From the NCBI GenBank assembly GCA_025558095.1, contig JAIVFI010000002.1, positions 620,001 through 684,000 on the forward strand: DNA of 64,000 nt. The letters run 5' to 3'. Numbering within the stretch: the first letter of the stretch is position 1; each line of letters starts with the position of its first letter. The notes under the pieces were generated by a model. The model was given only the letters and a program-made list of their open reading frames with translations. It had not been told where the DNA came from and ran no database searches. Positions 1-64,000 of this stretch are shown here, one piece after another. This DNA comes from Hyaloraphidium curvatum SAG 235-1. Its lineage: Eukaryota > Fungi > Monoblepharomycota. The position numbers and the translations under genes were made by a program.

Positions 1-1150
1 CCGTCCACGAACACGTCGCGGTGCCTAGAGCACTCATCCGGGCAATGATTGGAACTTTTTGCGTGGCCGACAAGCGCAGGGCTCGAAGCTGGAGCTCTTG
101 GCGCGAAGTCAAGCCTTCGGAACAGGTACACGTATCCCTGTCACAACGCTCCCAGTGTGTGCCTACGTGTTCTGTTAGGATCTCCAGCATTCGCGATGGG
201 CGCAGGACTTGTCTGCGCGGGTCTACGGCTCTGCATCCGGAGCGATGGCTCGTCGCCCCATTCTGGGTGCACACCATGCCCTTCGCTCCCAACCTGGGCT
301 CCAACGGCCAAACGTCGTTTCTGGCATAGCGTAAGCAGCTCATTAAGCACACTGGTGGGCTTGAAGATCGTCCTGTCCCGAAAGCAGATAAGTGATAGCG
401 GGATGTCAACCGGACGTCAAGACCATAGGTCCGCCGTTTCGCTCCGAAACGGCCCTTCAGCCATTCTATTCCATTCGGTCTCCATGGGTGGCCATTGCTG
501 CGCCAGTGCTGCGCCAGTAGCTGTTTTTAACTCGACTTTGTACCAGAATAGAAGCTGTGGCTTACTTTCGGTGTCCCATCTCCTACGTTCGAACGATGTA
601 GTCCTCCATGGGGTTTAGCGTCCTACGCGCGACATTTGAAGGCTCGAGACCGGATCTGCGAAGTTCATGGTAGAGGGGAGTGCTAACACCTTGACTGTAT
701 GACCCTATGACCCAAGGTGGCAGGCTGCCGGCCCTGATTTCTTGCACGCATATCGTCCCAATGTCCTTCAACGCATCGATGCCTATCTTGAAGTTCATCA
801 ATCTGGCCCGCTTAACCTATCAACTACCGCCTTCTCCGCCTTTCCCTTGTCTTTTATGGCACATAATATATTGAGCCGAGTACGCGCGTCAGCAGTCTCA
901 AAAATGGGGCGGATAATTCTACGTCTGCACCCTGCCGTTCCATATCTTTCCGCATGCCCGCGATAGGGTTCCCTGTCCAGAAGAGGTCGAGATCCGACCA
1001 AAGCACGTTGTAGCCCAACTCCAGAGCGCGAAGAACCTTTGTGACTTCAACTTGACCTTGTGGCGGACCGATGCTGGGAGCATTCGGGGCCTTCCCCAAA
1101 CAAAACATGGCAAAAAGGGTGTTTCGTCGAACATGAACATCTTGAGCCAT
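1..1150 (-). pseudogene. Nucleotide-diphospho-sugar transferase (GT77-like) gene, fragmented or spliced, running off the window start
   Basis: ORF 854-1150 contains LRALELGYNVLWSDLDLFWTGNP, the typical PF03407 DxD block. The following segments lie in different frames, and one minus-strand frame is open from ~490 to base 1. Confidence 0.5.
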
Positions 1151-2558
1151 ACTGCTCGCAAATGAACCTCAACATTAGGCCTGCTGGTGTTCGCCTCACA
1201 GGGGAGCACATTCCAAACATTGTTTCGCGCACAACAGTGAGGTTATCCTCGCTAGGTCAGCAAGGGTTATTCCAGCATTAGTTCATTCTTTCTCGCGGAA
1301 AAACGCTCGTGCTCGATAGGCGGAGCTTCCGGTTGGGGAACGACGCATTCCAGTAAAGCTCGGGGTCCGCCCAGAGGTCCTCGACAGAGATTGCGGGACT
1401 GCGATACCAGTCAACTCGACGGCTGTTTGCTCCCGCCTCATGGCCATGGTGCCATGGTGCCATATTCATGCACGCGCTTGGCCGCAAAGCGGAGTCCCCG
1501 AGGAACCGTCTCGACTTTGCGCGACTGCACAGATACAGGTTTCACGCAGAGGGAACGGTCAACCCCGACGTACGGCCATCGGAATAAGGTAGCACTGCTT
1601 CATCGGGCTCTGTGGCTCTATCCTGATGTCGAGTAGTTCTTCATGAGCGACATTGACTCCATCGTTTTGCATCCCCATGTACTGATCCCGGTGGCCCACC
1701 CAAGACACGGGACGAGGTTGTTTCGAACATCAGCCTTCTTCGGTGGAGCGGTAAGAGCCAAGTGGATCCAAGCCCAAACCGCCTTGAGGTACCTTCTGAA
1801 CCAATTGCAAACCGAAGACGCGGCAAGATCTACTGGGAGAGCCAGGCTTTCAACTCTCCGGACATGTGTATTGGGAAACGCTCGATATCGGCCCCAACTT
1901 TCTGACGGATACTTTTGTCAATTTCATCAGGAAAGCAAAGGACAATTTTCGGGCGATCGGGGAGTTTTCAGATGCACAGGATCTTGTTTGCCCGCCTAGA
2001 GTGACTAGAGTCACGATCCCGTCAAGGTTTTACTTCGGGAGCTGGAGGGAAACATTCTCCGCGCAAACACCTTGCCTCGGATAAAGAAGGGCACGCCGGT
2101 TTTCCTGCCACCTCTAAGAAAGTCGAATTGCCCTCATCATGCGGGTCGTCGTCTTTATGCCAGCGTTCCTGCCACGCAGTAAGCCGCTGTTCAGTCAACG
2201 GACGCGTGTGACGGGCCGGGTCCAAACCTGGATCAAAGCCGGGCCTACCCGCTCACGCCGCCCACTGGTTTACAATCACGGTCTTGGAAGGCCCGAAGTA
2301 GAGTTAAATGTAGCTGGGGTTTGACTAAGCGAAGGTTGTTGTGTGAGCAAGAGTTTCTTCTTGCCCGCAAGAAGCAAGGGTCGGAACGCGTCCGTCTGCT
2401 CCTCGCGGCCCGGTTCAACCCACAAAGCGCTTCCGTCGTCACCCACGGTTTTGCAATTGAGCTCTATTGGTTTTCCGTGGCGCGTTCGACCCCGACATTT
2501 TCCTCGGCTCGTAATCAGATAAGTTTCTAGACGGCGGTGGAGTTTCAAGGGGCCTGTC

Positions 2559-3566
2559 CTAAATGCCGCACAGAACCCCAGTGAACTGTTGAAATCTGTG
2601 TTGAAGGAGGTCCCAGTCCTTCCGCCTCTCCCTGCGTATCTCATCAAAGCGAGGGTTAACGTATATCTCATTTGCCAATGCACCAGGTGTCTTCCTGTAC
2701 TCAGGAAAACGCTTCTCAAACCCAGCTGCATTTAGCATCCTTGCGATTGCCGCATCCTTTTCTGGCTGATTCCCATCGGCTTCAACGATGACCACTCGTA
2801 TGTTCGTTACAGTGAAGTCAATAGTTCGAACTATCATGAGTTCCCCCCCTTCGACATCCAGTGAAAAAAGGTCGATGTCAAGGATACCGGTCATTTCCAG
2901 AATTGATTGCATGGGCATGCATCCAACAGAAACTGTGGTTCTCCTCGCCGGATCTGGATGCCACACGTCCAAAAACTTTGACGAGCTGTAGCCTTCTTCC
3001 AGTGCTGTCGCAACTGCAGACCCAGAGCTTCGATTTAAAAACTTGATTGACGCCTTCTGGCCATCCCAAAACGGGGACAAACCACAGATGCTCATGGCGA
3101 AGTAGCGTGAACGAGGCCTTCCACTTTTCTTTGCTTCGTACGCTAGATTACTATTTGGAAATGCGTCAAAGAGCAGACCTCGCCAATTCAGATAATGCTC
3201 ATAGAAGCGGGTGTTCGAAAATCCAAAGCCATCTACTGCGCCAATCTCAAGGAAGGTGCCCTCATAGTCAGCGGGTAGTGTTTTCGAGAAAAGATTGTCC
3301 CAGAGGAAGATATCTTCTTTTCCTTGAGACGAGAGAGTCTTGTAAGGTCCTGGAAGAGGTGGAGAGCGGCACTGATACAGCTGCGGAAATGCAAACGGCG
3401 CCGCCGTATACTGAAGTTTTAGGAAGCTGTCCTTTGAAGGAGCAGGTGTTACGCCACTACTAAAGTAGAGCACCAGAATAAAGGCAAAGGTAACCGTGCA
3501 CACAGTGGACGTGTAGATGGGATTTTTTGTAGGTTGCAGAGCGCCGGAGCAACGAGAGAGGCTCAT
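2559..3566 (-). CDS. FkbM-family (Methyltransf_21) SAM-dependent methyltransferase, type II membrane protein
   Basis: Motifs FLEIGAVDGFGFSNTRFYEHYLNWRGLLFD and IDLFSLDVEGGEL; N-terminal hydrophobic anchor VTFAFILVLYF. First true ATG at 3566 (the ORF-track start at 3674 is non-ATG). Confidence 0.85.
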   Translation of the reverse strand: MSLSRCSGALQPTKNPIYTSTVCTVTFAFILVLYFSSGVTPAPSKDSFLKLQYTAAPFAFPQLYQCRSPPLPGPYKTLSSQGKEDIFLWDNLFSKTLPADYEGTFLEIGAVDGFGFSNTRFYEHYLNWRGLLFDAFPNSNLAYEAKKSGRPRSRYFAMSICGLSPFWDGQKASIKFLNRSSGSAVATALEEGYSSSKFLDVWHPDPARRTTVSVGCMPMQSILEMTGILDIDLFSLDVEGGELMIVRTIDFTVTNIRVVIVEADGNQPEKDAAIARMLNAAGFEKRFPEYRKTPGALANEIYVNPRFDEIRRERRKDWDLLQHRFQQFTGVLCGI

Positions 3567-5559
3567 AGACTCGCCAGCAACTTTTCTCGGGCCGGCGGTG
3601 TGGTTTTCGCAGAGCGGTAGGGCGCAAGTTTCTGATTGATGTACGCGCGCGGCGTCGTCGGAAAACCCCGGCAAAACATTCCCGACATTCTCGACATTTC
3701 GAACGTCCGGAATGTCGCGAATGTCAAGAACGACAAAACCGTGATAGAGGAGATCTCGTCAAGTCGATGATGTCAGAGGATCCTTGCGAAGTTTGTTTCC
3801 GATGGGCTGTCATGGATGCCTTGAACAAGCAAGAGCGGCCTGACTGGCTCTGAGGTCCTCCAGAGCGAAGTAGAGGTGTCGACCTTGCTCGCTTCCGGTG
3901 CTCTTTTTGAACTGCTGGATTCCTAACAGGCCTTGACCTTACGTCGTCCCATGAACAACAACAGTTCGCGGGGATCCTGAGCTCGCACTCCCCAAGGATG
4001 CCGAACTTGACTTCTAAGTTCGAATCGCAATCAAGAATGAGTACCAACATCCGATATAGTGTAAAGCAAGAGGGCGGAGGAGGAGGTAATCAAACTATCA
4101 GATAACGGCACTATTATGGCAAAGGGCTCACCCGTCGTCTTCGTGCACAGCATTTAGTGGATTAAATTCCAGGCGGTTTTGTTTATGGTTCACCGCGCCC
4201 TGCAGTTGGTAAGGCATGGCGCGAAGGCGACAATGTAGACAAGTACGGCAGATCCAGCCTTGAACCTCCAGCCATCTTCTCGAAGTGTTGGGTGACCCCT
4301 GGGTGGCTTATAAACGCCGATCGCCGATCGACAGAGCTGTTGCTGGACTTGTGATTAGGGGGGTGGCTTTTTTTTTCGCAGACCCTCCGTTGATTTTGCA
4401 GGCCAAGGTATCTCTCTTGGACATTGGGCCTCGAACAAGCACGAGTGGCGAGGCCGCCTAGCTGATTACACGCTAGACCAGCTTGCACGCTTTCCGGGTA
4501 GGAAGGTTGAACTAATCTCCGAGCAGGAATTCATGCACGATGTGAGGGCACGCAATAGCTGTACGGTGGGCCAAAGCAGTGATGTTACGTGAATGCGACT
4601 TCTTGTGCACGAGATCTACCTAGTGCCATTCCCCTACACCCTTTATGGGCGTACACTTTTTTGTCGTCGTAGCCTTGTTGTTGCAGTCCGGAGACCCTCA
4701 ACTAAATCCGCACGAGATAAAAAATGGCAGCTATCTTGCATTTGCTGTTCATGCAGAGCTGATGGCCGGTTGTGACAGGACCAGTACGGGGAGCGACTGG
4801 GGCTTTTTATCTTAGGCAACCCATCCCATCTGATGTCGCTATCCTCGACGCTCGAGAAAGAAATCCTAACCAAATTGGACAGACCATCGGATGGTCGCAC
4901 AGCTGCACATTTAAAGGACCATGTCTCAAAGCAAAAGACTCGACGTCGCATTTCCTCGCCTCAGCTCAAGTACAGTCGACACGGACGGCAATTACGGAAC
5001 GCCCAGGGTTACTTTCAGATCCTCAAAATGTGCCTGAGTGTGTAGCAAGTTCAGCCTGCTGTACATATAGGCTCATCTGCGAGGAGAGGCCACTTCTCAC
5101 ACATGCTGCGAGTTTTGTTCTTGAATACAATCCAGCTAAAGTGAGCGGCTTTCTCATTTACTGAAGGCTCCTTCGGAGGTAGACAGAAATGGAGCGGGGA
5201 AGACTTGACTCGGAGATCGTTGTCCAGCAGACTACATCAATCCCATTTGAGTGGGTGGTGTACCACTTCTGTGCGATAGATCAAGACATCGTGAAGTTGC
5301 AGGGCGCCGTAAAATGTAGCATAGTCTGGTTGTCCACGAACGAAGCAGGCGCGCGGCCCGTCGCCTTCCGTTGGGAGACCGTGGCACGTGTCCGGCGAAT
5401 GATTTTCCCGGCATCACCGGCGACGTGAAGGCGACGGCCCCCTGCCCGCAGGCAAGATGATCGCGGGACCGCTAGGCGCTGTCCTATGTTACTCTCTTGC
5501 CCGGCGCCGGTGCCGACGACTGAAACCCATCTGGCCAGCGTTTCTGCGGGGCGTCACCC

Positions 5560-5775
5560 TTTCCTTCCGATCCAATGGCATGCATCAATTCCGTTCTCCG
5601 TGTAAATTGATCTGTGCACAAGTGCAGACGACACGTTTACAAGTCGAAAGTGGAAATCATACAAAGGCACATCCGCGATAGATGGGCTGTTCTAGTACCC
5701 TTATGTCCGCTGCCTCCGTGACCAAAGAATCGATATCGGCCGCATTAGTCGCATTGAAATTGACACCTCTCTCAA
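5560..5775 (-). repeat. Diverged duplicate of the 3' end of the adjacent glycosyltransferase gene
   Basis: 5560-5775 aligns with ~6195-6415; peptide ERGVNFNATNAADIDSLVTEAADIRVL versus EKGVNFNATNPVDIDSLVTEEADLRVL. Confidence 0.8.
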
Positions 5776-6186
5776 TGCTTTCAATGCTGAGAATGAGGTA
5801 GTTCACTGAAACCGCGCGCAATGTGGCATATGCGATAGTGGGCGAAAGTTTTGCGAGACTGGCTCGAAGTATGGAAACTCCAGACCCGCAGAGTTGAGCT
5901 GCGATGGGGTCGGATTGGGGCGGGACTGGCGGACGGAGGACCTCCAATGACCTCAGCTTATTATCGCTTCGGACGTTATTGTAGTGTACGCTTAACGAGA
6001 GACACCGTTCGGCACCAGCCAGATGCTGCAGACTTGCGTTGATCATCCGAAAAGCCCTCACAGGAACAAAGTGGTAGTGATGTTTTGGCCCAGGGCTAGC
6101 GGGTGCAGGGGACCGGAGGGACTACAGTTTAGATGACGCGGAATCATTGTCAATTCTATACACTCTTGCTTTCACTCGAGGCCTCC

Positions 6187-8973
6187 TCATGTCACTTTAC
6201 GTCCGATCCAATGGCACCCATCAATTCCATTTTCCATGTAGATCGACCTGCGCGCCAGTGCAAGTGAGACATCCACAAGTCGGAAGTGGAAATCGAACAA
6301 AGGCACGTCGTTCATTGGTGGGGTGTTTTTCACTAGTACCCTTAAATCCGCTTCCTCCGTGACCAAAGAATCGATATCGACCGGATTGGTTGCATTAAAA
6401 TTGACCCCTTTCTCCCTGAAGTTCGTTATCAACGCCAACCCTTTGGGGTGATTTGTATACAAGCCATACAAGCCCATTTCGTAAGCAAAGCGAATGAAGT
6501 AGGGAGTCCACAGCTGTCCAGGTCTCTCCAATGTCCATTTGTTGGACAGAAGAGTAGGAACACAGGGAATGAATGTGACATTGCTTGTCAGCTTGCCATC
6601 CAACCAAGACAAGAACGAGTTCCAGACACTTCCTATCATGACAGGGGCCCAGCTCGAAACCAACTGATACCTGTAGAAAACAGTGCCAGCCGGGAGCAAT
6701 TCCGCAGGCTTTCGGCCGTAGCGTACTTGTTTCGTTTCGCCAAGAATGGTGTGTTGCCTTTGAAGCATGATCCCAAAGAGGCTGGGATCATAGTTGCTGT
6801 CGTTCACGTAGAAGTGCTCTACTGCTGAAGTGATGAACTTGAACGCGTACTTCGAAACAACTATGTCGTCTTCTAGAATGAGTAGAAGCTCATGAACCGC
6901 GGCCGGAATTGACAACCACTGTTGCACAATGCCCTTGTGAGCTTTTTGATCTATCACCTGGTAGGATCCAAGCTTCCAAACAAAGGACTTCAGAAACGCA
7001 ATAGTGGCATTCCTTGCTCTCAGCTGCTCAATGTCCGCCCTGTCTGCTGCATCGACAGAGACATCAAGAGACACTTTGAGATCCCCAAAATCAGCGTCAA
7101 GAAGGGACTGTAACAATCGCTGCAACGAACTAAGCCTACTCTGCGTGAGCACACGTATGCGAAGAGTCCACTTCTCACGGATACTGGCAGGGAGAGATGG
7201 GTGCTCCGGTCCCCTTAAACAGGACTGTTTTTCGCTGTCCCATAACATTAACCCGTTATCTTTGAACCGACTTGTTTTGTTCCCGATTCCGACAATCCAG
7301 TTGTTGTGTATGGCCCACGGCACCACGCCAGTCAGTTGAGGTCTCCGGTCCGTAAAATATGCTTCTCCATCAACAAAAAGTTCCTCGGGAAGGAGACAGA
7401 AATTGAGCTGTGGGAACTTCACTCGGAGATCGTTGATGCACTCCTGCTCTGTGTACTTTGAAGCTTCGTACCTCTTGCCAACATGAGCCCGCAAAAACGC
7501 CATGTTCTGCCGCTGACAGTACAGAACCCGGGTCCAATATGTGACGGCATCCTCACTATGCCTAACGACCACAAAGCCGCCAGTCATTTTCGTCTTCTTG
7601 TGTGGCATGCCAATTACATCACAGGATGTGTTGAACAACTCTGGAACTGAGTTCGTCCAGATTATATCGACGTCGGCTGTTCCCACAGTCAACCCCATTT
7701 GAAGCAGCTGCTGTACCACTTCTGTGCGATAAGTCATGACAATCTGAAATTGCAGGGAACCGTAATCTGAAGCACCGGAATCCAAAGTAGTCTGATTGCC
7801 CACAAAGGCAGTAGGCTGGCCAGCACTGCGCAAAATGTTGAGCGAATTTTCATCCACAGCAAGGAAGACGTAGTTATCAAAGCCCGAAGTTTTGGCCCAA
7901 CAAGCCCAGTTGAGAGCCAAGTTTGCATACCCAGCGGTCACAGTGAGCATCAACAACAATCGAGTTTTAGGATGTGCTCGGCGGTAAGCCAAGACTTTCA
8001 GCTCATCGTTCTGCTTTTGAAATTGAATTCGGCAATCAGGGCACACCCCACGAACAACGATAGGGGCGTTGTCGATGCGCCCAACCAAATAGGCCTCTGC
8101 GTATCTCCGTTTGACCACATCGTCGTTGTAGTCCGCTCCGAATCGTCGCTTGTGCTGATCATCTTCTTTTCGGGGAAGTCCCTGATGAACTGCAAGAACG
8201 GATTCACTCGCGTCCACGACTGTGACAGACTCCTTCCCAAGAAACTCCAGCAACAGCGCGTTGTCCCAACGCCATCTACCGATCAGGAAATCAGGAAAGT
8301 TATTCGGTAGGCTTTTGACGTCAAAAAGAAAATAATCGATACCAAATGGCGAGTGTGGAGATTCCTCTGTCTTCTGAACAAGTCTTAAAGCCTCCGACAC
8401 GTCCAATCGCCGAGGCTTTTGCCCATCGTCTACATCGTGGCGGCGTCCCACCATGACGAAATCGTGACCGAAGCGCTTCCTTAGCTCGGCCAAAGTGGAA
8501 GAGAGGCCGGACGCAATGATAACGTCGCTGTTTAGGAACATCATGAACTCGTTTGGTCGGGCATGTTGCGCTGCTGTCGCCATGATGCAAGATATGGTCG
8601 GAAGGCTGTACGTAGGATGCTGACATGACGCAACAGTACAAATGACGTCGCCGAGGGATGTGAACGAAGGAGAACAATGCTCCGACTGCTCCACTAGGGC
8701 AAGTACACGAACAGAGAGCGAGTCGGATTTGGTGTTCAGCCAGCTTCGAAGGGCATTCTCTTCTCTCGCAAGCGAAAGATCAGACCCCTTGTCATGCTTG
8801 AGCCCAAGGAGTGAAGATACCACTAGCACTGAATCTCCACTGTCCGCGGTGCGGTTCGAACAATCCCTTCCAATGCCGAGAAGTCCCGGTGCTGCCATCT
8901 TCCCCATTAAGAACAAGGAAGCGAACAGAGACAAAGATGTAAGTGTTCTTCGGCGGAATCTCCAACTTCTCAT
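6187..8973 (-). CDS. Multi-domain glycosyltransferase (GT-A-like + GT77 nucleotide-diphospho-sugar transferase + GT2-like), intronless
   Basis: Likely start ATG 8973 (MRSWRFRRR followed by a TM helix). Three DxD-type modules: FMMFLNSDVII...VGRRHD...GIDYFLF...WDNALL; TADVDIIW...GGFVVVR...EQECIN...HNNWIVG; RLSSLQRLLQSL...LLLILEDDIVVS. Confidence 0.85.
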   Translation of the reverse strand: MRSWRFRRRTLTSLSLFASLFLMGKMAAPGLLGIGRDCSNRTADSGDSVLVVSSLLGLKHDKGSDLSLAREENALRSWLNTKSDSLSVRVLALVEQSEHCSPSFTSLGDVICTVASCQHPTYSLPTISCIMATAAQHARPNEFMMFLNSDVIIASGLSSTLAELRKRFGHDFVMVGRRHDVDDGQKPRRLDVSEALRLVQKTEESPHSPFGIDYFLFDVKSLPNNFPDFLIGRWRWDNALLLEFLGKESVTVVDASESVLAVHQGLPRKEDDQHKRRFGADYNDDVVKRRYAEAYLVGRIDNAPIVVRGVCPDCRIQFQKQNDELKVLAYRRAHPKTRLLLMLTVTAGYANLALNWACWAKTSGFDNYVFLAVDENSLNILRSAGQPTAFVGNQTTLDSGASDYGSLQFQIVMTYRTEVVQQLLQMGLTVGTADVDIIWTNSVPELFNTSCDVIGMPHKKTKMTGGFVVVRHSEDAVTYWTRVLYCQRQNMAFLRAHVGKRYEASKYTEQECINDLRVKFPQLNFCLLPEELFVDGEAYFTDRRPQLTGVVPWAIHNNWIVGIGNKTSRFKDNGLMLWDSEKQSCLRGPEHPSLPASIREKWTLRIRVLTQSRLSSLQRLLQSLLDADFGDLKVSLDVSVDAADRADIEQLRARNATIAFLKSFVWKLGSYQVIDQKAHKGIVQQWLSIPAAVHELLLILEDDIVVSKYAFKFITSAVEHFYVNDSNYDPSLFGIMLQRQHTILGETKQVRYGRKPAELLPAGTVFYRYQLVSSWAPVMIGSVWNSFLSWLDGKLTSNVTFIPCVPTLLSNKWTLERPGQLWTPYFIRFAYEMGLYGLYTNHPKGLALITNFREKGVNFNATNPVDIDSLVTEEADLRVLVKNTPPMNDVPLFDFHFRLVDVSLALARRSIYMENGIDGCHWIGRKVT

Positions 8974-9107
8974 CTTGGGTGAAGATGAACTGAAAATGGA
9001 AAGGGAGTGGCTGCAAACAAGGCCAATGATTTGAAATACACATAACGCGTCCAGCGACTGCGACCTCATCAGGACAATTATCAGCCGGGTGCAATAACAG
9101 TACGGAC

Positions 9108-9953
9108 ATGAAAATGCGCCGCCAAAGCCTGGGGTGCGGTGCTGGTACCATCTTCCTTGCCCTATTGGCCGGGTTCTCCTTGTACCGTGTGAATATTGGA
9201 CACGACATTGGCAGGAGTTGTGATTGGGCTGTCGACCCTGAGTCTGAAGAATGCAAGAACAGCAGTCGTTCAGCATTGCGAGAGCTTGGGGAGAAAGTAC
9301 TGCAGGGAGGTTCAAAGACTTGTGCACTCGCCTCCTTCGGCCAAGGCTTCGGGCACCACAAGTTATGCACGATCAAATCCTTCAGAGATTGCATTTTCTA
9401 CTCTTTTGGGATCAGCTACGACTATAGCTTTGACAGCGCACTCGGAGACAAGGGCTGCCGTGGATTCGGTCTGGATCCGACTGTTGTGCACAGAAGCACG
9501 TTGCACAGGAACGTAATGTTCATCCAAATGGGCGCCAAAATGCTCACAACCGACGAGCAAACGGCGCGTTGGCATATCACATCCGTCCCTGGTCTGCGGC
9601 AGTTCTTGGGCCACACCAATGTGACCGTCTTGAAAATGGATTGCGAAGGCTGCGAATATTCGTTGGCACGAGACGTTGCTATGGAAGACCCGCATTTCTT
9701 CCAAAGGGTAGGCCAGTTTGCGCTGGAGATACATACAGGAAAGGCATGGGCCAGATCGGATAGGCATGTTCACTATCTTGGATTGTTGTTCGCGCAACTT
9801 CAGGCAGCGAACCTGGAGTTGCAACATGCAGTTATTGTCCGATGTGGCCCCAGCCGGGAGGCAGAGGGATGCATAAAGAAGCTGAATGACTCTGGTTACC
9901 CTTGTCAGCCAATGTGCCATAATCTTCTTTTTGCACGGCCGGACCTGTGGTGA
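9108..9953 (+). CDS. METTL24-like (Methyltransf_22) methyltransferase, membrane-anchored
   Basis: CIFYSFGISYDYSFD and VLKMDCEGCEY motifs; N-terminal TM IFLALLAGFSL; head-to-head with the GT gene. Confidence 0.85.
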   Translation: MKMRRQSLGCGAGTIFLALLAGFSLYRVNIGHDIGRSCDWAVDPESEECKNSSRSALRELGEKVLQGGSKTCALASFGQGFGHHKLCTIKSFRDCIFYSFGISYDYSFDSALGDKGCRGFGLDPTVVHRSTLHRNVMFIQMGAKMLTTDEQTARWHITSVPGLRQFLGHTNVTVLKMDCEGCEYSLARDVAMEDPHFFQRVGQFALEIHTGKAWARSDRHVHYLGLLFAQLQAANLELQHAVIVRCGPSREAEGCIKKLNDSGYPCQPMCHNLLFARPDLW

Positions 9954-10800
9954 TAGCCGTGACAGCAAACGTAGATCTCGGACTCGGATTCCTCTTGAAA
10001 CTTATTGTAAGCAGAGTCGCTTTGGGACCAGACGATATGCTAGCCAGGGGTTGCACGAGCTCGCTTCACTTTTGAAAGACGAGGCCAGGTGCGCTCGTCG
10101 CACTCGTAGCGATTGCGCTCCGTAAATGTTCTTATGCCTGACCGGGCATATTCCGCTCGATCCGCGGCTCCGTACTTCGCACGCCAAACTTCCTAATCCA
10201 ATCATAGCCCCTTTCGATCCGCCCTCGGTCGAGAGCCTGTTCTATGGGAAAACCATCTTTGAGCTCGACGCGGGACTTTTGTCGGAGGAGGACTGGTCTG
10301 GCCAGTCCTAGAGATTTGCTCTCGCAGAGGTCCGTCGCGTAGGATTTTCGCCTAATGGGGCAGCCCAGACCCTTCCACGACACTGTTTCGAAACCTGCAG
10401 TTCTCGGCCGACTCCGAAACACTGGCTGTCACACAAGGCGGTTGTTCGGAGCGGTCGAGCTCCCCAGAGCCTCTCGGCCTCACGATCGTCGAGGAGGCCC
10501 CTGGCCAGATCAGCTTGTTTTCAGCACTTGGTCTGGCCAGACGTTCTAGCCATGGTGCAAAAAGACACGTGGAAAGGATCTGGCCAGCAACTTGGTCGAA
10601 TTGCCCAGCACTGACTGGCAGCTGGGGTAAATCGCGCATGCATCGGCCCTATAACACGTCCGGCAAGTCCCACGCGGCTGCGCCACGCCCGTCTGGCTTT
10701 GGGTTGCTCACGCACGGCAAGTCCTGGGAAGCAAGAACCTAACAGGGCTGCCTTATTGTCAGACGCAATATCGCGTGGGGGCGGGGTAGCCCACTTTCGT

Positions 10801-11874
10801 CTAAAGTGGACACTTGTTCAGAACATCGTACTTGGACCCTCCTTGGAAATGCAGGCTTTTCATTCGGACATAATTTTCTCCGTCCTTTCGATACGGGAGG
10901 CCAAGTTCATCCTGTAGAAAGTCACTATCAGCAAATGCTTGCCGGTGATCGAAGACCTTTGGGTCGAATGTACAGGTGCGTCCAGAGTTCTTTGCAACAA
11001 CAAACATATTGAGGATTGCCATGTCGGAAATCCCGCCCCGAACTCTTTTCTGTTGCTTGACATAGTGCGCTTGGTATGCGTCCCACATAGTTTGCAAAAC
11101 CGTGATCCGTTCACCATAAAGCTCAAGGATGAATGTGGCGAACTCAGATATCGCCTTACGTGTCCAAAGTGAGGAGTGGCCGCTCGCGGAAGACCGTGTA
11201 CGATGCAGGTGCACCTGGCAATCATGGCCACAAGAAACGTCGCTAGATGCATTTGCGAACAACAACACGTCGCTGTCCAAATACAGAGCTTGATCGAAGC
11301 TGTTTTCGGTCAAGAAGGCATCCAAGACCAGCCAGCGGCGAATGCAAAATTCTTCGAAAGCCGCTGGATTCGCCGAAAAATGGCGATACATCCCATCAAA
11401 CCTCTTGTAGGCCATCGCAATGTTGCTGTTATTGTCATTTACGTTCACGTGGAAATGCTGAACGCATGAGGAGGGAACGGCCGGTACCTCTTCGCCACCG
11501 ACAGTTATCGCAAAAACCTGGTCGTTCAGCTCGCAGGCAATTTCCATTGCGTATCCGAAGAAAGATTGGCCAGCGATCTTGATCCCCGGGAGCTCAATAA
11601 ACACTACTGGTATGGAGCCGTGGCTCTCATTGCACGGAATCACTTGCTCCAAATGGCGGGCCCGCCTGCGTAGAGCATCGTTCGTTCTCAGTGAAGGACA
11701 CGAGAAATTTGGACTGAAGCTGGGACCGGCGTGTGACCAGGTGATTGCCGGGGTCTCTCGCGGTAACAGGAAGGCAGTAGAACAGAAGGCCAGCCAAAGC
11801 GTCCCTACGCCCAACGAAAGAAAGAGAGAAACACGACCGCCGGTCCTGATTTCTCGTAGATGTTTATGCGTCAT
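10801..11874 (-). CDS. Putative GT-A fold glycosyltransferase, type II membrane protein
   Basis: FEEFCIRRWLVL...ALYLDSDVLLF (DxD), SDMAIL, terminal SLHFQG-x-x-K; TM segment near the N-terminus; probable ATG at 11874. Confidence 0.7.
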   Translation of the reverse strand: MTHKHLREIRTGGRVSLFLSLGVGTLWLAFCSTAFLLPRETPAITWSHAGPSFSPNFSCPSLRTNDALRRRARHLEQVIPCNESHGSIPVVFIELPGIKIAGQSFFGYAMEIACELNDQVFAITVGGEEVPAVPSSCVQHFHVNVNDNNSNIAMAYKRFDGMYRHFSANPAAFEEFCIRRWLVLDAFLTENSFDQALYLDSDVLLFANASSDVSCGHDCQVHLHRTRSSASGHSSLWTRKAISEFATFILELYGERITVLQTMWDAYQAHYVKQQKRVRGGISDMAILNMFVVAKNSGRTCTFDPKVFDHRQAFADSDFLQDELGLPYRKDGENYVRMKSLHFQGGSKYDVLNKCPL

Positions 11875-12090
11875 TGAAGTTAACCCTTGCCGTCGGGTCA
11901 GATCTGACCCATAGGCAAGAGGTGGGCACTCACAAAACATCAACCCGCTCCCGGCGTTCACCACACGCACAATTCGCGCCAAGAGGCCCTGAAAACTAGC
12001 CAGACGATGAATATTACATAGCTACCCACGATGGTGGGGTAATTTTACCCCGATCACGTTAAGGGATGGAGGTCCCGGCCGAGGACCCTT

Positions 12091-13491
12091 GCGTGACTCG
12101 CCAGTCCGCAGTCTTGCACGTTTTGCAAAAGCTTCAGTACTGAGTCCGCCGAAACTGGGAGCTGCCAGTCCGCAGTCCGGCCCGGACGAGCGCTAGTCCG
12201 GGACAAGATATCTCGCCGGACTCGACCCGAAACTCGCCGCGATCGGTTCCCATTCGGGTCAAATTCATCTCATTGGCTGCGACTTTGAGCGAGCCACTCG
12301 TACAGCTCTCTAGCATCAACCTCCTCGGGTCCCCTCCAGGGTTCCGTCTTGCCAGCGCTTGAAACCGCGGAGGAACGAACCACTCTGGAGACCGGTGTTA
12401 CCGGGGAGTACGTCACCCAGCTCAGTGGAAGGCCATCCCGCATCTCGGGAGTCAACGTCAGAGATCGCAAGGAAGGCGAGGCTGAAGGAGAATCGAAGTA
12501 GTGAAGCTCCTTGGGCGTATCGGTGCCGTCGAACATGCGATCCACCTTCCAGTGGAACCTCTGGCACTCCGCAGTGTTCTCCGGGTTTCGCAACGGCGAA
12601 AATGAGCGACTCCTCTGGCCACCAGATCGCCATTCCTCAAGCGTAGGATCTTCCGGAGGCGAAAGAGACCGGGCACTCTGACCAGAGGGCGAAGGCGAGC
12701 GAGCCTTCGGAGAGGCCCGCAGGAGCGTCGCTGACGGACTCAGCGGCAAAGAATGCTCTTCTTCAGTGTCCAGACTCAGCGGCAAAGACTGCTCCTCTTC
12801 AGTGTCCATAGAATCCTCGAGATGCTGGCGACTTTGGTTCGGGGGACAGTTGGGGTCTTTGCTTTTGAGAACGCCGAGGGCCGCCTTTTCTGGAGCATTG
12901 GTTGAATCTTGGACCTTGTGTCGCGAGGACGGTCTGTTGGTTCCTTCTGGATGATCCCGAATCAGTTCGACCGGGACGCGCAGTTCCGGGCCGTGTTTGC
13001 GGACCCACCGACGGGCAAGTCGTATCGCTACCGGTTCCAGAAGACACTTCTCCCAAGAGCGTACTCCGCCAAGTCATCTCTGATCTGCGTGCTCGAGACC
13101 GCCGTGGTCAAGGAGCTTGCGCCGGCGGATGCCCCAGCACCGCGCAAGAGAAAGGGGAAAGGGAAGAAGAAGGTGGTGCCCCGAGATCCTCGTCGGTCTC
13201 GAAGATTGAGTACGTGCAACTCAACGAGGCGCTGAAGGAGGAGATCGAGACACTGTTTAGAGGCTGGAGAGCGGCTCCGGCAAGGGCCGATGCCACGTGG
13301 ATACCTACCTGGAAGACCTTGACGCCGTTGGCCAGCAAGTAGATGCTTCAAACACGCCGCGGGTCTCCAGTCCCGATCCAGTCCGCCAGTCCGGCTCAAA
13401 CACTCCGTCAGTACGTCAGTCCGGCCCAGTCCGGCGCCAGTCCGGCCCCAGTCCCCAGTCTTGCACGTTTTTGGCTCTGGGCCGGTCACGC
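12091..13491. repeat. GC-rich segment bounded by CAGTCC-rich clusters; possible non-autonomous element
   Basis: CAGTCC(G) clusters at ~12100-12200 and ~13368-13460, both including CAGTCTTGCACGTTTT; weak inverted ends GCGTGAC/GTCACGC; internal minus ORF 12270-12809 with a 36-bp tandem duplication (DTEEEQSLPLSL / DTEEEHSLPLSP). Confidence 0.35.
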
Positions 13492-13684
13492 CAGCTTTTC
13501 GTCTTATAGCGCCGCCGCCCGCGACGGGAACAAATCAACGACCCCCGGAGCCGTTTCAAAGGCGCGATCGGTAAGGACCAGCCCACCAATCGTACTAAGC
13601 TGTAGCTTAGCCACTTTCTGGCCTTTTCTGGAGTTTTGGGCGCGATTCGTGTGTGTGGTGGACGATGGAGCGTTGTGATTGCAT

Positions 13685-16539
13685 TAGGGTGCCTGGCACC
13701 AAAAAGTTGGGCATGCCCAAAGTGGGCATGCCCATGGGCATGCCCATGGGCACCAATTGCGGATGCGCTGCCCACCGGGTGCCCAACAGCGAGCCCGTCG
13801 AGCGGGCAGGGGAGCCGGCCTAAGGGGTCAGGAGCCAGGGCCAGGACGCGGAATCTATCGCTCACGCCAAGCAAACGTGGATGAATTGATATAGTGATTC
13901 AATGAAATCATTCATCCGTAGAGCGGTCTCCGTTCCTTTTCTGCGAGGGTGTCGCGGTCGGCGGGTGGGGGGTTCGTCGCGAGTTCACCGGCTTTGCGAA
14001 GTCCTGAACATGGAGGACGAACTCGCGCCCAATGACAGCATCAGCGCAGTCAATGAAGGACGCAGCGACGAGGAGGAGAGCGGATCCGAGCGCGGCTCTG
14101 CCTCCTTGCGACCTTCCGTGGAGCGGGGCGATTGGGTGCGCCCGGCACCGGATCTCGACCCGCGATGGGCGGGCTTCCTCGTCAAAAGGAAGGACGGGGT
14201 GAACAGGGGCAAACGCGTCACGGCCAAGTGCACTTTCTGCTCGGAGGAAATGGATGGCCGGCCAGAACGGTTGGAGCAGCACATCGTTTCCAAGTGCAAG
14301 TCCGTGGGGGAAGAACGCGTCGCGTACCTTCGGCGCCTCAATCAGTACGACGAGGAGCAGAAGAAAAAGTCTGCTGCAGCGCCGCAGAGCAAACGCAGGA
14401 AGAGGAACGCGTTTTCTGACGCGTCGTCGACGCCGCCCTCGGCGTGTTCTGCGGCGGGCTCCGCATCTGGCGCTGGAACTCTCCTGGCTCATTTCCATCC
14501 CCCTCTGTCTGCTGCCACTGCAAGTGCGGTGGATTTCGCGATCACCAAAGCTTTTGTGACCGGCAACGTCCCGTTTCGATTCGCGTCGAATCCATATTTG
14601 CTGCAAGCTCTGGGGATCCTGAGCCCGGCGTACCGGCCCCTGACACGCCACTCTATTGGTGGTATCCTGACCCAGATCACTAGGGACGAAGCCCAGAAGT
14701 TGGTCGTGCTTTGTGGGACCGCAAAGTCGTGGACTCTGCAGCTTGACGGATGGGAAGATTCGTCTGGGGCCTCAATCTACGCGATGGTAGCCGTTACACC
14801 GGGCATGGAGCGTTTGTTGGACCTCTGGGATGTCACTCAGGATCGCCACAACGCGGAGCTTTTGCACGAGAAGGTGAACATGTCGTGCCGCTCAATTGGC
14901 CTCAATCTCGCGGCCCCGGGCCCCGTGAACGCGTTCTGCACGGACAGTCCTTCCGTCATGAAGAAGCTTCGTCGGCTGGTGAGCACGGAGCACCCCCACA
15001 TCATCGGCATTCGGTGTGTTCTCCACAACCTCAACCTGCTCGTCAAGGACATTGTGAAGCACGACTGGGCCACCTCCGTGATCAAAAAGAACCTCACTCT
15101 CGTCAATTGGATTCACAAGGCGCCTATGTGGCGCCGCTTGGCCCAGATTTGGGCCGGCAAGCACGATGTTGCACACTCCCTCGCGACGCATACCGACTCG
15201 CGCTGGTACTCTCTCATTACGGTCTGCTTGGGCATTGACGCACATCAGCCGTGGTTCCGTCTTCTCCTCAGCCCGCAACACGCGCACGATGGCCTGGAAC
15301 CCGGTGTACGGCCGACAGACGTTCCAGATCGGGTGCTGGATGTGGTGAAGGACCCGTATCACTTTGCCCACAATGCGGAGCTGATCCAGATCGTGAGGCC
15401 GATTGTGGATGCCCTAGGCCGCCTTGAGCATTCGGACGCGACCCTGGCAGACGTACTGATCGAGTATTCGATGGTTGCTCGGACCTGGCGTGGTGTTAGT
15501 CCCGTTGTGGAGGGTGCCAGGGAAACATTCGCTCTGGCTAAGTTGTCGTTAAATGCCAGAGTCAAGGAGTTTGATCATGCGATCTACTTTGTTGCTCTCC
15601 ACCTTTCCCCTGTTCACCGGAAGTTTTCTGTGACTGGGTGCCAGGTCGACGGCAGGGACAAGAAGCGGTGGCTCGAATGGGAGATTGGCAAGCTGCTGCT
15701 TGCTTGGAAGTTCCGACAGGAGGCCAGCTTGTCGGTCCTTGCCCAGCTGGATGACTATTTCTTCGGGCGCAACATGTTCAGCGGGATCGACGGCCAGGTT
15801 CGGACGGCAAGGGAGTTCTGGGAGACCTGGGGCTTGGGCACTACGGAACTCGTCTTTGTGCGCGAGTTTGCGCTCATGGTGCTTAGCATTGCGCCGCACA
15901 GTGCCGCGACCGAGCGCGTGTTTTCCAGTTTGGGCCTTGCAAAGACAGACTCGCGGAATCGAATGAATTCCGCAACGTTGAAGGAAATAGGGCTGGTCAA
16001 GAGCGCATTGAAGCAGGAGATGAAGACCTTAAAGCCAAGGGTGCAATCTGCGGAGGAAAAGCCCTGGAGAACCCACGGAACCGATGACAACCTTGCCGAC
16101 GTCCTGGATTCCTTGACCTTGGGCTCGGGAGCTCCTATCCGGGCCCTGGACCCGGAAAACGAGCAGCACCGAGATGTTTTCCACGCACTTTGGCCTCGCA
16201 TTGATGCGGAGGAGGAGGAGTTCGAGGTGGGATTTGGGACAACTTCCGTCTTCCGCGCCGCGACAGGGCCCTATGTCTTGGAGAGTTTCCTCGACATTAA
16301 TCAACTGCGCACTGCTGAGGAAGCCCAATTGGCTGCTGCTCAACCGCTGCGGGCTTTTGTTGAGGAGGGGGAGGCACAGATAAGCTTGGAAGCACTCTTA
16401 GCGCAGCATCGTGCACGTTCCTAATAGACTCTCTTCTACAAGTACATGATGGGCATGCCCATATGGTGCCCATGGGCACCGGATCAGGTGATGGGCATGC
16501 CCGTGGGCACGGTATTTTTTGAGCTTGCCAGGCACCCTA
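13685..16539 (+). mobile_element. Full-length hAT DNA transposon
   Basis: Perfect 14-bp TIR TAGGGTGCCTGGCA (13685-13698 / 16526-16539); subterminal GGGCATGCCC palindromes at both ends; GTTGTGAT at 16540-16547 and 13672-13679. Confidence 0.95.
14010..16424 (+). CDS. hAT transposase (BED zinc finger, DUF659-type DDE core, dimerisation domain)
   Basis: CTFC...HIVSKC BED finger; LQLDGWED, TDSPSVM, RCVLHNLNL (CxxH), SRWYS, SAATERVFS; uninterrupted frame (upstream ATG at 13902 also possible). Confidence 0.93.
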   Translation: MEDELAPNDSISAVNEGRSDEEESGSERGSASLRPSVERGDWVRPAPDLDPRWAGFLVKRKDGVNRGKRVTAKCTFCSEEMDGRPERLEQHIVSKCKSVGEERVAYLRRLNQYDEEQKKKSAAAPQSKRRKRNAFSDASSTPPSACSAAGSASGAGTLLAHFHPPLSAATASAVDFAITKAFVTGNVPFRFASNPYLLQALGILSPAYRPLTRHSIGGILTQITRDEAQKLVVLCGTAKSWTLQLDGWEDSSGASIYAMVAVTPGMERLLDLWDVTQDRHNAELLHEKVNMSCRSIGLNLAAPGPVNAFCTDSPSVMKKLRRLVSTEHPHIIGIRCVLHNLNLLVKDIVKHDWATSVIKKNLTLVNWIHKAPMWRRLAQIWAGKHDVAHSLATHTDSRWYSLITVCLGIDAHQPWFRLLLSPQHAHDGLEPGVRPTDVPDRVLDVVKDPYHFAHNAELIQIVRPIVDALGRLEHSDATLADVLIEYSMVARTWRGVSPVVEGARETFALAKLSLNARVKEFDHAIYFVALHLSPVHRKFSVTGCQVDGRDKKRWLEWEIGKLLLAWKFRQEASLSVLAQLDDYFFGRNMFSGIDGQVRTAREFWETWGLGTTELVFVREFALMVLSIAPHSAATERVFSSLGLAKTDSRNRMNSATLKEIGLVKSALKQEMKTLKPRVQSAEEKPWRTHGTDDNLADVLDSLTLGSGAPIRALDPENEQHRDVFHALWPRIDAEEEEFEVGFGTTSVFRAATGPYVLESFLDINQLRTAEEAQLAAAQPLRAFVEEGEAQISLEALLAQHRARS

Positions 16540-16584
16540 GTTGTGATTTGCCCCCTCAGTGCCCACCCCGTGACCCTTTCGCAG

Positions 16585-18147
16585 ATGTTTCGATGCTTCA
16601 TATACCCTTTCAGGGCAAGGACGTTTCTGGTGCCAAGCGGCTTTGGAGTGCTTCTCGTCCTCGCAACAGGACTTTCTTTGTGGTTGAGATGGACTGTATG
16701 GGGCGAAACATCGATCTGTGAGGAGTTGAAACCGTCAGTCGGTGCCATCGTCTACGAGGGATTCTACCGCGAGAGCGAGTCAAAATCTGTGCCTTCATTA
16801 GAACAAGTTAGTTCGCACTGGCGGCTACAATTGTGCCGAGGGGCTCATAACTCGGATCTGCTTCTGGAAGATATTTTTGGGAGCTTCGAGACTAGCTCTC
16901 GATGCGGAAGACGAGGCTTTCTTCGCATTGAACGAAACCGGAACTGTCCATGTGCACCCGGATCGTCTGAGGCCACTACGCCCCCTTTGCACGCCCCATT
17001 GGCATCCGCAGCAATGCGGGACGCGCAGCAATTAGGACCTGATGACATTGATGTTTTACTGGAAGGACCGGAGTTTCTCGGCCTGCGAGGCAAACATTCG
17101 GGAGGCTGTGTGTACCACTTCCCTTTCACCGTTACGATTCCGGGGGAATACCGAGTCCGGATCTTGATAACTCGCTCTGAATGGAGGGCAGTCAATGAGA
17201 GCATGCCCCACTATCCACCGCTCACGCTGGACAACATATCAGGAGAGCGGCTTCTTGTAAATCTCGGGGATCCAACTCGGACGGAGCAGTGTCGACGAAG
17301 CATCGTTGGTGCGGAACTGCCATACTGCTCCACCATTTCGCCGCCAGGTCGGTATGTGCGACGCCTCAATCTTTCCGTGTCCATTTTTGCACCGCCAGAA
17401 CCTCCCTACTTGTTGAGGAAGTTTCCATTTGGAATCGGCCTTCGTTACTTTACCGACATACCAAGAGATCTGGAGTGGCTGCCATATGCATGTCGTTGGA
17501 AGCCTTATTCTTTGCGTGATCTGACAGGGTGCGTTTCAAATCGAACGTGGCAGTTTAGAGGCGACTCGCACATGAGAGCTTTGTTTAATCACTGCGCTCG
17601 ACTTTTCTCTCCGGACACGAGTGACACGGGCAAAGAGACTGAAGCGATCTGCAAGGCATCCATTCCGACATTCCAACTATGTTACCAATATGATCCATTC
17701 GGACGGCACATTCCTGAGCTTTCGTTGAGTGATAACCACACAATCTTCGTCAACTTCGGCCAACATCATGCTGCAGGGTCTCGTACAACAGTTATGGACT
17801 ACGAAAAGGCAGTCAGCAGGTACTTTGAAGGCATAGTAACTGCATCACGGAAGGGAAAAGTGCGTGGCCATGTTGCATGGATGGAGACCATTCCATTCTG
17901 CGTGCGCAACGACCACAGGGTCCACGCACACGGCGATTGGCGCACCAGTCATCGTTTGCAGCTGTACGAGGCGGCAGTCAATAGGGTCATGACTAGTAGT
18001 GAGGCAAAGGCCGTATCTCGGATCTCAACGTCTGACGTGGTGTTTCCGCTGGTCGACGCTTCACCTGACAATGCGCACTATGCTGGAGTGTGGCCCTTGA
18101 TGGATGAGCTGGCACGCCGCGTAGTATTTGTTGCATGTGGATTCTGA
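16585..18147 (+). CDS. NXPE/PC-esterase-like SGNH-fold glycan O-acyltransferase/esterase, type II membrane protein
   Basis: N-terminal TM; Ig-like strand pattern YHFPFTVTIPGEYRVRILI; WLPYAC; FRGDSHMR (GDS); NFGQH; DNAHY (DxxH). Confidence 0.72.
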   Translation: MFRCFIYPFRARTFLVPSGFGVLLVLATGLSLWLRWTVWGETSICEELKPSVGAIVYEGFYRESESKSVPSLEQVSSHWRLQLCRGAHNSDLLLEDIFGSFETSSRCGRRGFLRIERNRNCPCAPGSSEATTPPLHAPLASAAMRDAQQLGPDDIDVLLEGPEFLGLRGKHSGGCVYHFPFTVTIPGEYRVRILITRSEWRAVNESMPHYPPLTLDNISGERLLVNLGDPTRTEQCRRSIVGAELPYCSTISPPGRYVRRLNLSVSIFAPPEPPYLLRKFPFGIGLRYFTDIPRDLEWLPYACRWKPYSLRDLTGCVSNRTWQFRGDSHMRALFNHCARLFSPDTSDTGKETEAICKASIPTFQLCYQYDPFGRHIPELSLSDNHTIFVNFGQHHAAGSRTTVMDYEKAVSRYFEGIVTASRKGKVRGHVAWMETIPFCVRNDHRVHAHGDWRTSHRLQLYEAAVNRVMTSSEAKAVSRISTSDVVFPLVDASPDNAHYAGVWPLMDELARRVVFVACGF

Positions 18148-18159
18148 GCCGGGTAAGCT

Positions 18160-19581
18160 GTCTCCAAGGTGCGGCCCTGTTCCCGTACGTGGTTGAGCTG
18201 GTCCGCTGGACATATACACGACGAGGAGCAGGAGCACGGTCTTGGCGATCAGCACGGCGGACAACCGCTTTCCGAACAGCCGTTTGCGACCAAGACCGAG
18301 ACCCCGGGCGTGAGCACCGTGATTTTGGCCATCACTGCGCTCGAGTGGTTCCGCCTGCGGACGCAGGACTACTTTCCGCAGACCACTTACCCCGAGGCGT
18401 ACGTCAATCTCCGGGATTGCTACGCCGTGAAGGAGCTGGAGAAGCTGCTCAAAGTGCTCGAAGTGGACAAGAAGAACTCCATCGACAGAATCAAAGCGCC
18501 GGGCGTTTTATCTGATACCTACTCGGACTCTGAGTTTCTGGCCGTCGCACAGTACCATCTGACAAAGGGCCGGATCTACCGCAACATCTGGAGGACGTTT
18601 CGGCAATGCCGAGGTGCCAAGGGAGCTTTGGTACCCGGACCTCCCGCTGATCTACCAGACGGAGCGCTTCAAGTCAGAGGTCTACATCCACTACCACAAC
18701 CAGGCGCTCGCGCAGCTCGAGGCCATCAAGGTCTCCCGCGCCAGCACGCTCGCGCCCAAAGACTACGTCGACGCCATGGTCCCGCGGTTCCAGCAGCTTC
18801 AGTCGCAGCACGCGCACTTGGAGAGCCGCGTCGTCACGAGATCTCGGGCGTAAAGGAGCTCGTCAACGAGCGCTTCGACGAGATCAAGGAGCTCCTTCTC
18901 GCGCAGCGTGGCGAGTCAGTGTCGTCGTCCCGCTCCGTGAACGCCCGCTGGGCGAACCCGTCGCCGATTGTAGAGACCCCGACGCGTTCGGCGGCAGATT
19001 CAGCTGGTGCAGAGGGCGAGGCGACGGCGGCATTCTCGTCCGCGGCTGCAGCAGCCGCTGCCGAAGCGGCTGCCGCGCAGAGGCGCCGCAAGGCCGAGGA
19101 TCGCGCTCGGAGGGAGAAGGCGGAGGAGGAAAAGCAACATGCAAAGGCGGAGCTCCTGCGCGAGCACGGGGTCCGTCTTGGATCCCTGGAGCTCGTTTAC
19201 TACGAGCAGGGTCGGCGCTGGGTTCCCCTTTACCCCTTCCCTCGGGTCGTTAACCCGCGGGACATCTGGGACGAGTACACGATCGGGGCCAAGCCGGATC
19301 CCGGGCTCCCTCGCCTAATCTCGATCCGGGAGCTCAACACCATCTTCGACGGATCTTGGACACGCAACATCGCGACACTGAAGCAGCAGAAGAAGCGGAG
19401 GAAGCTGGTGTGCGGCGAGGTGCAGCACCTCCAGAAGGTGAACCATTGGTCCGAGGAACAGGCTCTCCAAAGCCTGCGCAACCGCTTCTATCGCAATGGG
19501 AAGTGGACGGCAATCACCAACGTGTACACTCTCTTGAACGAGGAGCGCAAGGCGCGCGGAGAAGCTGAGGCAGCGGAGTAG
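18160..19581 (+). pseudogene. CryptonF-like tyrosine-recombinase transposon relic with GCR1_C domain; catalytic core deleted
   Basis: N-part ...IKAPGVLSDTYSDSEF...RN; YPDLPLIYQTERFKSEVY in another frame (18614-18853); C-terminal DIWDEYTIG...ISIRELNTIFDGSW...RRKLV matches GCR1_C; frameshifts near 18610 and 18840. Confidence 0.7.
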
Positions 19582-19969
19582 GGAGCGGGCGGGGTGCCGC
19601 GGACGGCTTTGGGCGGGATTGTTGATGTATTCTTCAATTTTGCAATCTTCGTTGATCCCTCAATGTCGAAGCTTGGTCTGGGGAGGCCGAAAACGTCCTT
19701 TTTGTAGTCGTTTTTCGTGCGTTAGCGATCAACCGAGGGGTTGCTCGGGTGACAGTCACACAAACTCGGCCAATTCTCTCACTCGCGACCTCGTGACGGC
19801 CAGCTAGAGTCCTCAACGAGGCTCTCCTGAGCCGTTGCCATCGCCTCGTGGGGCACTGGAACCTTGGGACTCTCCGCGGGGCACCTGCCGGCGGAAAAGT
19901 CACGTCGGGGCCACTCCGCTGAAGGCAGTCGAAGAGGCGCTGGAGTCTTTGGTGGCCCTCGCGAATCCT

Positions 19970-20971
19970 CGGCCGAGGGATGGACGCTGGATTGCGTACG
20001 TCCGCAAGTCGAAGGACGACAACGCGAACAACATTTCGCTGCAAGATCAGGAAGGACTGGTGCGGCGCTGGGCGGCGGACAACAAGAGGGAGATAGTGGC
20101 TGTCTATAACGACGTCCTCAGCGGCACCTACTCGCGTGGCGATGGGAGGAAGCAACGACCCGGACTCGAGGCAGCATTCAAAGGACTCTCTCGAGACCCA
20201 ACGACGTGGGCCTGGTCGTTGCCCGAGTGGATAGGCTCGGCAGAAACGCTGCTTTTATCCTGGCGGACGTGGAGGAGCTGAATCGCATGGGCAAGAACTT
20301 TGCCAGCGTCGAGTTTCAAGGACTCATGCACGGGCCCCTCAATCCAACTTCCAGCATGGCCTACATGTTCCTCGTACTAGGAGCCCTAACGGCGCACACT
20401 GAGCGCTCCTCTGTGAGTGCATCTGCAGGGTGATAGCGATGTCAGCGCAGTCTCTGACCCCGAAGGCACCCACCTCCTCCCTAAGATTGCCGCACGTACT
20501 GCCGACTCGGCGAAGCAGAGATCAACGCGCAACATCGGCCAGTCCAGGTTCTCCCCCTTTGGGACCCGCTTCCGAGCTCGGTTCCCTGGAGGAGAGGTTC
20601 GCGAGGCGGTGGAGTCGGGTGAGCTTGCTGGTCGGGAGTACCACGGAACGAAGCGCGCACCGCTCGAGCTTGTGATCCACGAGCCTGAGGCCGAGCAATC
20701 TGCAATTCCTGCGCCTTACCTGACCAAGCTTGACGGGGAGCAAGACCCTCAGGAAGACTATCACGGGCCGTCGCCGGCATTCTTGGTCGGTGTCCTATGG
20801 GAGCGAGGAAAGGTCATTGATCACCTCGCCAAAGGGGTCCAGCGAGGGTACCTGGATGCATCCTTGCTTGCTCGCAATGTTGCAAAGGCCGTCAAGTACC
20901 TCACGGAGCGGGAGGGGAAGGAGAGGTTCGCGGGGCGCGTGCTGGCGGCGTGGAAGGGGCCGGGCATGTAG
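19970..20971 (+). pseudogene. Serine recombinase (resolvase catalytic domain plus large-recombinase-like extension), one frameshift, one spliceosomal intron
   Basis: AYVRKS (catalytic Ser codon 20009-20011), SLQDQ, D-x-LSG, QRPGL, VVARVDRLGRN, helix E ERSS|IAART, SPFG and LVIHEPEAE; 1-nt frameshift at ~20198; start codon unresolved. Confidence 0.82.
20413..20485 (+). other. Spliceosomal intron (73 nt) in the serine recombinase gene
   Basis: Donor GTGAGT at 20413, branch CTGAC 20454-20458, pyrimidine run, acceptor AAG ending 20485. Removal joins ORFs 20206 and 20417 in phase 0 and restores ER-x-x-I-x-x-R. Confidence 0.72.
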
Positions 20972-21856
20972 GAAGCGTCCAGGGAACGCAATTCGTTCTA
21001 TTCTCCATCTTCAAATACCCATATCCCGGCCCCGTTACCCCGACAAACGCGTTCTGGCAGATGCAAAGAAGCTGATACGCGCCCGTGCGGGTTCTCCCGT
21101 ACGCAACAGGGTTGAGGCCTGTGGGACCTCTGGCAAACAAGAGGGCAATGCTTCTTTTGATTGCCGAATTTTCTCTACGGTCCAATCTTGGCTTGTCGGA
21201 GGAAACGGCCAGGGGTGAGGGAGCAACGTGTCCGAAACAAAGAAAGTGCCCCAGCTGTCGCCAGGAACCTCGGAGCCGCGATCCTTCTAGCCCATGGCAT
21301 TGGCCAGCACCATGAATGTCTGCTACCCCTGATTCCCTGTCCAGTCCACGCCCAGCGGAGAGCGTGGGGGTTGACATCCCGGGCCGCGGCGGGGGCCGGC
21401 AGCGAACCCCGTACAGCGGCTCCAAGGGCGGATCCAGCCACGCAATCCTAGAGAATATGTTCCTCGCGAGATGCATGCGGCGCCGTCTGCCTCCCAAATA
21501 GGCACGCGAAGCCGAGGAAGTGCCTCGGACTAGCCGCCGCCGCGAAGGTCCGCTACCCGGCTCCACAAACAGCTCCAGGAAACAATGGACCCGGCATCCC
21601 CGTAGAAAACGGCGTAGCCAAAGTTGCCGCCCAGCAAGCCGAGCTCGGCGAGGGGCATTCCACGAGGAACACCGCGGGGCCCCTCGAGACCCGGGGTGCC
21701 GCCCCCACACAAGGTCCCCGGCCGGACGCGTCCGCCGCGCCCACCGGCACGTGCGGCGGTACTCGCTGCGACGCTGCGCGGGCCGGCGCGCGGCCGGGCG
21801 GAGCGTGGGATGCGCATGGGGTCGCCGACCTCGCCGGCCTATGAGGTGAACTGCCG

Positions 21857-21899
21857 GGTGACTTTTCGGAGCTATACGGTATAGCTCTGGAAAGTCACC
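21857..21899. repeat. Near-perfect 21-bp inverted repeat (hairpin/dyad)
   Basis: GGTGACTTTTCGGAGCTATAC-G-GTATAGCTCTGGAAAGTCACC; 19/21 Watson-Crick, the other two G:T. Confidence 0.85.
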
Positions 21900-21904
21900 T
21901 CTGC

Positions 21905-22437
21905 TGAAGAGCTTGTTGCGAATCAGCCGGGAGTCAAGGATATGGTTGACCACAAACTCGAACTCGTTGTCGACCTCAATCGGAGGCGGAGGCGGCTGCT
22001 TGCGGTCTGGCGAGGGGTCCGCGTGGTACAGTTCGAGGAGGGAGACATGGAAGGCGGGAAAGATCTTGAGCTGCTTGGGCAGCTTGAGCCTGAAGACAAC
22101 GGGGTTGATTTGGCCTCGATCGGGAACGGGCCAAGGCGTTTGAAATCGAGCTTGTCTGAGGGCCGCGTCGTCTTGATGTTGCGGCGGAGGAGCCACACCT
22201 GGTCGCCGACCTTGAGGTCCGGCGCGGGCAGGCGCTGCTTGTTGGCGTACTTGGAGTTCTTGAGCGAGCTTGAGCTCAAACTGCACTTCCGCAGAGATCT
22301 CGGCAAGCTGGCGGGCGAAGTCCTCGGCTGCGGGTGCCATGGTAGGCTCTCAACGCGGGAGGATGTCGAAACGGGGATGGAAGCCGTAGTTCAGGAAGAA
22401 TGGGGAGGTTCCGGTGGAGGCCGAGCGGGCATTGTTG
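21905..22437 (-). pseudogene. Fragment of Tf1/chromovirus-type Gypsy pol (integrase C-terminus + partial chromodomain)
   Basis: NNARSASTGTSPFFLNYGFHPRFD; KVGDQVWLLRRNIKTTRPSDKLDFKRLGPF; FHVSLLE; EFVVNHILDSR, spread over three frames. Confidence 0.85.
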
Positions 22438-22499
22438 ATTAATTTGGGTATGTTGCGTGCATAGAAAAAATGAAAAACTGGGAAGCATAGGAGCATAGT

Positions 22500-25400
22500 T
22501 TGTGGAATGATGGGAGCATTGTTGGGCACACCGGCGCCGAAAAGCGAGCAACATTGCTCACTCCCCTCCGAATCTCCCCGCCTCCTGGCGTCGTGGTGCG
22601 GGTGGGGGCAGCGGGCCGCCCGCGGAAGTCCCTCACCGAAGCCGCACGCCGGGAGCCGGGGCCGATGAGGCCGTCCCCGCCGTCCGGGAGCAGCGGGGGG
22701 TCGACCCAAACAATGGCGACCGCCCCGCTGCCCAACCCTCCCCGGTCCCCGCTGGCGGACGATGCGCCCGGAGACGACGAGGATTTTCACGATGCGCGAT
22801 CGCGGGCCAGCCCGGCCACCGCTGGGGCCGTCGTGGACTTCCCAGCCAACTTCGCTGACAACGGCGGCGCTGTCTGCCCCCTCGGCACATGCGGCTCCCT
22901 GCGCCGATTCCACTCGGCGAGCGCTCTCTGCGGCCACCTCCGGCAGGTGCACTCGACCGCCGAGTGCGACCGCATCAACTTGCACGGACGAGCCGTCCGC
23001 TGCCCGTTCTGCTCGGAGCTCTACATGCGCCGAGGCGCCTACGTCGCCCGCCATGGATGCACGGTCAACGGCCAGACTACCATGCGGACCGGAGCCATCC
23101 CGCTTGGAGCCGCCGCGGAGCCCGCCCCCGCGCCCGAGGCGGCCGCGCCGTCCGTCTGCACCTCGCTGGGAGCCCAAGCCGAGGCCTTGACCGCCGCCCT
23201 CCGCGCCTTCACTTCCGCCCCCCATACGGACCACGAGGCCATCGACAACGCCATGCGCCGCCTGGACGACTACGGCTTCGTTTGGTTCGGCCCACGGCCA
23301 CGCGCCGCCGCTGCCGGTGAAGAACATAACCGCCTCCCCGTGACCGAGATGGACTCGGAGCTCCAGCGCCTCCGCTCCATCGTGCGGCTCGCCGCGGCCG
23401 GCCACGGTGGCAAAGCTCGCCAGCGCGCCATGGGCGGCAAAGTCTTCCCATACTCCGAGGCCAACGAGGAAAGAGTCAGGGCCGTGTTCCCCCACGACCA
23501 CCCCTCGTCGCGCGAAGAGCTGGAGGCCCTTCTGCCTGGCCACGCCTACTCGGACGAATACGCCCTCTCCCTGGTCGGCTGGACACGCACGGAGGTCGCG
23601 CAGTACCTCTGGAAGTACAGTGTCGACCACGAAAGCTCCACCGGGGCGGGGCCCGACACCTGGAACTACCGCCACCTCACCTCCCTCCTCAGCTGCCGCG
23701 GAGACCGCGACCGCAAAGCCTTCCTCCCCGTCGCTGAAGCCGTGATCCAGATCGTCGGAGGCAAGCTCGACCAGGATGGCCTCCGCCACTGGGGCAGCAC
23801 TTCTCGCCTCGTCCCCCTGCTCAAGCCCGACGGAGGGCCCCGACCGATTGGCATCATGCGCATCTTGATGAGGATGGCCAGTGCGCTTGCCAACCGCCTC
23901 TGTCGCGGCCTGCTGGAGCTGATGGTGGGACCGTACGACTGGGGCTCCTTCGTGCGCAACGGGACTGTGGCCGCCGCCCACACGTGTCGCGCGTTCCTTG
24001 GCCACCACCGTAACGGCTCGGTGACCAAGAACGACGTCAAGAACGCCTACCCCACGATCCCGCGCGAGAACCTCTTCCGCATCGCGCAAGGGCTACCGAA
24101 GGCGCTACACGTCGTCCGCACGGAATACCTCGAGTGGGGCGCGGTACACTGGACCGACGTGAACGGCCTTCGCCTCGCGACGTTTGAGCAACGACCGGGC
24201 GGCGCTCAAGGGTGCACGATCATCAGCAACATCTACGACGCCGCCAACAGCACCATCCTGGCCCCCGTGCGCGTCACGTTCGAGGCGGACGGTGTGATCA
24301 TCATCACGTTCAAGGACGACAGCTACACCCTCTGTCCCGAGGCCACCACCGTCTTCCGCGTCAGCCCCGAGCTCAAAAAGGCCTACGCGAGGAACAAGCA
24401 AGAGCTCAGGCTCCCGAAGGGCCTCATCTTCTCGGAGACGGAAGACCCGGCTATCCGCAGTGCCCTCGAAGCAGGTGCACGCGAGCACAACATGCCGCTC
24501 TCGTTCGACGGACTGGTGGTGGCTGGCATCCCCATTGGGACGGAAGCCTTTCAACGCGCCCACTTGGATGCCCGCGTCGACGCCATCGAGCAGCAACTGG
24601 ATACCCTGGTCGATGCCGGCATCCGCATGGTCATGCCTGAGGGGATCCCGACCGTACAGGGCCTCATGCGGACGGTGCGTGTGGCCGTCGGCGCCCCGCA
24701 ATTGGAGTTCCTTGCCGAAGGCCTTCCCCCCTCCGTCACGGGACCGGCCACGATCCGCACCCGCAACCTGGTGTTCAAAGCAGTGATGGCACTGCTTGCT
24801 CAGCCCAAAGCCGGATTGCTGGCCCCCGGCACGCTCACCCGCGAGCTCCGTGAACGCCACGTCGCGTTGCCCTTGCGGCACGGCGGCTTCGGCTTCCGAG
24901 ACCTCCATGCAGCCCGCCACGCCGCCTTCCTCAGCACCTGGCTGCAAACCGCCCACCTTATATGCCGCGTCGTCCCCCTCCACGACGTCGATGTGGATCT
25001 TGACCTGGATGAGTGTTGCGCGGAACTGCTGGAGACCATCCTCTACCTGAAGCAGCCCGCCCTCGGCCTGGGCTCGATCATGGACAAGATCCCCGCCGAC
25101 CGCTCTTTTTTCGCCCTTGCCCAGCGTATGGAGAAGCACTTCAGCTCAGGAGGGAAAGCCTCGGACGCGGCGGCCCGCGACTTCCCACCCCGGAAACTCC
25201 AACACGAGCTGTGCAACATCCTCCAACAGCGCGAATCCGACGCCCTCGTTGCCGCGGCAGGTGCGGCCGGCGACCTGCAGTACCAAACGGCGCTCCAGTC
25301 GGCCCGATCCAACCACGCCACGGCCTTCCTCGGCGCCTCGCCCGGCATCCGAACCCTGCATTGCCACGACACAACGTATCGCGTCGGCTCGGCCCACCTC

Positions 25401-26107
25401 CTTGGCCTACCGCCCCCAGGAACCGCACCAGACGGCACGTGCATGCCGTCGCCCATGCCCAGTCGTGCAGCAGTGGCCGCTGGAGTCGAGAAGGAGCCCT
25501 CCGCCGCCACAACCTGCTGCGCGACGGTCTCAAGACGATCATCGAAAGCCAACCACGCGGCCCGCTCATCGTGGACTCGGAGCCAAACCTCGCCGCGGCA
25601 GGGATCCAGCGCGTCCCGAACGCCCCGCCTGCAACACCGCATGCGTCCGGGCGCGCTGGAGCTTCGCAGCACCCGGAGCAAAACCGTGGCGATCTCCTGG
25701 TCCGCAACGAGCTCACGAACGAAACTATCGTGGTCGACGTCACTGTCACGCATCCCAACGGAACCGCCGAACCCCGATGCCGCTCGGAGCGTCTCTTTGC
25801 CGCCGATCAAGCCGTCAAGGCTAAGGTAGACTTCTACAAGGCCCGGTGGGTATTGCCTTTGAAGGGACCACGCCGCCTCGTACCGTTCGCCATGGAATCG
25901 TACTGTGCATTCCACGATGATGCCGAACGCCTCATGAAGAAGATCGCATACACCAAGTACTCCGATGACGAAGACCTGGACGGACTCCGTGCCACCTTCA
26001 TGTGCAACATGCGTCAACGCCTATCTATTTTATGTATTCGCGGCACTACTGATATCTTTACCGCCTTCCGGAAGCGAGGCTACATGCCACCGGCCGGCGC
26101 GGGATGA
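22500..26107 (+). mobile_element. CRE-like (R2-group, restriction-like endonuclease) non-LTR retrotransposon, frameshifted
   Basis: N-terminal C2H2/C2HC fingers; RT motifs GAGPDTW, LVPLLKPDGGPRPIGI, DVKNAY, GGAQGC, FKDD, GIPIG, LPLRHGGFG. After a frameshift near 25440: HAQSC, RRHN, RGDLLV, VDVTV, KxKxxFY, VPFAMES (RLE domain). Confidence 0.85.
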
Positions 26108-26958
26108 TATCCTTTTTGTACAGATACGGATATCACTAGACGGTCGATACTCGAAAAGCGAGCAACCCGACCGCGGACCGGGGAACCGAAACACACCGAG
26201 GCATCCAAGTGGATTTCGAGCAATTTCATCCTACTCTTTCCGTTTCGACCGGCCTGAAACCATCGACAAACACGGGAGTTGGACGAACCGGCAAACAACA
26301 ACACCGACCGACCGAACGCGAAATTGCAAGTCCGAAAACCGACCGTTCGCTTGGATCCTCCGAATCCCGCCGCGACCACCGAAGCGAACCCATCGAGGGA
26401 TTCACGCGATTGTTTGTCGGCGGAGGGTGGGTGCCGCCTTGGTTTCGGCTGTTTAAGAAGCGGGTCCAGGGACGGGCGTGTGAGGGCGCTTCCGTCTTTT
26501 CTGGTTCGGGGGTGGCATGACGAAACAAACCAATCGAGAGGTGGATAGTACCGAGCTGCCTGCTCCAGGGTCGACGTTCGACATATTCGTGGACGGATTC
26601 CTGTCGGCTTCCGACGTGGATTTCGGAGACGTGGGGCACATCTTGTTTCGATTTGCCAAACACATGCAGTCGCGCGGGTACGCCATGGTGAGGTCGGAAA
26701 CAAGCAACGACTTTGCCATCGCGGACGCTGTACGTAAGAAGAGGTTGACGGCGGGGTGAAAGTTTTTGTGCAAGTCTCACGCAGCCACCGATACAACATT
26801 GGCAGTCAGCTGCTTCTTGAATGCGTCGAAGGATTCGAGAATGGACACGGTGACTCTTTCCCGCTCTTTGCATTCGCGTGCCGAACAAAACAAGCCATCG
26901 TCGTCGGCGCCGGATCGCCAGCAGCAGCAGCAGATGCCGCGGCGCTCCGTCCTGTTCG

Positions 26959-27860
26959 TCAGCGCATCCAAATTCCGCCTGTAGTGCGCGCTGATTTCGG
27001 CTTCGATGCCGTTGCCGACTTTCGGGTCGGGCCTTTTGCCCGTCCACCATTGCTGGGTGGTCCTGGTTTCTGCCAGCCTGCCAAAGAAAGCATCTTCTGG
27101 TGCTCGACACCGACGCCGCAGTTCACCTTCAGAATCGGATCGATCTCGCGCAACCTCCGGAGCAACTCGGTGATGTTGGAGGCGTCCCTTCCGCCGGCGG
27201 TCGATGGCTTCAAGTCGAGCTGGGACCCGGCCACGTACGCCAGGATGCCTCGATCCGCGTCGTGCAGGCAGAAGATGAGCGGCGGCGCTTCGTCCGGCGG
27301 GCAACGCAGCTTCAGCTTTTGGAGAACAAAGCAGTTGTAGCGGAAGGTGCCTCGTTCCAGCGATATCACTTCGGTTTGGCCGCCGGCGTCGGTGATTTTT
27401 CCGACCAAGCAGAGGTGGCAGATGGCGGTTGGATCGCAGCGACAGGATATGCCTTCCATGTTTTCGAGCGTGGCCGCACCGAGGCCGAGGAGGTGCAATC
27501 GGATGCGGCCGGCGCTATTGACGGTGGAGACGATCGGGTCGCAGGCGGTGCAGTGAAAGATGCCGACGACGGCCAAGGTGGTGTCGGCGTCGGAGGCGTC
27601 CTGCACGTCGAGGAGATCGACTCGGATCTTGAGGTTGCTGTCGGTGCGACAGCCGGCGCAGGTGGGTGGTTGACTCAAGGCGAGTTTGATGGTTTTCAGC
27701 GAGCGCGCCTTGATGTAGTCGTCGTCGCCGGATTGTGGGGCGATCAGGAAGCCCGGTGTGATTTCGGTGCCGGTGACGGCAAGGACGCCGATGGTGGGAG
27801 ACGCTGCGGTCAGGCCTTGTTCCGACAGGAGATTGACGATGAGAGAGACGATTCTATCGG
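26959..27860 (-). CDS. Hypothetical protein with several CxxC pairs
   Basis: Frame is open upstream of the ORF-track start (27678) to ~27860; CAGC, CTAC, CRC, CHLC; GC3-rich codons; no family recognised. Confidence 0.35.
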
Positions 27861-27959
27861 CACATGGATGGATTTGGCGTTTTGCCTTTGCTGGGTTTGT
27901 AGTACCCTCTATGTCGCATCAGCCTTATGATCGCTCATTTTCGGTGCATGTGTCACTAC

Positions 27960-28414
27960 TGCGACGGTCCGGGCCAGCGGCGGGCCTAGTTTGTACGCTA
28001 GCCGGACGCGCAGATGCGCTCTGAGCTTGCCGGTCGCACGCCTCAGGGAATAGGCCCTGAAGTCGGTTAGTTTGCCGGGGTTGAACTTAGCTCGTCAGGC
28101 GATGGCCGAGATCCGAAGACGTCTCAGAAGGGGACGCCGGTCGCGGAGCTCGGGCTCGCGGTGTCAGAGTCGGATTCCGATCGAATCGGGCTCGAAGGTG
28201 AACGACTGACGCAGTTACGATTCCAACTCTCTCTCGCAATACATTTCCGGCCGCCTTTATACCCGCGGCCGTGCGAGATTTCGCCAAAGTCCGGCGAAGT
28301 TCGCCGAAGTTCGCCGAATTCCGCCGCTAACTCCGAATCGCCCAAACTCGATGATGACTTCCCAAAACGTCCCAGTTAGAAAAATAGTTAGTCCGGGCGG
28401 CCTGTACCGCCACA
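27960..28414 (-). mobile_element. 3' LTR (455 bp) of a Gypsy family related to the 48201/53437 elements
   Basis: On the minus strand starts TGTGGCGGTACAGG and ends CCCGGACCGTCGCA (same end as the family A LTR); TATAAA near 28256-28261; 10-bp TTCGCCGAAG repeats in U3; preceded by G-rich PPT 28415-28423. Confidence 0.8.
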
Positions 28415-28450
28415 TGCCCCCCGGCAGAAGTAGCGCTGCCCTCAGCGCGC

Positions 28451-28560
28451 CTAGTCCATGATCGGTTCCAAGTCGAGATACTCGTCGTCGTCCGACGGGA
28501 GGTTGTCGTAGCAGAGGAGCTGTACTGCCTCCTGATCTCGCTCCCCCGCCTCCGACGACC
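28451..28560 (-). pseudogene. C-terminal remnant of the pre-PPT accessory ORF
   Basis: Reads ...LLCYDNLPSDDDEYLDLEPIMD*, an acidic tail ending MD* like ORF 44235 (...YDDGEVAMD*), in the same position just upstream of the PPT. Confidence 0.55.
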
Positions 28561-31500
28561 CTAACGAACTACTCTCTCCCGAGGATCTCGGAGCTCCGCA
28601 TCGCAAACTTGGAGCTGCGACACCGGGAACCGCAGGCTGAGGAACCTACTGAGGACGATATTTCGAACTTCTTCTCGGCACCTCCTCCGGACTCATTGGG
28701 TCCCCCGAAGCCGGACGGAGTGCCCGCCCCTCCCGTCGAGGCGCTGGAACTCAAGCTCGACCAGACGATCCTCGACGACGAACAAAGGATTCGCTTCCAC
28801 GCCCTCTGCGACAAGTACCGCGAGGTCTTTGCACCGTGGATCGGCAGATTGCGCGGCCACAAGTTCCGAATCGATACTGGGGACAGCAAGCCGATCCATC
28901 AGATTCCTTATCGCACGCCCTTCCGCCTTCGAGCCGAGATGGACAAGGTCATCGACGACCTTCTCGCTCAAGGCGTGGTTGTGCCTTCGCGGAGCCCTTA
29001 CGCCGCGCCCGGCCTCATGGTCCCGAAGGGCCACGGCTCCGGCGAGTGGCGCTTCGTGATCGACTACCGCAAACTCAATGCCATCACCAAGCGCGACGTC
29101 TACCCCATGAAGAATCCGTCGGACACGCTTGCTCTCCTCCGGACAGCACGGGTCTGGAGCATTTGCGACGTGCATTCCGGTTTCTGGCACGTGGAAGTCG
29201 CGGACGAGGACAAGGAGAAGACCGCCTTCACGACGCACCGCGGACTCTACCAATGGGAGCGCATGGCGATGGGTTTCACCAACGCACCAGCGACTTTTGC
29301 CCGCATCATGGACGAAGTCCTCGCCGGCCTCCAATGGTGGTGTTTGGTCGTCTTCATCGACGACATCATCATTTTCTCGGAAACGATCGAGGTCCATTTC
29401 CTCCATCTTGAGCTGTTCTTCCAGCGCCTGGAGCAGGCCGCAATTACGCTCAAGCTTGCCAAATGCAAGTTCTTCCGGCCGCAGGTCAAGTTCCTCGGGC
29501 ACCACGTCACGACGGATGGCCTTTCCGTGGACCCGGAAAAGACCCGCGCGATCGAGGCCTTCCTCCGGCCTGCAACAAAGAAGGACCTTCAGTCCTTCCT
29601 CGGCCTGGCCAATTGTTACCGCCCCTTCGTGGCCGGCTATGCCAAATCGCGCACCCGCTCACGCGCTTGACGCAGGACGGGGCATCGATCACTCGGGATT
29701 GGGACCAGGCCTGCGAACTTGCCTTTGCGACCCTGAAGCAGCGGCTTACGTCGGCCCCCGTGCTGCGACGCCCGGACATGGCCAAGCCGTTCGTGCTCAT
29801 CACCGACGCCAGCGACGTTGGCCTCGGCGCCGTCCTCAGCCAGCGGGACCCCGACGGCCGCGACTACGTCGTCTCCTATGCGAGCCGCGGCTTGCAACCC
29901 GGCGAACGGAAGTGGGACACACGCGAACGCGAGGCCCTCGCAGTCGTGTGGGCCTGCGAGCACTTCCGCCCATACCTCATCGGAGCCGAGTTCGAGGTCA
30001 TCACGGATCACAGCGCACTGAAATGGCTCATGGAGACCACCAAGCCCGGACGCTTGCAGCGCTGGATCCTCTGGCTTTCCGACTTTCGGTTCAAGATCGT
30101 GCACCGGGCGGGCAAGGACAACGCGAACGCGGACTTCCTTTCCCGCTACGTGCCTGCACCCTTGCCGGACGACGACGTGGACATGGAGGACGCGGAGGAC
30201 ATTCTCGACATCCCCCGCTTTCGCCCTTCAACCCTGCCCAAACCCACCCCTTCTGCTTCTGAGGGGGGGAGGGGCGGCATAATGCCGGGGAGGGATCCCG
30301 ATATTCCGCCATTTCTCCGCTCCCCCGCTGCCAGCACCTTCGAAGCATCTCTTGGAGTGCGGAGCACGGGAGGAACGCAGACGGCATTCAATTCCTCGGA
30401 GCCGACCCCGGCTCGATTTGTGGCTGTGACAGGGACCGGGGGGACGTCAGAGTTTGCCGCCGAGACCCTGCCGGGACCATCCAGGCCCGTTCAACCTGAG
30501 CAACCGACGGGCGGATCGCCCGAAGGAGCATCTATCTCAGCACTGACGCGAGCGCAAGGCAAGGCACGGGAACCGTCGGAGTTTGAAGCCGAGGCCCCGG
30601 AGCCGCAAGCGGCTGCGCCGCTCGAGGTGCTTTTGCCCATACCTTGCAGCCGCCGATCCGGAGGACGTTCCGGAGCGGGACAAGGCTTACGTTCACCCTC
30701 TGCTCTATAACGAGCTGCCCGGGTTTCGGGCTGCGCGTGCTATTGATCTTGCTGACGTTAAATCCCGCGACGCCCTCCGCAAGGTGCAAGAGGCGGACGC
30801 AGAGACAAGGTCTCTGATTCACTACGTGCGGGACAAGCAGGTACCGGCGCACAAGGCGCTGAGCAAGTTCCGCGAGAAATATGGGAGCCAGTACTTCCTG
30901 GCCAAGGACGGCGTTCTGTGTCGCCGAGACGAGATCGCGACCGGCACTCGCCGGATCCCGGTGATTCAACTGGTCATTCCGCATTCCCTGCGGGAGTCCT
31001 ACCTTCAGCGAGCCCACGATGACCCGTTGAGCGGGCACGTGGGCCGCCATCGGGCTTACAACAACCTTCGCCGACGGGTGTATTGGGTCGGCATGGCCCA
31101 CGACGTTCGGCGATGGACTCGGGCATACCCATCGTGCATGTCTCGCAAGCTTCCCTCGGTGTCAAACCAGGGACTCCTTCGATCGGTGCCTTTGACGGGC
31201 CCCAACGAGGACATCTATATCGACTACATCGGGCCGATCAAGCCAACGACGCCTCGGGGCAACAAGTATCTCCTGGTATGATCCCTTCACCAAGTGGCTG
31301 GCGGCGTACCCGACGAAGGACCTCTCCGGACCAACGACGGCGTACATGCTTTACACGCGCTGGATCCTGGAGCACGGCCTTCCGAAGCGGATACACCACG
31401 ACAACGCCAACAATCTGGACAGCAGCTACTTGCAGTACCTTTTGCTCAAGCTCGGCATCGACCGCGTTCTCGTGACTGTCGGTCACCCGCAGTCCTCGCT

Positions 31501-33200
31501 CGCCGAAAGGCCGAACCGCTGGATTATGGACGCTCTGTCTGCGGCAGTCTCGAAGAACGCCACCTCTTGGGACGAGGACATCACAGGGGTAATCTTCGCC
31601 TACCGGACGTCGATCCACGCGACGACGGGCGAGACCCCGTTCTTCCTCATGCACGGACGCGACGCCCGGATTCCTCTGGACCTGCTGTATGACAGGACCG
31701 AGATCGAAGAGCCCGTGCACCTGCGCAACCGGGACGAGGAGAAGAACAGGTCGAAGGAGGACATCCTTCACACCTACGTCGTCAAGCTCGTTGCGCAGCT
31801 GCGGAGTGCCTACGATCTCGTGGCCCAGAAAATGGCCGAGGCAGCCGAGACGCGGAACGCCAGGGAAAACCAGCGCCGCCTCCCTGTGACTTTCCAACCG
31901 GGCGATCTCATCATGGTTTGGAACCCTACGGACAACGGCGGGAAGTTCATCTCACGCTTCATGGGGCCGTACCGCATCCTTGAGCAAGGGCGAACGGAGC
32001 TGACGTGGCGGCTTCAGCACGCCAAGGACCTGGACCACTATATCACAGTGCACGTGGACCGGATGCAACGCTTCAAGCCTTGGGACGCGGCCTCGTTAAA
32101 TGCCCGCTCATGGAACGCTCGTGTTCGGGACCTCACCGCCCAACAGGAGCTTGATCTTGCGGAGCCTTAACACAAGCTCGAGGAAGAGTACGAGTACGAG
32201 AACGTGCTCGCCGACCCCGAGAAGGAGGACCCCGTCGAGGAAGTCCTCGGCCACGAAGGACGGGGATAGGATTTGGTCTTCTTTGTCAAATGGCAAGGCT
32301 TCGCCCGCCCGACTAGGGAACCTTTCCGATCCCTCGCGGACGGGGCTGCGGACAGCATCCGCGGCTACGCTGCCCGCGTCGGGCTCAAACTGCCCGCCCT
32401 CCCGGACAAACATCGGAATCGGCGCCGCCGGACCTGATTCGTTCCCATTCAATCTGGTCAAAGCACACTCTGAGAGGTTCTCTATCTTCACCAAGGACAT
32501 CTACCCCTACGGAATATGGTTCGGCGGATCCCAAAACCTCACATCCAACTCCACCAACGACATGATTTCCACGGAGCAACCGGGATGTTTCTTCTTCATA
32601 TGGCACCAGATGAAACTGTCGGAGAGCCCCTTGAGACCTGCCCCCCGGTACATCTTCGGGCACTTCCCCTGCGCAAGGCAGAAGGGCAGAAGGTGTAGAC
32701 ATCAGGAGGCTGGTCTCCCAGCGACCCTAGCACCAATCCGATCACCGCGCCGCCCGATACCACGGTGTGCCGAAGCACCACGTGGGGATGCTTCGCGAGG
32801 GCCATGCTGACACAGCGGTACCACGTTGGACCGAAACAATCACTCTGGAACGGCATCTGGATCAGCACGCGGACCGACTCAACCTCGAAAGCTCACCGAG
32901 GACCTCGGCCTTGAGAACGTCACCCGACCAAGTCGCGAGTTCTCGCGACGGCGGCGTGCAGCCGACTGCCGCCAGGAGCCTCACTGTCTCCTCGGCAACG
33001 AGCCGCGCCCTCTCTGTGTCTTCCCCCGCGGGTTCGTCGCCATCCTCCTCCTCCTCCTCGGACGACTCGGCGTCGGGCGCTGCCACCGCCTGCTGGACGG
33101 CGCCCGGGTCGAAGCCATCCACCTCTTGGTTGCCTTCGAGCGGCCACCCCATGTGTGGGTCTCCCAAAAGGGCGCTTCCGAGGGCCAAGTCAAGGGAGAA
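28561..33200 (+). mobile_element. Degenerate Gypsy element (family B; RT-RNaseH-integrase-chromodomain), 5'-truncated, continues at 38676-38906
   Basis: ORFs 28609, 29463, 30583 and 31346 are frameshifted pieces closely similar to pol 55648-60783 (VVFIDDIIIFS, TDASDVGLG, AHDDPLSGHVG, HHDNANN). Confidence 0.92.
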
Positions 33201-33393
33201 TGTAACGCGCCGGCGTCGGGGCAAGGGGGACGGTGGTCCCCGGCGAGAGACTCGGCGCAGTGCTGTGTAGTGACTCCTCAACGTCGTCAACACAGGTCTT
33301 TACGGGTCCCCCGCGCCCCGTCCTGACAGTTTGACGACGTTCCAACCCTGAATCCACGTTTCCCGTTCCCCGTGACCTCGCCCTTGGTGCAGC

Positions 33394-34587
33394 ATGGCTG
33401 GCGCCGACGCTCTCCGCGATCTCCTCTCCGCGACCCCGGACCCCCAGACTCCCGTCGAAGTCCTTATCGAGCGCGAAAGGGTTTTCCTTGATACCCTCGA
33501 GCCGCAGGAGCGTGCTGCTTTCGTCAGCTTCTTGGACGCCCTCGGCGACGCTCAGCCCGAGTTCATCGCGCTCCCGATCCGTGCCCAAGTCGCCACCTAC
33601 CGCGCTTCCCAAGCAACCCACATCGCGCAGCACGCTCCTCTGTCTGCTCCGATTTCGGTGTCCGCCGCTGCGCTCACGGACGCGTTTGTCGGCTCTGTCG
33701 CGCGCATGGGGTTCCTGCCCCAGCACGCCGCTGCTGCCCCAACCGCGAAACCGATCAACGTGCCTACCCCGGACAAGTTCGACGGGACCGATCACGCACG
33801 GACCCGTTACTTCATGATGCAGGTCGACAACGCGCTCGAGCTCAAGCCGGAGCTTGCCTCGGACGCCCAAAAGATCGCGTTCTTCAGTCTGCTTCTCAAG
33901 GGCGATGCGCTCCGCTGGTTTGCTGCCCAGCAGAGCGGCTCCGGGACGATCGCGCCCTCGTGTTCCTCACTTCGCGAGGAGTTTCTCTCTACCTTTCAGA
34001 TGCCACTTCGACACACTTTCGCCGTCAATGCGCTCCATGCACTCGTCCAGAAGCCCGGGCATCTGGCCGAATACGCAGTCGAATTTGAAAGCCTGAAGCC
34101 GGATGTCGAGGGCTACAGTGATGCCACGTTCATGGATATGTTCCTGGCTGGCCTCTCCGCGGAGATCGTGAACCAGATGGGCCAGCATTCGAAGCCCAGT
34201 ACGTACCAGGAAGCGAAGAAGATCGCATTTGCTGCTCAAGTTCGCCTCTCCGAGCAGCAAGCTGCGCTGCGCAAAGCTCGGAGCCGCGACCGGCCCACCT
34301 CTGGGTATCCCTACCCCGGAGCGATGCAGTCGGTGCCCATCGGATCGCATGTCTCTCCGGCAGCTCCTTCCGCAAGTGCTTCCGGCCCCGTGCCGATGGT
34401 GCTGGGTTCCGCGTCTGCATCTGGCCAGCCGGGCGGGGCTTCAGGCTCGGCGTCCTCAGGGTCGCGCGCCAAGCTGACGCCGGAGGAGCGCCAGCGCCGC
34501 CTTCGCGAGGGGCTCTGCATTTACTGTGGTCAGCCCGGTCAAGTCAAGGCCTTTCGCCCCGCCAAGTCTGCATCGTCGTCTTTTTGA
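33394..34587 (+). CDS. gag: Gag (retrotransposon capsid; degenerate zinc knuckle)
   Basis: PDKFDG...LLKGDALRWF capsid motifs; PVPMVLG; CIYCGQPGQ lacks the final H/C of the knuckle. Confidence 0.9.
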   Translation: MAGADALRDLLSATPDPQTPVEVLIERERVFLDTLEPQERAAFVSFLDALGDAQPEFIALPIRAQVATYRASQATHIAQHAPLSAPISVSAAALTDAFVGSVARMGFLPQHAAAAPTAKPINVPTPDKFDGTDHARTRYFMMQVDNALELKPELASDAQKIAFFSLLLKGDALRWFAAQQSGSGTIAPSCSSLREEFLSTFQMPLRHTFAVNALHALVQKPGHLAEYAVEFESLKPDVEGYSDATFMDMFLAGLSAEIVNQMGQHSKPSTYQEAKKIAFAAQVRLSEQQAALRKARSRDRPTSGYPYPGAMQSVPIGSHVSPAAPSASASGPVPMVLGSASASGQPGGASGSASSGSRAKLTPEERQRRLREGLCIYCGQPGQVKAFRPAKSASSSF

Positions 34588-37500
34588 AACGCCAGCTCGG
34601 ATTCCGGGGCACCTCCGACGCTGGCGATGCCAATACAAGTCTTCAGTTTTCCCGTGCCCCTTGCTTGGCGGCGTCTTCCGGGCGGCCGCCATTTCCTCTG
34701 CTCCGGTCCGACCCGGTTCCTTCCTTCGTCATTCCCGTGCGCATCGTGCTTCCGGACGGCCGGCTTCGGATCGTGGACGCACTCGTGGACTCCGGCGCCG
34801 ACGCCTGCTTCATGGACGAGGCTTTCGCGCGCTGCGTTGGATACTCGTGCTTGCAGCGCTCCACGCCTTTCGGGCTCGACGTGGTGGACGGGCGGCCTAT
34901 TTCGTCGGGTGACGTCACCCAGGAGACGGAGCCCGTCGCACTGACAGCCGATGGCATTACCGTCGGAGTCAGCTTCAACATCATCAGCGCGTCGATTCCG
35001 GTCGTTCTCGGCCTCTCGTACCTCGAGTTTGTGAACGCGGCGCTCGATTGGTCCCGTCGATCCCTGCGGATCCCTCGCCCGTTCGCACCGGGAGTTTCCC
35101 CGTCGTTGAGCGCGCCTAAGGCTCCGGCGGCGGATCAGGAACCGCCAAAGACAAGCCCGGCTGAAGGCGCCAGCCGGGCGGCCCCGGTGGACGTATCCGT
35201 CCCTGCCGGTGGATGTCTCCCAGCTGCTGACCCCGCCTCCAGCCAGGCCAGCGACCGGACTATCCTCGAGGACATCACGGAGTCCGAATACCCACACACG
35301 GCTTCTTTTTCGGCTTCCATGGGATCGGGCGACGCAGGCAGGCCTCCGAAGGCCGTCCCCTTGGGCCGCGGGGTCGACGAACAACCGCCGAGGCCAACCC
35401 CGGCCGATGGGACCGGTCGGGGCGCGCCGCCGGAAGTACCTGCGCCTCCGCCGCCTAAGGTGAAGATCGCTAATCTCTCGGCGCGCCAGTTTGTCGCCGA
35501 GATGCGTCGCGAGCGCAAGGACACACAGATCTTCGTCGCCATGGTCTCCGACCCCGCCGCGCGCGCTGCAAGCGCGGCCGCCGCCGAGCCCACGATCCCA
35601 TCGCAGTACGCCGACTTCGCGGACGTCTTCGACCCGGACAAGCCTGCATCGTCACTGCCGCCGCATCGTCCCGGTTTCGATTGCGCAATCGAACTCGAAG
35701 AAGGGGCAGTTCCACCTTCCGGACGGCTACACGGTCTTTCTGAAGTCGAATCCGAAGCCCTGCGCAAGCATATCGAAGAGCTCTCGGCGTCTGGACGTCT
35801 TCGTCCTTCGGATTCCCCTAATGGCGTGCCGGTCATATTCGCGAAGAAAAATTTCGGAGGCCTTCGAGTCTGCGAGGACTACCGAGGACTCAACCGAATC
35901 ACCAAGCGCGACCGCTACCCGATCCCGCTCATTTCCGACCTTCTGGACCGCCTCTCCCGTGCAAAGATCTTCACCAAGCTGGATCTCCGCGAAGCCTACC
36001 GTCAGATTTGCGTCCGCGAAGGAGACGAGTGGAAGACGGCTTTCCGCACTCGCTACGGCCAGTTCGAGTACATCGTCATGCCCATGGGCCTCATGAATGC
36101 GCCGGCCATCTTCCAGCGCTTCATGCACAGCATCTTCCATGACGTACTCGACATCTTTGTCGCGATCTACCTCGACGACATCCTGATCTTCTCAGAGAAC
36201 GAAGCCGATCACGCGGGGCATGTGCGCCAGGTTCTGCAGCGCCTCCGGGACAACCACCTGTACGCGAAGCTCTCCAAGTGTTCGTTCGATGTTACGACCG
36301 TCGAGTACGCCGGGTTCATCGTGGGCGACGGCAAGGTCATCATGGACCCCTCCAAGGTCGAGTCCATCAGCTCATGGCCCGAGCCTGCGACCCTTCGCCA
36401 GCTCCAAAGCTTCCTCGGCTTTGCCAACTTCTACCACTGCTTCATCAAGGACTACACGCAGATCACACTTCCGCTCACGGACCTCACTAAGCTCAAGCCG
36501 GGCGATCCGTTCCGTTTCACGCCGGAAGCTCGCGCAGCCTTCGATGCGCTCAAATCCGCTTTCACTTTGGCTCCGTTCCTGCGTAACGCCGATCCAGCCG
36601 TTCCGTACACAGTTGAGGCAGATGCTTCCGACTTCGCCCTCGGAGCCGTGCTGTCGCAGCCCGCCCCGGACGACGGGCTTATGCATCCCGTGGTGTTTCA
36701 TTCCCGGAAGTTCCAGCCGGCGGAGATCAACTACCCGATCTACGACAAGGAGCTACTCGCAGTTGTCGACGCGTTCAAGGCGTGGCGGCGATACCTCGAG
36801 GGTAGCCCGCATAAAGTCGACGTCTTCACGGATCACAAGAACCTGGAGTACTTCATGAAGCAGCAGATGCTCAATCGCCGTCAGGCTCGATGGGCCATGA
36901 CCCTCGCGGGCTACGACTTTGTTTTGAAGCACCGACCCGGCACCGATCAAGTCGTCGCCGACGCGCTTTCTCGCCGCTCCGACTACGTTCCGGGCAACTT
37001 CGACGATGTCTCTACGCAACAGCGCGTCACGCTCCTCGGCCCGCACCTGGTCGCCGCGCTCCACGCGACTTCGTTGGATTTCCTGGACATGATCCGTCGT
37101 GATACGGCCAAGGACCCATTCGCCCGTCGCATTATCGCTCTTTTGGAGGCTCACGACGCGTCCGTTTCTCGTTTCCATCTTCTCGATGGCGTTCTCTACC
37201 GCGACGGTCTCATCTTCGTGCCGGCCGGCAAGTCTCGGACGGAGCTTCTCCGAACCCGCCACGATGCCGTTACTGCCGGCCACTTCGGAATCCGTAAGAC
37301 TGTGGAGCTCATATTGCGAGATTTTTGGTGGCCGCGTGTTTGGGACACCGTCGCCCGCTACATTCGGAGCTGCGAGACGTGCACGCGAACCAAGGCCCCG
37401 CGCCATGCCCCGCACGGCCTTCTCCAGCCACTTCCAATTCCGCACGGACCTTGGCATTCGATCAGTATGGACTTCGTCACGGACCTGCCCCAGTCCGAGG

Positions 37501-38549
37501 GATTCGACGCCGTGCTCGTTGTGGCCGATCGGTCGACCAAGCAGGCTCATTTCGCTGGCGCGCGGATTTTCTTCTCCGCCGACGACACCGCTCGGCTCTT
37601 CCTTCGCGAAATATTCCGCCTCCACGGCTTCCCCTTCGACATCGTCAGCGACCGCGGACCGCAGTTCATCGCCAAATTCTGGGAAAGGTTTCTCGGACTC
37701 ATGGACATCAAGCTTTACCGCTCGTCGGCCGCGCACCCGGAGTCGGACGGCCAGACGGAGCGCATCAATCAGATTTTGGAGCAGTACCTCCGGACCTACG
37801 TCAATTACGCCCAGGACGACTGGTTCAATCAGCTCCCGCTCGGCGAGTTCGCGTACAACAACTCGGTGCATGCCAGCATTGGCATGTCGCCTTTCCGCGC
37901 CAACTACGGTTACGACCCGCGAGCCGACTTTTTAGCCCCCGACGCGCCGCGGGTTCCCGCCGCCAAGGAACGCATCCGGGAGCTTCGCGCCCTCCACGAC
38001 GTCCTTCGCGAGAACCTCCAGCGGGCCCAGGAACGCTACAAAGACTCCGCAGACGTCAGTCATGAGGATGCTCCCGTTTTCCGCGTCGGCGACCGTGCTT
38101 GGCTATCGGCGCGCAATATTCGTACGCGTCGACCGTCTCGCAAGCTCGACGTTCGCTACCTCGGGCCCTACCGCATTAAGGAGCAGATCGATCCCGTTGC
38201 GTTTCGATTGGATCTTCCGCCCACGATGGGCATTCATGACGTTTTTCACGTTTCGCTTCTCGAACCCTATACTCCCTCGGACACCGCCGCTTTTCCCGGC
38301 CGCGTCGCAGAGACTCCACCCCCGGACATCATTGACGGCGAACCCGAGTACGAGGTTAACCAGATCCTGGATTCCCGCCGATTCCGCAATCACTTGCAGT
38401 ACTTGGTGGACTGGAAGGACTTTCCTCCATCGGAGCGCTCATGGGAGCCGTGGGAGCACCTCCAGCACGCCCCCGACGCCGTTGCCGACTTTCACCGCTG
38501 CTTTCCGGACAAGCCGGGTCCTACGCGGCGGTTGGGGGGGGTGATGTAA
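34584..38549 (+). CDS. pol: Pol (protease, RT, RNase H, integrase, chromodomain), -1 frame relative to gag
   Basis: LVDSGA; YLDDILIFS; ADASDFALG; HDAVTAGH...CETC; MDFVTDLP, SDRGPQF, GQTER; YEVNQILDSR...YLVDW; stop codon lies inside the 3' LTR. Confidence 0.95.
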   Translation: MKRQLGFRGTSDAGDANTSLQFSRAPCLAASSGRPPFPLLRSDPVPSFVIPVRIVLPDGRLRIVDALVDSGADACFMDEAFARCVGYSCLQRSTPFGLDVVDGRPISSGDVTQETEPVALTADGITVGVSFNIISASIPVVLGLSYLEFVNAALDWSRRSLRIPRPFAPGVSPSLSAPKAPAADQEPPKTSPAEGASRAAPVDVSVPAGGCLPAADPASSQASDRTILEDITESEYPHTASFSASMGSGDAGRPPKAVPLGRGVDEQPPRPTPADGTGRGAPPEVPAPPPPKVKIANLSARQFVAEMRRERKDTQIFVAMVSDPAARAASAAAAEPTIPSQYADFADVFDPDKPASSLPPHRPGFDCAIELEEGAVPPSGRLHGLSEVESEALRKHIEELSASGRLRPSDSPNGVPVIFAKKNFGGLRVCEDYRGLNRITKRDRYPIPLISDLLDRLSRAKIFTKLDLREAYRQICVREGDEWKTAFRTRYGQFEYIVMPMGLMNAPAIFQRFMHSIFHDVLDIFVAIYLDDILIFSENEADHAGHVRQVLQRLRDNHLYAKLSKCSFDVTTVEYAGFIVGDGKVIMDPSKVESISSWPEPATLRQLQSFLGFANFYHCFIKDYTQITLPLTDLTKLKPGDPFRFTPEARAAFDALKSAFTLAPFLRNADPAVPYTVEADASDFALGAVLSQPAPDDGLMHPVVFHSRKFQPAEINYPIYDKELLAVVDAFKAWRRYLEGSPHKVDVFTDHKNLEYFMKQQMLNRRQARWAMTLAGYDFVLKHRPGTDQVVADALSRRSDYVPGNFDDVSTQQRVTLLGPHLVAALHATSLDFLDMIRRDTAKDPFARRIIALLEAHDASVSRFHLLDGVLYRDGLIFVPAGKSRTELLRTRHDAVTAGHFGIRKTVELILRDFWWPRVWDTVARYIRSCETCTRTKAPRHAPHGLLQPLPIPHGPWHSISMDFVTDLPQSEGFDAVLVVADRSTKQAHFAGARIFFSADDTARLFLREIFRLHGFPFDIVSDRGPQFIAKFWERFLGLMDIKLYRSSAAHPESDGQTERINQILEQYLRTYVNYAQDDWFNQLPLGEFAYNNSVHASIGMSPFRANYGYDPRADFLAPDAPRVPAAKERIRELRALHDVLRENLQRAQERYKDSADVSHEDAPVFRVGDRAWLSARNIRTRRPSRKLDVRYLGPYRIKEQIDPVAFRLDLPPTMGIHDVFHVSLLEPYTPSDTAAFPGRVAETPPPDIIDGEPEYEVNQILDSRRFRNHLQYLVDWKDFPPSERSWEPWEHLQHAPDAVADFHRCFPDKPGPTRRLGGVM

Positions 38550-38675
38550 CGCGCCGGCGTCGGGGCAAGGGGGACGGTGGTCCCCGGCGAGGGAAGACTT
38601 GGCGCAGTGCTGTGTAGTGACTCCTCAACGTCGTCAACACAGGTCTTTACGGGTCCCCCGCGCCCCGTCCTGACA

Positions 38676-38906
38676 GAGAAGGGGAGCCCGCTGGGGCTGC
38701 CCGTCGGGCGCGTCATGGCCCCGGAAGGCGGCTGAGACCCAGAGGAGTCAAAGCTGCCGACAGGGCTCGACAGGTGTCGATACTAGGTGGCAAGCCGGGC
38801 GGCGGCCCCGAGGGTGGCGAAGAACGCCGAGTTGAACCCCGGGACTTGGTGCAGGTCAGCCGCCCAGAAGATGGTCTCCGTGGGCAGCTGCATTCGCGGC
38901 TTCACC
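38676..38906 (+). mobile_element. Continuation of the family B Gypsy 3' region after the C1 insertion
   Basis: Shares TSD GAGAA; the antisense frame joins across the insertion (MTRPTGSPSGLPFS|LDLALGS). Confidence 0.75.
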
Positions 38907-41900
38907 TGTAACGCGCCGGCGTCGGGGCACGGGGGACGGTGGTCCCCGGCGAGGGACGACTAGGCGCAGTGCTGTGTAGTGACTCCTCAACGTCGTCAAC
39001 ACAGGTCTACACGGGGCTTCCGCGCCCCGTCGTGACAGTTTGACGACATTCCCACCCTTGTTTCCGTGTTTCCGGGTCTCCGCCTCCCCCTCCTGCCGTC
39101 GCGAGCCATGTCCGACATGGCGTCCGACATCCCCCGTGACTCAGCCGAAGCCCCTGTTGCCACGACTCCTCTGGAAACCCTAGTTGCCCGCAAAAAGCTG
39201 CTTTTCCTGGATGCTTTGCCTGCCGACGAACGCGACGCATTCGTACGGTTCCTCGAAGCGTTCGGCGCGGAGGACCAAGCAAGCTTTATGGCGCTGCCCA
39301 TTGCTCACCAAGTCGCCATCTTTCGCGCCTCTCGCGTCGCCCAGTTTGGAGAACAGTCTTCCGCGCAAGTTCCGGTGCCGGTGGCTAGCCCGTCTCTCGA
39401 TCCGGCGCAGCTATCGGCGTCAATCACGGAAGGGATCGTCGGTTCGTTCGCGCGCATCGGCCTCGGCTCCCACCCTGCTGGACAGACTTCTGTTGCTCCG
39501 CGCGGCTCAAACGTGCCTTTTCCGGCGAAGTTCAACGGCTTGGATCGCGACAAGTCTCGCCACTTCATCCTCCAGGTCGACAACGCGTTCAAGCTCAAGC
39601 CCGAGTACGCGACCGATGAACAGAAGATCGCCTACTTCAGCCTGCTGCTCGAGGGTCAGGCTATGAAATGGTTCTTCGCGCAGTCCAGCAACCCTGCGTT
39701 CGCGTTCACGTCCTGTGATCAGCTCCGTCAGAGGTTCCTGGACACGTACGAGCTTCCGCACCGGCACACCAAGGCAGTCGCGGCGATGCACGCCTTGCAT
39801 CAAAAACCTCGGGAGCTACACCGCTACGTCACAGATTTCGAAGCTCTCATGCCAGATGTCGAAGGCTACAGCGACGCTGTGTTTCGCGATACCTTCCTCT
39901 TCGGGCTCACGCCGGCGATCAAGGATCAGATGCTCAGCCTCGACGCTCCGCACACCTACGACGAAGCCAAGAAAACGGCATTTGCCGCGGAAGGCCGCCT
40001 TGGGGAACGCGAGGCTGACCGTCAGCGCTCGCTTACTCGGCCCGGAATCGGTTCCTTCCCGCAGCTTCCACTCTTTGCCATCACCGGTAGCCCCTCGACC
40101 GCGCCGCCATCGACTGCTGCGGACGGCCCTGCGCCCATGGTTCTCGGTGCGGCGTCGGCCTCGGGGGGTCCCGCTGCGGTCTCGCAGTCACGTCCTCGTG
40201 TTCCGCTGACGCCCGAGGAGGGGGACCGCCGCTACAAGCACGGCCTCTGCATCTACTGCGGTGAGCAAGGGCACATCAAGTCGGCCTGCCCCAAGAAGGC
40301 GGCTTTTTGAGGCGCCAGCGCGGTTCCACGGGCACCCCCGACGCTGGCGGCGACACGAATACAACTCTTCGTCTTTCAAGTGCCCAACTGGCCGCGTCCT
40401 CCGGACGGCCATCTTTTCCGGTGCTTCGGTCCGATCCAGTGCCTTCTTTCGTCATTTCCGTGCGCGTGGTTTCACCCGATGGACGGCTGCGCACCGTCGA
40501 CGCCCTCGTGGACTCTGGCGCGGACGCCTGCTTCATGGATCAGGGATTTGCACGCTCGATCGGCTTTTCGATGAAGCTGCGCCCTACGCCGTTTGGTCTT
40601 GATGTTGTTGACGGGCGGCCGATCGCATCTGGCGACGTCACCCACGAAACCGATCCGGTCGCGCTGACGGCTGATGGCACCACGATCGGCATCAGCTTCA
40701 ACGTCATCAGTGCTTCAGTTCCGATCGTTTTGGGGCTTTCGTACCTTGCGTTCGTGAATGCCGCGCTCGATTGGACCAGCCGATCTCTCCGGATTCCGCG
40801 TCCCTTCGCGCCGCGCGTGTCCCCGCCGTCGAGCGCGCCTCAGGCTCCGGTGGAGGATCAAGAACCGCTGCAGACAAGCCCGGCTGAAGGCGCCAGCCGG
40901 GCGGATCCGGTGAACGCGGCGGACCGAACCATCCTCGAGGACGTCACGGCATCAGAGTACCCGCACACTGCCTCCTTCGGGGTATTCAAGGAACCTGGCG
41001 ACGCAGGCAGGCCTCCGCCGGCCGTCCCCTTGGACCGCGGGGTCAACGAACAACCGCCAAGGCCAAGCCCGGCCGATGGGACCGGTCGGGGTGCGCCGCC
41101 GGAAGTACCTGCGCCTCCGCCGCCTAAGGTGAAGATCGCTAATCTCTCGGCGCGCCAGTTCGTCAACGAGATGCGCCGCAAGCGCAAGAACGCCCAGATC
41201 TTCGTCGCCATGGTCTCCGACCCCGCCGCGCGCGCCGCTGCTGCGTCCGCCACCGAGCCTGGTATCCCCTTGAAGTATGCGGACTTCGCCGACGTCTTCG
41301 ACCCCGACAAACCGGCATCGACGCTGCCGCCGCACCGTCCTGGTTTGGATTGCGCGATCGAGCTCGAAGAGGGGGCAGTCCCTCCTTCTGGACGTCTCCA
41401 CGGCCTCTCCGAAGTCGAATCCGAGGCACTCCGGAAGCACATCGAAGAGCTTTCCGCATCGGGGCGTCTCCGCCCTTCGGATTCTCCGAGCGGGGTTCCA
41501 GTCATCTTTGCAAAGAAGAAGGACGGCGGGCTTCGAGTCTGCGAGGATTACCGCGGTCTCAACCGGATCACGAAACGGGACCGCTACCCGATCCCGCTCA
41601 TTTCCGACCTTCTGGACCGCCTCTCCCGTGCAAAGATCTTCACCAAGCTGGATCTCCGCGAAGCCTACCGTCAGATTCGCGTCCGCGAAGGAGACGAGTG
41701 GAAGACGGCGTCTTAGGGTTAGGTTAGTCGGCGACCGTGCTTGGCTATCGGCGCGCAATATTCGTACGCGTCGACCGTCTCGCAAGCTCGACGTTCGCTA
41801 CCTCGGGCCCTACCGCATTAAGGAGCAGATCGATCCCGTTGCGTTTCGATTGGATCTTCCGCCCACGATGGGCATTCATGACGTTTTTCACGTTTCGCTT

Positions 41901-42317
41901 CTCGAACCCTATACTCCCTCGGACACCGCCGCTTTTCCCGGCCGCGTCGCAGAGACTCCACCCCCGGACATCATTGACGGCGAACCCGAGTACGAGGTTA
42001 ACCAGATCCTGGATTCCCGCCGATTCCGCAATCACTTGCAGTACTTGGTGGACTGGAAGGACTTTCCTCCATCGGAGCGCTCATGGGAGCCGTGGGAGCA
42101 CCTCCAGCACGCCCCCGACGCCGTTGCCGACTTTCACCGCTGCTTTCCGGACAAGCCGGGTCCTACGCGGCGGTTGGGGGGGGTGATGTAACGCGCCGGC
42201 GTCGGGGCAAGGGGGACGGTGGTCCCCGGCGAGGGAAGACTTGGCGCAGTGCTGTGTAGTGACTCCTCAACGTCGTCAACACAGGTCTACACGGGGCTTC
42301 CGCGCCCCGTCGTGACA
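38907..42317 (+). mobile_element. Chimeric, internally deleted Tf1-like element (C2)
   Basis: LTRs 38907-39037 and 42187-42317; gag 39108-40310 (CIYCGEQGHIKSAC); pol breaks at ~41712 and resumes at the integrase C-terminus; flanks TCACC vs GCATC do not form a TSD. Confidence 0.9.
41713..41727 (+). repeat. Interstitial telomere-like filler TTAGGGTTAGGTTAG at a deletion junction
   Basis: Absent from C1; replaces ~2.04 kb equivalent to C1 ~36041-38084. Confidence 0.8.
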
Positions 42318-43733
42318 GCATCTACCGGCCTTGAGAGCCGATGAGGAAGCCGGGGAGGTATGAGAGCAAAAGGGCGATGCTTGCCCAGCGCATCAATCTC
42401 GCGGAAAGAGCCGGGCGGACGTTTAGAGTAGCGCTCATTGAAGATCACTGATCGCGCATGGACGATCTTGCCTGTGGTTAGATCCAGCAAGGTGTACGCC
42501 TTCAGGTGCTTCGGGAAACCGAGGAAGATTGCACGGTGTGCACGGTCGTCCAGAGCCTTGTGCTGGCTGGGGAGGATGCCATACCAGCACTCCGACCCGA
42601 ACGTGCGGAGACGTGACAGGTCGGGTTTAGTCCCTGTCCACAGCTCATGCGGCGTGGTAACGGTTCCGTTTGCGCCCCGTTGCATCGTCTTCACCGTTGG
42701 GAGCATGTTGCGGACCTCAGTCTTGTATGCGAGGGCGTAGTTCCAGAAACGCTTCTCGACATCAGCCTGGATGCAGAGCGCAAGTACCCCTTCGACCCCC
42801 CCCCCCCCACATGATGAGCTGCTGAAGGAGAGGTGCCGCTTCGTCCTTGGTCTTCAGGGGGATCGACCAAAGCTTCTGCGACCACTGGTCCTTGATGTCC
42901 ATCCAGTAGCGGTTGCCGTGCACGGAAGTGATATCGACCGGGCCCTTGAGGTCAACGTGCCAGAGATCCATAACATCCTTGACGTGCTCACGCATCGAGG
43001 GGCGGAACGGCGCGGTCGTCAGCTTCACGCGCAGGCAGACGTCGCACTCGATAACATCCGACTCGGGGCCCAGATCGACGTTCTCAAGGCCAAGCACCGC
43101 GCCCGACCTCTGCGCTATCCGGATGCGCTCAATGTGTGCGTGCGCACACCGGGCATGCCACAGGTGACGGTCGTAGAGACGTGACATGCGTACCCCGCGC
43201 AGTCGGATCAAATCCGCGTCGGTGAGTCCCCACATGGCCTGCGACGTCGACCCCGGTTTGACGACCTCGATCAACATCAGGAAAATGCCGTTCTGCTGGG
43301 GAAGAATGCATAACTCCGTGCCGTCCACAAGGTATAGCAGTTTCTGCATCTGCTTGTCCGTCAGGTAGCGGTTCTTGGATCGAATGCCGGCGGCAGCCAA
43401 TGCCGTTTCCGAGAATAGGCGGCACGGTGTGCTCGGCATGAAGAGAACGTTGTCAAGCCGAACAACGGGTCCGCTCGTGCGAAAACGCACGTACATGGTG
43501 CCAGCCTGTGACACCTCCACGGGCCCCGGAAGTCCATGCACAACGAACTTGGGTATCGAGTAGACTTTGGTCAGGTCGCTTAGGGTATTGGTGGAGTTGC
43601 GACTCGCGCCAGAATCGAAGAAGGAATCGCAGTTGTTCGCTCGGACATCGTTAATGTACGCGCGAGCGTGTTGAGCTTGTACCATGCCGCCGTCAATGTC
43701 CTCCCCCGAAACGGCGTTGGCCGTCACGGTCGG
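42318..43733 (-). pseudogene. Ty1/Copia polyprotein relic (protease, GAG-pre-integrase, integrase, SH3-like); a few more codons at 45945-45972
   Basis: FFDSGAS; LWHARCAH...CDVC; WHVDLKGP; TPHELWTGTKPDLSRLRTFGS; HARSVIFNE; integrase core deleted at a poly-C tract near 42796-42808. Confidence 0.9.
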
Positions 43734-45940
43734 TGTGACGGACCGGGTCAAAGCCGGGCTTAGCGCTTTAACCCGCCACACAAGCGGTTCAATCTCACAG
43801 GTCTCGAAAGGCCCGATGTAGAGTTAGTAGCAGCCAGGGTTTGACTTAGCTTCGATAGAGATTCGCTTGAGTGAGACTTGTCTCCCGAGGGACGTCTCAG
43901 AAGGGTCGGACTTGACGGACTCGGACCTCGGCGAGGGAGGAATTCCGCACGGCGAGGACGAGTGAAAACACTGACGAACTGTAGTGATCGCGCCCACGCA
44001 CACGCACACGCACACCCTTTGGCAGTACATTCGATGGGCCTCTTATACCAGCGTTCGGGATTCGATCGGGATCAGACCGGGATCTTTCCGGGATCTCGCC
44101 GGGATCAGATCTGGATCAGGTCCTCTGCGGGTTACGACAAACGACTATTTCCCCAACAAAGTACGAAAACTATGTAAGAAAGATGGCCCGGACCTCCACA
44201 CTCCCCCACCCAGAGAAGCGCCGCCCAGGCGCGGTCAGTCCATCGCCACTTCCCCGTCATCGTACCCGATGTAGGGCCCGGGCGAGTAGGCGGGCGACGG
44301 GATGTCGGGGACGTCGGGGAAAAGCTCGTTGAAAAGGTCGTTAGGCTGGGGGGAGTTGTAGGGAGGAGTCGGGAAGTTGTACTCGGGAGCCGCGGCGGCC
44401 TGCTCGGCCTGCTCGGCCTGCTCCGCCACCCAGGCGAGGAAGTCGAGCCCAGCGTAGCGGGTCTGGATGGAAGCGAGGTCGCCGCGAATCGTGTTGTACT
44501 CGGCAACCGTGCGCTTGGCGAACTGATGAATATGCTCCATGTTGCAACGCATGACGTCATAGTCATGGCCCGTGATCGCGTCGAGGGCCGTAATGCCGGC
44601 GTCGAGGTCGGTGATCGCGGAGGCGACGTCGTGGTTGCTGGCTTCGATGGCCAGGGCGACCCTGTCGTTGACGAGGTCGATGGTGGTGGTGATCGTGTCG
44701 GGCAGCGTGCGCACGCCGTCGTGGATGAGGTTCACCTTGTAGTTGATGTCGCAGGCGATGTTATCCACGAGGGTGATGTCGGCCAAAATGGAAATGGCCG
44801 TGTCGGTGATCGTCGCTCGGATCGGGGTGATGGCCTCGTTCATCTTGGCGATTGCCGCGGGAAGCGGAGTAACAAGGCCATCGAGCTGGTCGAACCGGTT
44901 GACGAGAAGAACGCGGAGGGCGTCGCGGTGCCGACGGGCGTCCACATCGTACTGATGCACGAGGTGGTAGGTGTTGTTGGAGGAGTGGTACGCGTCAAGA
45001 GTCTTCAGGCGGATGTCCTCGAGGTCTTTCTGCACGCTGATGACGATGTCGGAGAGCGCAGCGTGCTGCTGGCGCTGCGCTTCCAGCACGCCGTCGACAT
45101 GAGCGATGTGGGTGTTGATCTGGGTGCGCATTTGTTTGGTCCAATCGCGCATTTCGACGAGCTGCGGGTTGATGCTGTCGGCGACCTTGGTGGCGGACAG
45201 ACTGGATCCCGAAGGCTGTGCTAGCCGCCGAACCCCACTGCATAATCTCCACCGCGAGCCGGTCATAGTCGCGATGCAAGTCCATGTCACGAGTGCGGCA
45301 ATCCATGTCTGAGCCACGGAACTCAGAGAGCAGGTTCTCGAGCAGGCCCTCGACGCAGCGCAGGTCGGCGGCGCTGGCCGTCACCAAGGGTCCAACGGGA
45401 CTGATCGAGCCGGTCGAGTCCGTGTCGTGGACGGTGAACGAGCTCGTCGACGTAACCGAGTCGTCGGAACGGCTCGACGAGGGCGAGCCGGAGTTGCGGC
45501 GTGCGCGGGTCAGCACCAACGGCGGCGGGGATGCCTGGCGCTTGGCCGCGTGGGCACGGCCGGCCTTGCTGGCCATGGCGAGGGGCTCCATCGTAACGAC
45601 TTTCGATGAGCAGAGGTGTGCTTGGGGCGGAAGAGGGCGAAGCAACTTGGTGGGAGACAGAGCCATGGGACGCGACCCTTTATACCGCCGGATCCTGATC
45701 TGATCCTGATCTGGGATCTAATCCGGATCAGCTTCCGGGATCAGGCGGGATTTTTTCGGGATCAGGATCGGATCTGCCCGGCATCAGGCTGGGACCGGGA
45801 TCTTTCCGGGATCTCGCCGGGATCAGATCGGGATCAGATCAGGATCAGATCGGGATCAGGTCCTCTGCGGGTTACGACAAACGACTAGTTCCCCAACAAA
45901 GTACGAAAAATATGTAAGAAAGATGGCCCGGACCTCCACA
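43734..45940 (-). mobile_element. Gag-pol-less LTR element: U3-like start, accessory ORF, PPT, full 3' LTR; inserted in Copia
   Basis: 4-bp TSD TCGG (43730-43733 / 45941-45944), and the Copia frame rejoins across it (EAAVMP|TVTANAVS). 3' LTR 43734-44200; PPT GGGTGGGGGAG 44201-44211; the 5' end matches the LTR only up to the GATC array. Confidence 0.85.
44235..45591 (-). pseudogene. Coiled-coil accessory protein (homolog of 62208-63473), one frameshift near 45195
   Basis: Joined from ORFs 44995-45666 and 44235-45317; low-complexity N-terminus, heptad-like core with VLEAQRQ, acidic Pro-rich tail; TATAAA at 45679-45684 (minus). Confidence 0.7.
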
Positions 45941-46675
45941 TCGGCATCACAGCGGCCTCCCTGCCGCCACGTAGTTAGTAGTCAATGGGAGGGGGTAGTG
46001 GGAGGGGGGCAAGCCCTGCTGTCTTAGCGGCCATGGAGGCCCAATCCGCTACGCGTCTTAATGGGCCTCGCCCGTTGGGCTTCTTACGAGCTTTGTGCTT
46101 CCACTTTGTCGACTGCCTTGCCTACCCCTGCTTTGCCGGTCCCCTCACCTACTTGCTAAGCAATGTGCTTAGCAACTTGCTTACCTTTTCTAAAACCAAC
46201 TATTCTAGTCGTTTTCATAGTCGTTTTCTTGGCTTGTATAGTCGATTTCATACCTCATTTTGGCTCTGATAGTCGATTAGTCCCTACCCTATACAACAAC
46301 TTAGGCCACCTTTTCCTCCAAAATCGACTAATTAACTATTTGCTTCGTTTCATGCTTCAACTTCTAGATCTCTTACCATTCTTCTTCTAGCTTCTCTTTC
46401 TCAAAATCGACTAGATCCCGACTTGGTTCTAGTCGTTTTTCTCATTCACAAAGCAGTTGACAAAGTCTTTATATGATGATTGTAATTTATGCTTTCCCAT
46501 GCTTTTGATCACAGTGATGACGGTGATGACAACTTTTTCGGAAATTGGTTTGGCAAAGCCATATAGCCATATCTTGGATTGTCCTTTCTCTCTCTGTCAT
46601 CTTTATCATCTATGTCATCTAGCTCTTTTTTATGCTCCTTTTCTAACCCAGAGTGTCTTCACCATTCGTTTCTCA

Positions 46676-46735
46676 CACCATCCCTTACCCCACCATCCCT
46701 TACCCCACCATCCCTTACCCCACCATCCCTTACCC
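46676..46735. repeat. Tandem repeat, 15 bp x 4 (CACCATCCCTTACCC)
   Basis: Four exact copies; G-rich on the minus strand. Confidence 0.95.
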
Positions 46736-47452
46736 CGCTCCCTTACTGGACTTTGTCCAACTACGTGGTTTGGCGTAGCCATTTCTCCCTTCCCCCACCA
46801 CGTGCTAAGGTAGCCCTTCCCCCCCTCCCCCCCCGCCTCCCTTCGGAACTTCGTTCCTACCACGTGCTTTTAACTTAGTTCATTTGTGGTTTGCCAACGC
46901 CATTTCTCACATGGCTTCGCCATAGCACGGAATTTAGCGAAGCTATATTGACGAAGTCATATACTTCGTTCCTACCACTTGTGTTTGGCGTAAGCCATTT
47001 TGAAATAGACCCGTTACTTCCCCCTACATTTTTCACCCCTCCTTCACCTCCCCCATTTTGGTAGCTTTTTCTCCCTGTGCTTTTACAAATAGAGCCCGCA
47101 GAGCCGCTAGACCGCTCTTTTCTTGGCCCCCTGCCCTATATATACTCACCTTCTTATATTGATTATTATTATACTCTTCTATACCTAATCTCATTGTATA
47201 TACATATGAACTATAGGCTACAGACTGGGCCACCCAAAAGACCGCTCTAACGGCTCTATCGGCTCTTCTCAAAAACAACTCTTCTATATAAGCATGATCT
47301 GTAAAGCCACATGCTTCCCCTATCTCTACCAATCAGGCCGTAGAGCCCTGTTCTTGATTCCCCTGTTCTTTCCTGAACTTCTTCAAAACAGAATCACTTG
47401 GCCATCCTGCACCTGTCACATTCGTTACCTTTTTTTTGGGCATAATTTTCAA

Positions 47453-47746
47453 ATGGGCAGAAAACTATTCAAGTATTTGCATGAACCCTGTGCCGTGTGT
47501 GGATGTACAAGCGAAGCTGGTCATCACGTCGTCCCCCTGAGTGTTAGGAAAGGTATAGCTCTAACGGTAAAAGGCCGATCCGAAATTTTCATGGTCTGTC
47601 GTCCTTGTCAGGCTTTCCTCAATAAAGAGTATCATGCTCTTCAAAAAAAACACACCAATATGGATGACCCCGTGGCGAACTATCGATCCCTTGTAAAAGA
47701 CTTATGCAAGTTTCTGCCTGATCGATTGATCCAATCATTTGAGTAA
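47453..47746 (+). CDS. Small HNH-like (His-Me finger) zinc-binding protein
   Basis: CAVCG...HHVVP...CRPC pattern; ATG at 47453. Confidence 0.6.
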   Translation: MGRKLFKYLHEPCAVCGCTSEAGHHVVPLSVRKGIALTVKGRSEIFMVCRPCQAFLNKEYHALQKKHTNMDDPVANYRSLVKDLCKFLPDRLIQSFE

Positions 47747-48200
47747 GCAACTTCGTTGATGGAACTTCCTTCCAAAACCACGTGACTCAGCGAAGCTGTA
47801 TAGCCAAAGGAACTTCGTTCCAAGCACTTGGTTGCAACGAAGTTGCTTTGTTTGACGAAGTCATATGTTGCAAACAGCGGAGCCGTCATTGAAGCCATTG
47901 TAGGAAGAGTCGTAGTCATAGCCAAGGTAGCCAAATGCAGGGTCGACACCAGTAGAATCAGTTGCAGCACCAGTAGCAGTGTCTTACCGGGTGCAAATCA
48001 TCGTTGTCGAAGGAAACCAAAAAGGACAGAGACGGTCAATCGGTTGGGGTCGGAAGAATGGAAAGGAGGAGGCGTGAGTCACCTTCCTCCGCATCAAGAG
48101 CGTCTTACCGTATGTAAGGACGGAAGGGGAAAGAGGAATCATGTTAGAGTAGGCAGTCCGCGCCACACAGGCGATCGCCACACAGGCGGTTGGTGACACG

Positions 48201-48687
48201 TGCGAAGGTACAGGACGTCTGACATTCGGACAAGGGTATTTTCATTTTCGGTTCGGAGGCGTGGAGGCGTCGGTCCTCGCGATCGACTCGTGATCGACTC
48301 GTGATCGACTCGCGATCGACTCGCGAGTGACTCGCGAGTCACTCGCGAGCGACTCGCGAGCGACTCGCAAGTGACTCGGCACAGCCACCCTCCTGGGATA
48401 TATAAAGAGCGGGACATGTAACAGTACAATCTTGATCGCCAGTTGACTCTACGTGCTCTCCGTGTCGTTCGACCACCGTGCGGAACCCCGCCCGGCCGGA
48501 TCCTCGTTCTGAGAGCCCTTGGGACGCACCCCGGGAGACATCCCGTAACCTCTTTCCCCCGGCTACAGTCAAGTATCTTCAGCGCTGTTCGCTTATTCAT
48601 ATTCAGGGCCTATCCGACCCGAAGAGCCGAGCGGGATTCGCGCGCCGGGTTAGAGCTTCAGGCCCGGTTCCGACCCGGACCGTCGCA
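48201..48687 (+). repeat. LTR (487 bp) with nine 11-bp U3 repeats and a TATA box
   Basis: TGCGAAGGT...ACCGTCGCA inverted ends; array 48281-48379; TATATAAA near 48399-48406. Confidence 0.92.
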
Positions 48688-48688
48688 C

Positions 48689-48706
48689 TGGTCCGACCTC
48701 CGTGAT
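48689..48706 (+). promoter_or_regulatory. Primer-binding site, tRNA-Tyr-like
   Basis: TGGTCCGACCTCCGTGAT, 1 nt after the LTR; the first 11 nt complement the ...AGGTCGGA-CCA end of CCGACCT-type tRNA-Tyr. Same site at 53914. Confidence 0.7.
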
Positions 48707-48854
48707 CCTGCTCTCGGGTCTTCGACACCTCGTTCGACTTCAGTTTCGACTTCGATAATCCAAAAACAACTTCGCCTGGCACCGGCGCTTGTCGACTGCC
48801 ACTCTTTTCTGTCAACCGTATTCCGTCAACCAAGTTCATTCCCCTTCGCCAAAC

Positions 48855-50510
48855 ATGGACCCCGTTCAAGAAGCCGCCCCTCAGCAGGAGGTTCAGCAGC
48901 CTCAGGAAGCTAACGATTTGCAGAACAACCCGCAGGCCCAGGCGATTATCCAAGCTGCGCAGGCCGCGATCCAGCAAGTCGGCGCCGCCGCCAACGACGT
49001 CGCCCAACTCGCCGCCCAGCAAGCCGCCCAGCAAGCCGTCGCCGATCAGCTTGCCGCTCAGCTCGTGGCGCAACAGACCGCTCAGCAGTTGCCAGCTGCC
49101 CAAGTTCAACAGCAAGCCGCCGCCGAGCAGCTTGCAGCGCAGCAGCTCCAGCAGCTCGCCGCACAGCAGCAGGGTCAGCGGAGCGAGCAAGCCCCGGCTG
49201 TCAACGCTGCCGCCGCTGGTCTCCAGCCGCAGCAGTTCGTCGACGCCGTACGGGCCATCGTTGGCGCTCAGCCGCCGAACGATGGAAGCACCGGCCTCCC
49301 CCAGGCGGATCGCCAGGGCGGAGCCGCCAAGCTCCCGGCTCAGCTGCTGCCTGCTTCTGTTCAGCCCTTCGATCCCGCTACGCAGGACCCGGAAGACTTC
49401 TTCCGCGACCTCACTACGGTTCTCACGGCGTTCGGCTCCATCAACAACCTCGTCAAGGTCTTCCCGGTCTTCCTTGGGCCTCTGCCGCGCGCAATGTGGC
49501 ACAACATCACGCCGCAGAACCGCCCTCCGGACTATCCCGCGACGGCCACCTATCCTCCGGTGACCCAGAACGATGTGCTTGCCTGGCTACGCTACCACTT
49601 CGAGCCCCGCGACGCATCGATGCATTATCGCCGGCACTACAACACGATTCAGATGACCAACGATGAGACCCTCGACGCCTTCGTTGCCCGCGTATCCCTG
49701 GCCGAGACGCGTTTCCTCTCGCACTGCGGCGATCAGCTTCCTACCAGGGAAGTGCAAGACAGCGTGTACGGCCAGAACCTGCTCTACGGACTGCGCCCGG
49801 AGCTACGCGGGAAGGCGCTGGAGCTCCTCGGGGATCACCTCATCAACCGCACTTCCGTCACCAAGGTCATCGAGAAGATGCGCACCGTCATGCAAGCATC
49901 GGGCCCTGCGCAGCCGCGCGACATCCGTTTCCTGGGCCAGAACTCGATTTCGGAGATTCCGGCTCTGGTCGGCCAGCACTCGTCTTCGGGCTCCTCCAAG
50001 GCGACCGACAAGGCGACGACGGAAGTGCTGCTGGCTCATACGCAGGCTCTCACAAAGCTGCTGGAGCCTAAGGCAGAGCGCAGGCCCACCGGTGGACCGC
50101 CGGGGGAGTCTGCGTTCCGGCCTCCGCGCCGTTTCGTCCCCTTCCAGTCTCGTCGGAGCCAGCCGTTGCCGCCTTCGGGGCCGAACAGCGACCTCGTCGA
50201 GATCAAGGAGCTCATCACCAAGCTGCTGCCGTCGCCTCGCCATCAGGTTCAGGCCGCGGAGACCAGGTCGAACCCCCCCGCGAGGCCTCCTCCGATCGAT
50301 CGGCCCCGTCAGCAGCAGGAGCGCCAGGATCGCCGGCCCTTCACCTCGGAGTACCGCGACCAGAAGCGCTTCCAGCCTCGCCACTGCCATCTCTGTGGCA
50401 TGGATGGGCATGCTCAGGACGAGTGCTGGGAGTTGGAGAAGAATGCCAACCGCCGCCCACTCAACTGGAAGTCTCGCCTCGGCAACACCCCTTCGATGCC
50501 AAAAAACTAG
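48855..50510 (+). CDS. gag: Gag with Q/A-rich N-terminus and CCHC knuckle
   Basis: MDPVQE start; CHLCGMDGHAQDEC; ends at slippery A AAA AAC TAG. Confidence 0.9.
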   Translation: MDPVQEAAPQQEVQQPQEANDLQNNPQAQAIIQAAQAAIQQVGAAANDVAQLAAQQAAQQAVADQLAAQLVAQQTAQQLPAAQVQQQAAAEQLAAQQLQQLAAQQQGQRSEQAPAVNAAAAGLQPQQFVDAVRAIVGAQPPNDGSTGLPQADRQGGAAKLPAQLLPASVQPFDPATQDPEDFFRDLTTVLTAFGSINNLVKVFPVFLGPLPRAMWHNITPQNRPPDYPATATYPPVTQNDVLAWLRYHFEPRDASMHYRRHYNTIQMTNDETLDAFVARVSLAETRFLSHCGDQLPTREVQDSVYGQNLLYGLRPELRGKALELLGDHLINRTSVTKVIEKMRTVMQASGPAQPRDIRFLGQNSISEIPALVGQHSSSGSSKATDKATTEVLLAHTQALTKLLEPKAERRPTGGPPGESAFRPPRRFVPFQSRRSQPLPPSGPNSDLVEIKELITKLLPSPRHQVQAAETRSNPPARPPPIDRPRQQQERQDRRPFTSEYRDQKRFQPRHCHLCGMDGHAQDECWELEKNANRRPLNWKSRLGNTPSMPKN

Positions 50511-53436
50511 CTTTGCCCTCAGTGCCGCACGGCCATAGGGGGGCAGAGATCCAAGCTCTTGAACCACATGTGGAACCTCTTCCTGGAACTTCCCCGCTGC
50601 CGGACGGCACGGACCCTTCATCTCCTGGCGGATCGCCGGAGTTGTCGGATTCCGCGACCGATGAACCGACGGCGGAGGAACACGTTCATCATTGGCCCTT
50701 CGGGGGCACGGAGTACATCCTCTTCCTCGAGGCGGAGGCAGCTCGACAGGCCGCCGTTCGTCAGCAGCGGGAGGCGCTCATGCCGATCGACGAGACCCTG
50801 GCCCCGCCGCCGGCAGCGGATTCGGCGTCGCCCGGCTCGGTCGAGGTCGTGGGAAACGGTGAACCGGCGGCACAGGATGCGGACGCGGGATCAGCGGATG
50901 CACCTATGCACGAGGGCCCGACCGTCCGCGCCGTTCCCGGACCTTTCGAAAGGCCCCCTCCTCCTTCCGCCTACGCACGACCACCGCTGCCTGGCCCTCG
51001 GCCTCGCCCGCGGCCACCTGCTCCGGTCGCCCCTCCGCCGGATCGCTGGACGTGGACTTCGCAAGTGCAGTTCCACTATCAGGCGGCACGCGTTTCGGCA
51101 TGGGTCAACGGCGTGAATACCCCCGCGGCCCTCGTCGACTCCGGTGCCTCAGTGGTGGCGGTTCGGTCGTCCTTCTTCTGCCGGATCCACCCGTCGCCAC
51201 CGATCAAACCATGGACACTCGGCACCCTCAGCACGGCCGCGGCCGGCGGAACCATGTGGGTCCGCGGAGTTGCTAAGATGGACATCCTGGTCGGGAATCA
51301 ACACTGCGTCATGGACGTCGCCATCATGGACGGTCTCATGGACGACGTGATCCTCGGCACCCCTTGGCTCTCCGCCCTACGCGTTCAGATGGACTGGGAG
51401 ACGCCGGTCCTCTATTTCAAGGACGATCCGGAGGGGGTCGTCGTGCCAATGCACATTGTTGCGCGACCGCTCTTCGGATCACACCTGGTCGCCCCGCTCC
51501 ATTCAACCACCTCCATCACGGTCTACCCCAACGAGGACGTCTCGATCACCGCTGAGCTGGCCCCGACGACTCCCTTGGCGACCGTCGTGGAGATGGACTT
51601 GACAGGGGTCATCGAGACGCCGAACACTTCGCCGTTCGATCGCCTCTTCATCATCCCGTCGGCGACGCCCGACAGAGACGGTCGGCTGCCGATTCTCATC
51701 CGCAACTACGGGACGACACCGGTCACGATCGGCCCGGGCACCCACCTCGGCCGCTTCCGCGTGCGGATTCCTGGATTTCTCGCTCCGGAACCGCCCACGT
51801 ATCTGGCTCCCGCGCAGATCTCGATGCTGGAGCCCGAGCTGCCCCACACCGAACCGGCCGAATCCACGCTCACGGTCGAGGAGACCATCGATCTGTTCGC
51901 GGTGCCCTCGCCGGGATCGATTGGACCACCTCAGCCTCCCGGCGTGGAGCCTCCTCCGGTCGAGGCTATCGAGCTCAAGATGGACCAAACGATCCTGAGC
52001 GAGGGGGACAAACCTCGTTTCCATAAGCTCTGCGACCGCTACCGGGACGTGTTTGGTCCTTGGATCGGCAAGCTGCGCAACCATCGCTTCCGGATCGACA
52101 CGGGCGACCTCAAGCCGATCCACCAGATGCCGTACCGGACCCCGTTCCGGCTTCGCGGGGAAATGGACAAGATCATCGACGACCTGCTCGTGCAGGGCGT
52201 AGTCGTCCCCTCGCGAAGCCCCTGGGCCACGCCCTGCATCATGGTGCCAAAAGGGCACGGCTCGGGCGAATGGCGCCTGGTGATCGATTACCGGAAGCTC
52301 AACGCCGCCACCAAGCGCGACGTCTACCCGATGAAGAACCCAAGCGACACTCTCGCTCTCCTCAGCGCGGCCAAGGTGTGGAGCGTTTGCGACATCCGCT
52401 CCGGCTTTTGGCACGTGGAGGTGGCCGACGAGGACAAGGAAAAGACGGCCTTCACGACGCACCGCGGTCTCTACCAGTGGGAGCGGATGGCCATGGGCTT
52501 TACCAACGCTCCTGCAACCTTTGCTCGGATCATGGACGAGCTCCTCGCCGGCCTCCAGTGGTACTGCTTGGTGGTCTTCATCGACGACATCATTATCTTC
52601 TCGCAGACGGTCGACGAGCACCTCGTGCACCTGGAGCTCCTCTTTGACCGACTGCGCGAGGCCGGGATGACTCTGAAGCTGGCCAAATGCAAGTTCTTCC
52701 GCCGCGAGGTCAAATACCTCGGGCATTACGTCACCGCCGACGGCCTCAAGGTCGACCCCGAGAAGACCCGCGCGGTGGACCAGTTCCCCCGCCCAACGAC
52801 CAAGAAGGAGCTCCAATCGTTTCTCGGCCTCTCCAACTACTATCGCCCCTTCATTGCCGGCTACGCCAACATTGCCAGCCCGCTCACCCGCCTGACGCAG
52901 GACGGCGTCTCGGTCTCTCGGGCCTGGGACGACGCATGCGAGGCCGCCTTCCGTATGCTAAAGGAACGGCTTACGTCGGCGCCCGTGCTCCGTCGCCCCG
53001 ACTTTTCCAAGCGCTTCGTCTTGTTCACGGATGCCAGCGATATCGGCCTCGGCGCGGTGCTCAGCCAGCGGGACTCCGATGGCAAGGAGTACGTCATCGC
53101 CTACGCCAGCCGCGCTCTGCAGCCGAACGAGCGCAAGTGGGACACTCGGGAGCGCGAAGCCCTGGCCGTTGTTTGGGCATGCGAGCATTTCCGGGCGTAT
53201 TTGATCGGGGACGAGTTTGAGGTGGTCACCGACCATAGCGCCCTCAAATGGCTCTTGGAGACCTCCAAGCCGGGCCGCCTACAGCGCTGGATCCTCCGGC
53301 TCTCGGACTTCAGGTTCCAGATCATCCATCGCTCGGGCAAAGCGAACTCCAACGCCGACTTCCTGTCTCGTCAGCTCGTGGCGCCGTCGCCCGACGAGGA
53401 CGTGCCTATGGGCGACCCCGAGGAAATCTTGGACAT
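50501..53436 (+). pseudogene. pol: Pol of copy A1 (protease, RT, RNase H), truncated by insertion
   Basis: LVDSGAS, VVFIDDII, TDASDIGLG; matches A2 pol until PEEILDI. Confidence 0.92.
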
Positions 53437-54079
53437 TGCGAAGGTACAGGACGTCTGACATTCGGACAAGGGTATTTTCATTTTCGGTTCGGAGGCGTGG
53501 AGGCGTCGGTCCTCGCGATCGACTCGTGATCGACTCGCGATCGACTCGCGAGTGACTCGCGAGTCACTCGCGAGCGACTCGCGAGCGACTCGCAAGTGAC
53601 TCGGCACAGCCACCCTCCTGGGATATATAAAGAGCGGGACATGTAACAGTACAATCTTGATCGCCAGTTGACTCTACGTGCTCTCCGTGTCGTTCGACCA
53701 CCGTGCGGAACCCCGCCCGGCCGGATCCTCGTTCTGAGAGCCCTTGGGACGCACCCCGGGAGACATCCCGTAACCTCTTTCCCCCGGCTACAGTCAAGTA
53801 TCTTCAGCGCTGTTCGCTTATTCATATTCAGGGCCTATCCGACCCGAAGAGCCGAGCGGGATTCGCGCGCCGGGTTAGAGCTTCAGGCCCGGTTCCGACC
53901 CGGACCGTCGCACTGGTCCGACCTCCGTGATCCTGCTCTCGGGTCTTCGACACCTCGTTCGACTTCAGTTTCGACTTCGATAATCCAAAAACAACTTCGC
54001 CTGGCACCGGCGCTTGTCGACTGCCACTCTTTTCTGTCAACCGTATTCCGTCAACCAAGTTCATTCCCCTTCGCCAAAC

Positions 54080-55735
54080 ATGGACCCCGTTCAAGAAGCC
54101 GCCCCTCAGCAGGAGGTTCAGCAGCCTCAGGAAGCTAACGATTTGCAGAACAACCCGCAGGCCCAGGCGATTATCCAAGCTGCGCAGGCCGCGATCCAGC
54201 AAGTCGGCGCCGCCGCCAACGACGTCGCCCAACTCGCCGCCCAGCAAGCCGCCCAGCAAGCCGTCGCCGATCAGCTTGCCGCTCAGCTCGTGGCGCAACA
54301 GACCGCTCAGCAGTTGCCAGCTGCCCAAGTTCAACAGCAAGCCGCCGCCGAGCAGCTTGCAGCGCAGCAGCTCCAGCAGCTCGCCGCACAGCAGCAGGGT
54401 CAGCGGAGCGAGCAAGCCCCGGCTGTCAACGCTGCCGCCGCTGGTCTCCAGCCGCAGCAGTTCGTCGACGCCGTACGGGCCATCGTTGGCGCTCAGCCGC
54501 CGAACGATGGAAGCACCGGCCTCCCCCAGGCGGATCGCCAGGGCGGAGCCGCCAAGCTCCCGGCTCAGCTGCTGCCTGCTTCTGTTCAGCCCTTCGATCC
54601 CGCTACGCAGGACCCGGAAGACTTCTTCCGCGACCTCACTACGGTTCTCACGGCGTTCGGCTCCATCAACAACCTCGTCAAGGTCTTCCCGGTCTTCCTT
54701 GGGCCTCTGCCGCGCGCAATGTGGCACAACATCACGCCGCAGAACCGCCCTCCGGACTATCCCGCGACGGCCACCTATCCTCCGGTGACCCAGAACGATG
54801 TGCTTGCCTGGCTACGCTACCACTTCGAGCCCCGCGACGCATCGATGCATTATCGCCGGCACTACAACACGATTCAGATGACCAACGATGAGACCCTCGA
54901 CGCCTTCGTTGCCCGCGTATCCCTGGCCGAGACGCGTTTCCTCTCGCACTGCGGCGATCAGCTTCCTACCAGGGAAGTGCAAGACAGCGTGTACGGCCAG
55001 AACCTGCTCTACGGACTGCGCCCGGAGCTACGCGGGAAGGCGCTGGAGCTCCTCGGGGATCACCTCATCAACCGCACTTCCGTCACCAAGGTCATCGAGA
55101 AGATGCGCACCGTCATGCAAGCATCGGGCCCTGCGCAGCCGCGCGACATCCGTTTCCTGGGCCAGAACTCGATTTCGGAGATTCCGGCTCTGGTCGGCCA
55201 GCACTCGTCTTCGGGCTCCTCCAAGGCGACCGACAAGGCGACGACGGAAGTGCTGCTGGCTCATACGCAGGCTCTCACAAAGCTGCTGGAGCCTAAGGGA
55301 GAGCGCAGGCCCACCGGTGGACCGCCGGGGGAGTCTGCGTTCCGGCCTCCGCGCCGTTTCGTCCCCTTCCAGTCTCGTCGGAGCCAGCCGTTGCCGCCTT
55401 CGGGGCCGAACAGCGACCTCGTCGAGATCAAGGAGCTCATCACCAAGCTGCTGCCGTCGCCTCGCCATCAGGTTCAGGCCGCGGAGACCAGGTCGAACCC
55501 CCCTGCGAGGCCTCCTCCGATCGATCGGCCCCGCCAGCAGCAGGAGCGCCAGGATCGCCGGCCCTTCACCTCGGAGTACCGCGACCAGAAGCGCTTCCAG
55601 CCTCGCCACTGCCATCTCTGTGGCATGGATGGGCATGCTCAGGACGAGTGCTGGGAGTTGGAGAAGAATGCCAACCGCCGCCCACTCAACTGGAAGTCTC
55701 GCCTCGGCAACACCCCTTCGATGCCAAAAAACTAG
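54080..55735 (+). CDS. gag: Gag (copy A2)
   Basis: Same as 48855-50510 with one substitution (KAE/KGE). Confidence 0.9.
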   Translation: MDPVQEAAPQQEVQQPQEANDLQNNPQAQAIIQAAQAAIQQVGAAANDVAQLAAQQAAQQAVADQLAAQLVAQQTAQQLPAAQVQQQAAAEQLAAQQLQQLAAQQQGQRSEQAPAVNAAAAGLQPQQFVDAVRAIVGAQPPNDGSTGLPQADRQGGAAKLPAQLLPASVQPFDPATQDPEDFFRDLTTVLTAFGSINNLVKVFPVFLGPLPRAMWHNITPQNRPPDYPATATYPPVTQNDVLAWLRYHFEPRDASMHYRRHYNTIQMTNDETLDAFVARVSLAETRFLSHCGDQLPTREVQDSVYGQNLLYGLRPELRGKALELLGDHLINRTSVTKVIEKMRTVMQASGPAQPRDIRFLGQNSISEIPALVGQHSSSGSSKATDKATTEVLLAHTQALTKLLEPKGERRPTGGPPGESAFRPPRRFVPFQSRRSQPLPPSGPNSDLVEIKELITKLLPSPRHQVQAAETRSNPPARPPPIDRPRQQQERQDRRPFTSEYRDQKRFQPRHCHLCGMDGHAQDECWELEKNANRRPLNWKSRLGNTPSMPKN

Positions 55736-58700
55736 CTTTGCCCTCAGTGCCGCACGGCCATAGGGGGGCAGAGATCCAAGCTCTTGAACCACATGTGGAA
55801 CCTCTTCCTGGAACTTCCCCGCTGCCGGACGGCACGGACCCTTCATCTCCTGGCGGATCGCCGGAGTTGTCGGATTCCGCGACCGATGAACCGACGGCGG
55901 AGGACCACGTTCATCATTGGCCCTTCGGGGGCACGGAGTACATCCTCTTCCTCGAGGCGGAGGCAGCTCGACAGGCCGCCGTTCGTCAGCAGCGGGAGGC
56001 GCTCATGCCGATCGACGAGACCCTGGCCCCGCCGCCGGCAGCGGATTCGGCGTCGCCCGGCTCGGTCGAGGTCGTGGGAAACGGTGAACCGGCGGCACAG
56101 GATGCGGACGCGGGATCAGCGGATGCACCTATGCACGAGGGCCCGACCGTCCGCGCCGTTCCCGGACCTTTCGAAAGGCCCCCTCCTCCTTCCGCCTACG
56201 CACGACCACCGCTGCCTGGCCCTCGGCCTCGCCCGCGGCCACCTGCTCCGGTCGCCCCTCCGCCGGATCGCTGGACGTGGACTTCGCAAGTGCAGTTCCA
56301 CTATCAGGCGGCACGCGTTTCGGCATGGGTCAACGGCGTGAATACCCCCGCGGCCCTCGTCGACTCCGGTGCCTCAGTGGTGGCGGTTCGGTCGTCCTTC
56401 TTCTGCCGGATCCACCCGTCGCCACCGATCAAACCATGGACACTCGGCACCCTCAGCACGGCCGCGGCCGGCGGAACCATGTGGGTCCGCGGAGTTGCTA
56501 AGATGGACATCCTGGTCGGGAATCAACACTGCGTCATGGACGTCGCCATCATGGACGGTCTCATGGACGACGTGATCCTCGGCACCCCTTGGCTCTCCGC
56601 CCTACGCGTTCAGATGGACTGGGAGACGCCGGTCCTCTATTTCAAGGACGATCCGGAGGGGGTCGTCGTGCCAATGCACATTGTTGCGCGACCGCTCTTC
56701 GGATCACACCTGGTCGCCCCGCTCCATTCAACCACCTCCATCACGGTCTACCCCAACGAGGACGTCTCGATCACCGCTGAGCTGGCCCCGACGACTCCCT
56801 TGGCGACCGTCGTGGAGATGGACTTGACAGGGGTCATCGAGACGCCGAACACTTCGCCGTTCGATCGCCTCTTCATCATCCCGTCGGCGACGCCCGACAG
56901 AGACGGTCGGCTGCCGATTCTCATCCGCAACTACGGGACGACACCGGTCACGATCGGCCCGGGCACCCACCTCGGCCGCTTCCGCGTGCGGATTCCTGGA
57001 TTTCTCGCTCCGGAACCGCCCACGTATCTGGCTCCCGCGCAGATCTCGATGCTGGAGCCCGAGCTGCCCCACACCGAACCGGCCGAATCCACGCTCACGG
57101 TCGAGGAGACCATCGATCTGTTCGCGGTGCCCTCGCCGGGATCGATTGGACCACCTCAGCCTCCCGGCGTGGAGCCTCCTCCGGTCGAGGCTATCGAGCT
57201 CAAGATGGACCAAACGATCCTGAGCGAGGGGGACAAACCTCGTTTCCATAAGCTCTGCGACCGCTACCGGGACGTGTTTGGTCCTTGGATCGGCAAGCTG
57301 CGCAACCATCGCTTCCGGATCGACACGGGCGACCTCAAGCCGATCCACCAGATGCCGTACCGGACCCCGTTCCGGCTTCGCGGGGAAATGGACAAGATCA
57401 TCGACGACCTGCTCGTGCAGGGCGTAGTCGTCCCCTCGCGAAGCCCCTGGGCCACGCCCTGCATCATGGTGCCAAAAGGGCACGGCTCGGGCGAATGGCG
57501 CCTGGTGATCGATTACCGGAAGCTCAACGCCGCCACCAAGCGCGACGTCTACCCGATGAAGAACCCAAGCGACACTCTCGCTCTCCTCAGCGCGGCCAAG
57601 GTGTGGAGCGTTTGCGACATCCGCTCCGGCTTTTGGCACGTGGAGGTGGCCGACGAGGACAAGGAAAAGACGGCCTTCACGACGCACCGCGGTCTCTACC
57701 AGTGGGAGCGGATGGCCATGGGCTTTACCAACGCTCCTGCAACCTTTGCTCGGATCATGGACGAGCTCCTCGCCGGCCTCCAGTGGTACTGCTTGGTGGT
57801 CTTCATCGACGACATCATTATCTTCTCGCAGACGGTCGACGAGCACCTCGTGCACCTGGAGCTCCTCTTTGACCGACTGCGCGAGGCCGGGATGACTCTG
57901 AAGCTGGCCAAATGCAAGTTCTTCCGCCGCGAGGTCAAATACCTCGGGCATTACGTCACCGCCGACGGCCTCAAGGTCGACCCCGAGAAGACCCGCGCGG
58001 TGGACCAGTTCCCCCGCCCAACGACCAAGAAGGAGCTCCAATCGTTTCTCGGCCTCTCCAACTACTATCGCCCCTTCATTGCCGGCTACGCCAACATTGC
58101 CAGCCCGCTCACCCGCCTGACGCAGGACGGCGTCTCGGTCTCTCGGGCCTGGGACGACGCATGCGAGGCCGCCTTCCGTATGCTAAAGGAACGGCTTACG
58201 TCGGCGCCCGTGCTCCGTCGCCCCGACTTTTCCAAGCGCTTCGTCTTGTTCACGGATGCCAGCGATATCGGCCTCGGCGCGGTGCTCAGCCAGCGGGACT
58301 CCGATGGCAAGGAGTACGTCATCGCCTACGCCAGCCGCGCTCTGCAGCCGAACGAGCGCAAGTGGGACACTCGGGAGCGCGAAGCCCTGGCCGTTGTTTG
58401 GGCATGCGAGCATTTCCGGGCGTATTTGATCGGGGACGAGTTTGAGGTGGTCACCGACCATAGCGCCCTCAAATGGCTCTTGGAGACCTCCAAGCCGGGC
58501 CGCCTACAGCGCTGGATCCTCCGGCTCTCGGACTTCAGGTTCCAGATCATCCATCGCTCGGGCAAAGCGAACTCCAACGCCGACTTCCTGTCTCGTCAGC
58601 TCGTGGCGCCGTCGCCCGACGAGGACGTGCCTATGGGCGACCCCGAGGAAATCTTGGACATCCCTGCCTTTTGGCCCCCAAACCCTCCCGACCCCTTGCC

Positions 58701-60783
58701 TTTTTCTTCTTTTTCTGGGGGGGGACGGGCGCCCGGATTCCTCTCCGGGAGTGATCTCGGTCAGACTTCCCGTTCTTCGTCAACCCCAGTCACCGAGTCA
58801 GACTCGGGACGAGCTACTGCGGGTTCCTCAGTCAATTGTGAATCAATGGAGCGAGTGCTGTCTGGCACGGAGTTCCCGGCCACGGTTGCCGCAGTGGAGG
58901 GAACCCTGTGGAGCGATCCGGGGACCCTGCCCGAGGCTGCGGCACCGGAGACGCAGATCCTCCTGCCGATCCCAACGACGAACGCACAGGTCGACCCGGC
59001 AGACGTGCCTGAGCGAGACCTGGCGTTCCTTCATCCGGCACTGCTTGAGGTGCTACCCGATGTCGGGGGCATCAGTGCTATTGACCTTGCCGACGTCAGA
59101 TCCCGGGATGCCCTGCGCAAAGTGCAAGAAGCCGACGTCGAGACCAGCGCGCTGATCCGCTTCGTACGAGACGGGGAGCTCCCTCCCAACGTGAATCTGG
59201 CCAAATTCTGCAAGAAGTACGGCGAGCAGTACTTCCTCGCTACGGACGGCGTGCTCTGCCGGCGCGATGTACTCGCGACTGGTACCCGTCGTATCCCGGT
59301 CACCCAGCTCGTGATACCGCACGAGCTGAGGGAGGCCTACCTGCAACGTGCGCACGACGATCCCCTGAGCGGGCACGTCGGGCGACACCGGGCGTACAGC
59401 AATCTGCGGCGCCGCGTATATTGGGTCGGCATGGCGCACGACGTTCGCCGCTGGACGCGAGCCTGCCTTACATGCATGACCCGGAAGATGCCTTCGGTAT
59501 CGAACCAGGGCTTACTGAAATCGGTTCCTCTCACAGGTCCCAACGAGGACATCTACATCGACTACATCGGCGAGATCAATCCGGCCACGCCCCGCGGCAA
59601 CAAGTACCTTCTCGTCGTCTACGATCCGTTCACTAAATGGGTCGCGGCGTATCCGACTCCGGACCTCTCTGGGCCGACGACGGCGAAGCTGCTCTATACG
59701 CGATGGATTCTCGAGCACGGTCTTCCGAAGCGGATTCACCACGACAACGCCTCGAACCTGGACAACCATTACATGGAGTACCTGCTCAAGCTACTCGGCA
59801 TCAACCGGGGCCTGGTCACGGTTGGGCATCCCAGGGCTTCCCTCGCGGAGCGCCCGAACCGGTGGATCATCGACGCCCTGAGCGCAGCGGTCTCCAAGAA
59901 CTACCAGACATGGGACGAGGACATCGTGGGGGTCATCTTTGCCTTCCGGACCTCCATCCACGCGACGACCGGCGAAACTCCGTTCTTTCTGATGCATGGT
60001 CGGGATGCTCGTATTCCGCTCGACCTACTTTACGACGAGACCGAGATTCGCGAGCCAGTGCACCTGCGGGCCAGCGACGAGGAGGACAAGAAGACAGAGG
60101 ATGAGCGCCGGCGGACCTACGTCGTGGAGCTCGTGGCGCAGCTTCGTGCGGCCTACGACCTGGTGGCCGAGAAGATGGCCGCAGCGGCGGAGACTCGGAA
60201 CGCCAAGGCCAACGCTACCCGGCTTCCGATTACCTTCCGCCCCGGCGACCTCGTGCTCATCTGGGGACCAGAACGACCGCGCAAGGGCGAGCCGGGCAAG
60301 TTCGTCTCTCGTTATCTTGGGCCCTACCGCATCGAGGAGTCAGGCCACACCGAGCTCACCTGGAAGTGTAGACACGTCTACGAGACCGACCACGTCACCA
60401 CTGTGCATGTGGACCGGCTGGCGCGCTACAAGCCTTGGGAGTCGGCCACCTTCAACGCGCGCTCGTGGAACGCACGCGCCCCGGAGCTCGCCGCCGGTGA
60501 AGAGCTCGATCTCTCGGAACCGGTGAACGAGTTCGAAGAGGAAATCGAGGTCGAGAACGCGCTTGGGAACGAGCAGGAGTACACCGTCGAGGACATCGTC
60601 GGCCACGAGGGCCAGGGTCACGGACTCAAGTTCGAGGTCAAGTGGCGGGGCTTCGCTCGCACGACCAAGCTCCCTCTGGACATGTTGCACGGCGCCATAG
60701 GGATCGTCCGCGCCTATGCCGATCGCGTTGGTCTCCAGCTCCCGACGGGTCTCCCCAGGCGCATGCGGACTCGGCGTCGCTAG
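55726..60783 (+). CDS. pol: Pol (protease, dUTPase-like insert, RT, RNase H, integrase, chromodomain-like), -1 frameshift from gag
   Basis: LVDSGAS; VVFIDDII; TDASD; HDDPLSGH...CLTC; YIDYIG, HHDNAS, LAERPN; LGPY; YTVEDIVGH...FEVKWRGF. Confidence 0.95.
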   Translation, partial: KKLALPSVPHGHRGAEIQALEPHVEPLPGTSPLPDGTDPSSPGGSPELSDSATDEPTAEDHVHHWPFGGTEYILFLEAEAARQAAVRQQREALMPIDETLAPPPAADSASPGSVEVVGNGEPAAQDADAGSADAPMHEGPTVRAVPGPFERPPPPSAYARPPLPGPRPRPRPPAPVAPPPDRWTWTSQVQFHYQAARVSAWVNGVNTPAALVDSGASVVAVRSSFFCRIHPSPPIKPWTLGTLSTAAAGGTMWVRGVAKMDILVGNQHCVMDVAIMDGLMDDVILGTPWLSALRVQMDWETPVLYFKDDPEGVVVPMHIVARPLFGSHLVAPLHSTTSITVYPNEDVSITAELAPTTPLATVVEMDLTGVIETPNTSPFDRLFIIPSATPDRDGRLPILIRNYGTTPVTIGPGTHLGRFRVRIPGFLAPEPPTYLAPAQISMLEPELPHTEPAESTLTVEETIDLFAVPSPGSIGPPQPPGVEPPPVEAIELKMDQTILSEGDKPRFHKLCDRYRDVFGPWIGKLRNHRFRIDTGDLKPIHQMPYRTPFRLRGEMDKIIDDLLVQGVVVPSRSPWATPCIMVPKGHGSGEWRLVIDYRKLNAATKRDVYPMKNPSDTLALLSAAKVWSVCDIRSGFWHVEVADEDKEKTAFTTHRGLYQWERMAMGFTNAPATFARIMDELLAGLQWYCLVVFIDDIIIFSQTVDEHLVHLELLFDRLREAGMTLKLAKCKFFRREVKYLGHYVTADGLKVDPEKTRAVDQFPRPTTKKELQSFLGLSNYYRPFIAGYANIASPLTRLTQDGVSVSRAWDDACEAAFRMLKERLTSAPVLRRPDFSKRFVLFTDASDIGLGAVLSQRDSDGKEYVIAYASRALQPNERKWDTREREALAVVWACEHFRAYLIGDEFEVVTDHSALKWLLETSKPGRLQRWILRLSDFRFQIIHRSGKANSNADFLSRQLVAPSPDEDVPMGDPEEILDIPAFWPPNPPDPLPFSSFSGGGRAPGFLSGSDLGQTSRSSSTPVTESDSGRATAGSSVNCESMERVLSGTEFPATVAAVEGTLWSDPGTLPEAAAPETQILLPIPTTNAQVDPADVPERDLAFLHPALLEVLPDVGGISAIDLADVRSRDALRKVQEADVETSALIRFVRDGELPPNVNLAKFCKKYGEQYFLATDGVLCRRDVLATGTRRIPVTQLVIPHELREAYLQRAHDDPLSGHVGRHRAYSNLRRRVYWVGMAHDVRRWTRACLTCMTRKMPSVSNQGLLKSVPLTGPNEDIYIDYIGEINPATPRGNKYLLVVYDPFTKWVAAYPTPDLSGPTTAKLLYTRWILEHGLPKRIHHDNASNLDNHYMEYLLKLLGINRGLVTVGHPRASLAERPNRWIIDALSAAVSKNYQTWDEDIVGVIFAFRTSIHATTGETPFFLMHGRDARIPLDLLYDETEIREPVHLRASDEEDKKTEDERRRTYVVELVAQLRAAYDLVAEKMAAAAETRNAKANATRLPITFRPGDLVLIWGPERPRKGEPGKFVSRYLGPYRIEESGHTELTWKCRHVYETDHVTTVHVDRLARYKPWESATFNARSWNARAPELAAGEELDLSEPVNEFEEEIEVENALGNEQEYTVEDIVGHEGQGHGLKFEVKWRGFARTTKLPLDMLHGAIGIVRAYADRVGLQLPTGLPRRMRTRRR

Positions 60784-61974
60784 TAACACCAACGACGTCT
60801 ATCCGGTCACAGCACTACCATCTCTGTGCTCCGATCCCCGGCTTTTCACTGACTCAAACCCGACGTACTACCTCGAGCCTATCCTCGACCCCCTCGAACG
60901 CCAACTTGTGATACCCGGACTGAAAATGCGTGTTCAGATTGCCCAGGAGGCCCTTAGCCTTGTGCTTTACCAGATGGCACCACGGGAACGAGCATACCGC
61001 CACTTCGCCCTTGGTGGGGCTCCGGTACAGTTCGCCGGCGTACGTTCCGGCAATCTTCCATCGGAGGAAGGAGCCTGCCGGCACGGCATCAGGGACCTTC
61101 TTCGTCACCCGTTCCGCCTTCAAGCCCCAGACCGGCGACGACTTCTTCATCTGGCACATTCAGTGACGATCAGCGCTTGTGGGGCGTACTCCCGTCGAGC
61201 CGTTCACCTGCGCAATCTGCTCCCGGGCCTCCCCGCGCTGCACCACATGCCCCTCGTCTTTACCTGAAGTTGCCGTTTGGGCCGTCTGGAAGGCGCTCCC
61301 TTGTTCAGTGGCGGCCTCGAAGTCGCCTAAGTGGTCCAGCTCCCAAGAGGGCGCATGAAGCGTGACTGACAGCACGGGGACTTCGTCGGCCGCCTCGAGC
61401 TCCTCCCTCGAGTCCGCCGCCGACTCGCCCTCGCCGACGGAAGGCGCACCCTTCGACGACATCGCCGGCAGGAAGACGCCGGAGGTCCGGGTTGCGGCCG
61501 CGGCCGCGATCGGGTCGTTGCCTCTGGCCCCGCCAGCCTCGCGCAGCTTGGCGGTCCCGCCGGCCTCGCGCAGCTCGGCGACGAGCCGACGGAGCACTCG
61601 GACCTCGACAACGACGTTCCCAGCCTCTTCGGCCAGCGGCAACATCCCGCGCATGGCGGCCAGACGCACCAGTTGCAGGAAGCAGTCGACCACGTCGTCC
61701 TCCTGGCGCGGCGCTGAGCTCCCGTTCGAGGACCACGCCGCTACGCTCTTACCTTGGTGCACAGCAGGACGTCGAAGGTCGGCAACCGAACCTCGAACCA
61801 CGAACTCGGCGGGACGACGTTCGGCAGCTCCGCACTCATGACAGGCGCGGAGATCCCCCCAGCTCTTCTGGACCCTACGTCGCGATCCCCCGCGAGCGCT
61901 TTCGTCGACGCAATGGCGTACGGCCCTCGCTCGCGCCCCGTCCCCCGTGGCGGGGACTGGTGACCCGGTGTGCG

Positions 61975-62140
61975 GGCGAACTCGCGGTCGACTCGACTCG
62001 CAGTTGACTCGCGGTTGACTCGCGGTTGGCTCGCGGTTGACTCGCAAGTGACTCGCGAGTCACTCGCGAGTCGCTCGCAAGTCACTCGCGAGCGACTTGC
62101 GATGCACTCGCGAGTTGCCTGCGCTTCGCACCATATAAGC
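61975..62140 (+). promoter_or_regulatory. Internal promoter: ~12-13 copies of the LTR 11-bp repeat followed by TATAAG
   Basis: Units such as AAGTGACTCGC and GAGTCACTCGC match U3 units; TATAA at 62134-62138; ATG at 62208. Confidence 0.75.
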
Positions 62141-62207
62141 GGCGGACCACAGGAGGCCGCGGCCGCGGACTACGCACCCAACGTCGACCTCGCCGCTACC
62201 GTCTCCC

Positions 62208-63473
62208 ATGGCGACCCCCACGACTGCCGGCCACAACCTGCGGCCCCGCCGGCCGCATGTGGCCACGGCGCCGCCGCCGGCGACTGCGCCCGTCGCTGCG
62301 TTGCCTGGCGTCGTACCCCCGGACTATCGGTCGGCGCTTGCCTCCCTCTCGACCCGGCTGGACGACCTCCGGGCCGACCTCGACGTCAGACACTCCCAGA
62401 CGACGGCCCACTTGCACAAGGTCGAGCAGGCCGCCTTCTCCGCGGTCATGCCCATCCGCGCAGCCCTCGACGCACTCCACCCGGTGCTCAACACCCTCGT
62501 CAATGTCGGCAACCTGGAGCAGCACGCTCTTGACCGCGTAACGGCGACGCTCGAGCAGCAAGAGGCCCGCCTGGACGCCCAGATCCGCCAGCAGCGTGAC
62601 GAGCTCCAGGTGGTCCTCAGTGGCCGCCACCGCGAACTTGAGTTCGCCGTCACCGCCTTGCGCCGGACCGACGACGCTCGTCTCGGTGCCATCGAGACGC
62701 AGCTCGACCGGCTTGCGTTGGTGCTCGAGGCTCAACGTCAGAACTTCAACGGCATTCTCCTGGTGGACGAAGCTACCATCGAGGAGTTGAGGGAGTTCGG
62801 CTCTTCCCTCGCCGGGCTGGTTGCTCAGACCGGGACCAACCTCGAAACCACCATCGAGACCGTCGTCGAGACCAATCTCGCCCGTCACAACAATGGCCCC
62901 ATGGCGGAGTTTGCGGCCGACCTCAAGAGCGTCCTGGCGGCCCATCTGCAGCGATTTGGGTCGGAGCAGCACAAGCAGCTCATGCTTTCAGCTCAAGACC
63001 ACACCACGCTCCTCACGGCCGGCCTGAACGCGCAGCGCGAGCACTTCACCAAGACCGCCGACGAGCAACGGGCCCTCCTGCGTCGCTTCCTCGGCAATCA
63101 AGTGGCTCCCCTGGCGGGGCAAACGACGCCCGCCGTGGTCACCTCCACGCCGGTCGGCCGCGTCAAGGACGAGGACCTCGTCACCTCCGACGATGAGGCT
63201 GGGGATATGCAACCTCCAGCTCCTCGCCCCGAGAGCGTGTCCAGCAGCGACGCCTCCTCCATCGTCTCGCAGGACGACGGCCTCTTGGCCGCCCTGTACG
63301 ACGACATCCCGGCCGCTCCCTACAAGTCGACCATGCCCCCGGTCTACACCCCCTCGGCCGCGGACGGCTCAGCCGTGCATGCCGCCTTCGCTCTCGGCTT
63401 TACCCGCCGGCTCCGCGCCCCGCCGCCGAGCGACGACGAGGCGGACGCCGACGTCGACTTTGAGGACGCCTAA
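62208..63473 (+). CDS. Accessory coiled-coil protein (421 aa, ORF3) inside the Gypsy element
   Basis: Intact ORF with strong GC3 bias; Pro/Ala N-terminus, long heptad-like core, acidic tail; no signal peptide or TM evident. Confidence 0.85.
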   Translation: MATPTTAGHNLRPRRPHVATAPPPATAPVAALPGVVPPDYRSALASLSTRLDDLRADLDVRHSQTTAHLHKVEQAAFSAVMPIRAALDALHPVLNTLVNVGNLEQHALDRVTATLEQQEARLDAQIRQQRDELQVVLSGRHRELEFAVTALRRTDDARLGAIETQLDRLALVLEAQRQNFNGILLVDEATIEELREFGSSLAGLVAQTGTNLETTIETVVETNLARHNNGPMAEFAADLKSVLAAHLQRFGSEQHKQLMLSAQDHTTLLTAGLNAQREHFTKTADEQRALLRRFLGNQVAPLAGQTTPAVVTSTPVGRVKDEDLVTSDDEAGDMQPPAPRPESVSSSDASSIVSQDDGLLAALYDDIPAAPYKSTMPPVYTPSAADGSAVHAAFALGFTRRLRAPPPSDDEADADVDFEDA

Positions 63474-63615
63474 GCCACCCTTCGGCCCTACACTCTCCAA
63501 CATCTGTTGTCTCCACCTCGGCCTTCAACATCTTCTACTGCAAGCATGACGTCACTCCGCGGAGGATCTTCGATTTCGTGGCGCCGAGGGCGGCGCCTTC
63601 TTTTGGGTGGGGGCG

Positions 63616-64000
63616 TGCGAAGGTACAGGACGTCTGACATTCGGACAAGGGTATTTTCATTTTCGGTTCGGAGGCGTGGAGGCGTCGGTCCTCGCGATCG
63701 ACTCGTGATCGACTCGCGATCGACTCGCGAGTGACTCGGCACAGCCACCCTCCTGGGATATATAAAGAGCGGGACATGTAACAGTACAATCTTGATCGCC
63801 AGTTGACTCTACGTGCTCTCCGTGTCGTTCGACCACCGTGCGGAACCCCGCCCGGCCGGATCCTCGTTCTGAGAGCCCTTGGGACGCACCCCGGGAGACA
63901 TCCCGTAACCTCTTTCCCCCGGCTACAGTCAAGTATCTTCAGCGCTGTTCGCTTATTCATATTCAGGGCCTATCCGACCCGAAGAGCCGAGCGGGATTCG
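63616..64000 (+). repeat. 3' LTR of copy A2 (partial), only four 11-bp repeats
   Basis: Matches the LTR at 53437 apart from array length (63696-63739). Confidence 0.95.

Follow-up and report, generated by a model that had tools for sequence, protein, structure and literature searches.

An intron-bearing eukaryotic serine recombinase in Crypton-associated mobile DNA of the zoosporic fungus Hyaloraphidium curvatum

The window, which is the whole 64,000-nucleotide stretch of DNA analysed here, corresponds to C2:620001-684000 of the 31.9-Mb, 55-contig assembly of Hyaloraphidium curvatum, an aquatic, monoblepharid zoosporic fungus. Within the window, a repeat fragment of a family designated family 1 carries a serine recombinase (SR) gene, the remnant of a tyrosine recombinase gene upstream of it and a non-coding tail downstream of it. 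The features are as follows, in window positions:

18221-21904, plus strand: repeat fragment of family 1, from homology with the C22 copy
18221-19581, plus strand: remnant of the upstream Crypton-type tyrosine recombinase gene, from C22 homology and the GCR1_C match
19582-19916, plus strand: spacer and 5' region of the SR gene, up to a 65-bp deletion, from the four-copy alignment
19917-20412, plus strand: SR exon 1, catalytic domain, from PF00239, the paralog alignment and open reading frames
20413-20485, plus strand: spliceosomal intron of 73 nt, phase 0, from paralogs, a run contig and gene models
20486-20971, plus strand: SR exon 2, comprising the end of helix E and a C-terminal domain of ~150 aa, from the open reading frame, 22-sequence conservation and an AF2 model
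20972-21904, plus strand: non-coding 3' tail of the element, from the lack of codon periodicity, indels and the lack of a Pfam match
21857-21899, no strand: near-perfect palindrome of 43 bp, from a repeat search and conservation in the alignment

The exons were searched separately, and the spliced public models P0001 and P0006 served as whole-protein queries. In the window gene, the motifs YVRKS, SG, RPGL, DRLGR and ER..|..RT, which a preliminary description of this DNA had recognized as those of a serine recombinase, can be read directly, with the codon of the catalytic serine at 20009-20011. The profile PF00239 matches both halves of exon 1, with profile positions 2-61 in the frame at 19835-20278 (E 2.5e-6) and positions 67-125 at 20206-20412 (E 7e-5), and the scores of the two pieces (28.1 and 23.4 bits) lie above the gathering cut-off of 23.3. 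Exon 2 consists of 161 codons (SPFGTRF...LVIHEPE...HR...) and ends with a stop codon at 20969-20971.

The alignments show that 18221-21904 is a dead, internally deleted fragment of the low-copy family-1 repeat of H. curvatum; its SR gene would not make the recombinase any more, and the copy is a multiply damaged internal fragment. A private 65-bp deletion at 19916|19917, with 4 nt of microhomology at its edges, has removed a stretch that holds the ATG and that is present in the copies C22, C9a and C9b. Exon 1 of the window is without its first 12 codons, and because the deletion took the ATG, position 19970, where the preliminary description begins, falls within exon 1 and does not mark its beginning. 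A private 1-bp deletion is located at 20204|20205 in exon 1, where the three paralogs have an extra T. The single frameshift described earlier at about 20198 is thus real as a 1-bp lesion, but it lies at 20204|20205 and is accompanied by the loss of the ATG and by truncations. Relative to C22, the window copy additionally has a 1,128-bp gap at 18586|18587 in the upstream gene and is cut short at both ends (18221 and 21904), with C22 reaching further on either side; its 3' tail stops ~110 bp short of the true 3' end of family 1. To the left of the copy lies sequence that occurs nowhere else in the genome, and to its right a truncated gypsy-like repeat; an empty site for the window copy cannot be reconstructed from these two flanks. 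The copy sits in a nest of dead elements on a 1.3-Mb contig, with hAT, Ty3/gypsy and RT sequences around it.

Four full SR copies of family 1 and a partial one, with ~92% identity, are present in the H. curvatum genome: the window copy, C22:421636-422692, C9a and C9b, which are arranged head to head, and a 3' fragment on C14. The search for intact copies that had been proposed was successful, as the SR gene is intact in C22, and in C22 only, where 334 codons are divided between exon 1 (173 codons; PF00239 at 54.9 bits, E 1.3e-14) and exon 2 (161 codons) by an intron of 74 nt. In copies other than that of the window, the SR starts with MAAREKPALK.... The gene in C9a is broken by a 14-bp and a 1-bp insertion and the gene in C9b by a 1-bp deletion; including the window gene, three of the four SR genes are broken. 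The ratio dN/dS is nevertheless 0.15-0.23 in all six pairs of copies (dS 0.05-0.21), and variable sites at the three codon positions number 7/9/33 in one exon and 8/11/28 in the other. This ratio and the third-position bias indicate that most of the divergence between the copies arose while the protein was functional, and the family-1 SR has evolved under purifying selection.

The preliminary description had also claimed that helix E is split by a 73-nt spliceosomal intron, and this interval is confirmed as a genuine spliceosomal intron of a gene that is transcribed and spliced, given that the public run X1 is presumed to be RNA. The intron at 20413-20485 has the signals GTGAGT, CTGAC and AAG, and its removal joins ...TERSS to IAARTADS... 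in phase 0, which restores the helix E pattern E-R-x-x-I-x-x-R-T. Its length varies among the family-1 paralogs (73/74/75 nt), so that it changes regardless of frame while the flanking exons keep theirs, which supports a real intron. As had been suggested, the splice junction was sought in reads: a 257-nt contig of run X1 (presumed RNA) skips exactly from 1997 to 2072 of the C22 sequence (L004), which is 74 nt with GT..AG ends and the C22 equivalent of the junction 20412/20486, and the shorter side of this contig measures 101 nt. The depth in the intron bin is fully explained by the junction contig, and thus no X1 contig covers the intron; since all genomic copies contain the intron interval, the joined form in X1 is not a DNA copy. 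The 65-nt skip that marks the window copy likewise appears in one contig of the public run.

The exon junction is shared by the public gene models P0001, P0003 and P0004. A second SR family of the same genome, family 2 (P0006/P0154, 332 aa), is 37-39% identical to family 1 and has a 49-nt intron at the same codon (FEREQ|VRERT compared with TERSS|IAART). Family 2 has four or five copies with intact genes, three of which are ~99% identical, with the C9 copy at 93-95% in the compared stretches. In the SR homologs of Chytridium lagenaria, Obelidium mucronatum and Gonapodya, introns occur elsewhere in the gene, and these differing positions indicate that intron gain has been ongoing in the SR gene family.

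The catalytic motifs Y-x-R-x-S, D-R-L-x-R and E-R...R-T are present in all paralogs and nearly invariant in an alignment of 13 sequences, and the catalytic serine lies ~38 residues from the start of the SR. An AF2 model of the whole P0006 (pLDDT 81) places helix E at residues 162-195. The best Foldseek matches of this model are large serine recombinases (LSRs), over ~285 columns, including Bxb1 9iu2 (E 9e-8) and 9dxd (E 3e-7), and also PhiC31 and 4bqq; the catalytic domains of TP901-1, gamma-delta, Sin and Gin are found among the matches as well, with TM up to 0.73 by target.

The C-terminal region of ~150 aa is common to all members and has an invariant P and G in the motif S-P-x-G-T-x-F (22 sequences), followed by a strand-helix element L-x-L-V-x-H-x-x-E and a basic H-R-K motif. 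The AF2 model of the family-1 exon 2 (pLDDT 86.6, pTM 0.78) shows a small beta sheet with helices. In an exhaustive VIA-align search with this C-domain, the top six matches are all LSR recombinase domains (9iu2, 9teh, 9dxd, 9if5, 4kis and 4bqq; Z 4.4-5.3), with Bxb1, PhiC31 and LI integrases among the proteins concerned; in each of the six chains the match falls at the equivalent place, and the next match has Z 3.1. Foldseek with the C-domain alone returned nothing below E 0.2, a C-domain profile searched against PDB sequences gave spurious ankyrin matches only, and exon 2 has no match to PF07508 or to any other Pfam or NCBIfam family. Thus, the profile check that had been proposed with PF00239 and PF07508 holds for the former, which is above its cut-off, but not for the latter. 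The likeness of the modelled C-domain to the LSR recombinase domain is modest but appears to be specific, and it agrees with the earlier argument that SPFG...LVIHEPEAE resembles the start of that domain. A zinc ribbon or a coiled coil is not seen in the models, and the protein ends ~150 aa past helix E. From these models, the SR resembles a shortened LSR made of a catalytic domain, helix E and a recombinase-like domain.

The open reading frame at 18169-19581 of the window, directly upstream of the SR gene, represents a gene remnant with a GCR1_C domain of which the 5' part is missing. PF12550 (GCR1_C) is matched with E 1.2e-7 in the window (about 19258-19482) and with E 8.2e-10 in C22; the 1,128-bp deletion has removed the tyrosine recombinase catalytic core from the window copy and kept the C-terminal GCR1_C. 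In C22, Crypton-like tyrosine recombinase motifs of the upstream gene were read by eye, NDC10_II is matched weakly (E 0.12), and the gene has a GT..AG intron of its own. The C22 recombinase piece shows ~30% identity (E 1e-25) to other Crypton-like genes of the genome, and the predicted domain make-up of the upstream gene is that of a fungal Crypton. Several other Crypton-like families of the H. curvatum genome occur in tandem arrays, and a serine recombinase was not found near these other families.

The SR module lies directly downstream of the Crypton-type gene in two of the five family-1 copies (window and C22), and the other three (C9a, C9b and C14) have the module without the Crypton part. 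The tail of ~1 kb on the 3' side of the SR shows no codon periodicity and differs among the copies by frame-breaking indels of 1-2 nt, and a Pfam search of its open reading frames gave no match. The palindrome at 21857-21899 in this tail consists of 21-nt arms with 1 nt between them; it is present in all copies, with 90% complementarity in the window and in C22, and its symmetry makes it a candidate recombinase binding or crossover site. C22, C9a, C9b and C14 end at the same base (...AAAACACACAT) and then continue into four unrelated flanks, which is good evidence of a real element terminus at four loci.

A defined 5' end is not present in any family-1 copy. C9a and C9b form a head-to-head pair in which the joint lies at a different internal point in each copy (window equivalents 19775 and 19742), with no target duplication around this palindromic pair; the C14 copy begins inside exon 2, and C22 is the sole full-length copy. 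A comparison of the C22 5' region with its 3' end for terminal direct or inverted repeats revealed only 7-10-mers at chance level. Consequently, the alignment of flanks that had been proposed for the definition of element ends and empty sites yielded a 3' end shared by four copies, but neither a 5' end nor an empty site for the window copy. In a fragment at C2:564k that shares the Crypton 3' region, the homology ends ~80 bp beyond the stop codon of the tyrosine recombinase (window ~19660), a boundary which suggests that the Crypton and the SR module may once have been separate. As the 5' end was not found, the Crypton gene and the SR may move as parts of one unit or may be side-by-side neighbours. 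Products of recombination (a circle, an empty site, a deletion or an inversion) were not seen for family 1.

An exhaustive HMMER search with P0001 retrieved 16 proteins at E<1e-10, and the sources, which were traced for all except P0018 and P0019, are H. curvatum (both families), C. lagenaria, Quaeritorhiza haematococci, O. mucronatum, Amoeboaphelidium occidentale and environmental contigs. Weaker matches come from Rhizoclosmatium (E 4e-7) and Gonapodya (E 3e-6), and the best bacterial-looking matches start at E ~1e-11 with ~36% identity. In a quick maximum-likelihood tree, 18 eukaryotic or environmental sequences are split from 12 bacterial-type sequences with 100% SH-aLRT, and the internal branches are poorly resolved. 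The SR clade, as delimited by these searches, appears so far to be limited to zoosporic fungi and environmental contigs, and at least seven zoosporic fungal genera have kept the gene. No family matches came from the neighbours of the metagenomic SR homologs.

Related elements bear on the question of which enzyme performs the insertion. Two copies of a unit of ~6.8 kb, in which a 1,121-aa gene is followed by an SR gene, are present in O. mucronatum, and one of them interrupts a tandem repeat whose neighbouring units supply the empty site. Target duplications of 8 bp border each copy (AAATTCTC and AAAATTTC), and neither copy has terminal inverted repeats. In strand exchange by serine recombinases the stagger is 2 bp, and a target duplication of the 8-bp type is not left behind; the duplications are unlike the outcome of such an enzyme, and the insertion of the O. 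mucronatum element is probably performed by something other than the SR. In family 2, the SR gene lies downstream of a large gene without a Pfam match, for which language-model features point to MULE/DUF6729 transposases (score 0.93-0.94), a result that serves as a lead only. A perfect palindrome of 32 bp with a central AG lies between the two family-2 genes. Additionally, a C. lagenaria gene model fuses a weak DUF6729 match with the SR. By BLASTP, the upstream genes of Obelidium and of family 2 do not resemble each other, so that a "transposase partner" rests on weak leads; nor does the upstream gene of family 2 show BLASTP similarity to the N-terminal part of C. lagenaria P0015, and its match to C. 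lagenaria P0009 is a weak CxxC motif match (E 0.012). On the Gonapodya contig, there is no Crypton upstream of the SR. The open reading frame downstream of the Gonapodya SR has a sub-threshold Phage_integrase match (E 0.045).

That family 1 represents an intron-bearing eukaryotic SR in mobile DNA is held here with high confidence. For the role of the SR as an accessory enzyme and not as the inserter, the odds are evenly balanced, and the explanation as a whole, which joins the identity of the family-1 SR, its residence and its accessory role, is regarded as marginally favoured. According to this explanation, the SR would recombine element DNA in a conservative, site-specific manner, with the conserved palindrome as the probable site, and would in this way excise circles or resolve cointegrates, tandem arrays or multimeric circles. 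For insertion, family 1 would depend on its tyrosine recombinase as the partner, and the related elements on a large transposase-like protein. The accessory role is favoured because the Obelidium relative has 8-bp target duplications, and the position of the family-2 SR behind a large gene with a putative link to transposases speaks for it as well. Thus, of the earlier proposal of a eukaryote-adapted serine recombinase mobile element, the eukaryotic SR in mobile DNA stands, but the SR as the mobility enzyme is not borne out, with a Crypton-type or transposase-like gene upstream. A bolder form, which is offered tentatively and is rather unlikely to hold in full, would be a dual-recombinase transposon in which the Crypton enzyme inserts a circle and the shortened LSR-like enzyme resolves or excises arrays at the palindrome; together with the chytrid elements of transposase plus SR, it would constitute a new class that extends across zoosporic fungi.

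The main rival holds that the SR module of ~2.4 kb is itself an autonomous SR transposon or integrative element that moves via a circle, for which the serine-recombinase mobile elements Tn4451/Tn5397 and IS607 would be the models, and that it landed beside a Crypton, with the composite being duplicated later. This reading, which we consider unlikely although it retains real weight, is kept alive by the three copies without the Crypton part and by the integrase-like fold of a protein nearest to the integrase-type (large) serine recombinases; it also accounts for the full 3' ends that are identical before different flanks, and the boundary at window ~19660 in the C2:564k fragment is in line with it. 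However, no copy has a defined 5' end, the C9a/C9b joins differ and C14 starts in exon 2. Moreover, the Obelidium relatives, which have a large second gene, produce target duplications of 8 bp, and the SR is without a zinc ribbon and a coiled coil, on which integrases rely to pair their sites and to control direction. A relic without present function, either a passenger or in decay, left from old, horizontally acquired DNA that was trapped in transposons, would be consistent with the three broken genes among four, the low copy number and the position of the window copy among dead elements, but it is improbable in view of the dN/dS of 0.15-0.23 across copies, the intact family-1 gene that is transcribed and spliced (with X1 presumed RNA), the four or five family-2 copies with intact genes and the retention of the gene in at least seven zoosporic fungal genera. 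The preliminary description had argued against bacterial contamination, and this view is upheld. Prokaryotes account for the overwhelming majority of the domain family and the region is GC-rich, but contamination or a transfer from bacteria in the very recent past, in either case with the 73 nt as an unrelated insertion, has a negligible probability and is ruled out by context, intron, paralogs and fungal homologs: the gene lies on a 1.3-Mb contig amid hAT, Ty3/gypsy and RT sequences, and its best bacterial matches reach just E ~1e-11 at only ~36% identity. Additionally, the GT..AG interval is shared by the paralogs at a frame-independent length and is removed in the run contig, and the upstream gene has an intron as well.

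A comparison with known systems places the SR closest to LSRs such as Bxb1, PhiC31, TP901-1 and LI integrase, and TnpX/TndX of Tn4451/Tn5397, which have the same order of an N-terminal catalytic domain, a long helix E and an alpha/beta domain; in both groups the alpha/beta domain opens with a P-x-G-aromatic motif. LSRs are proteins of about 450-700 aa with a zinc ribbon and an embedded coiled coil, whereas the family-1 SR has only ~334 aa and lacks a zinc ribbon, a coiled coil and a PF07508 match. It is also nuclear and intron-bearing, and it lies beside a tyrosine recombinase or transposase-like gene, not in a phage. Eukaryotic elements of the IS607 type (IS607EU) likewise have a serine recombinase in eukaryotic mobile DNA, and family 1, like them, shows no terminal inverted repeats. 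However, the SR has its DNA-binding domain at the C-terminus instead of a MerR-like HTH at the N-terminus, and a TnpB/Fanzor gene is absent beside it, as the 3' tail is non-coding and the upstream gene is of the tyrosine recombinase/GCR1_C type. The IS607 profile NF033518 scores 14.7-16.6 bits against the SR, far below its cut-off of 110. An IS607/Fanzor identity is ruled out by this score, the C-terminal DNA-binding domain and the non-coding 3' tail, as had been anticipated in the preliminary description.

Transposons of the Tn3 family consist of a transposase, the TnpR resolvase and a res site. They resemble the SR elements in that an SR gene lies beside a larger mobility gene with a palindrome nearby, and the relatives have target duplications; in family 1, however, a tyrosine recombinase takes the place of the DDE transposase, and the C-domain of the SR is not a small HTH. 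The likeness is one of gene layout alone, and a cointegrate/res function is putative for the SR elements. With Cryptons, the upstream gene shares GCR1_C (E 8e-10), recombinase motifs and introns. Crypton DNA transposons carry a tyrosine recombinase, in fungi often with GCR1_C, and have short terminal direct repeats and no target duplication. A Crypton that carries a serine recombinase was not found in the literature searched.

As tools, serine recombinases are central both to DNA rearrangement in bacteria and phages and to genome engineering. In eukaryotic mobile DNA, IS607-type enzymes are the sole SRs on record in the literature searched, and IS607-type elements are treated as the eukaryotic case by Bao and Jurka 2013 (PMC3627910) and in a 2026 review (PMC13565253). 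A full-text search for literature that links serine recombinases with chytrids, or that uses the phrase "eukaryotic serine recombinase", returned nothing, and we could not find a description of the SR family across zoosporic fungi in the literature searched. The family has been in fungal nuclei long enough to gain introns and has been kept under selection, and the window copy is a fossil that points to it. With a catalytic domain and one putative DNA-binding domain, the SR appears to be built like a minimal integrase, which would widen the enzyme repertoire of eukaryotic transposons and raises the question of whether these transposons use a resolvase step, as Tn3 does. The family also offers compact recombinases that are already adapted to the eukaryotic nucleus. 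Proteins of this SR type are already present in public databases, where they are labelled merely as resolvase-domain proteins.

Besides the family of the window gene (family 1), the H. curvatum genome harbours a second serine recombinase family (family 2, protein models P0006/P0154), the 332-aa product of which is encoded by four or five copies, each residing within an element of more than 7 kb. The intron of the family-2 gene interrupts the same codon as that of the window gene. The following features of family 2 were delineated on segments L049-L055 and L065-L072:

C4:368717-375518, element copy
C34:538374-545424, element copy
C46:166834-173885, element copy
C9:537593-544644, element copy
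C34 ~542270-542310 (L050 ~900-940), perfect 32-bp palindrome with 15-nt arms and a central AG, separating the recombinase gene from the transposase-like gene upstream of it

Three copies share approximately 99% mutual identity; for the C9 copy, identity amounts to 93-95% over the stretches compared. The 3' end of the element reads ...AATCAAAAACAAAAATCGC, of which a further occurrence is found at C39:485040. The palindrome is a candidate for a crossover site; in the C4 copy, part of it is duplicated.

Relatives of these recombinases are present in other zoosporic fungi, in the following settings:

Obelidium mucronatum, L074:4693-11452 and L075:4722-11453, element of ~6.8 kb carrying a 1,121-aa orphan gene and a serine recombinase gene
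Gonapodya sp. JEL0774, L080:8315-8890, minus strand, ORF at the contig end, convergent with the adjoining serine recombinase gene

One copy of the O. mucronatum element is inserted in a 1.87-kb tandem array, which also supplies the empty site; 8 bp of target sequence are duplicated on either side of the element, which lacks terminal inverted repeats. In the Gonapodya ORF, motifs resembling the Arg box of tyrosine recombinases are accompanied by a Phage_integrase match below threshold (E 0.045), and the locus may represent a second neighbourhood of serine and tyrosine recombinases. Additionally, six proteins (P0093, P0159, P0077, P0083, P0096 and P0148) from Boothiomyces, Globomyces and environmental contigs contain two tandem copies of the recombinase C-terminal domain without the catalytic domain, and they may correspond to a domesticated DNA-binding protein of Rhizophydiales.

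Within H. curvatum, other Crypton-like tyrosine recombinase genes, with open frames of 737-753 aa, are located at:

C21:157452-169512
C49:8525-15157
C22:612956-614164

With the Crypton gene of family 1 they share ~30% identity, and no serine recombinase accompanies them; their spacing of ~5.5-6 kb suggests that they stand in tandem arrays. At C2:564006-564545 (L015/L016), a 284-bp piece is duplicated in tandem; it aligns at 86-91% identity to the end of the Crypton gene of family 1 plus the ~80 bp that follow. Further Crypton-like copies lie on either side of this duplication, one at C2:558383 and one at C2:569353.

The family-1 recombinase module also occurs as a pair:

C9:336650-341290 (L006/L007), two modules head to head in a palindromic structure of ~4.6 kb, both 3' ends pointing outward

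The inner junction is asymmetric, lying at the window equivalents 19775 and 19742, and no target duplication was seen around the pair. One run contig omits 75 nt from exon 2 of the intact C22 copy (L004:2170-2246). The omitted stretch is bounded by CT..AC and would, read on the opposite strand, constitute a GT..AG intron; this thinly supported skip, with 28 nt on one side, suggests a spliced antisense transcript.

The family-1 fragment of the window has the following neighbours:

13902-16421, plus strand, 840-aa hAT-like transposase ORF (DUF659, E 4.6e-12; hAT dimerisation domain, E 5e-4)
16519-18144, plus strand, 542-aa ORF without a Pfam match, immediately upstream of the fragment
21905-22340, minus strand, Tf2/Ty3-type integrase SH3 fragment, retroelement remains, part of a repeat with at least seven copies
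22500-25826, plus strand, 1,109-aa ORF weakly matching RVT_1, retroelement remains
29463-34584, plus strand, Ty3/gypsy RNase H and gag ORFs, retroelement remains

The stretch 17700-18220, at the 3' end of the 542-aa ORF and up to the fragment, is unique in the genome. Immediately upstream of the C22 element, a 198-bp segment (C22:417220-417417; L014:1-198) has more than 40 genomic copies at 91-94% identity and lies next to an RT-like ORF.

What the first reader, a model, noticed from the sequence alone, without database searches (positions are those of the whole stretch)
61975..63615. Gypsy lineage with a separately promoted, non-Env coiled-coil ORF3, seen in three families
Seen: intact element A2 has a 421-aa ORF between pol and the PPT. 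It is preceded by a longer copy of the LTR-U3 11-bp array and a TATA box. A second family (44235-45591, minus) has an ORF in the same position with the same layout and the shared heptapeptide VLEAQRQ, behind its own U3-type GATC array. A third (28451-28560) keeps a matching acidic tail. All three share a GGGC(G/A)GCGC..TTCT motif before the PPT and related LTR ends. Known: extra ORFs in Gypsy are usually Env (signal peptide + TM, spliced from the LTR transcript) or plant Athila/Ogre ORFs; this one has no obvious signal or TM. Inference: a conserved accessory gene co-regulated with the LTR, possibly a particle scaffold, anti-silencing factor or copy-number control.
Basis: partly seen in the sequence, partly recalled or inferred. 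Interest (0 to 1): 0.85.

Follow-up and report, generated by a model that had tools for sequence, protein, structure and literature searches.

The report
Retrotransposon with back-to-back accessory genes
A very young jumping gene, most likely of a freshwater fungus, carries two extra genes back to back around a second copy of its own terminal-repeat DNA array, one encoding an orphan protein predicted to form long helices and the other, spliced and backward-facing, a predicted zinc-finger protein, and the pair likely works as a switch by which the element controls its own transcription.

Summary
ORF3 (62208-63473) is real. It has gag/pol-like codon bias, no membrane segment, and no relative except a second copy named as a Hyaloraphidium curvatum protein. 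It follows an 11-unit copy of the LTR's palindromic array and the element's only TATAA outside the LTRs.

A 292-codon antisense gene (61839-60854) faces away from the same array. Both its GT-AG introns are removed in contigs of a probable RNA run, and it ends in a BED-like C2H2 finger.

The three-family claim holds for lineage (LTR ends, pre-PPT motif) and position, but not for protein sequence (BLASTP E 0.074). Family B's copy is a frame-broken deletion derivative without gag-pol, and family C's is a 45-codon inverted remnant. No start site or DNA binding is shown.

Best reading: a self-regulating promoter cassette working like foamy-virus Tas or VANC, with ORF3 as a probable adaptor. The parts are each known (Tor internal promoter; Grande, Retand and Boty antisense ORFs); I did not find the combination in print. 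The scan noted the same layout earlier on other DNA of this genome (e1-10607986).

The parts
53437..53912 (+). 5' LTR of element A2 (TGCGA...TCGCA, 476 bp), with U3 array 53512-53603 and TATAA at 53626
   Evidence: 0 substitutions against LTR1 (476 matched) and LTR3 (385 matched)
53914..53924 (+). primer-binding site (begins TGG, one base after the LTR end)
   Evidence: sequence; match to a tRNA-Tyr 3' end is recalled, not tested
54080..55735 (+). gag-position ORF, 551 aa, with a CCHC-type knuckle; slippery A-run at 55724-55732 before its stop, pol in the -1 frame
   Evidence: Pfam gives no gag hit
56005..60783 (+). pol (from first ATG): protease, RT, RNase H, integrase, weak chromo-like end
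   Evidence: chromo E 0.02, below cut-off; Ty3 RT is the best solved relative, E 1e-76
60854..61150 (-). antisense gene exon 3 (98 codons + stop), with C-x4-C-x16-H-x5-H finger at 60994-60908
   Evidence: ESM Atlas 0.90-0.94, incl. clusters carrying zf-BED (12% of members) and zf-C2H2_12 (84%); no Pfam hit
61151..61207 (-). antisense intron 2, 57 nt, GT..AG, contains an in-frame stop
   Evidence: skipped in an X1 contig, not in X2-X4
61208..61702 (-). antisense gene exon 2 (165 codons)
61703..61752 (-). antisense intron 1, 50 nt, GT..AG
   Evidence: skipped in an X1 contig, not in X2-X4
61753..61839 (-). antisense gene exon 1 (ATG at 61839, 29 codons)
61975..62116 (.). internal copy of the LTR U3 array, 11 clear units from 61996, palindromic core
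62134..62138 (+). TATAA, the only one in the element outside the LTRs; 17 nt after the array and 70 nt before the ORF3 ATG
62208..63473 (+). ORF3, 421 aa: Pro-rich basic start (1-37), predicted long amphipathic helices (38-299), acidic mostly disordered tail (22 D/E vs 7 K/R in the last 121 aa)
   Evidence: orphan
63580..63601 (+). pre-PPT motif; its G-rich part is the 3' arm of a possible stem-loop (7-bp stem, AGGG loop)
   Evidence: the MFE fold shows this stem in C but not in A or B
63605..63615 (+). polypurine tract
63616..64000 (+). 3' LTR, cut by the window end; 4 array units fewer than the 5' LTR
43734..45940 (-). family B unit: U3 half + GATC array + TATAA (45684) + frame-broken ORF (45591-44235) + motif + PPT + full LTR (44200-43734); 4-bp target duplication; no gag-pol
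27960..28590 (-). family C: 45-codon acidic ORF end (stop 28451), motif, PPT, LTR (28414-27960), joined in inverted orientation to C pol
   Evidence: junction bridged by an X1 contig 28331-29733
32507..33200 (-). family C: decayed antisense reading frames right after pol, with a candidate GT..AG intron (32903 or 32896 to 32857) and a frame-broken Cys/His finger-like end
   Evidence: similarity to A exon 3 is weak (53 of 5000 shuffles); splicing not seen

Best explanation
Element A2 is a very young Ty3/gypsy retrotransposon whose pol-to-PPT region holds two divergent accessory genes around a duplicate of the LTR's palindromic array, which likely acts as a two-way internal promoter in a self-regulating switch. 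SHOWN: the layout, the coding signal of both genes, removal of both antisense introns in contigs of a probable RNA run, and the absence of Env features. INFERRED, step 1: the array and its TATA start an ORF3 mRNA ending in the 3' LTR, and the same array drives the antisense gene. Step 2: the antisense protein binds the 11-bp palindromic units through its BED-like finger, in the LTR and in the internal copy, so one factor controls both promoters (positive feedback or anti-silencing, as with foamy-virus Tas or VANC). Step 3 (weakest, about 0.3): ORF3 is a soluble coiled-coil adaptor whose acidic tail supplies the activating or chromatin-recruiting surface. Each family has its own palindromic unit and its own unalignable accessory proteins, as expected if binder and site change together.
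For: Layout. Of 10 joints listed by read laying outside this gene (4, 6), 1 has CT..AC ends; both joints inside it do, they appear only in X1 (0 depth in X2, X3, X4), and together they open 292 codons, which 18 of 5609 possible GT-AG intron pairs do. Codon bias of the antisense gene 0.123 and ORF3 0.215, each 0 of 500 shuffles. Finger: motif and Atlas 0.90-0.94 with 164-176 shared features. Promoter: 3 TATAA in 10.5 kb, each after an array; longest array internal. Family B's 5' piece matches its LTR U3 at 86 of 88 bases, then carries a longer GATC array (19 vs 7 GATC) and a different TATA context; this is what recombination with an internal array would leave. Family-specific units: ACTCGCGAGT (A), GATC-core (B), TTCGGCGAA-type (C). 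A and C pol are 61-77% identical over four segments (78-80% in RT-RH), while their accessory frames barely align. ORF3: 3.55-3.6 hydropathy period over residues 40-185 and long predicted helices. Precedents: PMC4402516, PMC7390438 and PMC11963269 (passages); PMC5735166 (abstract).
Against: No start site, RNA level or strand can be read from contigs, and X1 is RNA only by the tool's guess and by its joints. One X1 contig runs unbroken from 61620 to 63643 across the array, so one long antisense RNA from the 3' LTR fits equally well. There is no TATAA on the minus strand. An antisense GT-AG joint also occurs inside the pol of an unrelated chromovirus (36739-36795), so antisense splicing alone does not prove a protein. 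The finger has no Pfam hit at E up to 5, and Atlas recognition (2268) is just under its 2300 mark. DNA binding and the ORF3 role are untested. The structure models are poor (mean pLDDT 53, pTM 0.26-0.28). ORF3 homology between families is not significant. No dN/dS was possible. Family C's antisense frames are broken, and its exon 3 pieces show no positive codon score (-0.04, -0.02).
Confidence: 0.45

Rival explanations
1. ORF3 is a structural accessory of the particle or RNP (an oligomeric scaffold or transport adaptor) made from its own promoter; only the antisense finger protein is a regulator.
For: About 260 residues of predicted amphipathic helix in both A and B. Coiled-coil ('CC') ORF3 types are named in bdelloid LTR elements (PMC5408684, passages). 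A separate promoter would set its dose apart from Gag.
Against: No known fold stands out: generic coiled coils only (best Z 8.2 at rmsd 4.4 over 164 for A, 10.3 at rmsd 7.3 over 161 for B, both within the range the tool calls common for helical models). There is no RNA-binding-type basic region, and the protein is net acidic (58 D/E vs 37 K/R).
Confidence: 0.25
2. The cassette is a brake (copy-number control): antisense RNA and ORF3 dampen the element, and the internal array titrates a host factor or drives RNA that forms duplexes with the genomic RNA.
For: Antisense spliced RNA exists, also over another element's pol. Rearranged copies keep ORF3 or its 3' part while losing pol: the B unit, the 59580-61620 deletion seen in DNA and X1, and the P0001 locus. 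dsRNA regulation is discussed in PMC7264820 (sections read).
Against: The antisense gene keeps a long codon-biased frame through two introns, which a non-coding brake does not need. The family is evidently spreading: LTRs have 0 substitutions, and A1 and A2 are 99.7% identical.
Confidence: 0.15
3. The extra ORFs are captured or decaying passengers, independently acquired in each family, and the array is an inert tandem expansion.
For: No significant protein similarity between families. The B and C copies are broken. ORF length alone is not significant. Family-specific arrays of unknown function are common in Retand pol-3'LTR regions (PMC11963269, passages).
Against: No host or other homolog among 1.84 billion representatives. 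Strong codon bias, same position, size and layout in A and B. TATAA only after arrays. Frame-preserving splicing.
Confidence: 0.1
4. ORF3 is a remnant of an Env or fusion protein.
For: It holds the env position and has long heptad-like helices. gp41 appears among tied generic hits (Z 7.9 at rmsd 10.8 over 148; Z 8.1 at rmsd 5.4 over 122). Tor env is also made from an internal promoter (PMC4402516).
Against: No hydrophobic signal or TM segment (best 19-residue hydropathy 1.2 in A; 1.07 and 1.37 in B's two pieces) and no Cys in A. No viral fold at E up to 0.001.
Confidence: 0.05

Closest known systems
Antisense additional ORFs between pol and 3' LTR (aORF-3R): maize Grande gene23, rice RIRE2, Silene Retand/TRP28, Botrytis Boty brtn (PMC7264820 parts 1-2 of 3 read; PMC11963269 and PMC8365987 passages)
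   Same: [quoted passage not shown] Own promoter reported for Grande. DNA binding predicted for TRP28. Family-specific tandem arrays in Retand, which also has some sense ORFs without TM regions.
   Different: No TRP28 or SMC hit. Here there are two introns and a C2H2 BED-like finger, the array is a copy of the LTR's own U3 array, and it sits between the antisense gene and a TATA-led sense gene. The host is an early-diverging fungus.
Oikopleura Tor3b/4b elements (PMC4402516, passages)
   Same: Ty3/gypsy-type element whose third, sense ORF is transcribed from an internal promoter rather than spliced from the LTR RNA.
   Different: Tor Env is a TM glycoprotein with conserved cysteines; ORF3 has neither. 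The passages read mention no antisense partner and no LTR-array duplicate.
Foamy virus internal promoter and Tas/Bel1 (PMC7390438, passages)
   Same: Proposed logic: an element-coded DNA-binding factor made from an internal promoter acts on both the internal and the LTR promoter.
   Different: A retrovirus with env. Its internal promoter lies in env, has little sequence likeness to U3 and runs in sense only. No sequence relation to Tas was tested.
VANC anti-silencing proteins of VANDAL DNA transposons (PMC5735166, abstract only)
   Same: Family-specific tandem target repeats paired with fast-changing accessory proteins.
   Different: DNA transposons of Arabidopsis. No homology found, and neither binding nor demethylation is shown here.
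Non-Env ORF3s of bdelloid LTR elements: GDSL, DEDDy, CC, TM (PMC5408684, passages and section 3.3)
   Same: Family-specific third ORFs in the env position, including a coiled-coil class.
   Different: The paper describes such ORF3s as typically expressed from spliced messages. No enzyme domain here, and no sequence match.

Membership tests
Ty3/gypsy LTR retrotransposon | LTRs with TG...CA ends, PBS and PPT | tested here: met
Ty3/gypsy LTR retrotransposon | pol order protease-RT-RNase H-integrase; Ty3-like RT | tested here: met
Ty3/gypsy LTR retrotransposon | target-site duplication | tested here: inconclusive
   4 bp for the B unit; A2's right end lies beyond the window
Chromovirus clade | chromodomain after integrase | tested here: inconclusive
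   PF00385 E 0.02, 15.3 bits vs cut-off 25.1
Chromovirus clade | RT groups with chromoviruses in a tree | not tested
   no named reference set; only 37% identity to the window's clear chromovirus RT-RH; metagenome relatives 27-49%
Env-bearing gypsy (errantivirus / Tor / Athila-like env) | signal peptide and TM anchor in ORF3 | tested here: not met
   hydropathy scan only, best 19-residue mean 1.2; the usual threshold near 1.6 is recalled
Env-bearing gypsy (errantivirus / Tor / Athila-like env) | conserved cysteines | tested here: not met
   0 Cys in ORF3
Env-bearing gypsy (errantivirus / Tor / Athila-like env) | fusion-protein fold | tested here: inconclusive
   low-confidence model; generic helical hits
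Env-bearing gypsy (errantivirus / Tor / Athila-like env) | mRNA spliced from the LTR transcript | tested here: inconclusive
   no such joint among the 6 listed; contigs drop rare forms
aORF-3R antisense accessory genes | antisense ORF between pol and 3' LTR | tested here: met
aORF-3R antisense accessory genes | transcribed in antisense | tested here: met
   two minus-strand GT-AG joints in X1 only; X1 is not on record as RNA
aORF-3R antisense accessory genes | TRP28 (PF04195) domain of Retand | tested here: not met
   no Pfam hit in exons 2 and 3
aORF-3R antisense accessory genes | present in most copies with pol-like conservation | tested here: inconclusive
   no genome held; the family C counterpart is broken and barely alignable
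BED zinc finger | C2H2 ligand pattern | tested here: met
   C-x4-C-x16-H-x5-H
BED zinc finger | profile match to PF02892 | tested here: not met
   none at E up to 5; Atlas lead 0.92 to a cluster with 12% zf-BED
Tas-like / VANC-like autoregulation (works-like claim) | same target sequence at the LTR and at an internal site | tested here: met
Tas-like / VANC-like autoregulation (works-like claim) | internal start site; element-coded protein binds and activates | not testable with these tools
   needs CAGE or 5' RACE, EMSA, reporters

The most novel reading that the evidence does not exclude
A lineage of 'complex' fungal LTR retrotransposons carries a self-contained two-gene transcription switch. 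A duplicated LTR enhancer array drives both a BED-finger reader of that array and a coiled-coil activator partner. Reader and palindrome co-evolve family by family, and array length, which changes faster than point mutations, tunes activity. It would be a retrotransposon counterpart of Tas and VANC built from different parts.
Probability: 0.3. Interest if true: 0.85.

Novelty: new variant of a known kind. Interest (0 to 1): 0.62.

Why it matters
Extra ORFs in LTR retrotransposons are common, but the reviews read here say their function is unknown (PMC7264820, PMC11963269). This element offers an unusually testable case: a candidate DNA-binding protein, its candidate site repeated at both promoters, and three families with different sites that serve as specificity controls. 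If it holds, element-coded transcription control of the complex-retrovirus kind also exists in env-less gypsy elements of an early-diverging fungus. It would also supply orthogonal binder-site pairs.

Tried and rejected
No genome is held for this window, so there was no genome-wide copy search and no dN/dS.

Homolog searches. ORF3: 1 hit among 7995 candidates and 1 among 1.84 billion representatives, both its own second copy; Atlas best 0.79, a lead only. B's downstream frame: 0 of 5671 candidates at E up to 1. Antisense exon 3 against longer proteins: 0 of 36 candidates; proteins of near or shorter length were not searched.

Pfam gives only sub-threshold coiled-coil-type hits: Baculo_PEP_C for both A and B, DUF1664 for B. 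Foldseek: PDB 0 matches, viral 0 at E up to 0.001. VIA-align gave generic helices only. An ESCRT-III likeness was considered; Snf7 appears only as a tied row for B (Z 8.6, rmsd 6.0, 109 aligned) and was rejected as non-specific. Homodimer prediction of ORF3 38-300: no verdict (score 0.01).

Related loci. Integrase query: 0 of 148 stretches. RT-RH query: 21 distant loci from 109 stretches, none matching ORF3, B's ORF, gag or the antisense exons at E up to 0.01. Viral contigs: 0 of 2. Rfam: none in 60700-64000.

RNA. No RNA holder is listed on record. X1 has no cover at 39239-41906 and 46576-47899, but DNA run X3 also lacks cover in parts of these, so the silent-stretch control is weak. X1 contig depth is higher over ORF3 than over pol, but it is one figure per contig and was not used as evidence.

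A shared tail motif (hydrophobic-x-x-hydrophobic...[YF]-D/P-D/N-hydrophobic-P) is visible by eye in A, B and C but is not significant. The first tail test used a wrong frame for C and was redone. Whole-LTR alignments are significant only for B-C (0 of 300 shuffles; A-B 36, A-C 43 of 300, run before the true LTR ends were fixed).

Literature. Nine searches found no paper on this layout or on Hyaloraphidium retrotransposons. The library lacks most subscription papers. The primary Grande, Boty and Steinbauerova papers were seen only as citations, and no supplements were opened.

Full report
Setting. No whole genome is held for the window. The only relative of ORF3 in two large searches is P0001, named by NCBI as a Hyaloraphidium curvatum hypothetical protein on another contig, 100% identical over 80% of the query. 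The window's own ORF3 is the other member of that cluster. The window is therefore most likely from this species, a freshwater fungus of the chytrid-related Monoblepharidomycetes (classification recalled).

The element. A2 runs from a 476-bp LTR at 53437-53912 (TGCGA...TCGCA, followed by a PBS) through gag (54080-55735), pol in the -1 frame (stop 60783; protease, RT, RNase H, integrase, weak chromo-like end) and a PPT (63605-63615), to a 3' LTR that starts at 63616 and is cut by the window. Its RT is closest to Ty3 among solved structures. The three A LTRs differ by no substitution, only by whole 11-bp array units (9.4, 8.4 and 4.4 copies), so the family is very young and its array changes faster than its bases.

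ORF3. The 421-aa frame is as described. Its length could be chance at this GC content (207 of 2000 simulations), but its codon use equals that of gag and pol and beats 500 of 500 shuffles. It has no Cys and no TM-like stretch. A low-confidence model (pLDDT 53) gives helices over residues 38-299 and a mostly disordered acidic tail, and hydropathy over 40-185 has a 3.55-3.6 period. Pfam, Atlas, Foldseek and VIA-align give only generic coiled-coil leads. It is an orphan and not Env.

Array and TATA. Eleven units at 61996-62116 are 79-81% identical to the LTR arrays, and the core is a perfect 10-bp palindrome. TATAA occurs three times in the 10.5-kb element on either strand, once after each array. 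This is good sequence evidence for an internal promoter. A start site is not shown.

Laying public runs on 53400-64000 showed two joints in run X1 (RNA by the tool's guess), absent from X2, X3 and X4, whose skipped parts read GT..AG on the minus strand. Removing them (61752-61703 and 61207-61151) opens 292 codons from an ATG at 61839 to a stop at 60854. Unspliced, the longest frame is 164 codons, and only 18 of 5609 possible intron pairs give 290 codons or more. The codon bias is positive (0 of 500 shuffles). The last exon holds C-x4-C-x16-H-x5-H, which the ESM Atlas places at 0.90-0.94 near small proteins that include zf-BED (12% of one cluster) and zf-C2H2_12 (84% of another); Pfam itself gives no hit. 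The array therefore sits between two divergent genes. Two caveats apply. An antisense GT-AG joint also lies within an unrelated chromovirus pol. One X1 contig crosses the array unbroken, so contigs cannot tell two divergent RNAs from one long antisense RNA.

The other two families. A, B and C are one lineage: they share LTR termini and a pre-PPT motif found exactly three times in the window against 0.02 expected. In A and C that motif can form the 3' arm of a stem-loop with an AGGG loop and one compensatory pair; this is read from the sequence, and the MFE shows it only in C.

Family B is not a full element. The unit 45940-43734 is U3-array-TATA-ORF-PPT-LTR with a 4-bp target duplication, and X1 holds the empty site (skip of 2211 with 4 shared letters). 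Its first 88 bases match its LTR at 86 positions, after which a longer GATC array and a different TATA context lead into the ORF. The simplest origin (inference) is recombination or strand transfer between the 5' LTR array and an internal array of a parent built like A2. Its ORF is frame-broken near 45190-45195, has strong codon bias and a similar helical build, and has no homologs. A second B copy is visible in X3.

Family C keeps a 45-codon acidic ORF end, motif, PPT and LTR, joined in inverted orientation to its pol; an X1 contig bridges the junction. After its pol, C has decayed antisense frames with a candidate intron and a broken Cys/His end. P0001 begins with antisense pol joined to ORF3 at a 7-base shared sequence, which implies the same kind of inversion in another A copy.

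Are the ORF3s homologous? Sequence does not show it. A against B scores 54 (111 of 2000 shuffles), BLASTP E 0.074, and the tails match by composition only. VLEAQRQ is the one unusual match (40 of 20000 local shuffles, similar position, 5 of 7 codons synonymously different), but one post-hoc word is weak. Orthology is probable from position, size (421 vs about 451 codons) and layout; I put it near 0.6. A and C pol stay 61-77% identical while their accessory frames barely align (exon 3: 53 of 5000 shuffles), and each family has its own near-palindromic array unit.

Mechanism. The best-supported model is a self-regulating cassette. The duplicated array drives both genes (inferred, about 0.7), the finger protein reads the palindromic units at both promoters (inferred, about 0.5), and ORF3 acts as a coiled-coil adaptor with an acidic activating tail (inferred, about 0.3). 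The rivals are a particle scaffold, a copy-number brake, passengers and an Env remnant.

Comparison with what is known. [quoted passage not shown] PMC3248453 (passages on fungal LTR elements) showed nothing on this layout. Nine searches found no report of the combined layout; most subscription papers are outside the library, and no supplements were read. I had recorded my reading before seeing it, and it is not independent support. Similar antisense accessory genes were noted in other genomes, so the general kind is recurrent.

Verdict. New variant of a known kind; interest 0.62.

Noticed in passing
window 48201-53436: Copy A1 is 99.7% identical to A2 but stops inside pol exactly at A2's 5' LTR. 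A2 is probably nested in A1; the target duplication would lie beyond the window end.
   Followed up: partly
window 59580-61620: A deletion variant seen in DNA run X3 and in X1 removes the integrase 3' part and the antisense gene's finger but keeps the array and ORF3.
   Followed up: partly
window 53912 to 63615: One X3 contig joins an LTR end to an LTR start, as a tandem insertion or a two-LTR circle would. Single contig, 30 letters on the short side.
   Followed up: no
window 28575-28600 and protein P0001: The same inversion geometry (pol reversed, joined to the 3' part of ORF3) appears in family C and in another A copy; a 10-bp palindrome lies at C's junction.
   Followed up: partly
window 36740-36794: A 55-nt minus-strand GT-AG intron is removed in an X1 contig of a related copy of the chromovirus pol, so antisense spliced RNA also covers that family.
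   Followed up: no
window 33200-42318: Ty3/chromovirus elements with short (about 130-bp) repeated termini, gag and chromodomain pol; one copy is internally deleted.
   Followed up: no
window 42287-43733: A copia-type pol fragment, into which the family B unit is inserted.
   Followed up: partly
window 13902-16424 and 22665-25829: A hAT-type transposase (DUF659, hAT dimerisation) and a long ORF with a weak RT hit, probably non-LTR.
   Followed up: no
window 2559-18147: A run of long, apparently intron-poor host genes that look by eye like methyltransferases and glycosyltransferases; not scanned.
   Followed up: no
window 46000-48000: An AT-richer (45% GC), strongly skewed spacer with a perfect 15-bp tandem repeat at 46676-46736 and a 150-aa Cys/His-containing ORF at 47294-47746.
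   Followed up: no
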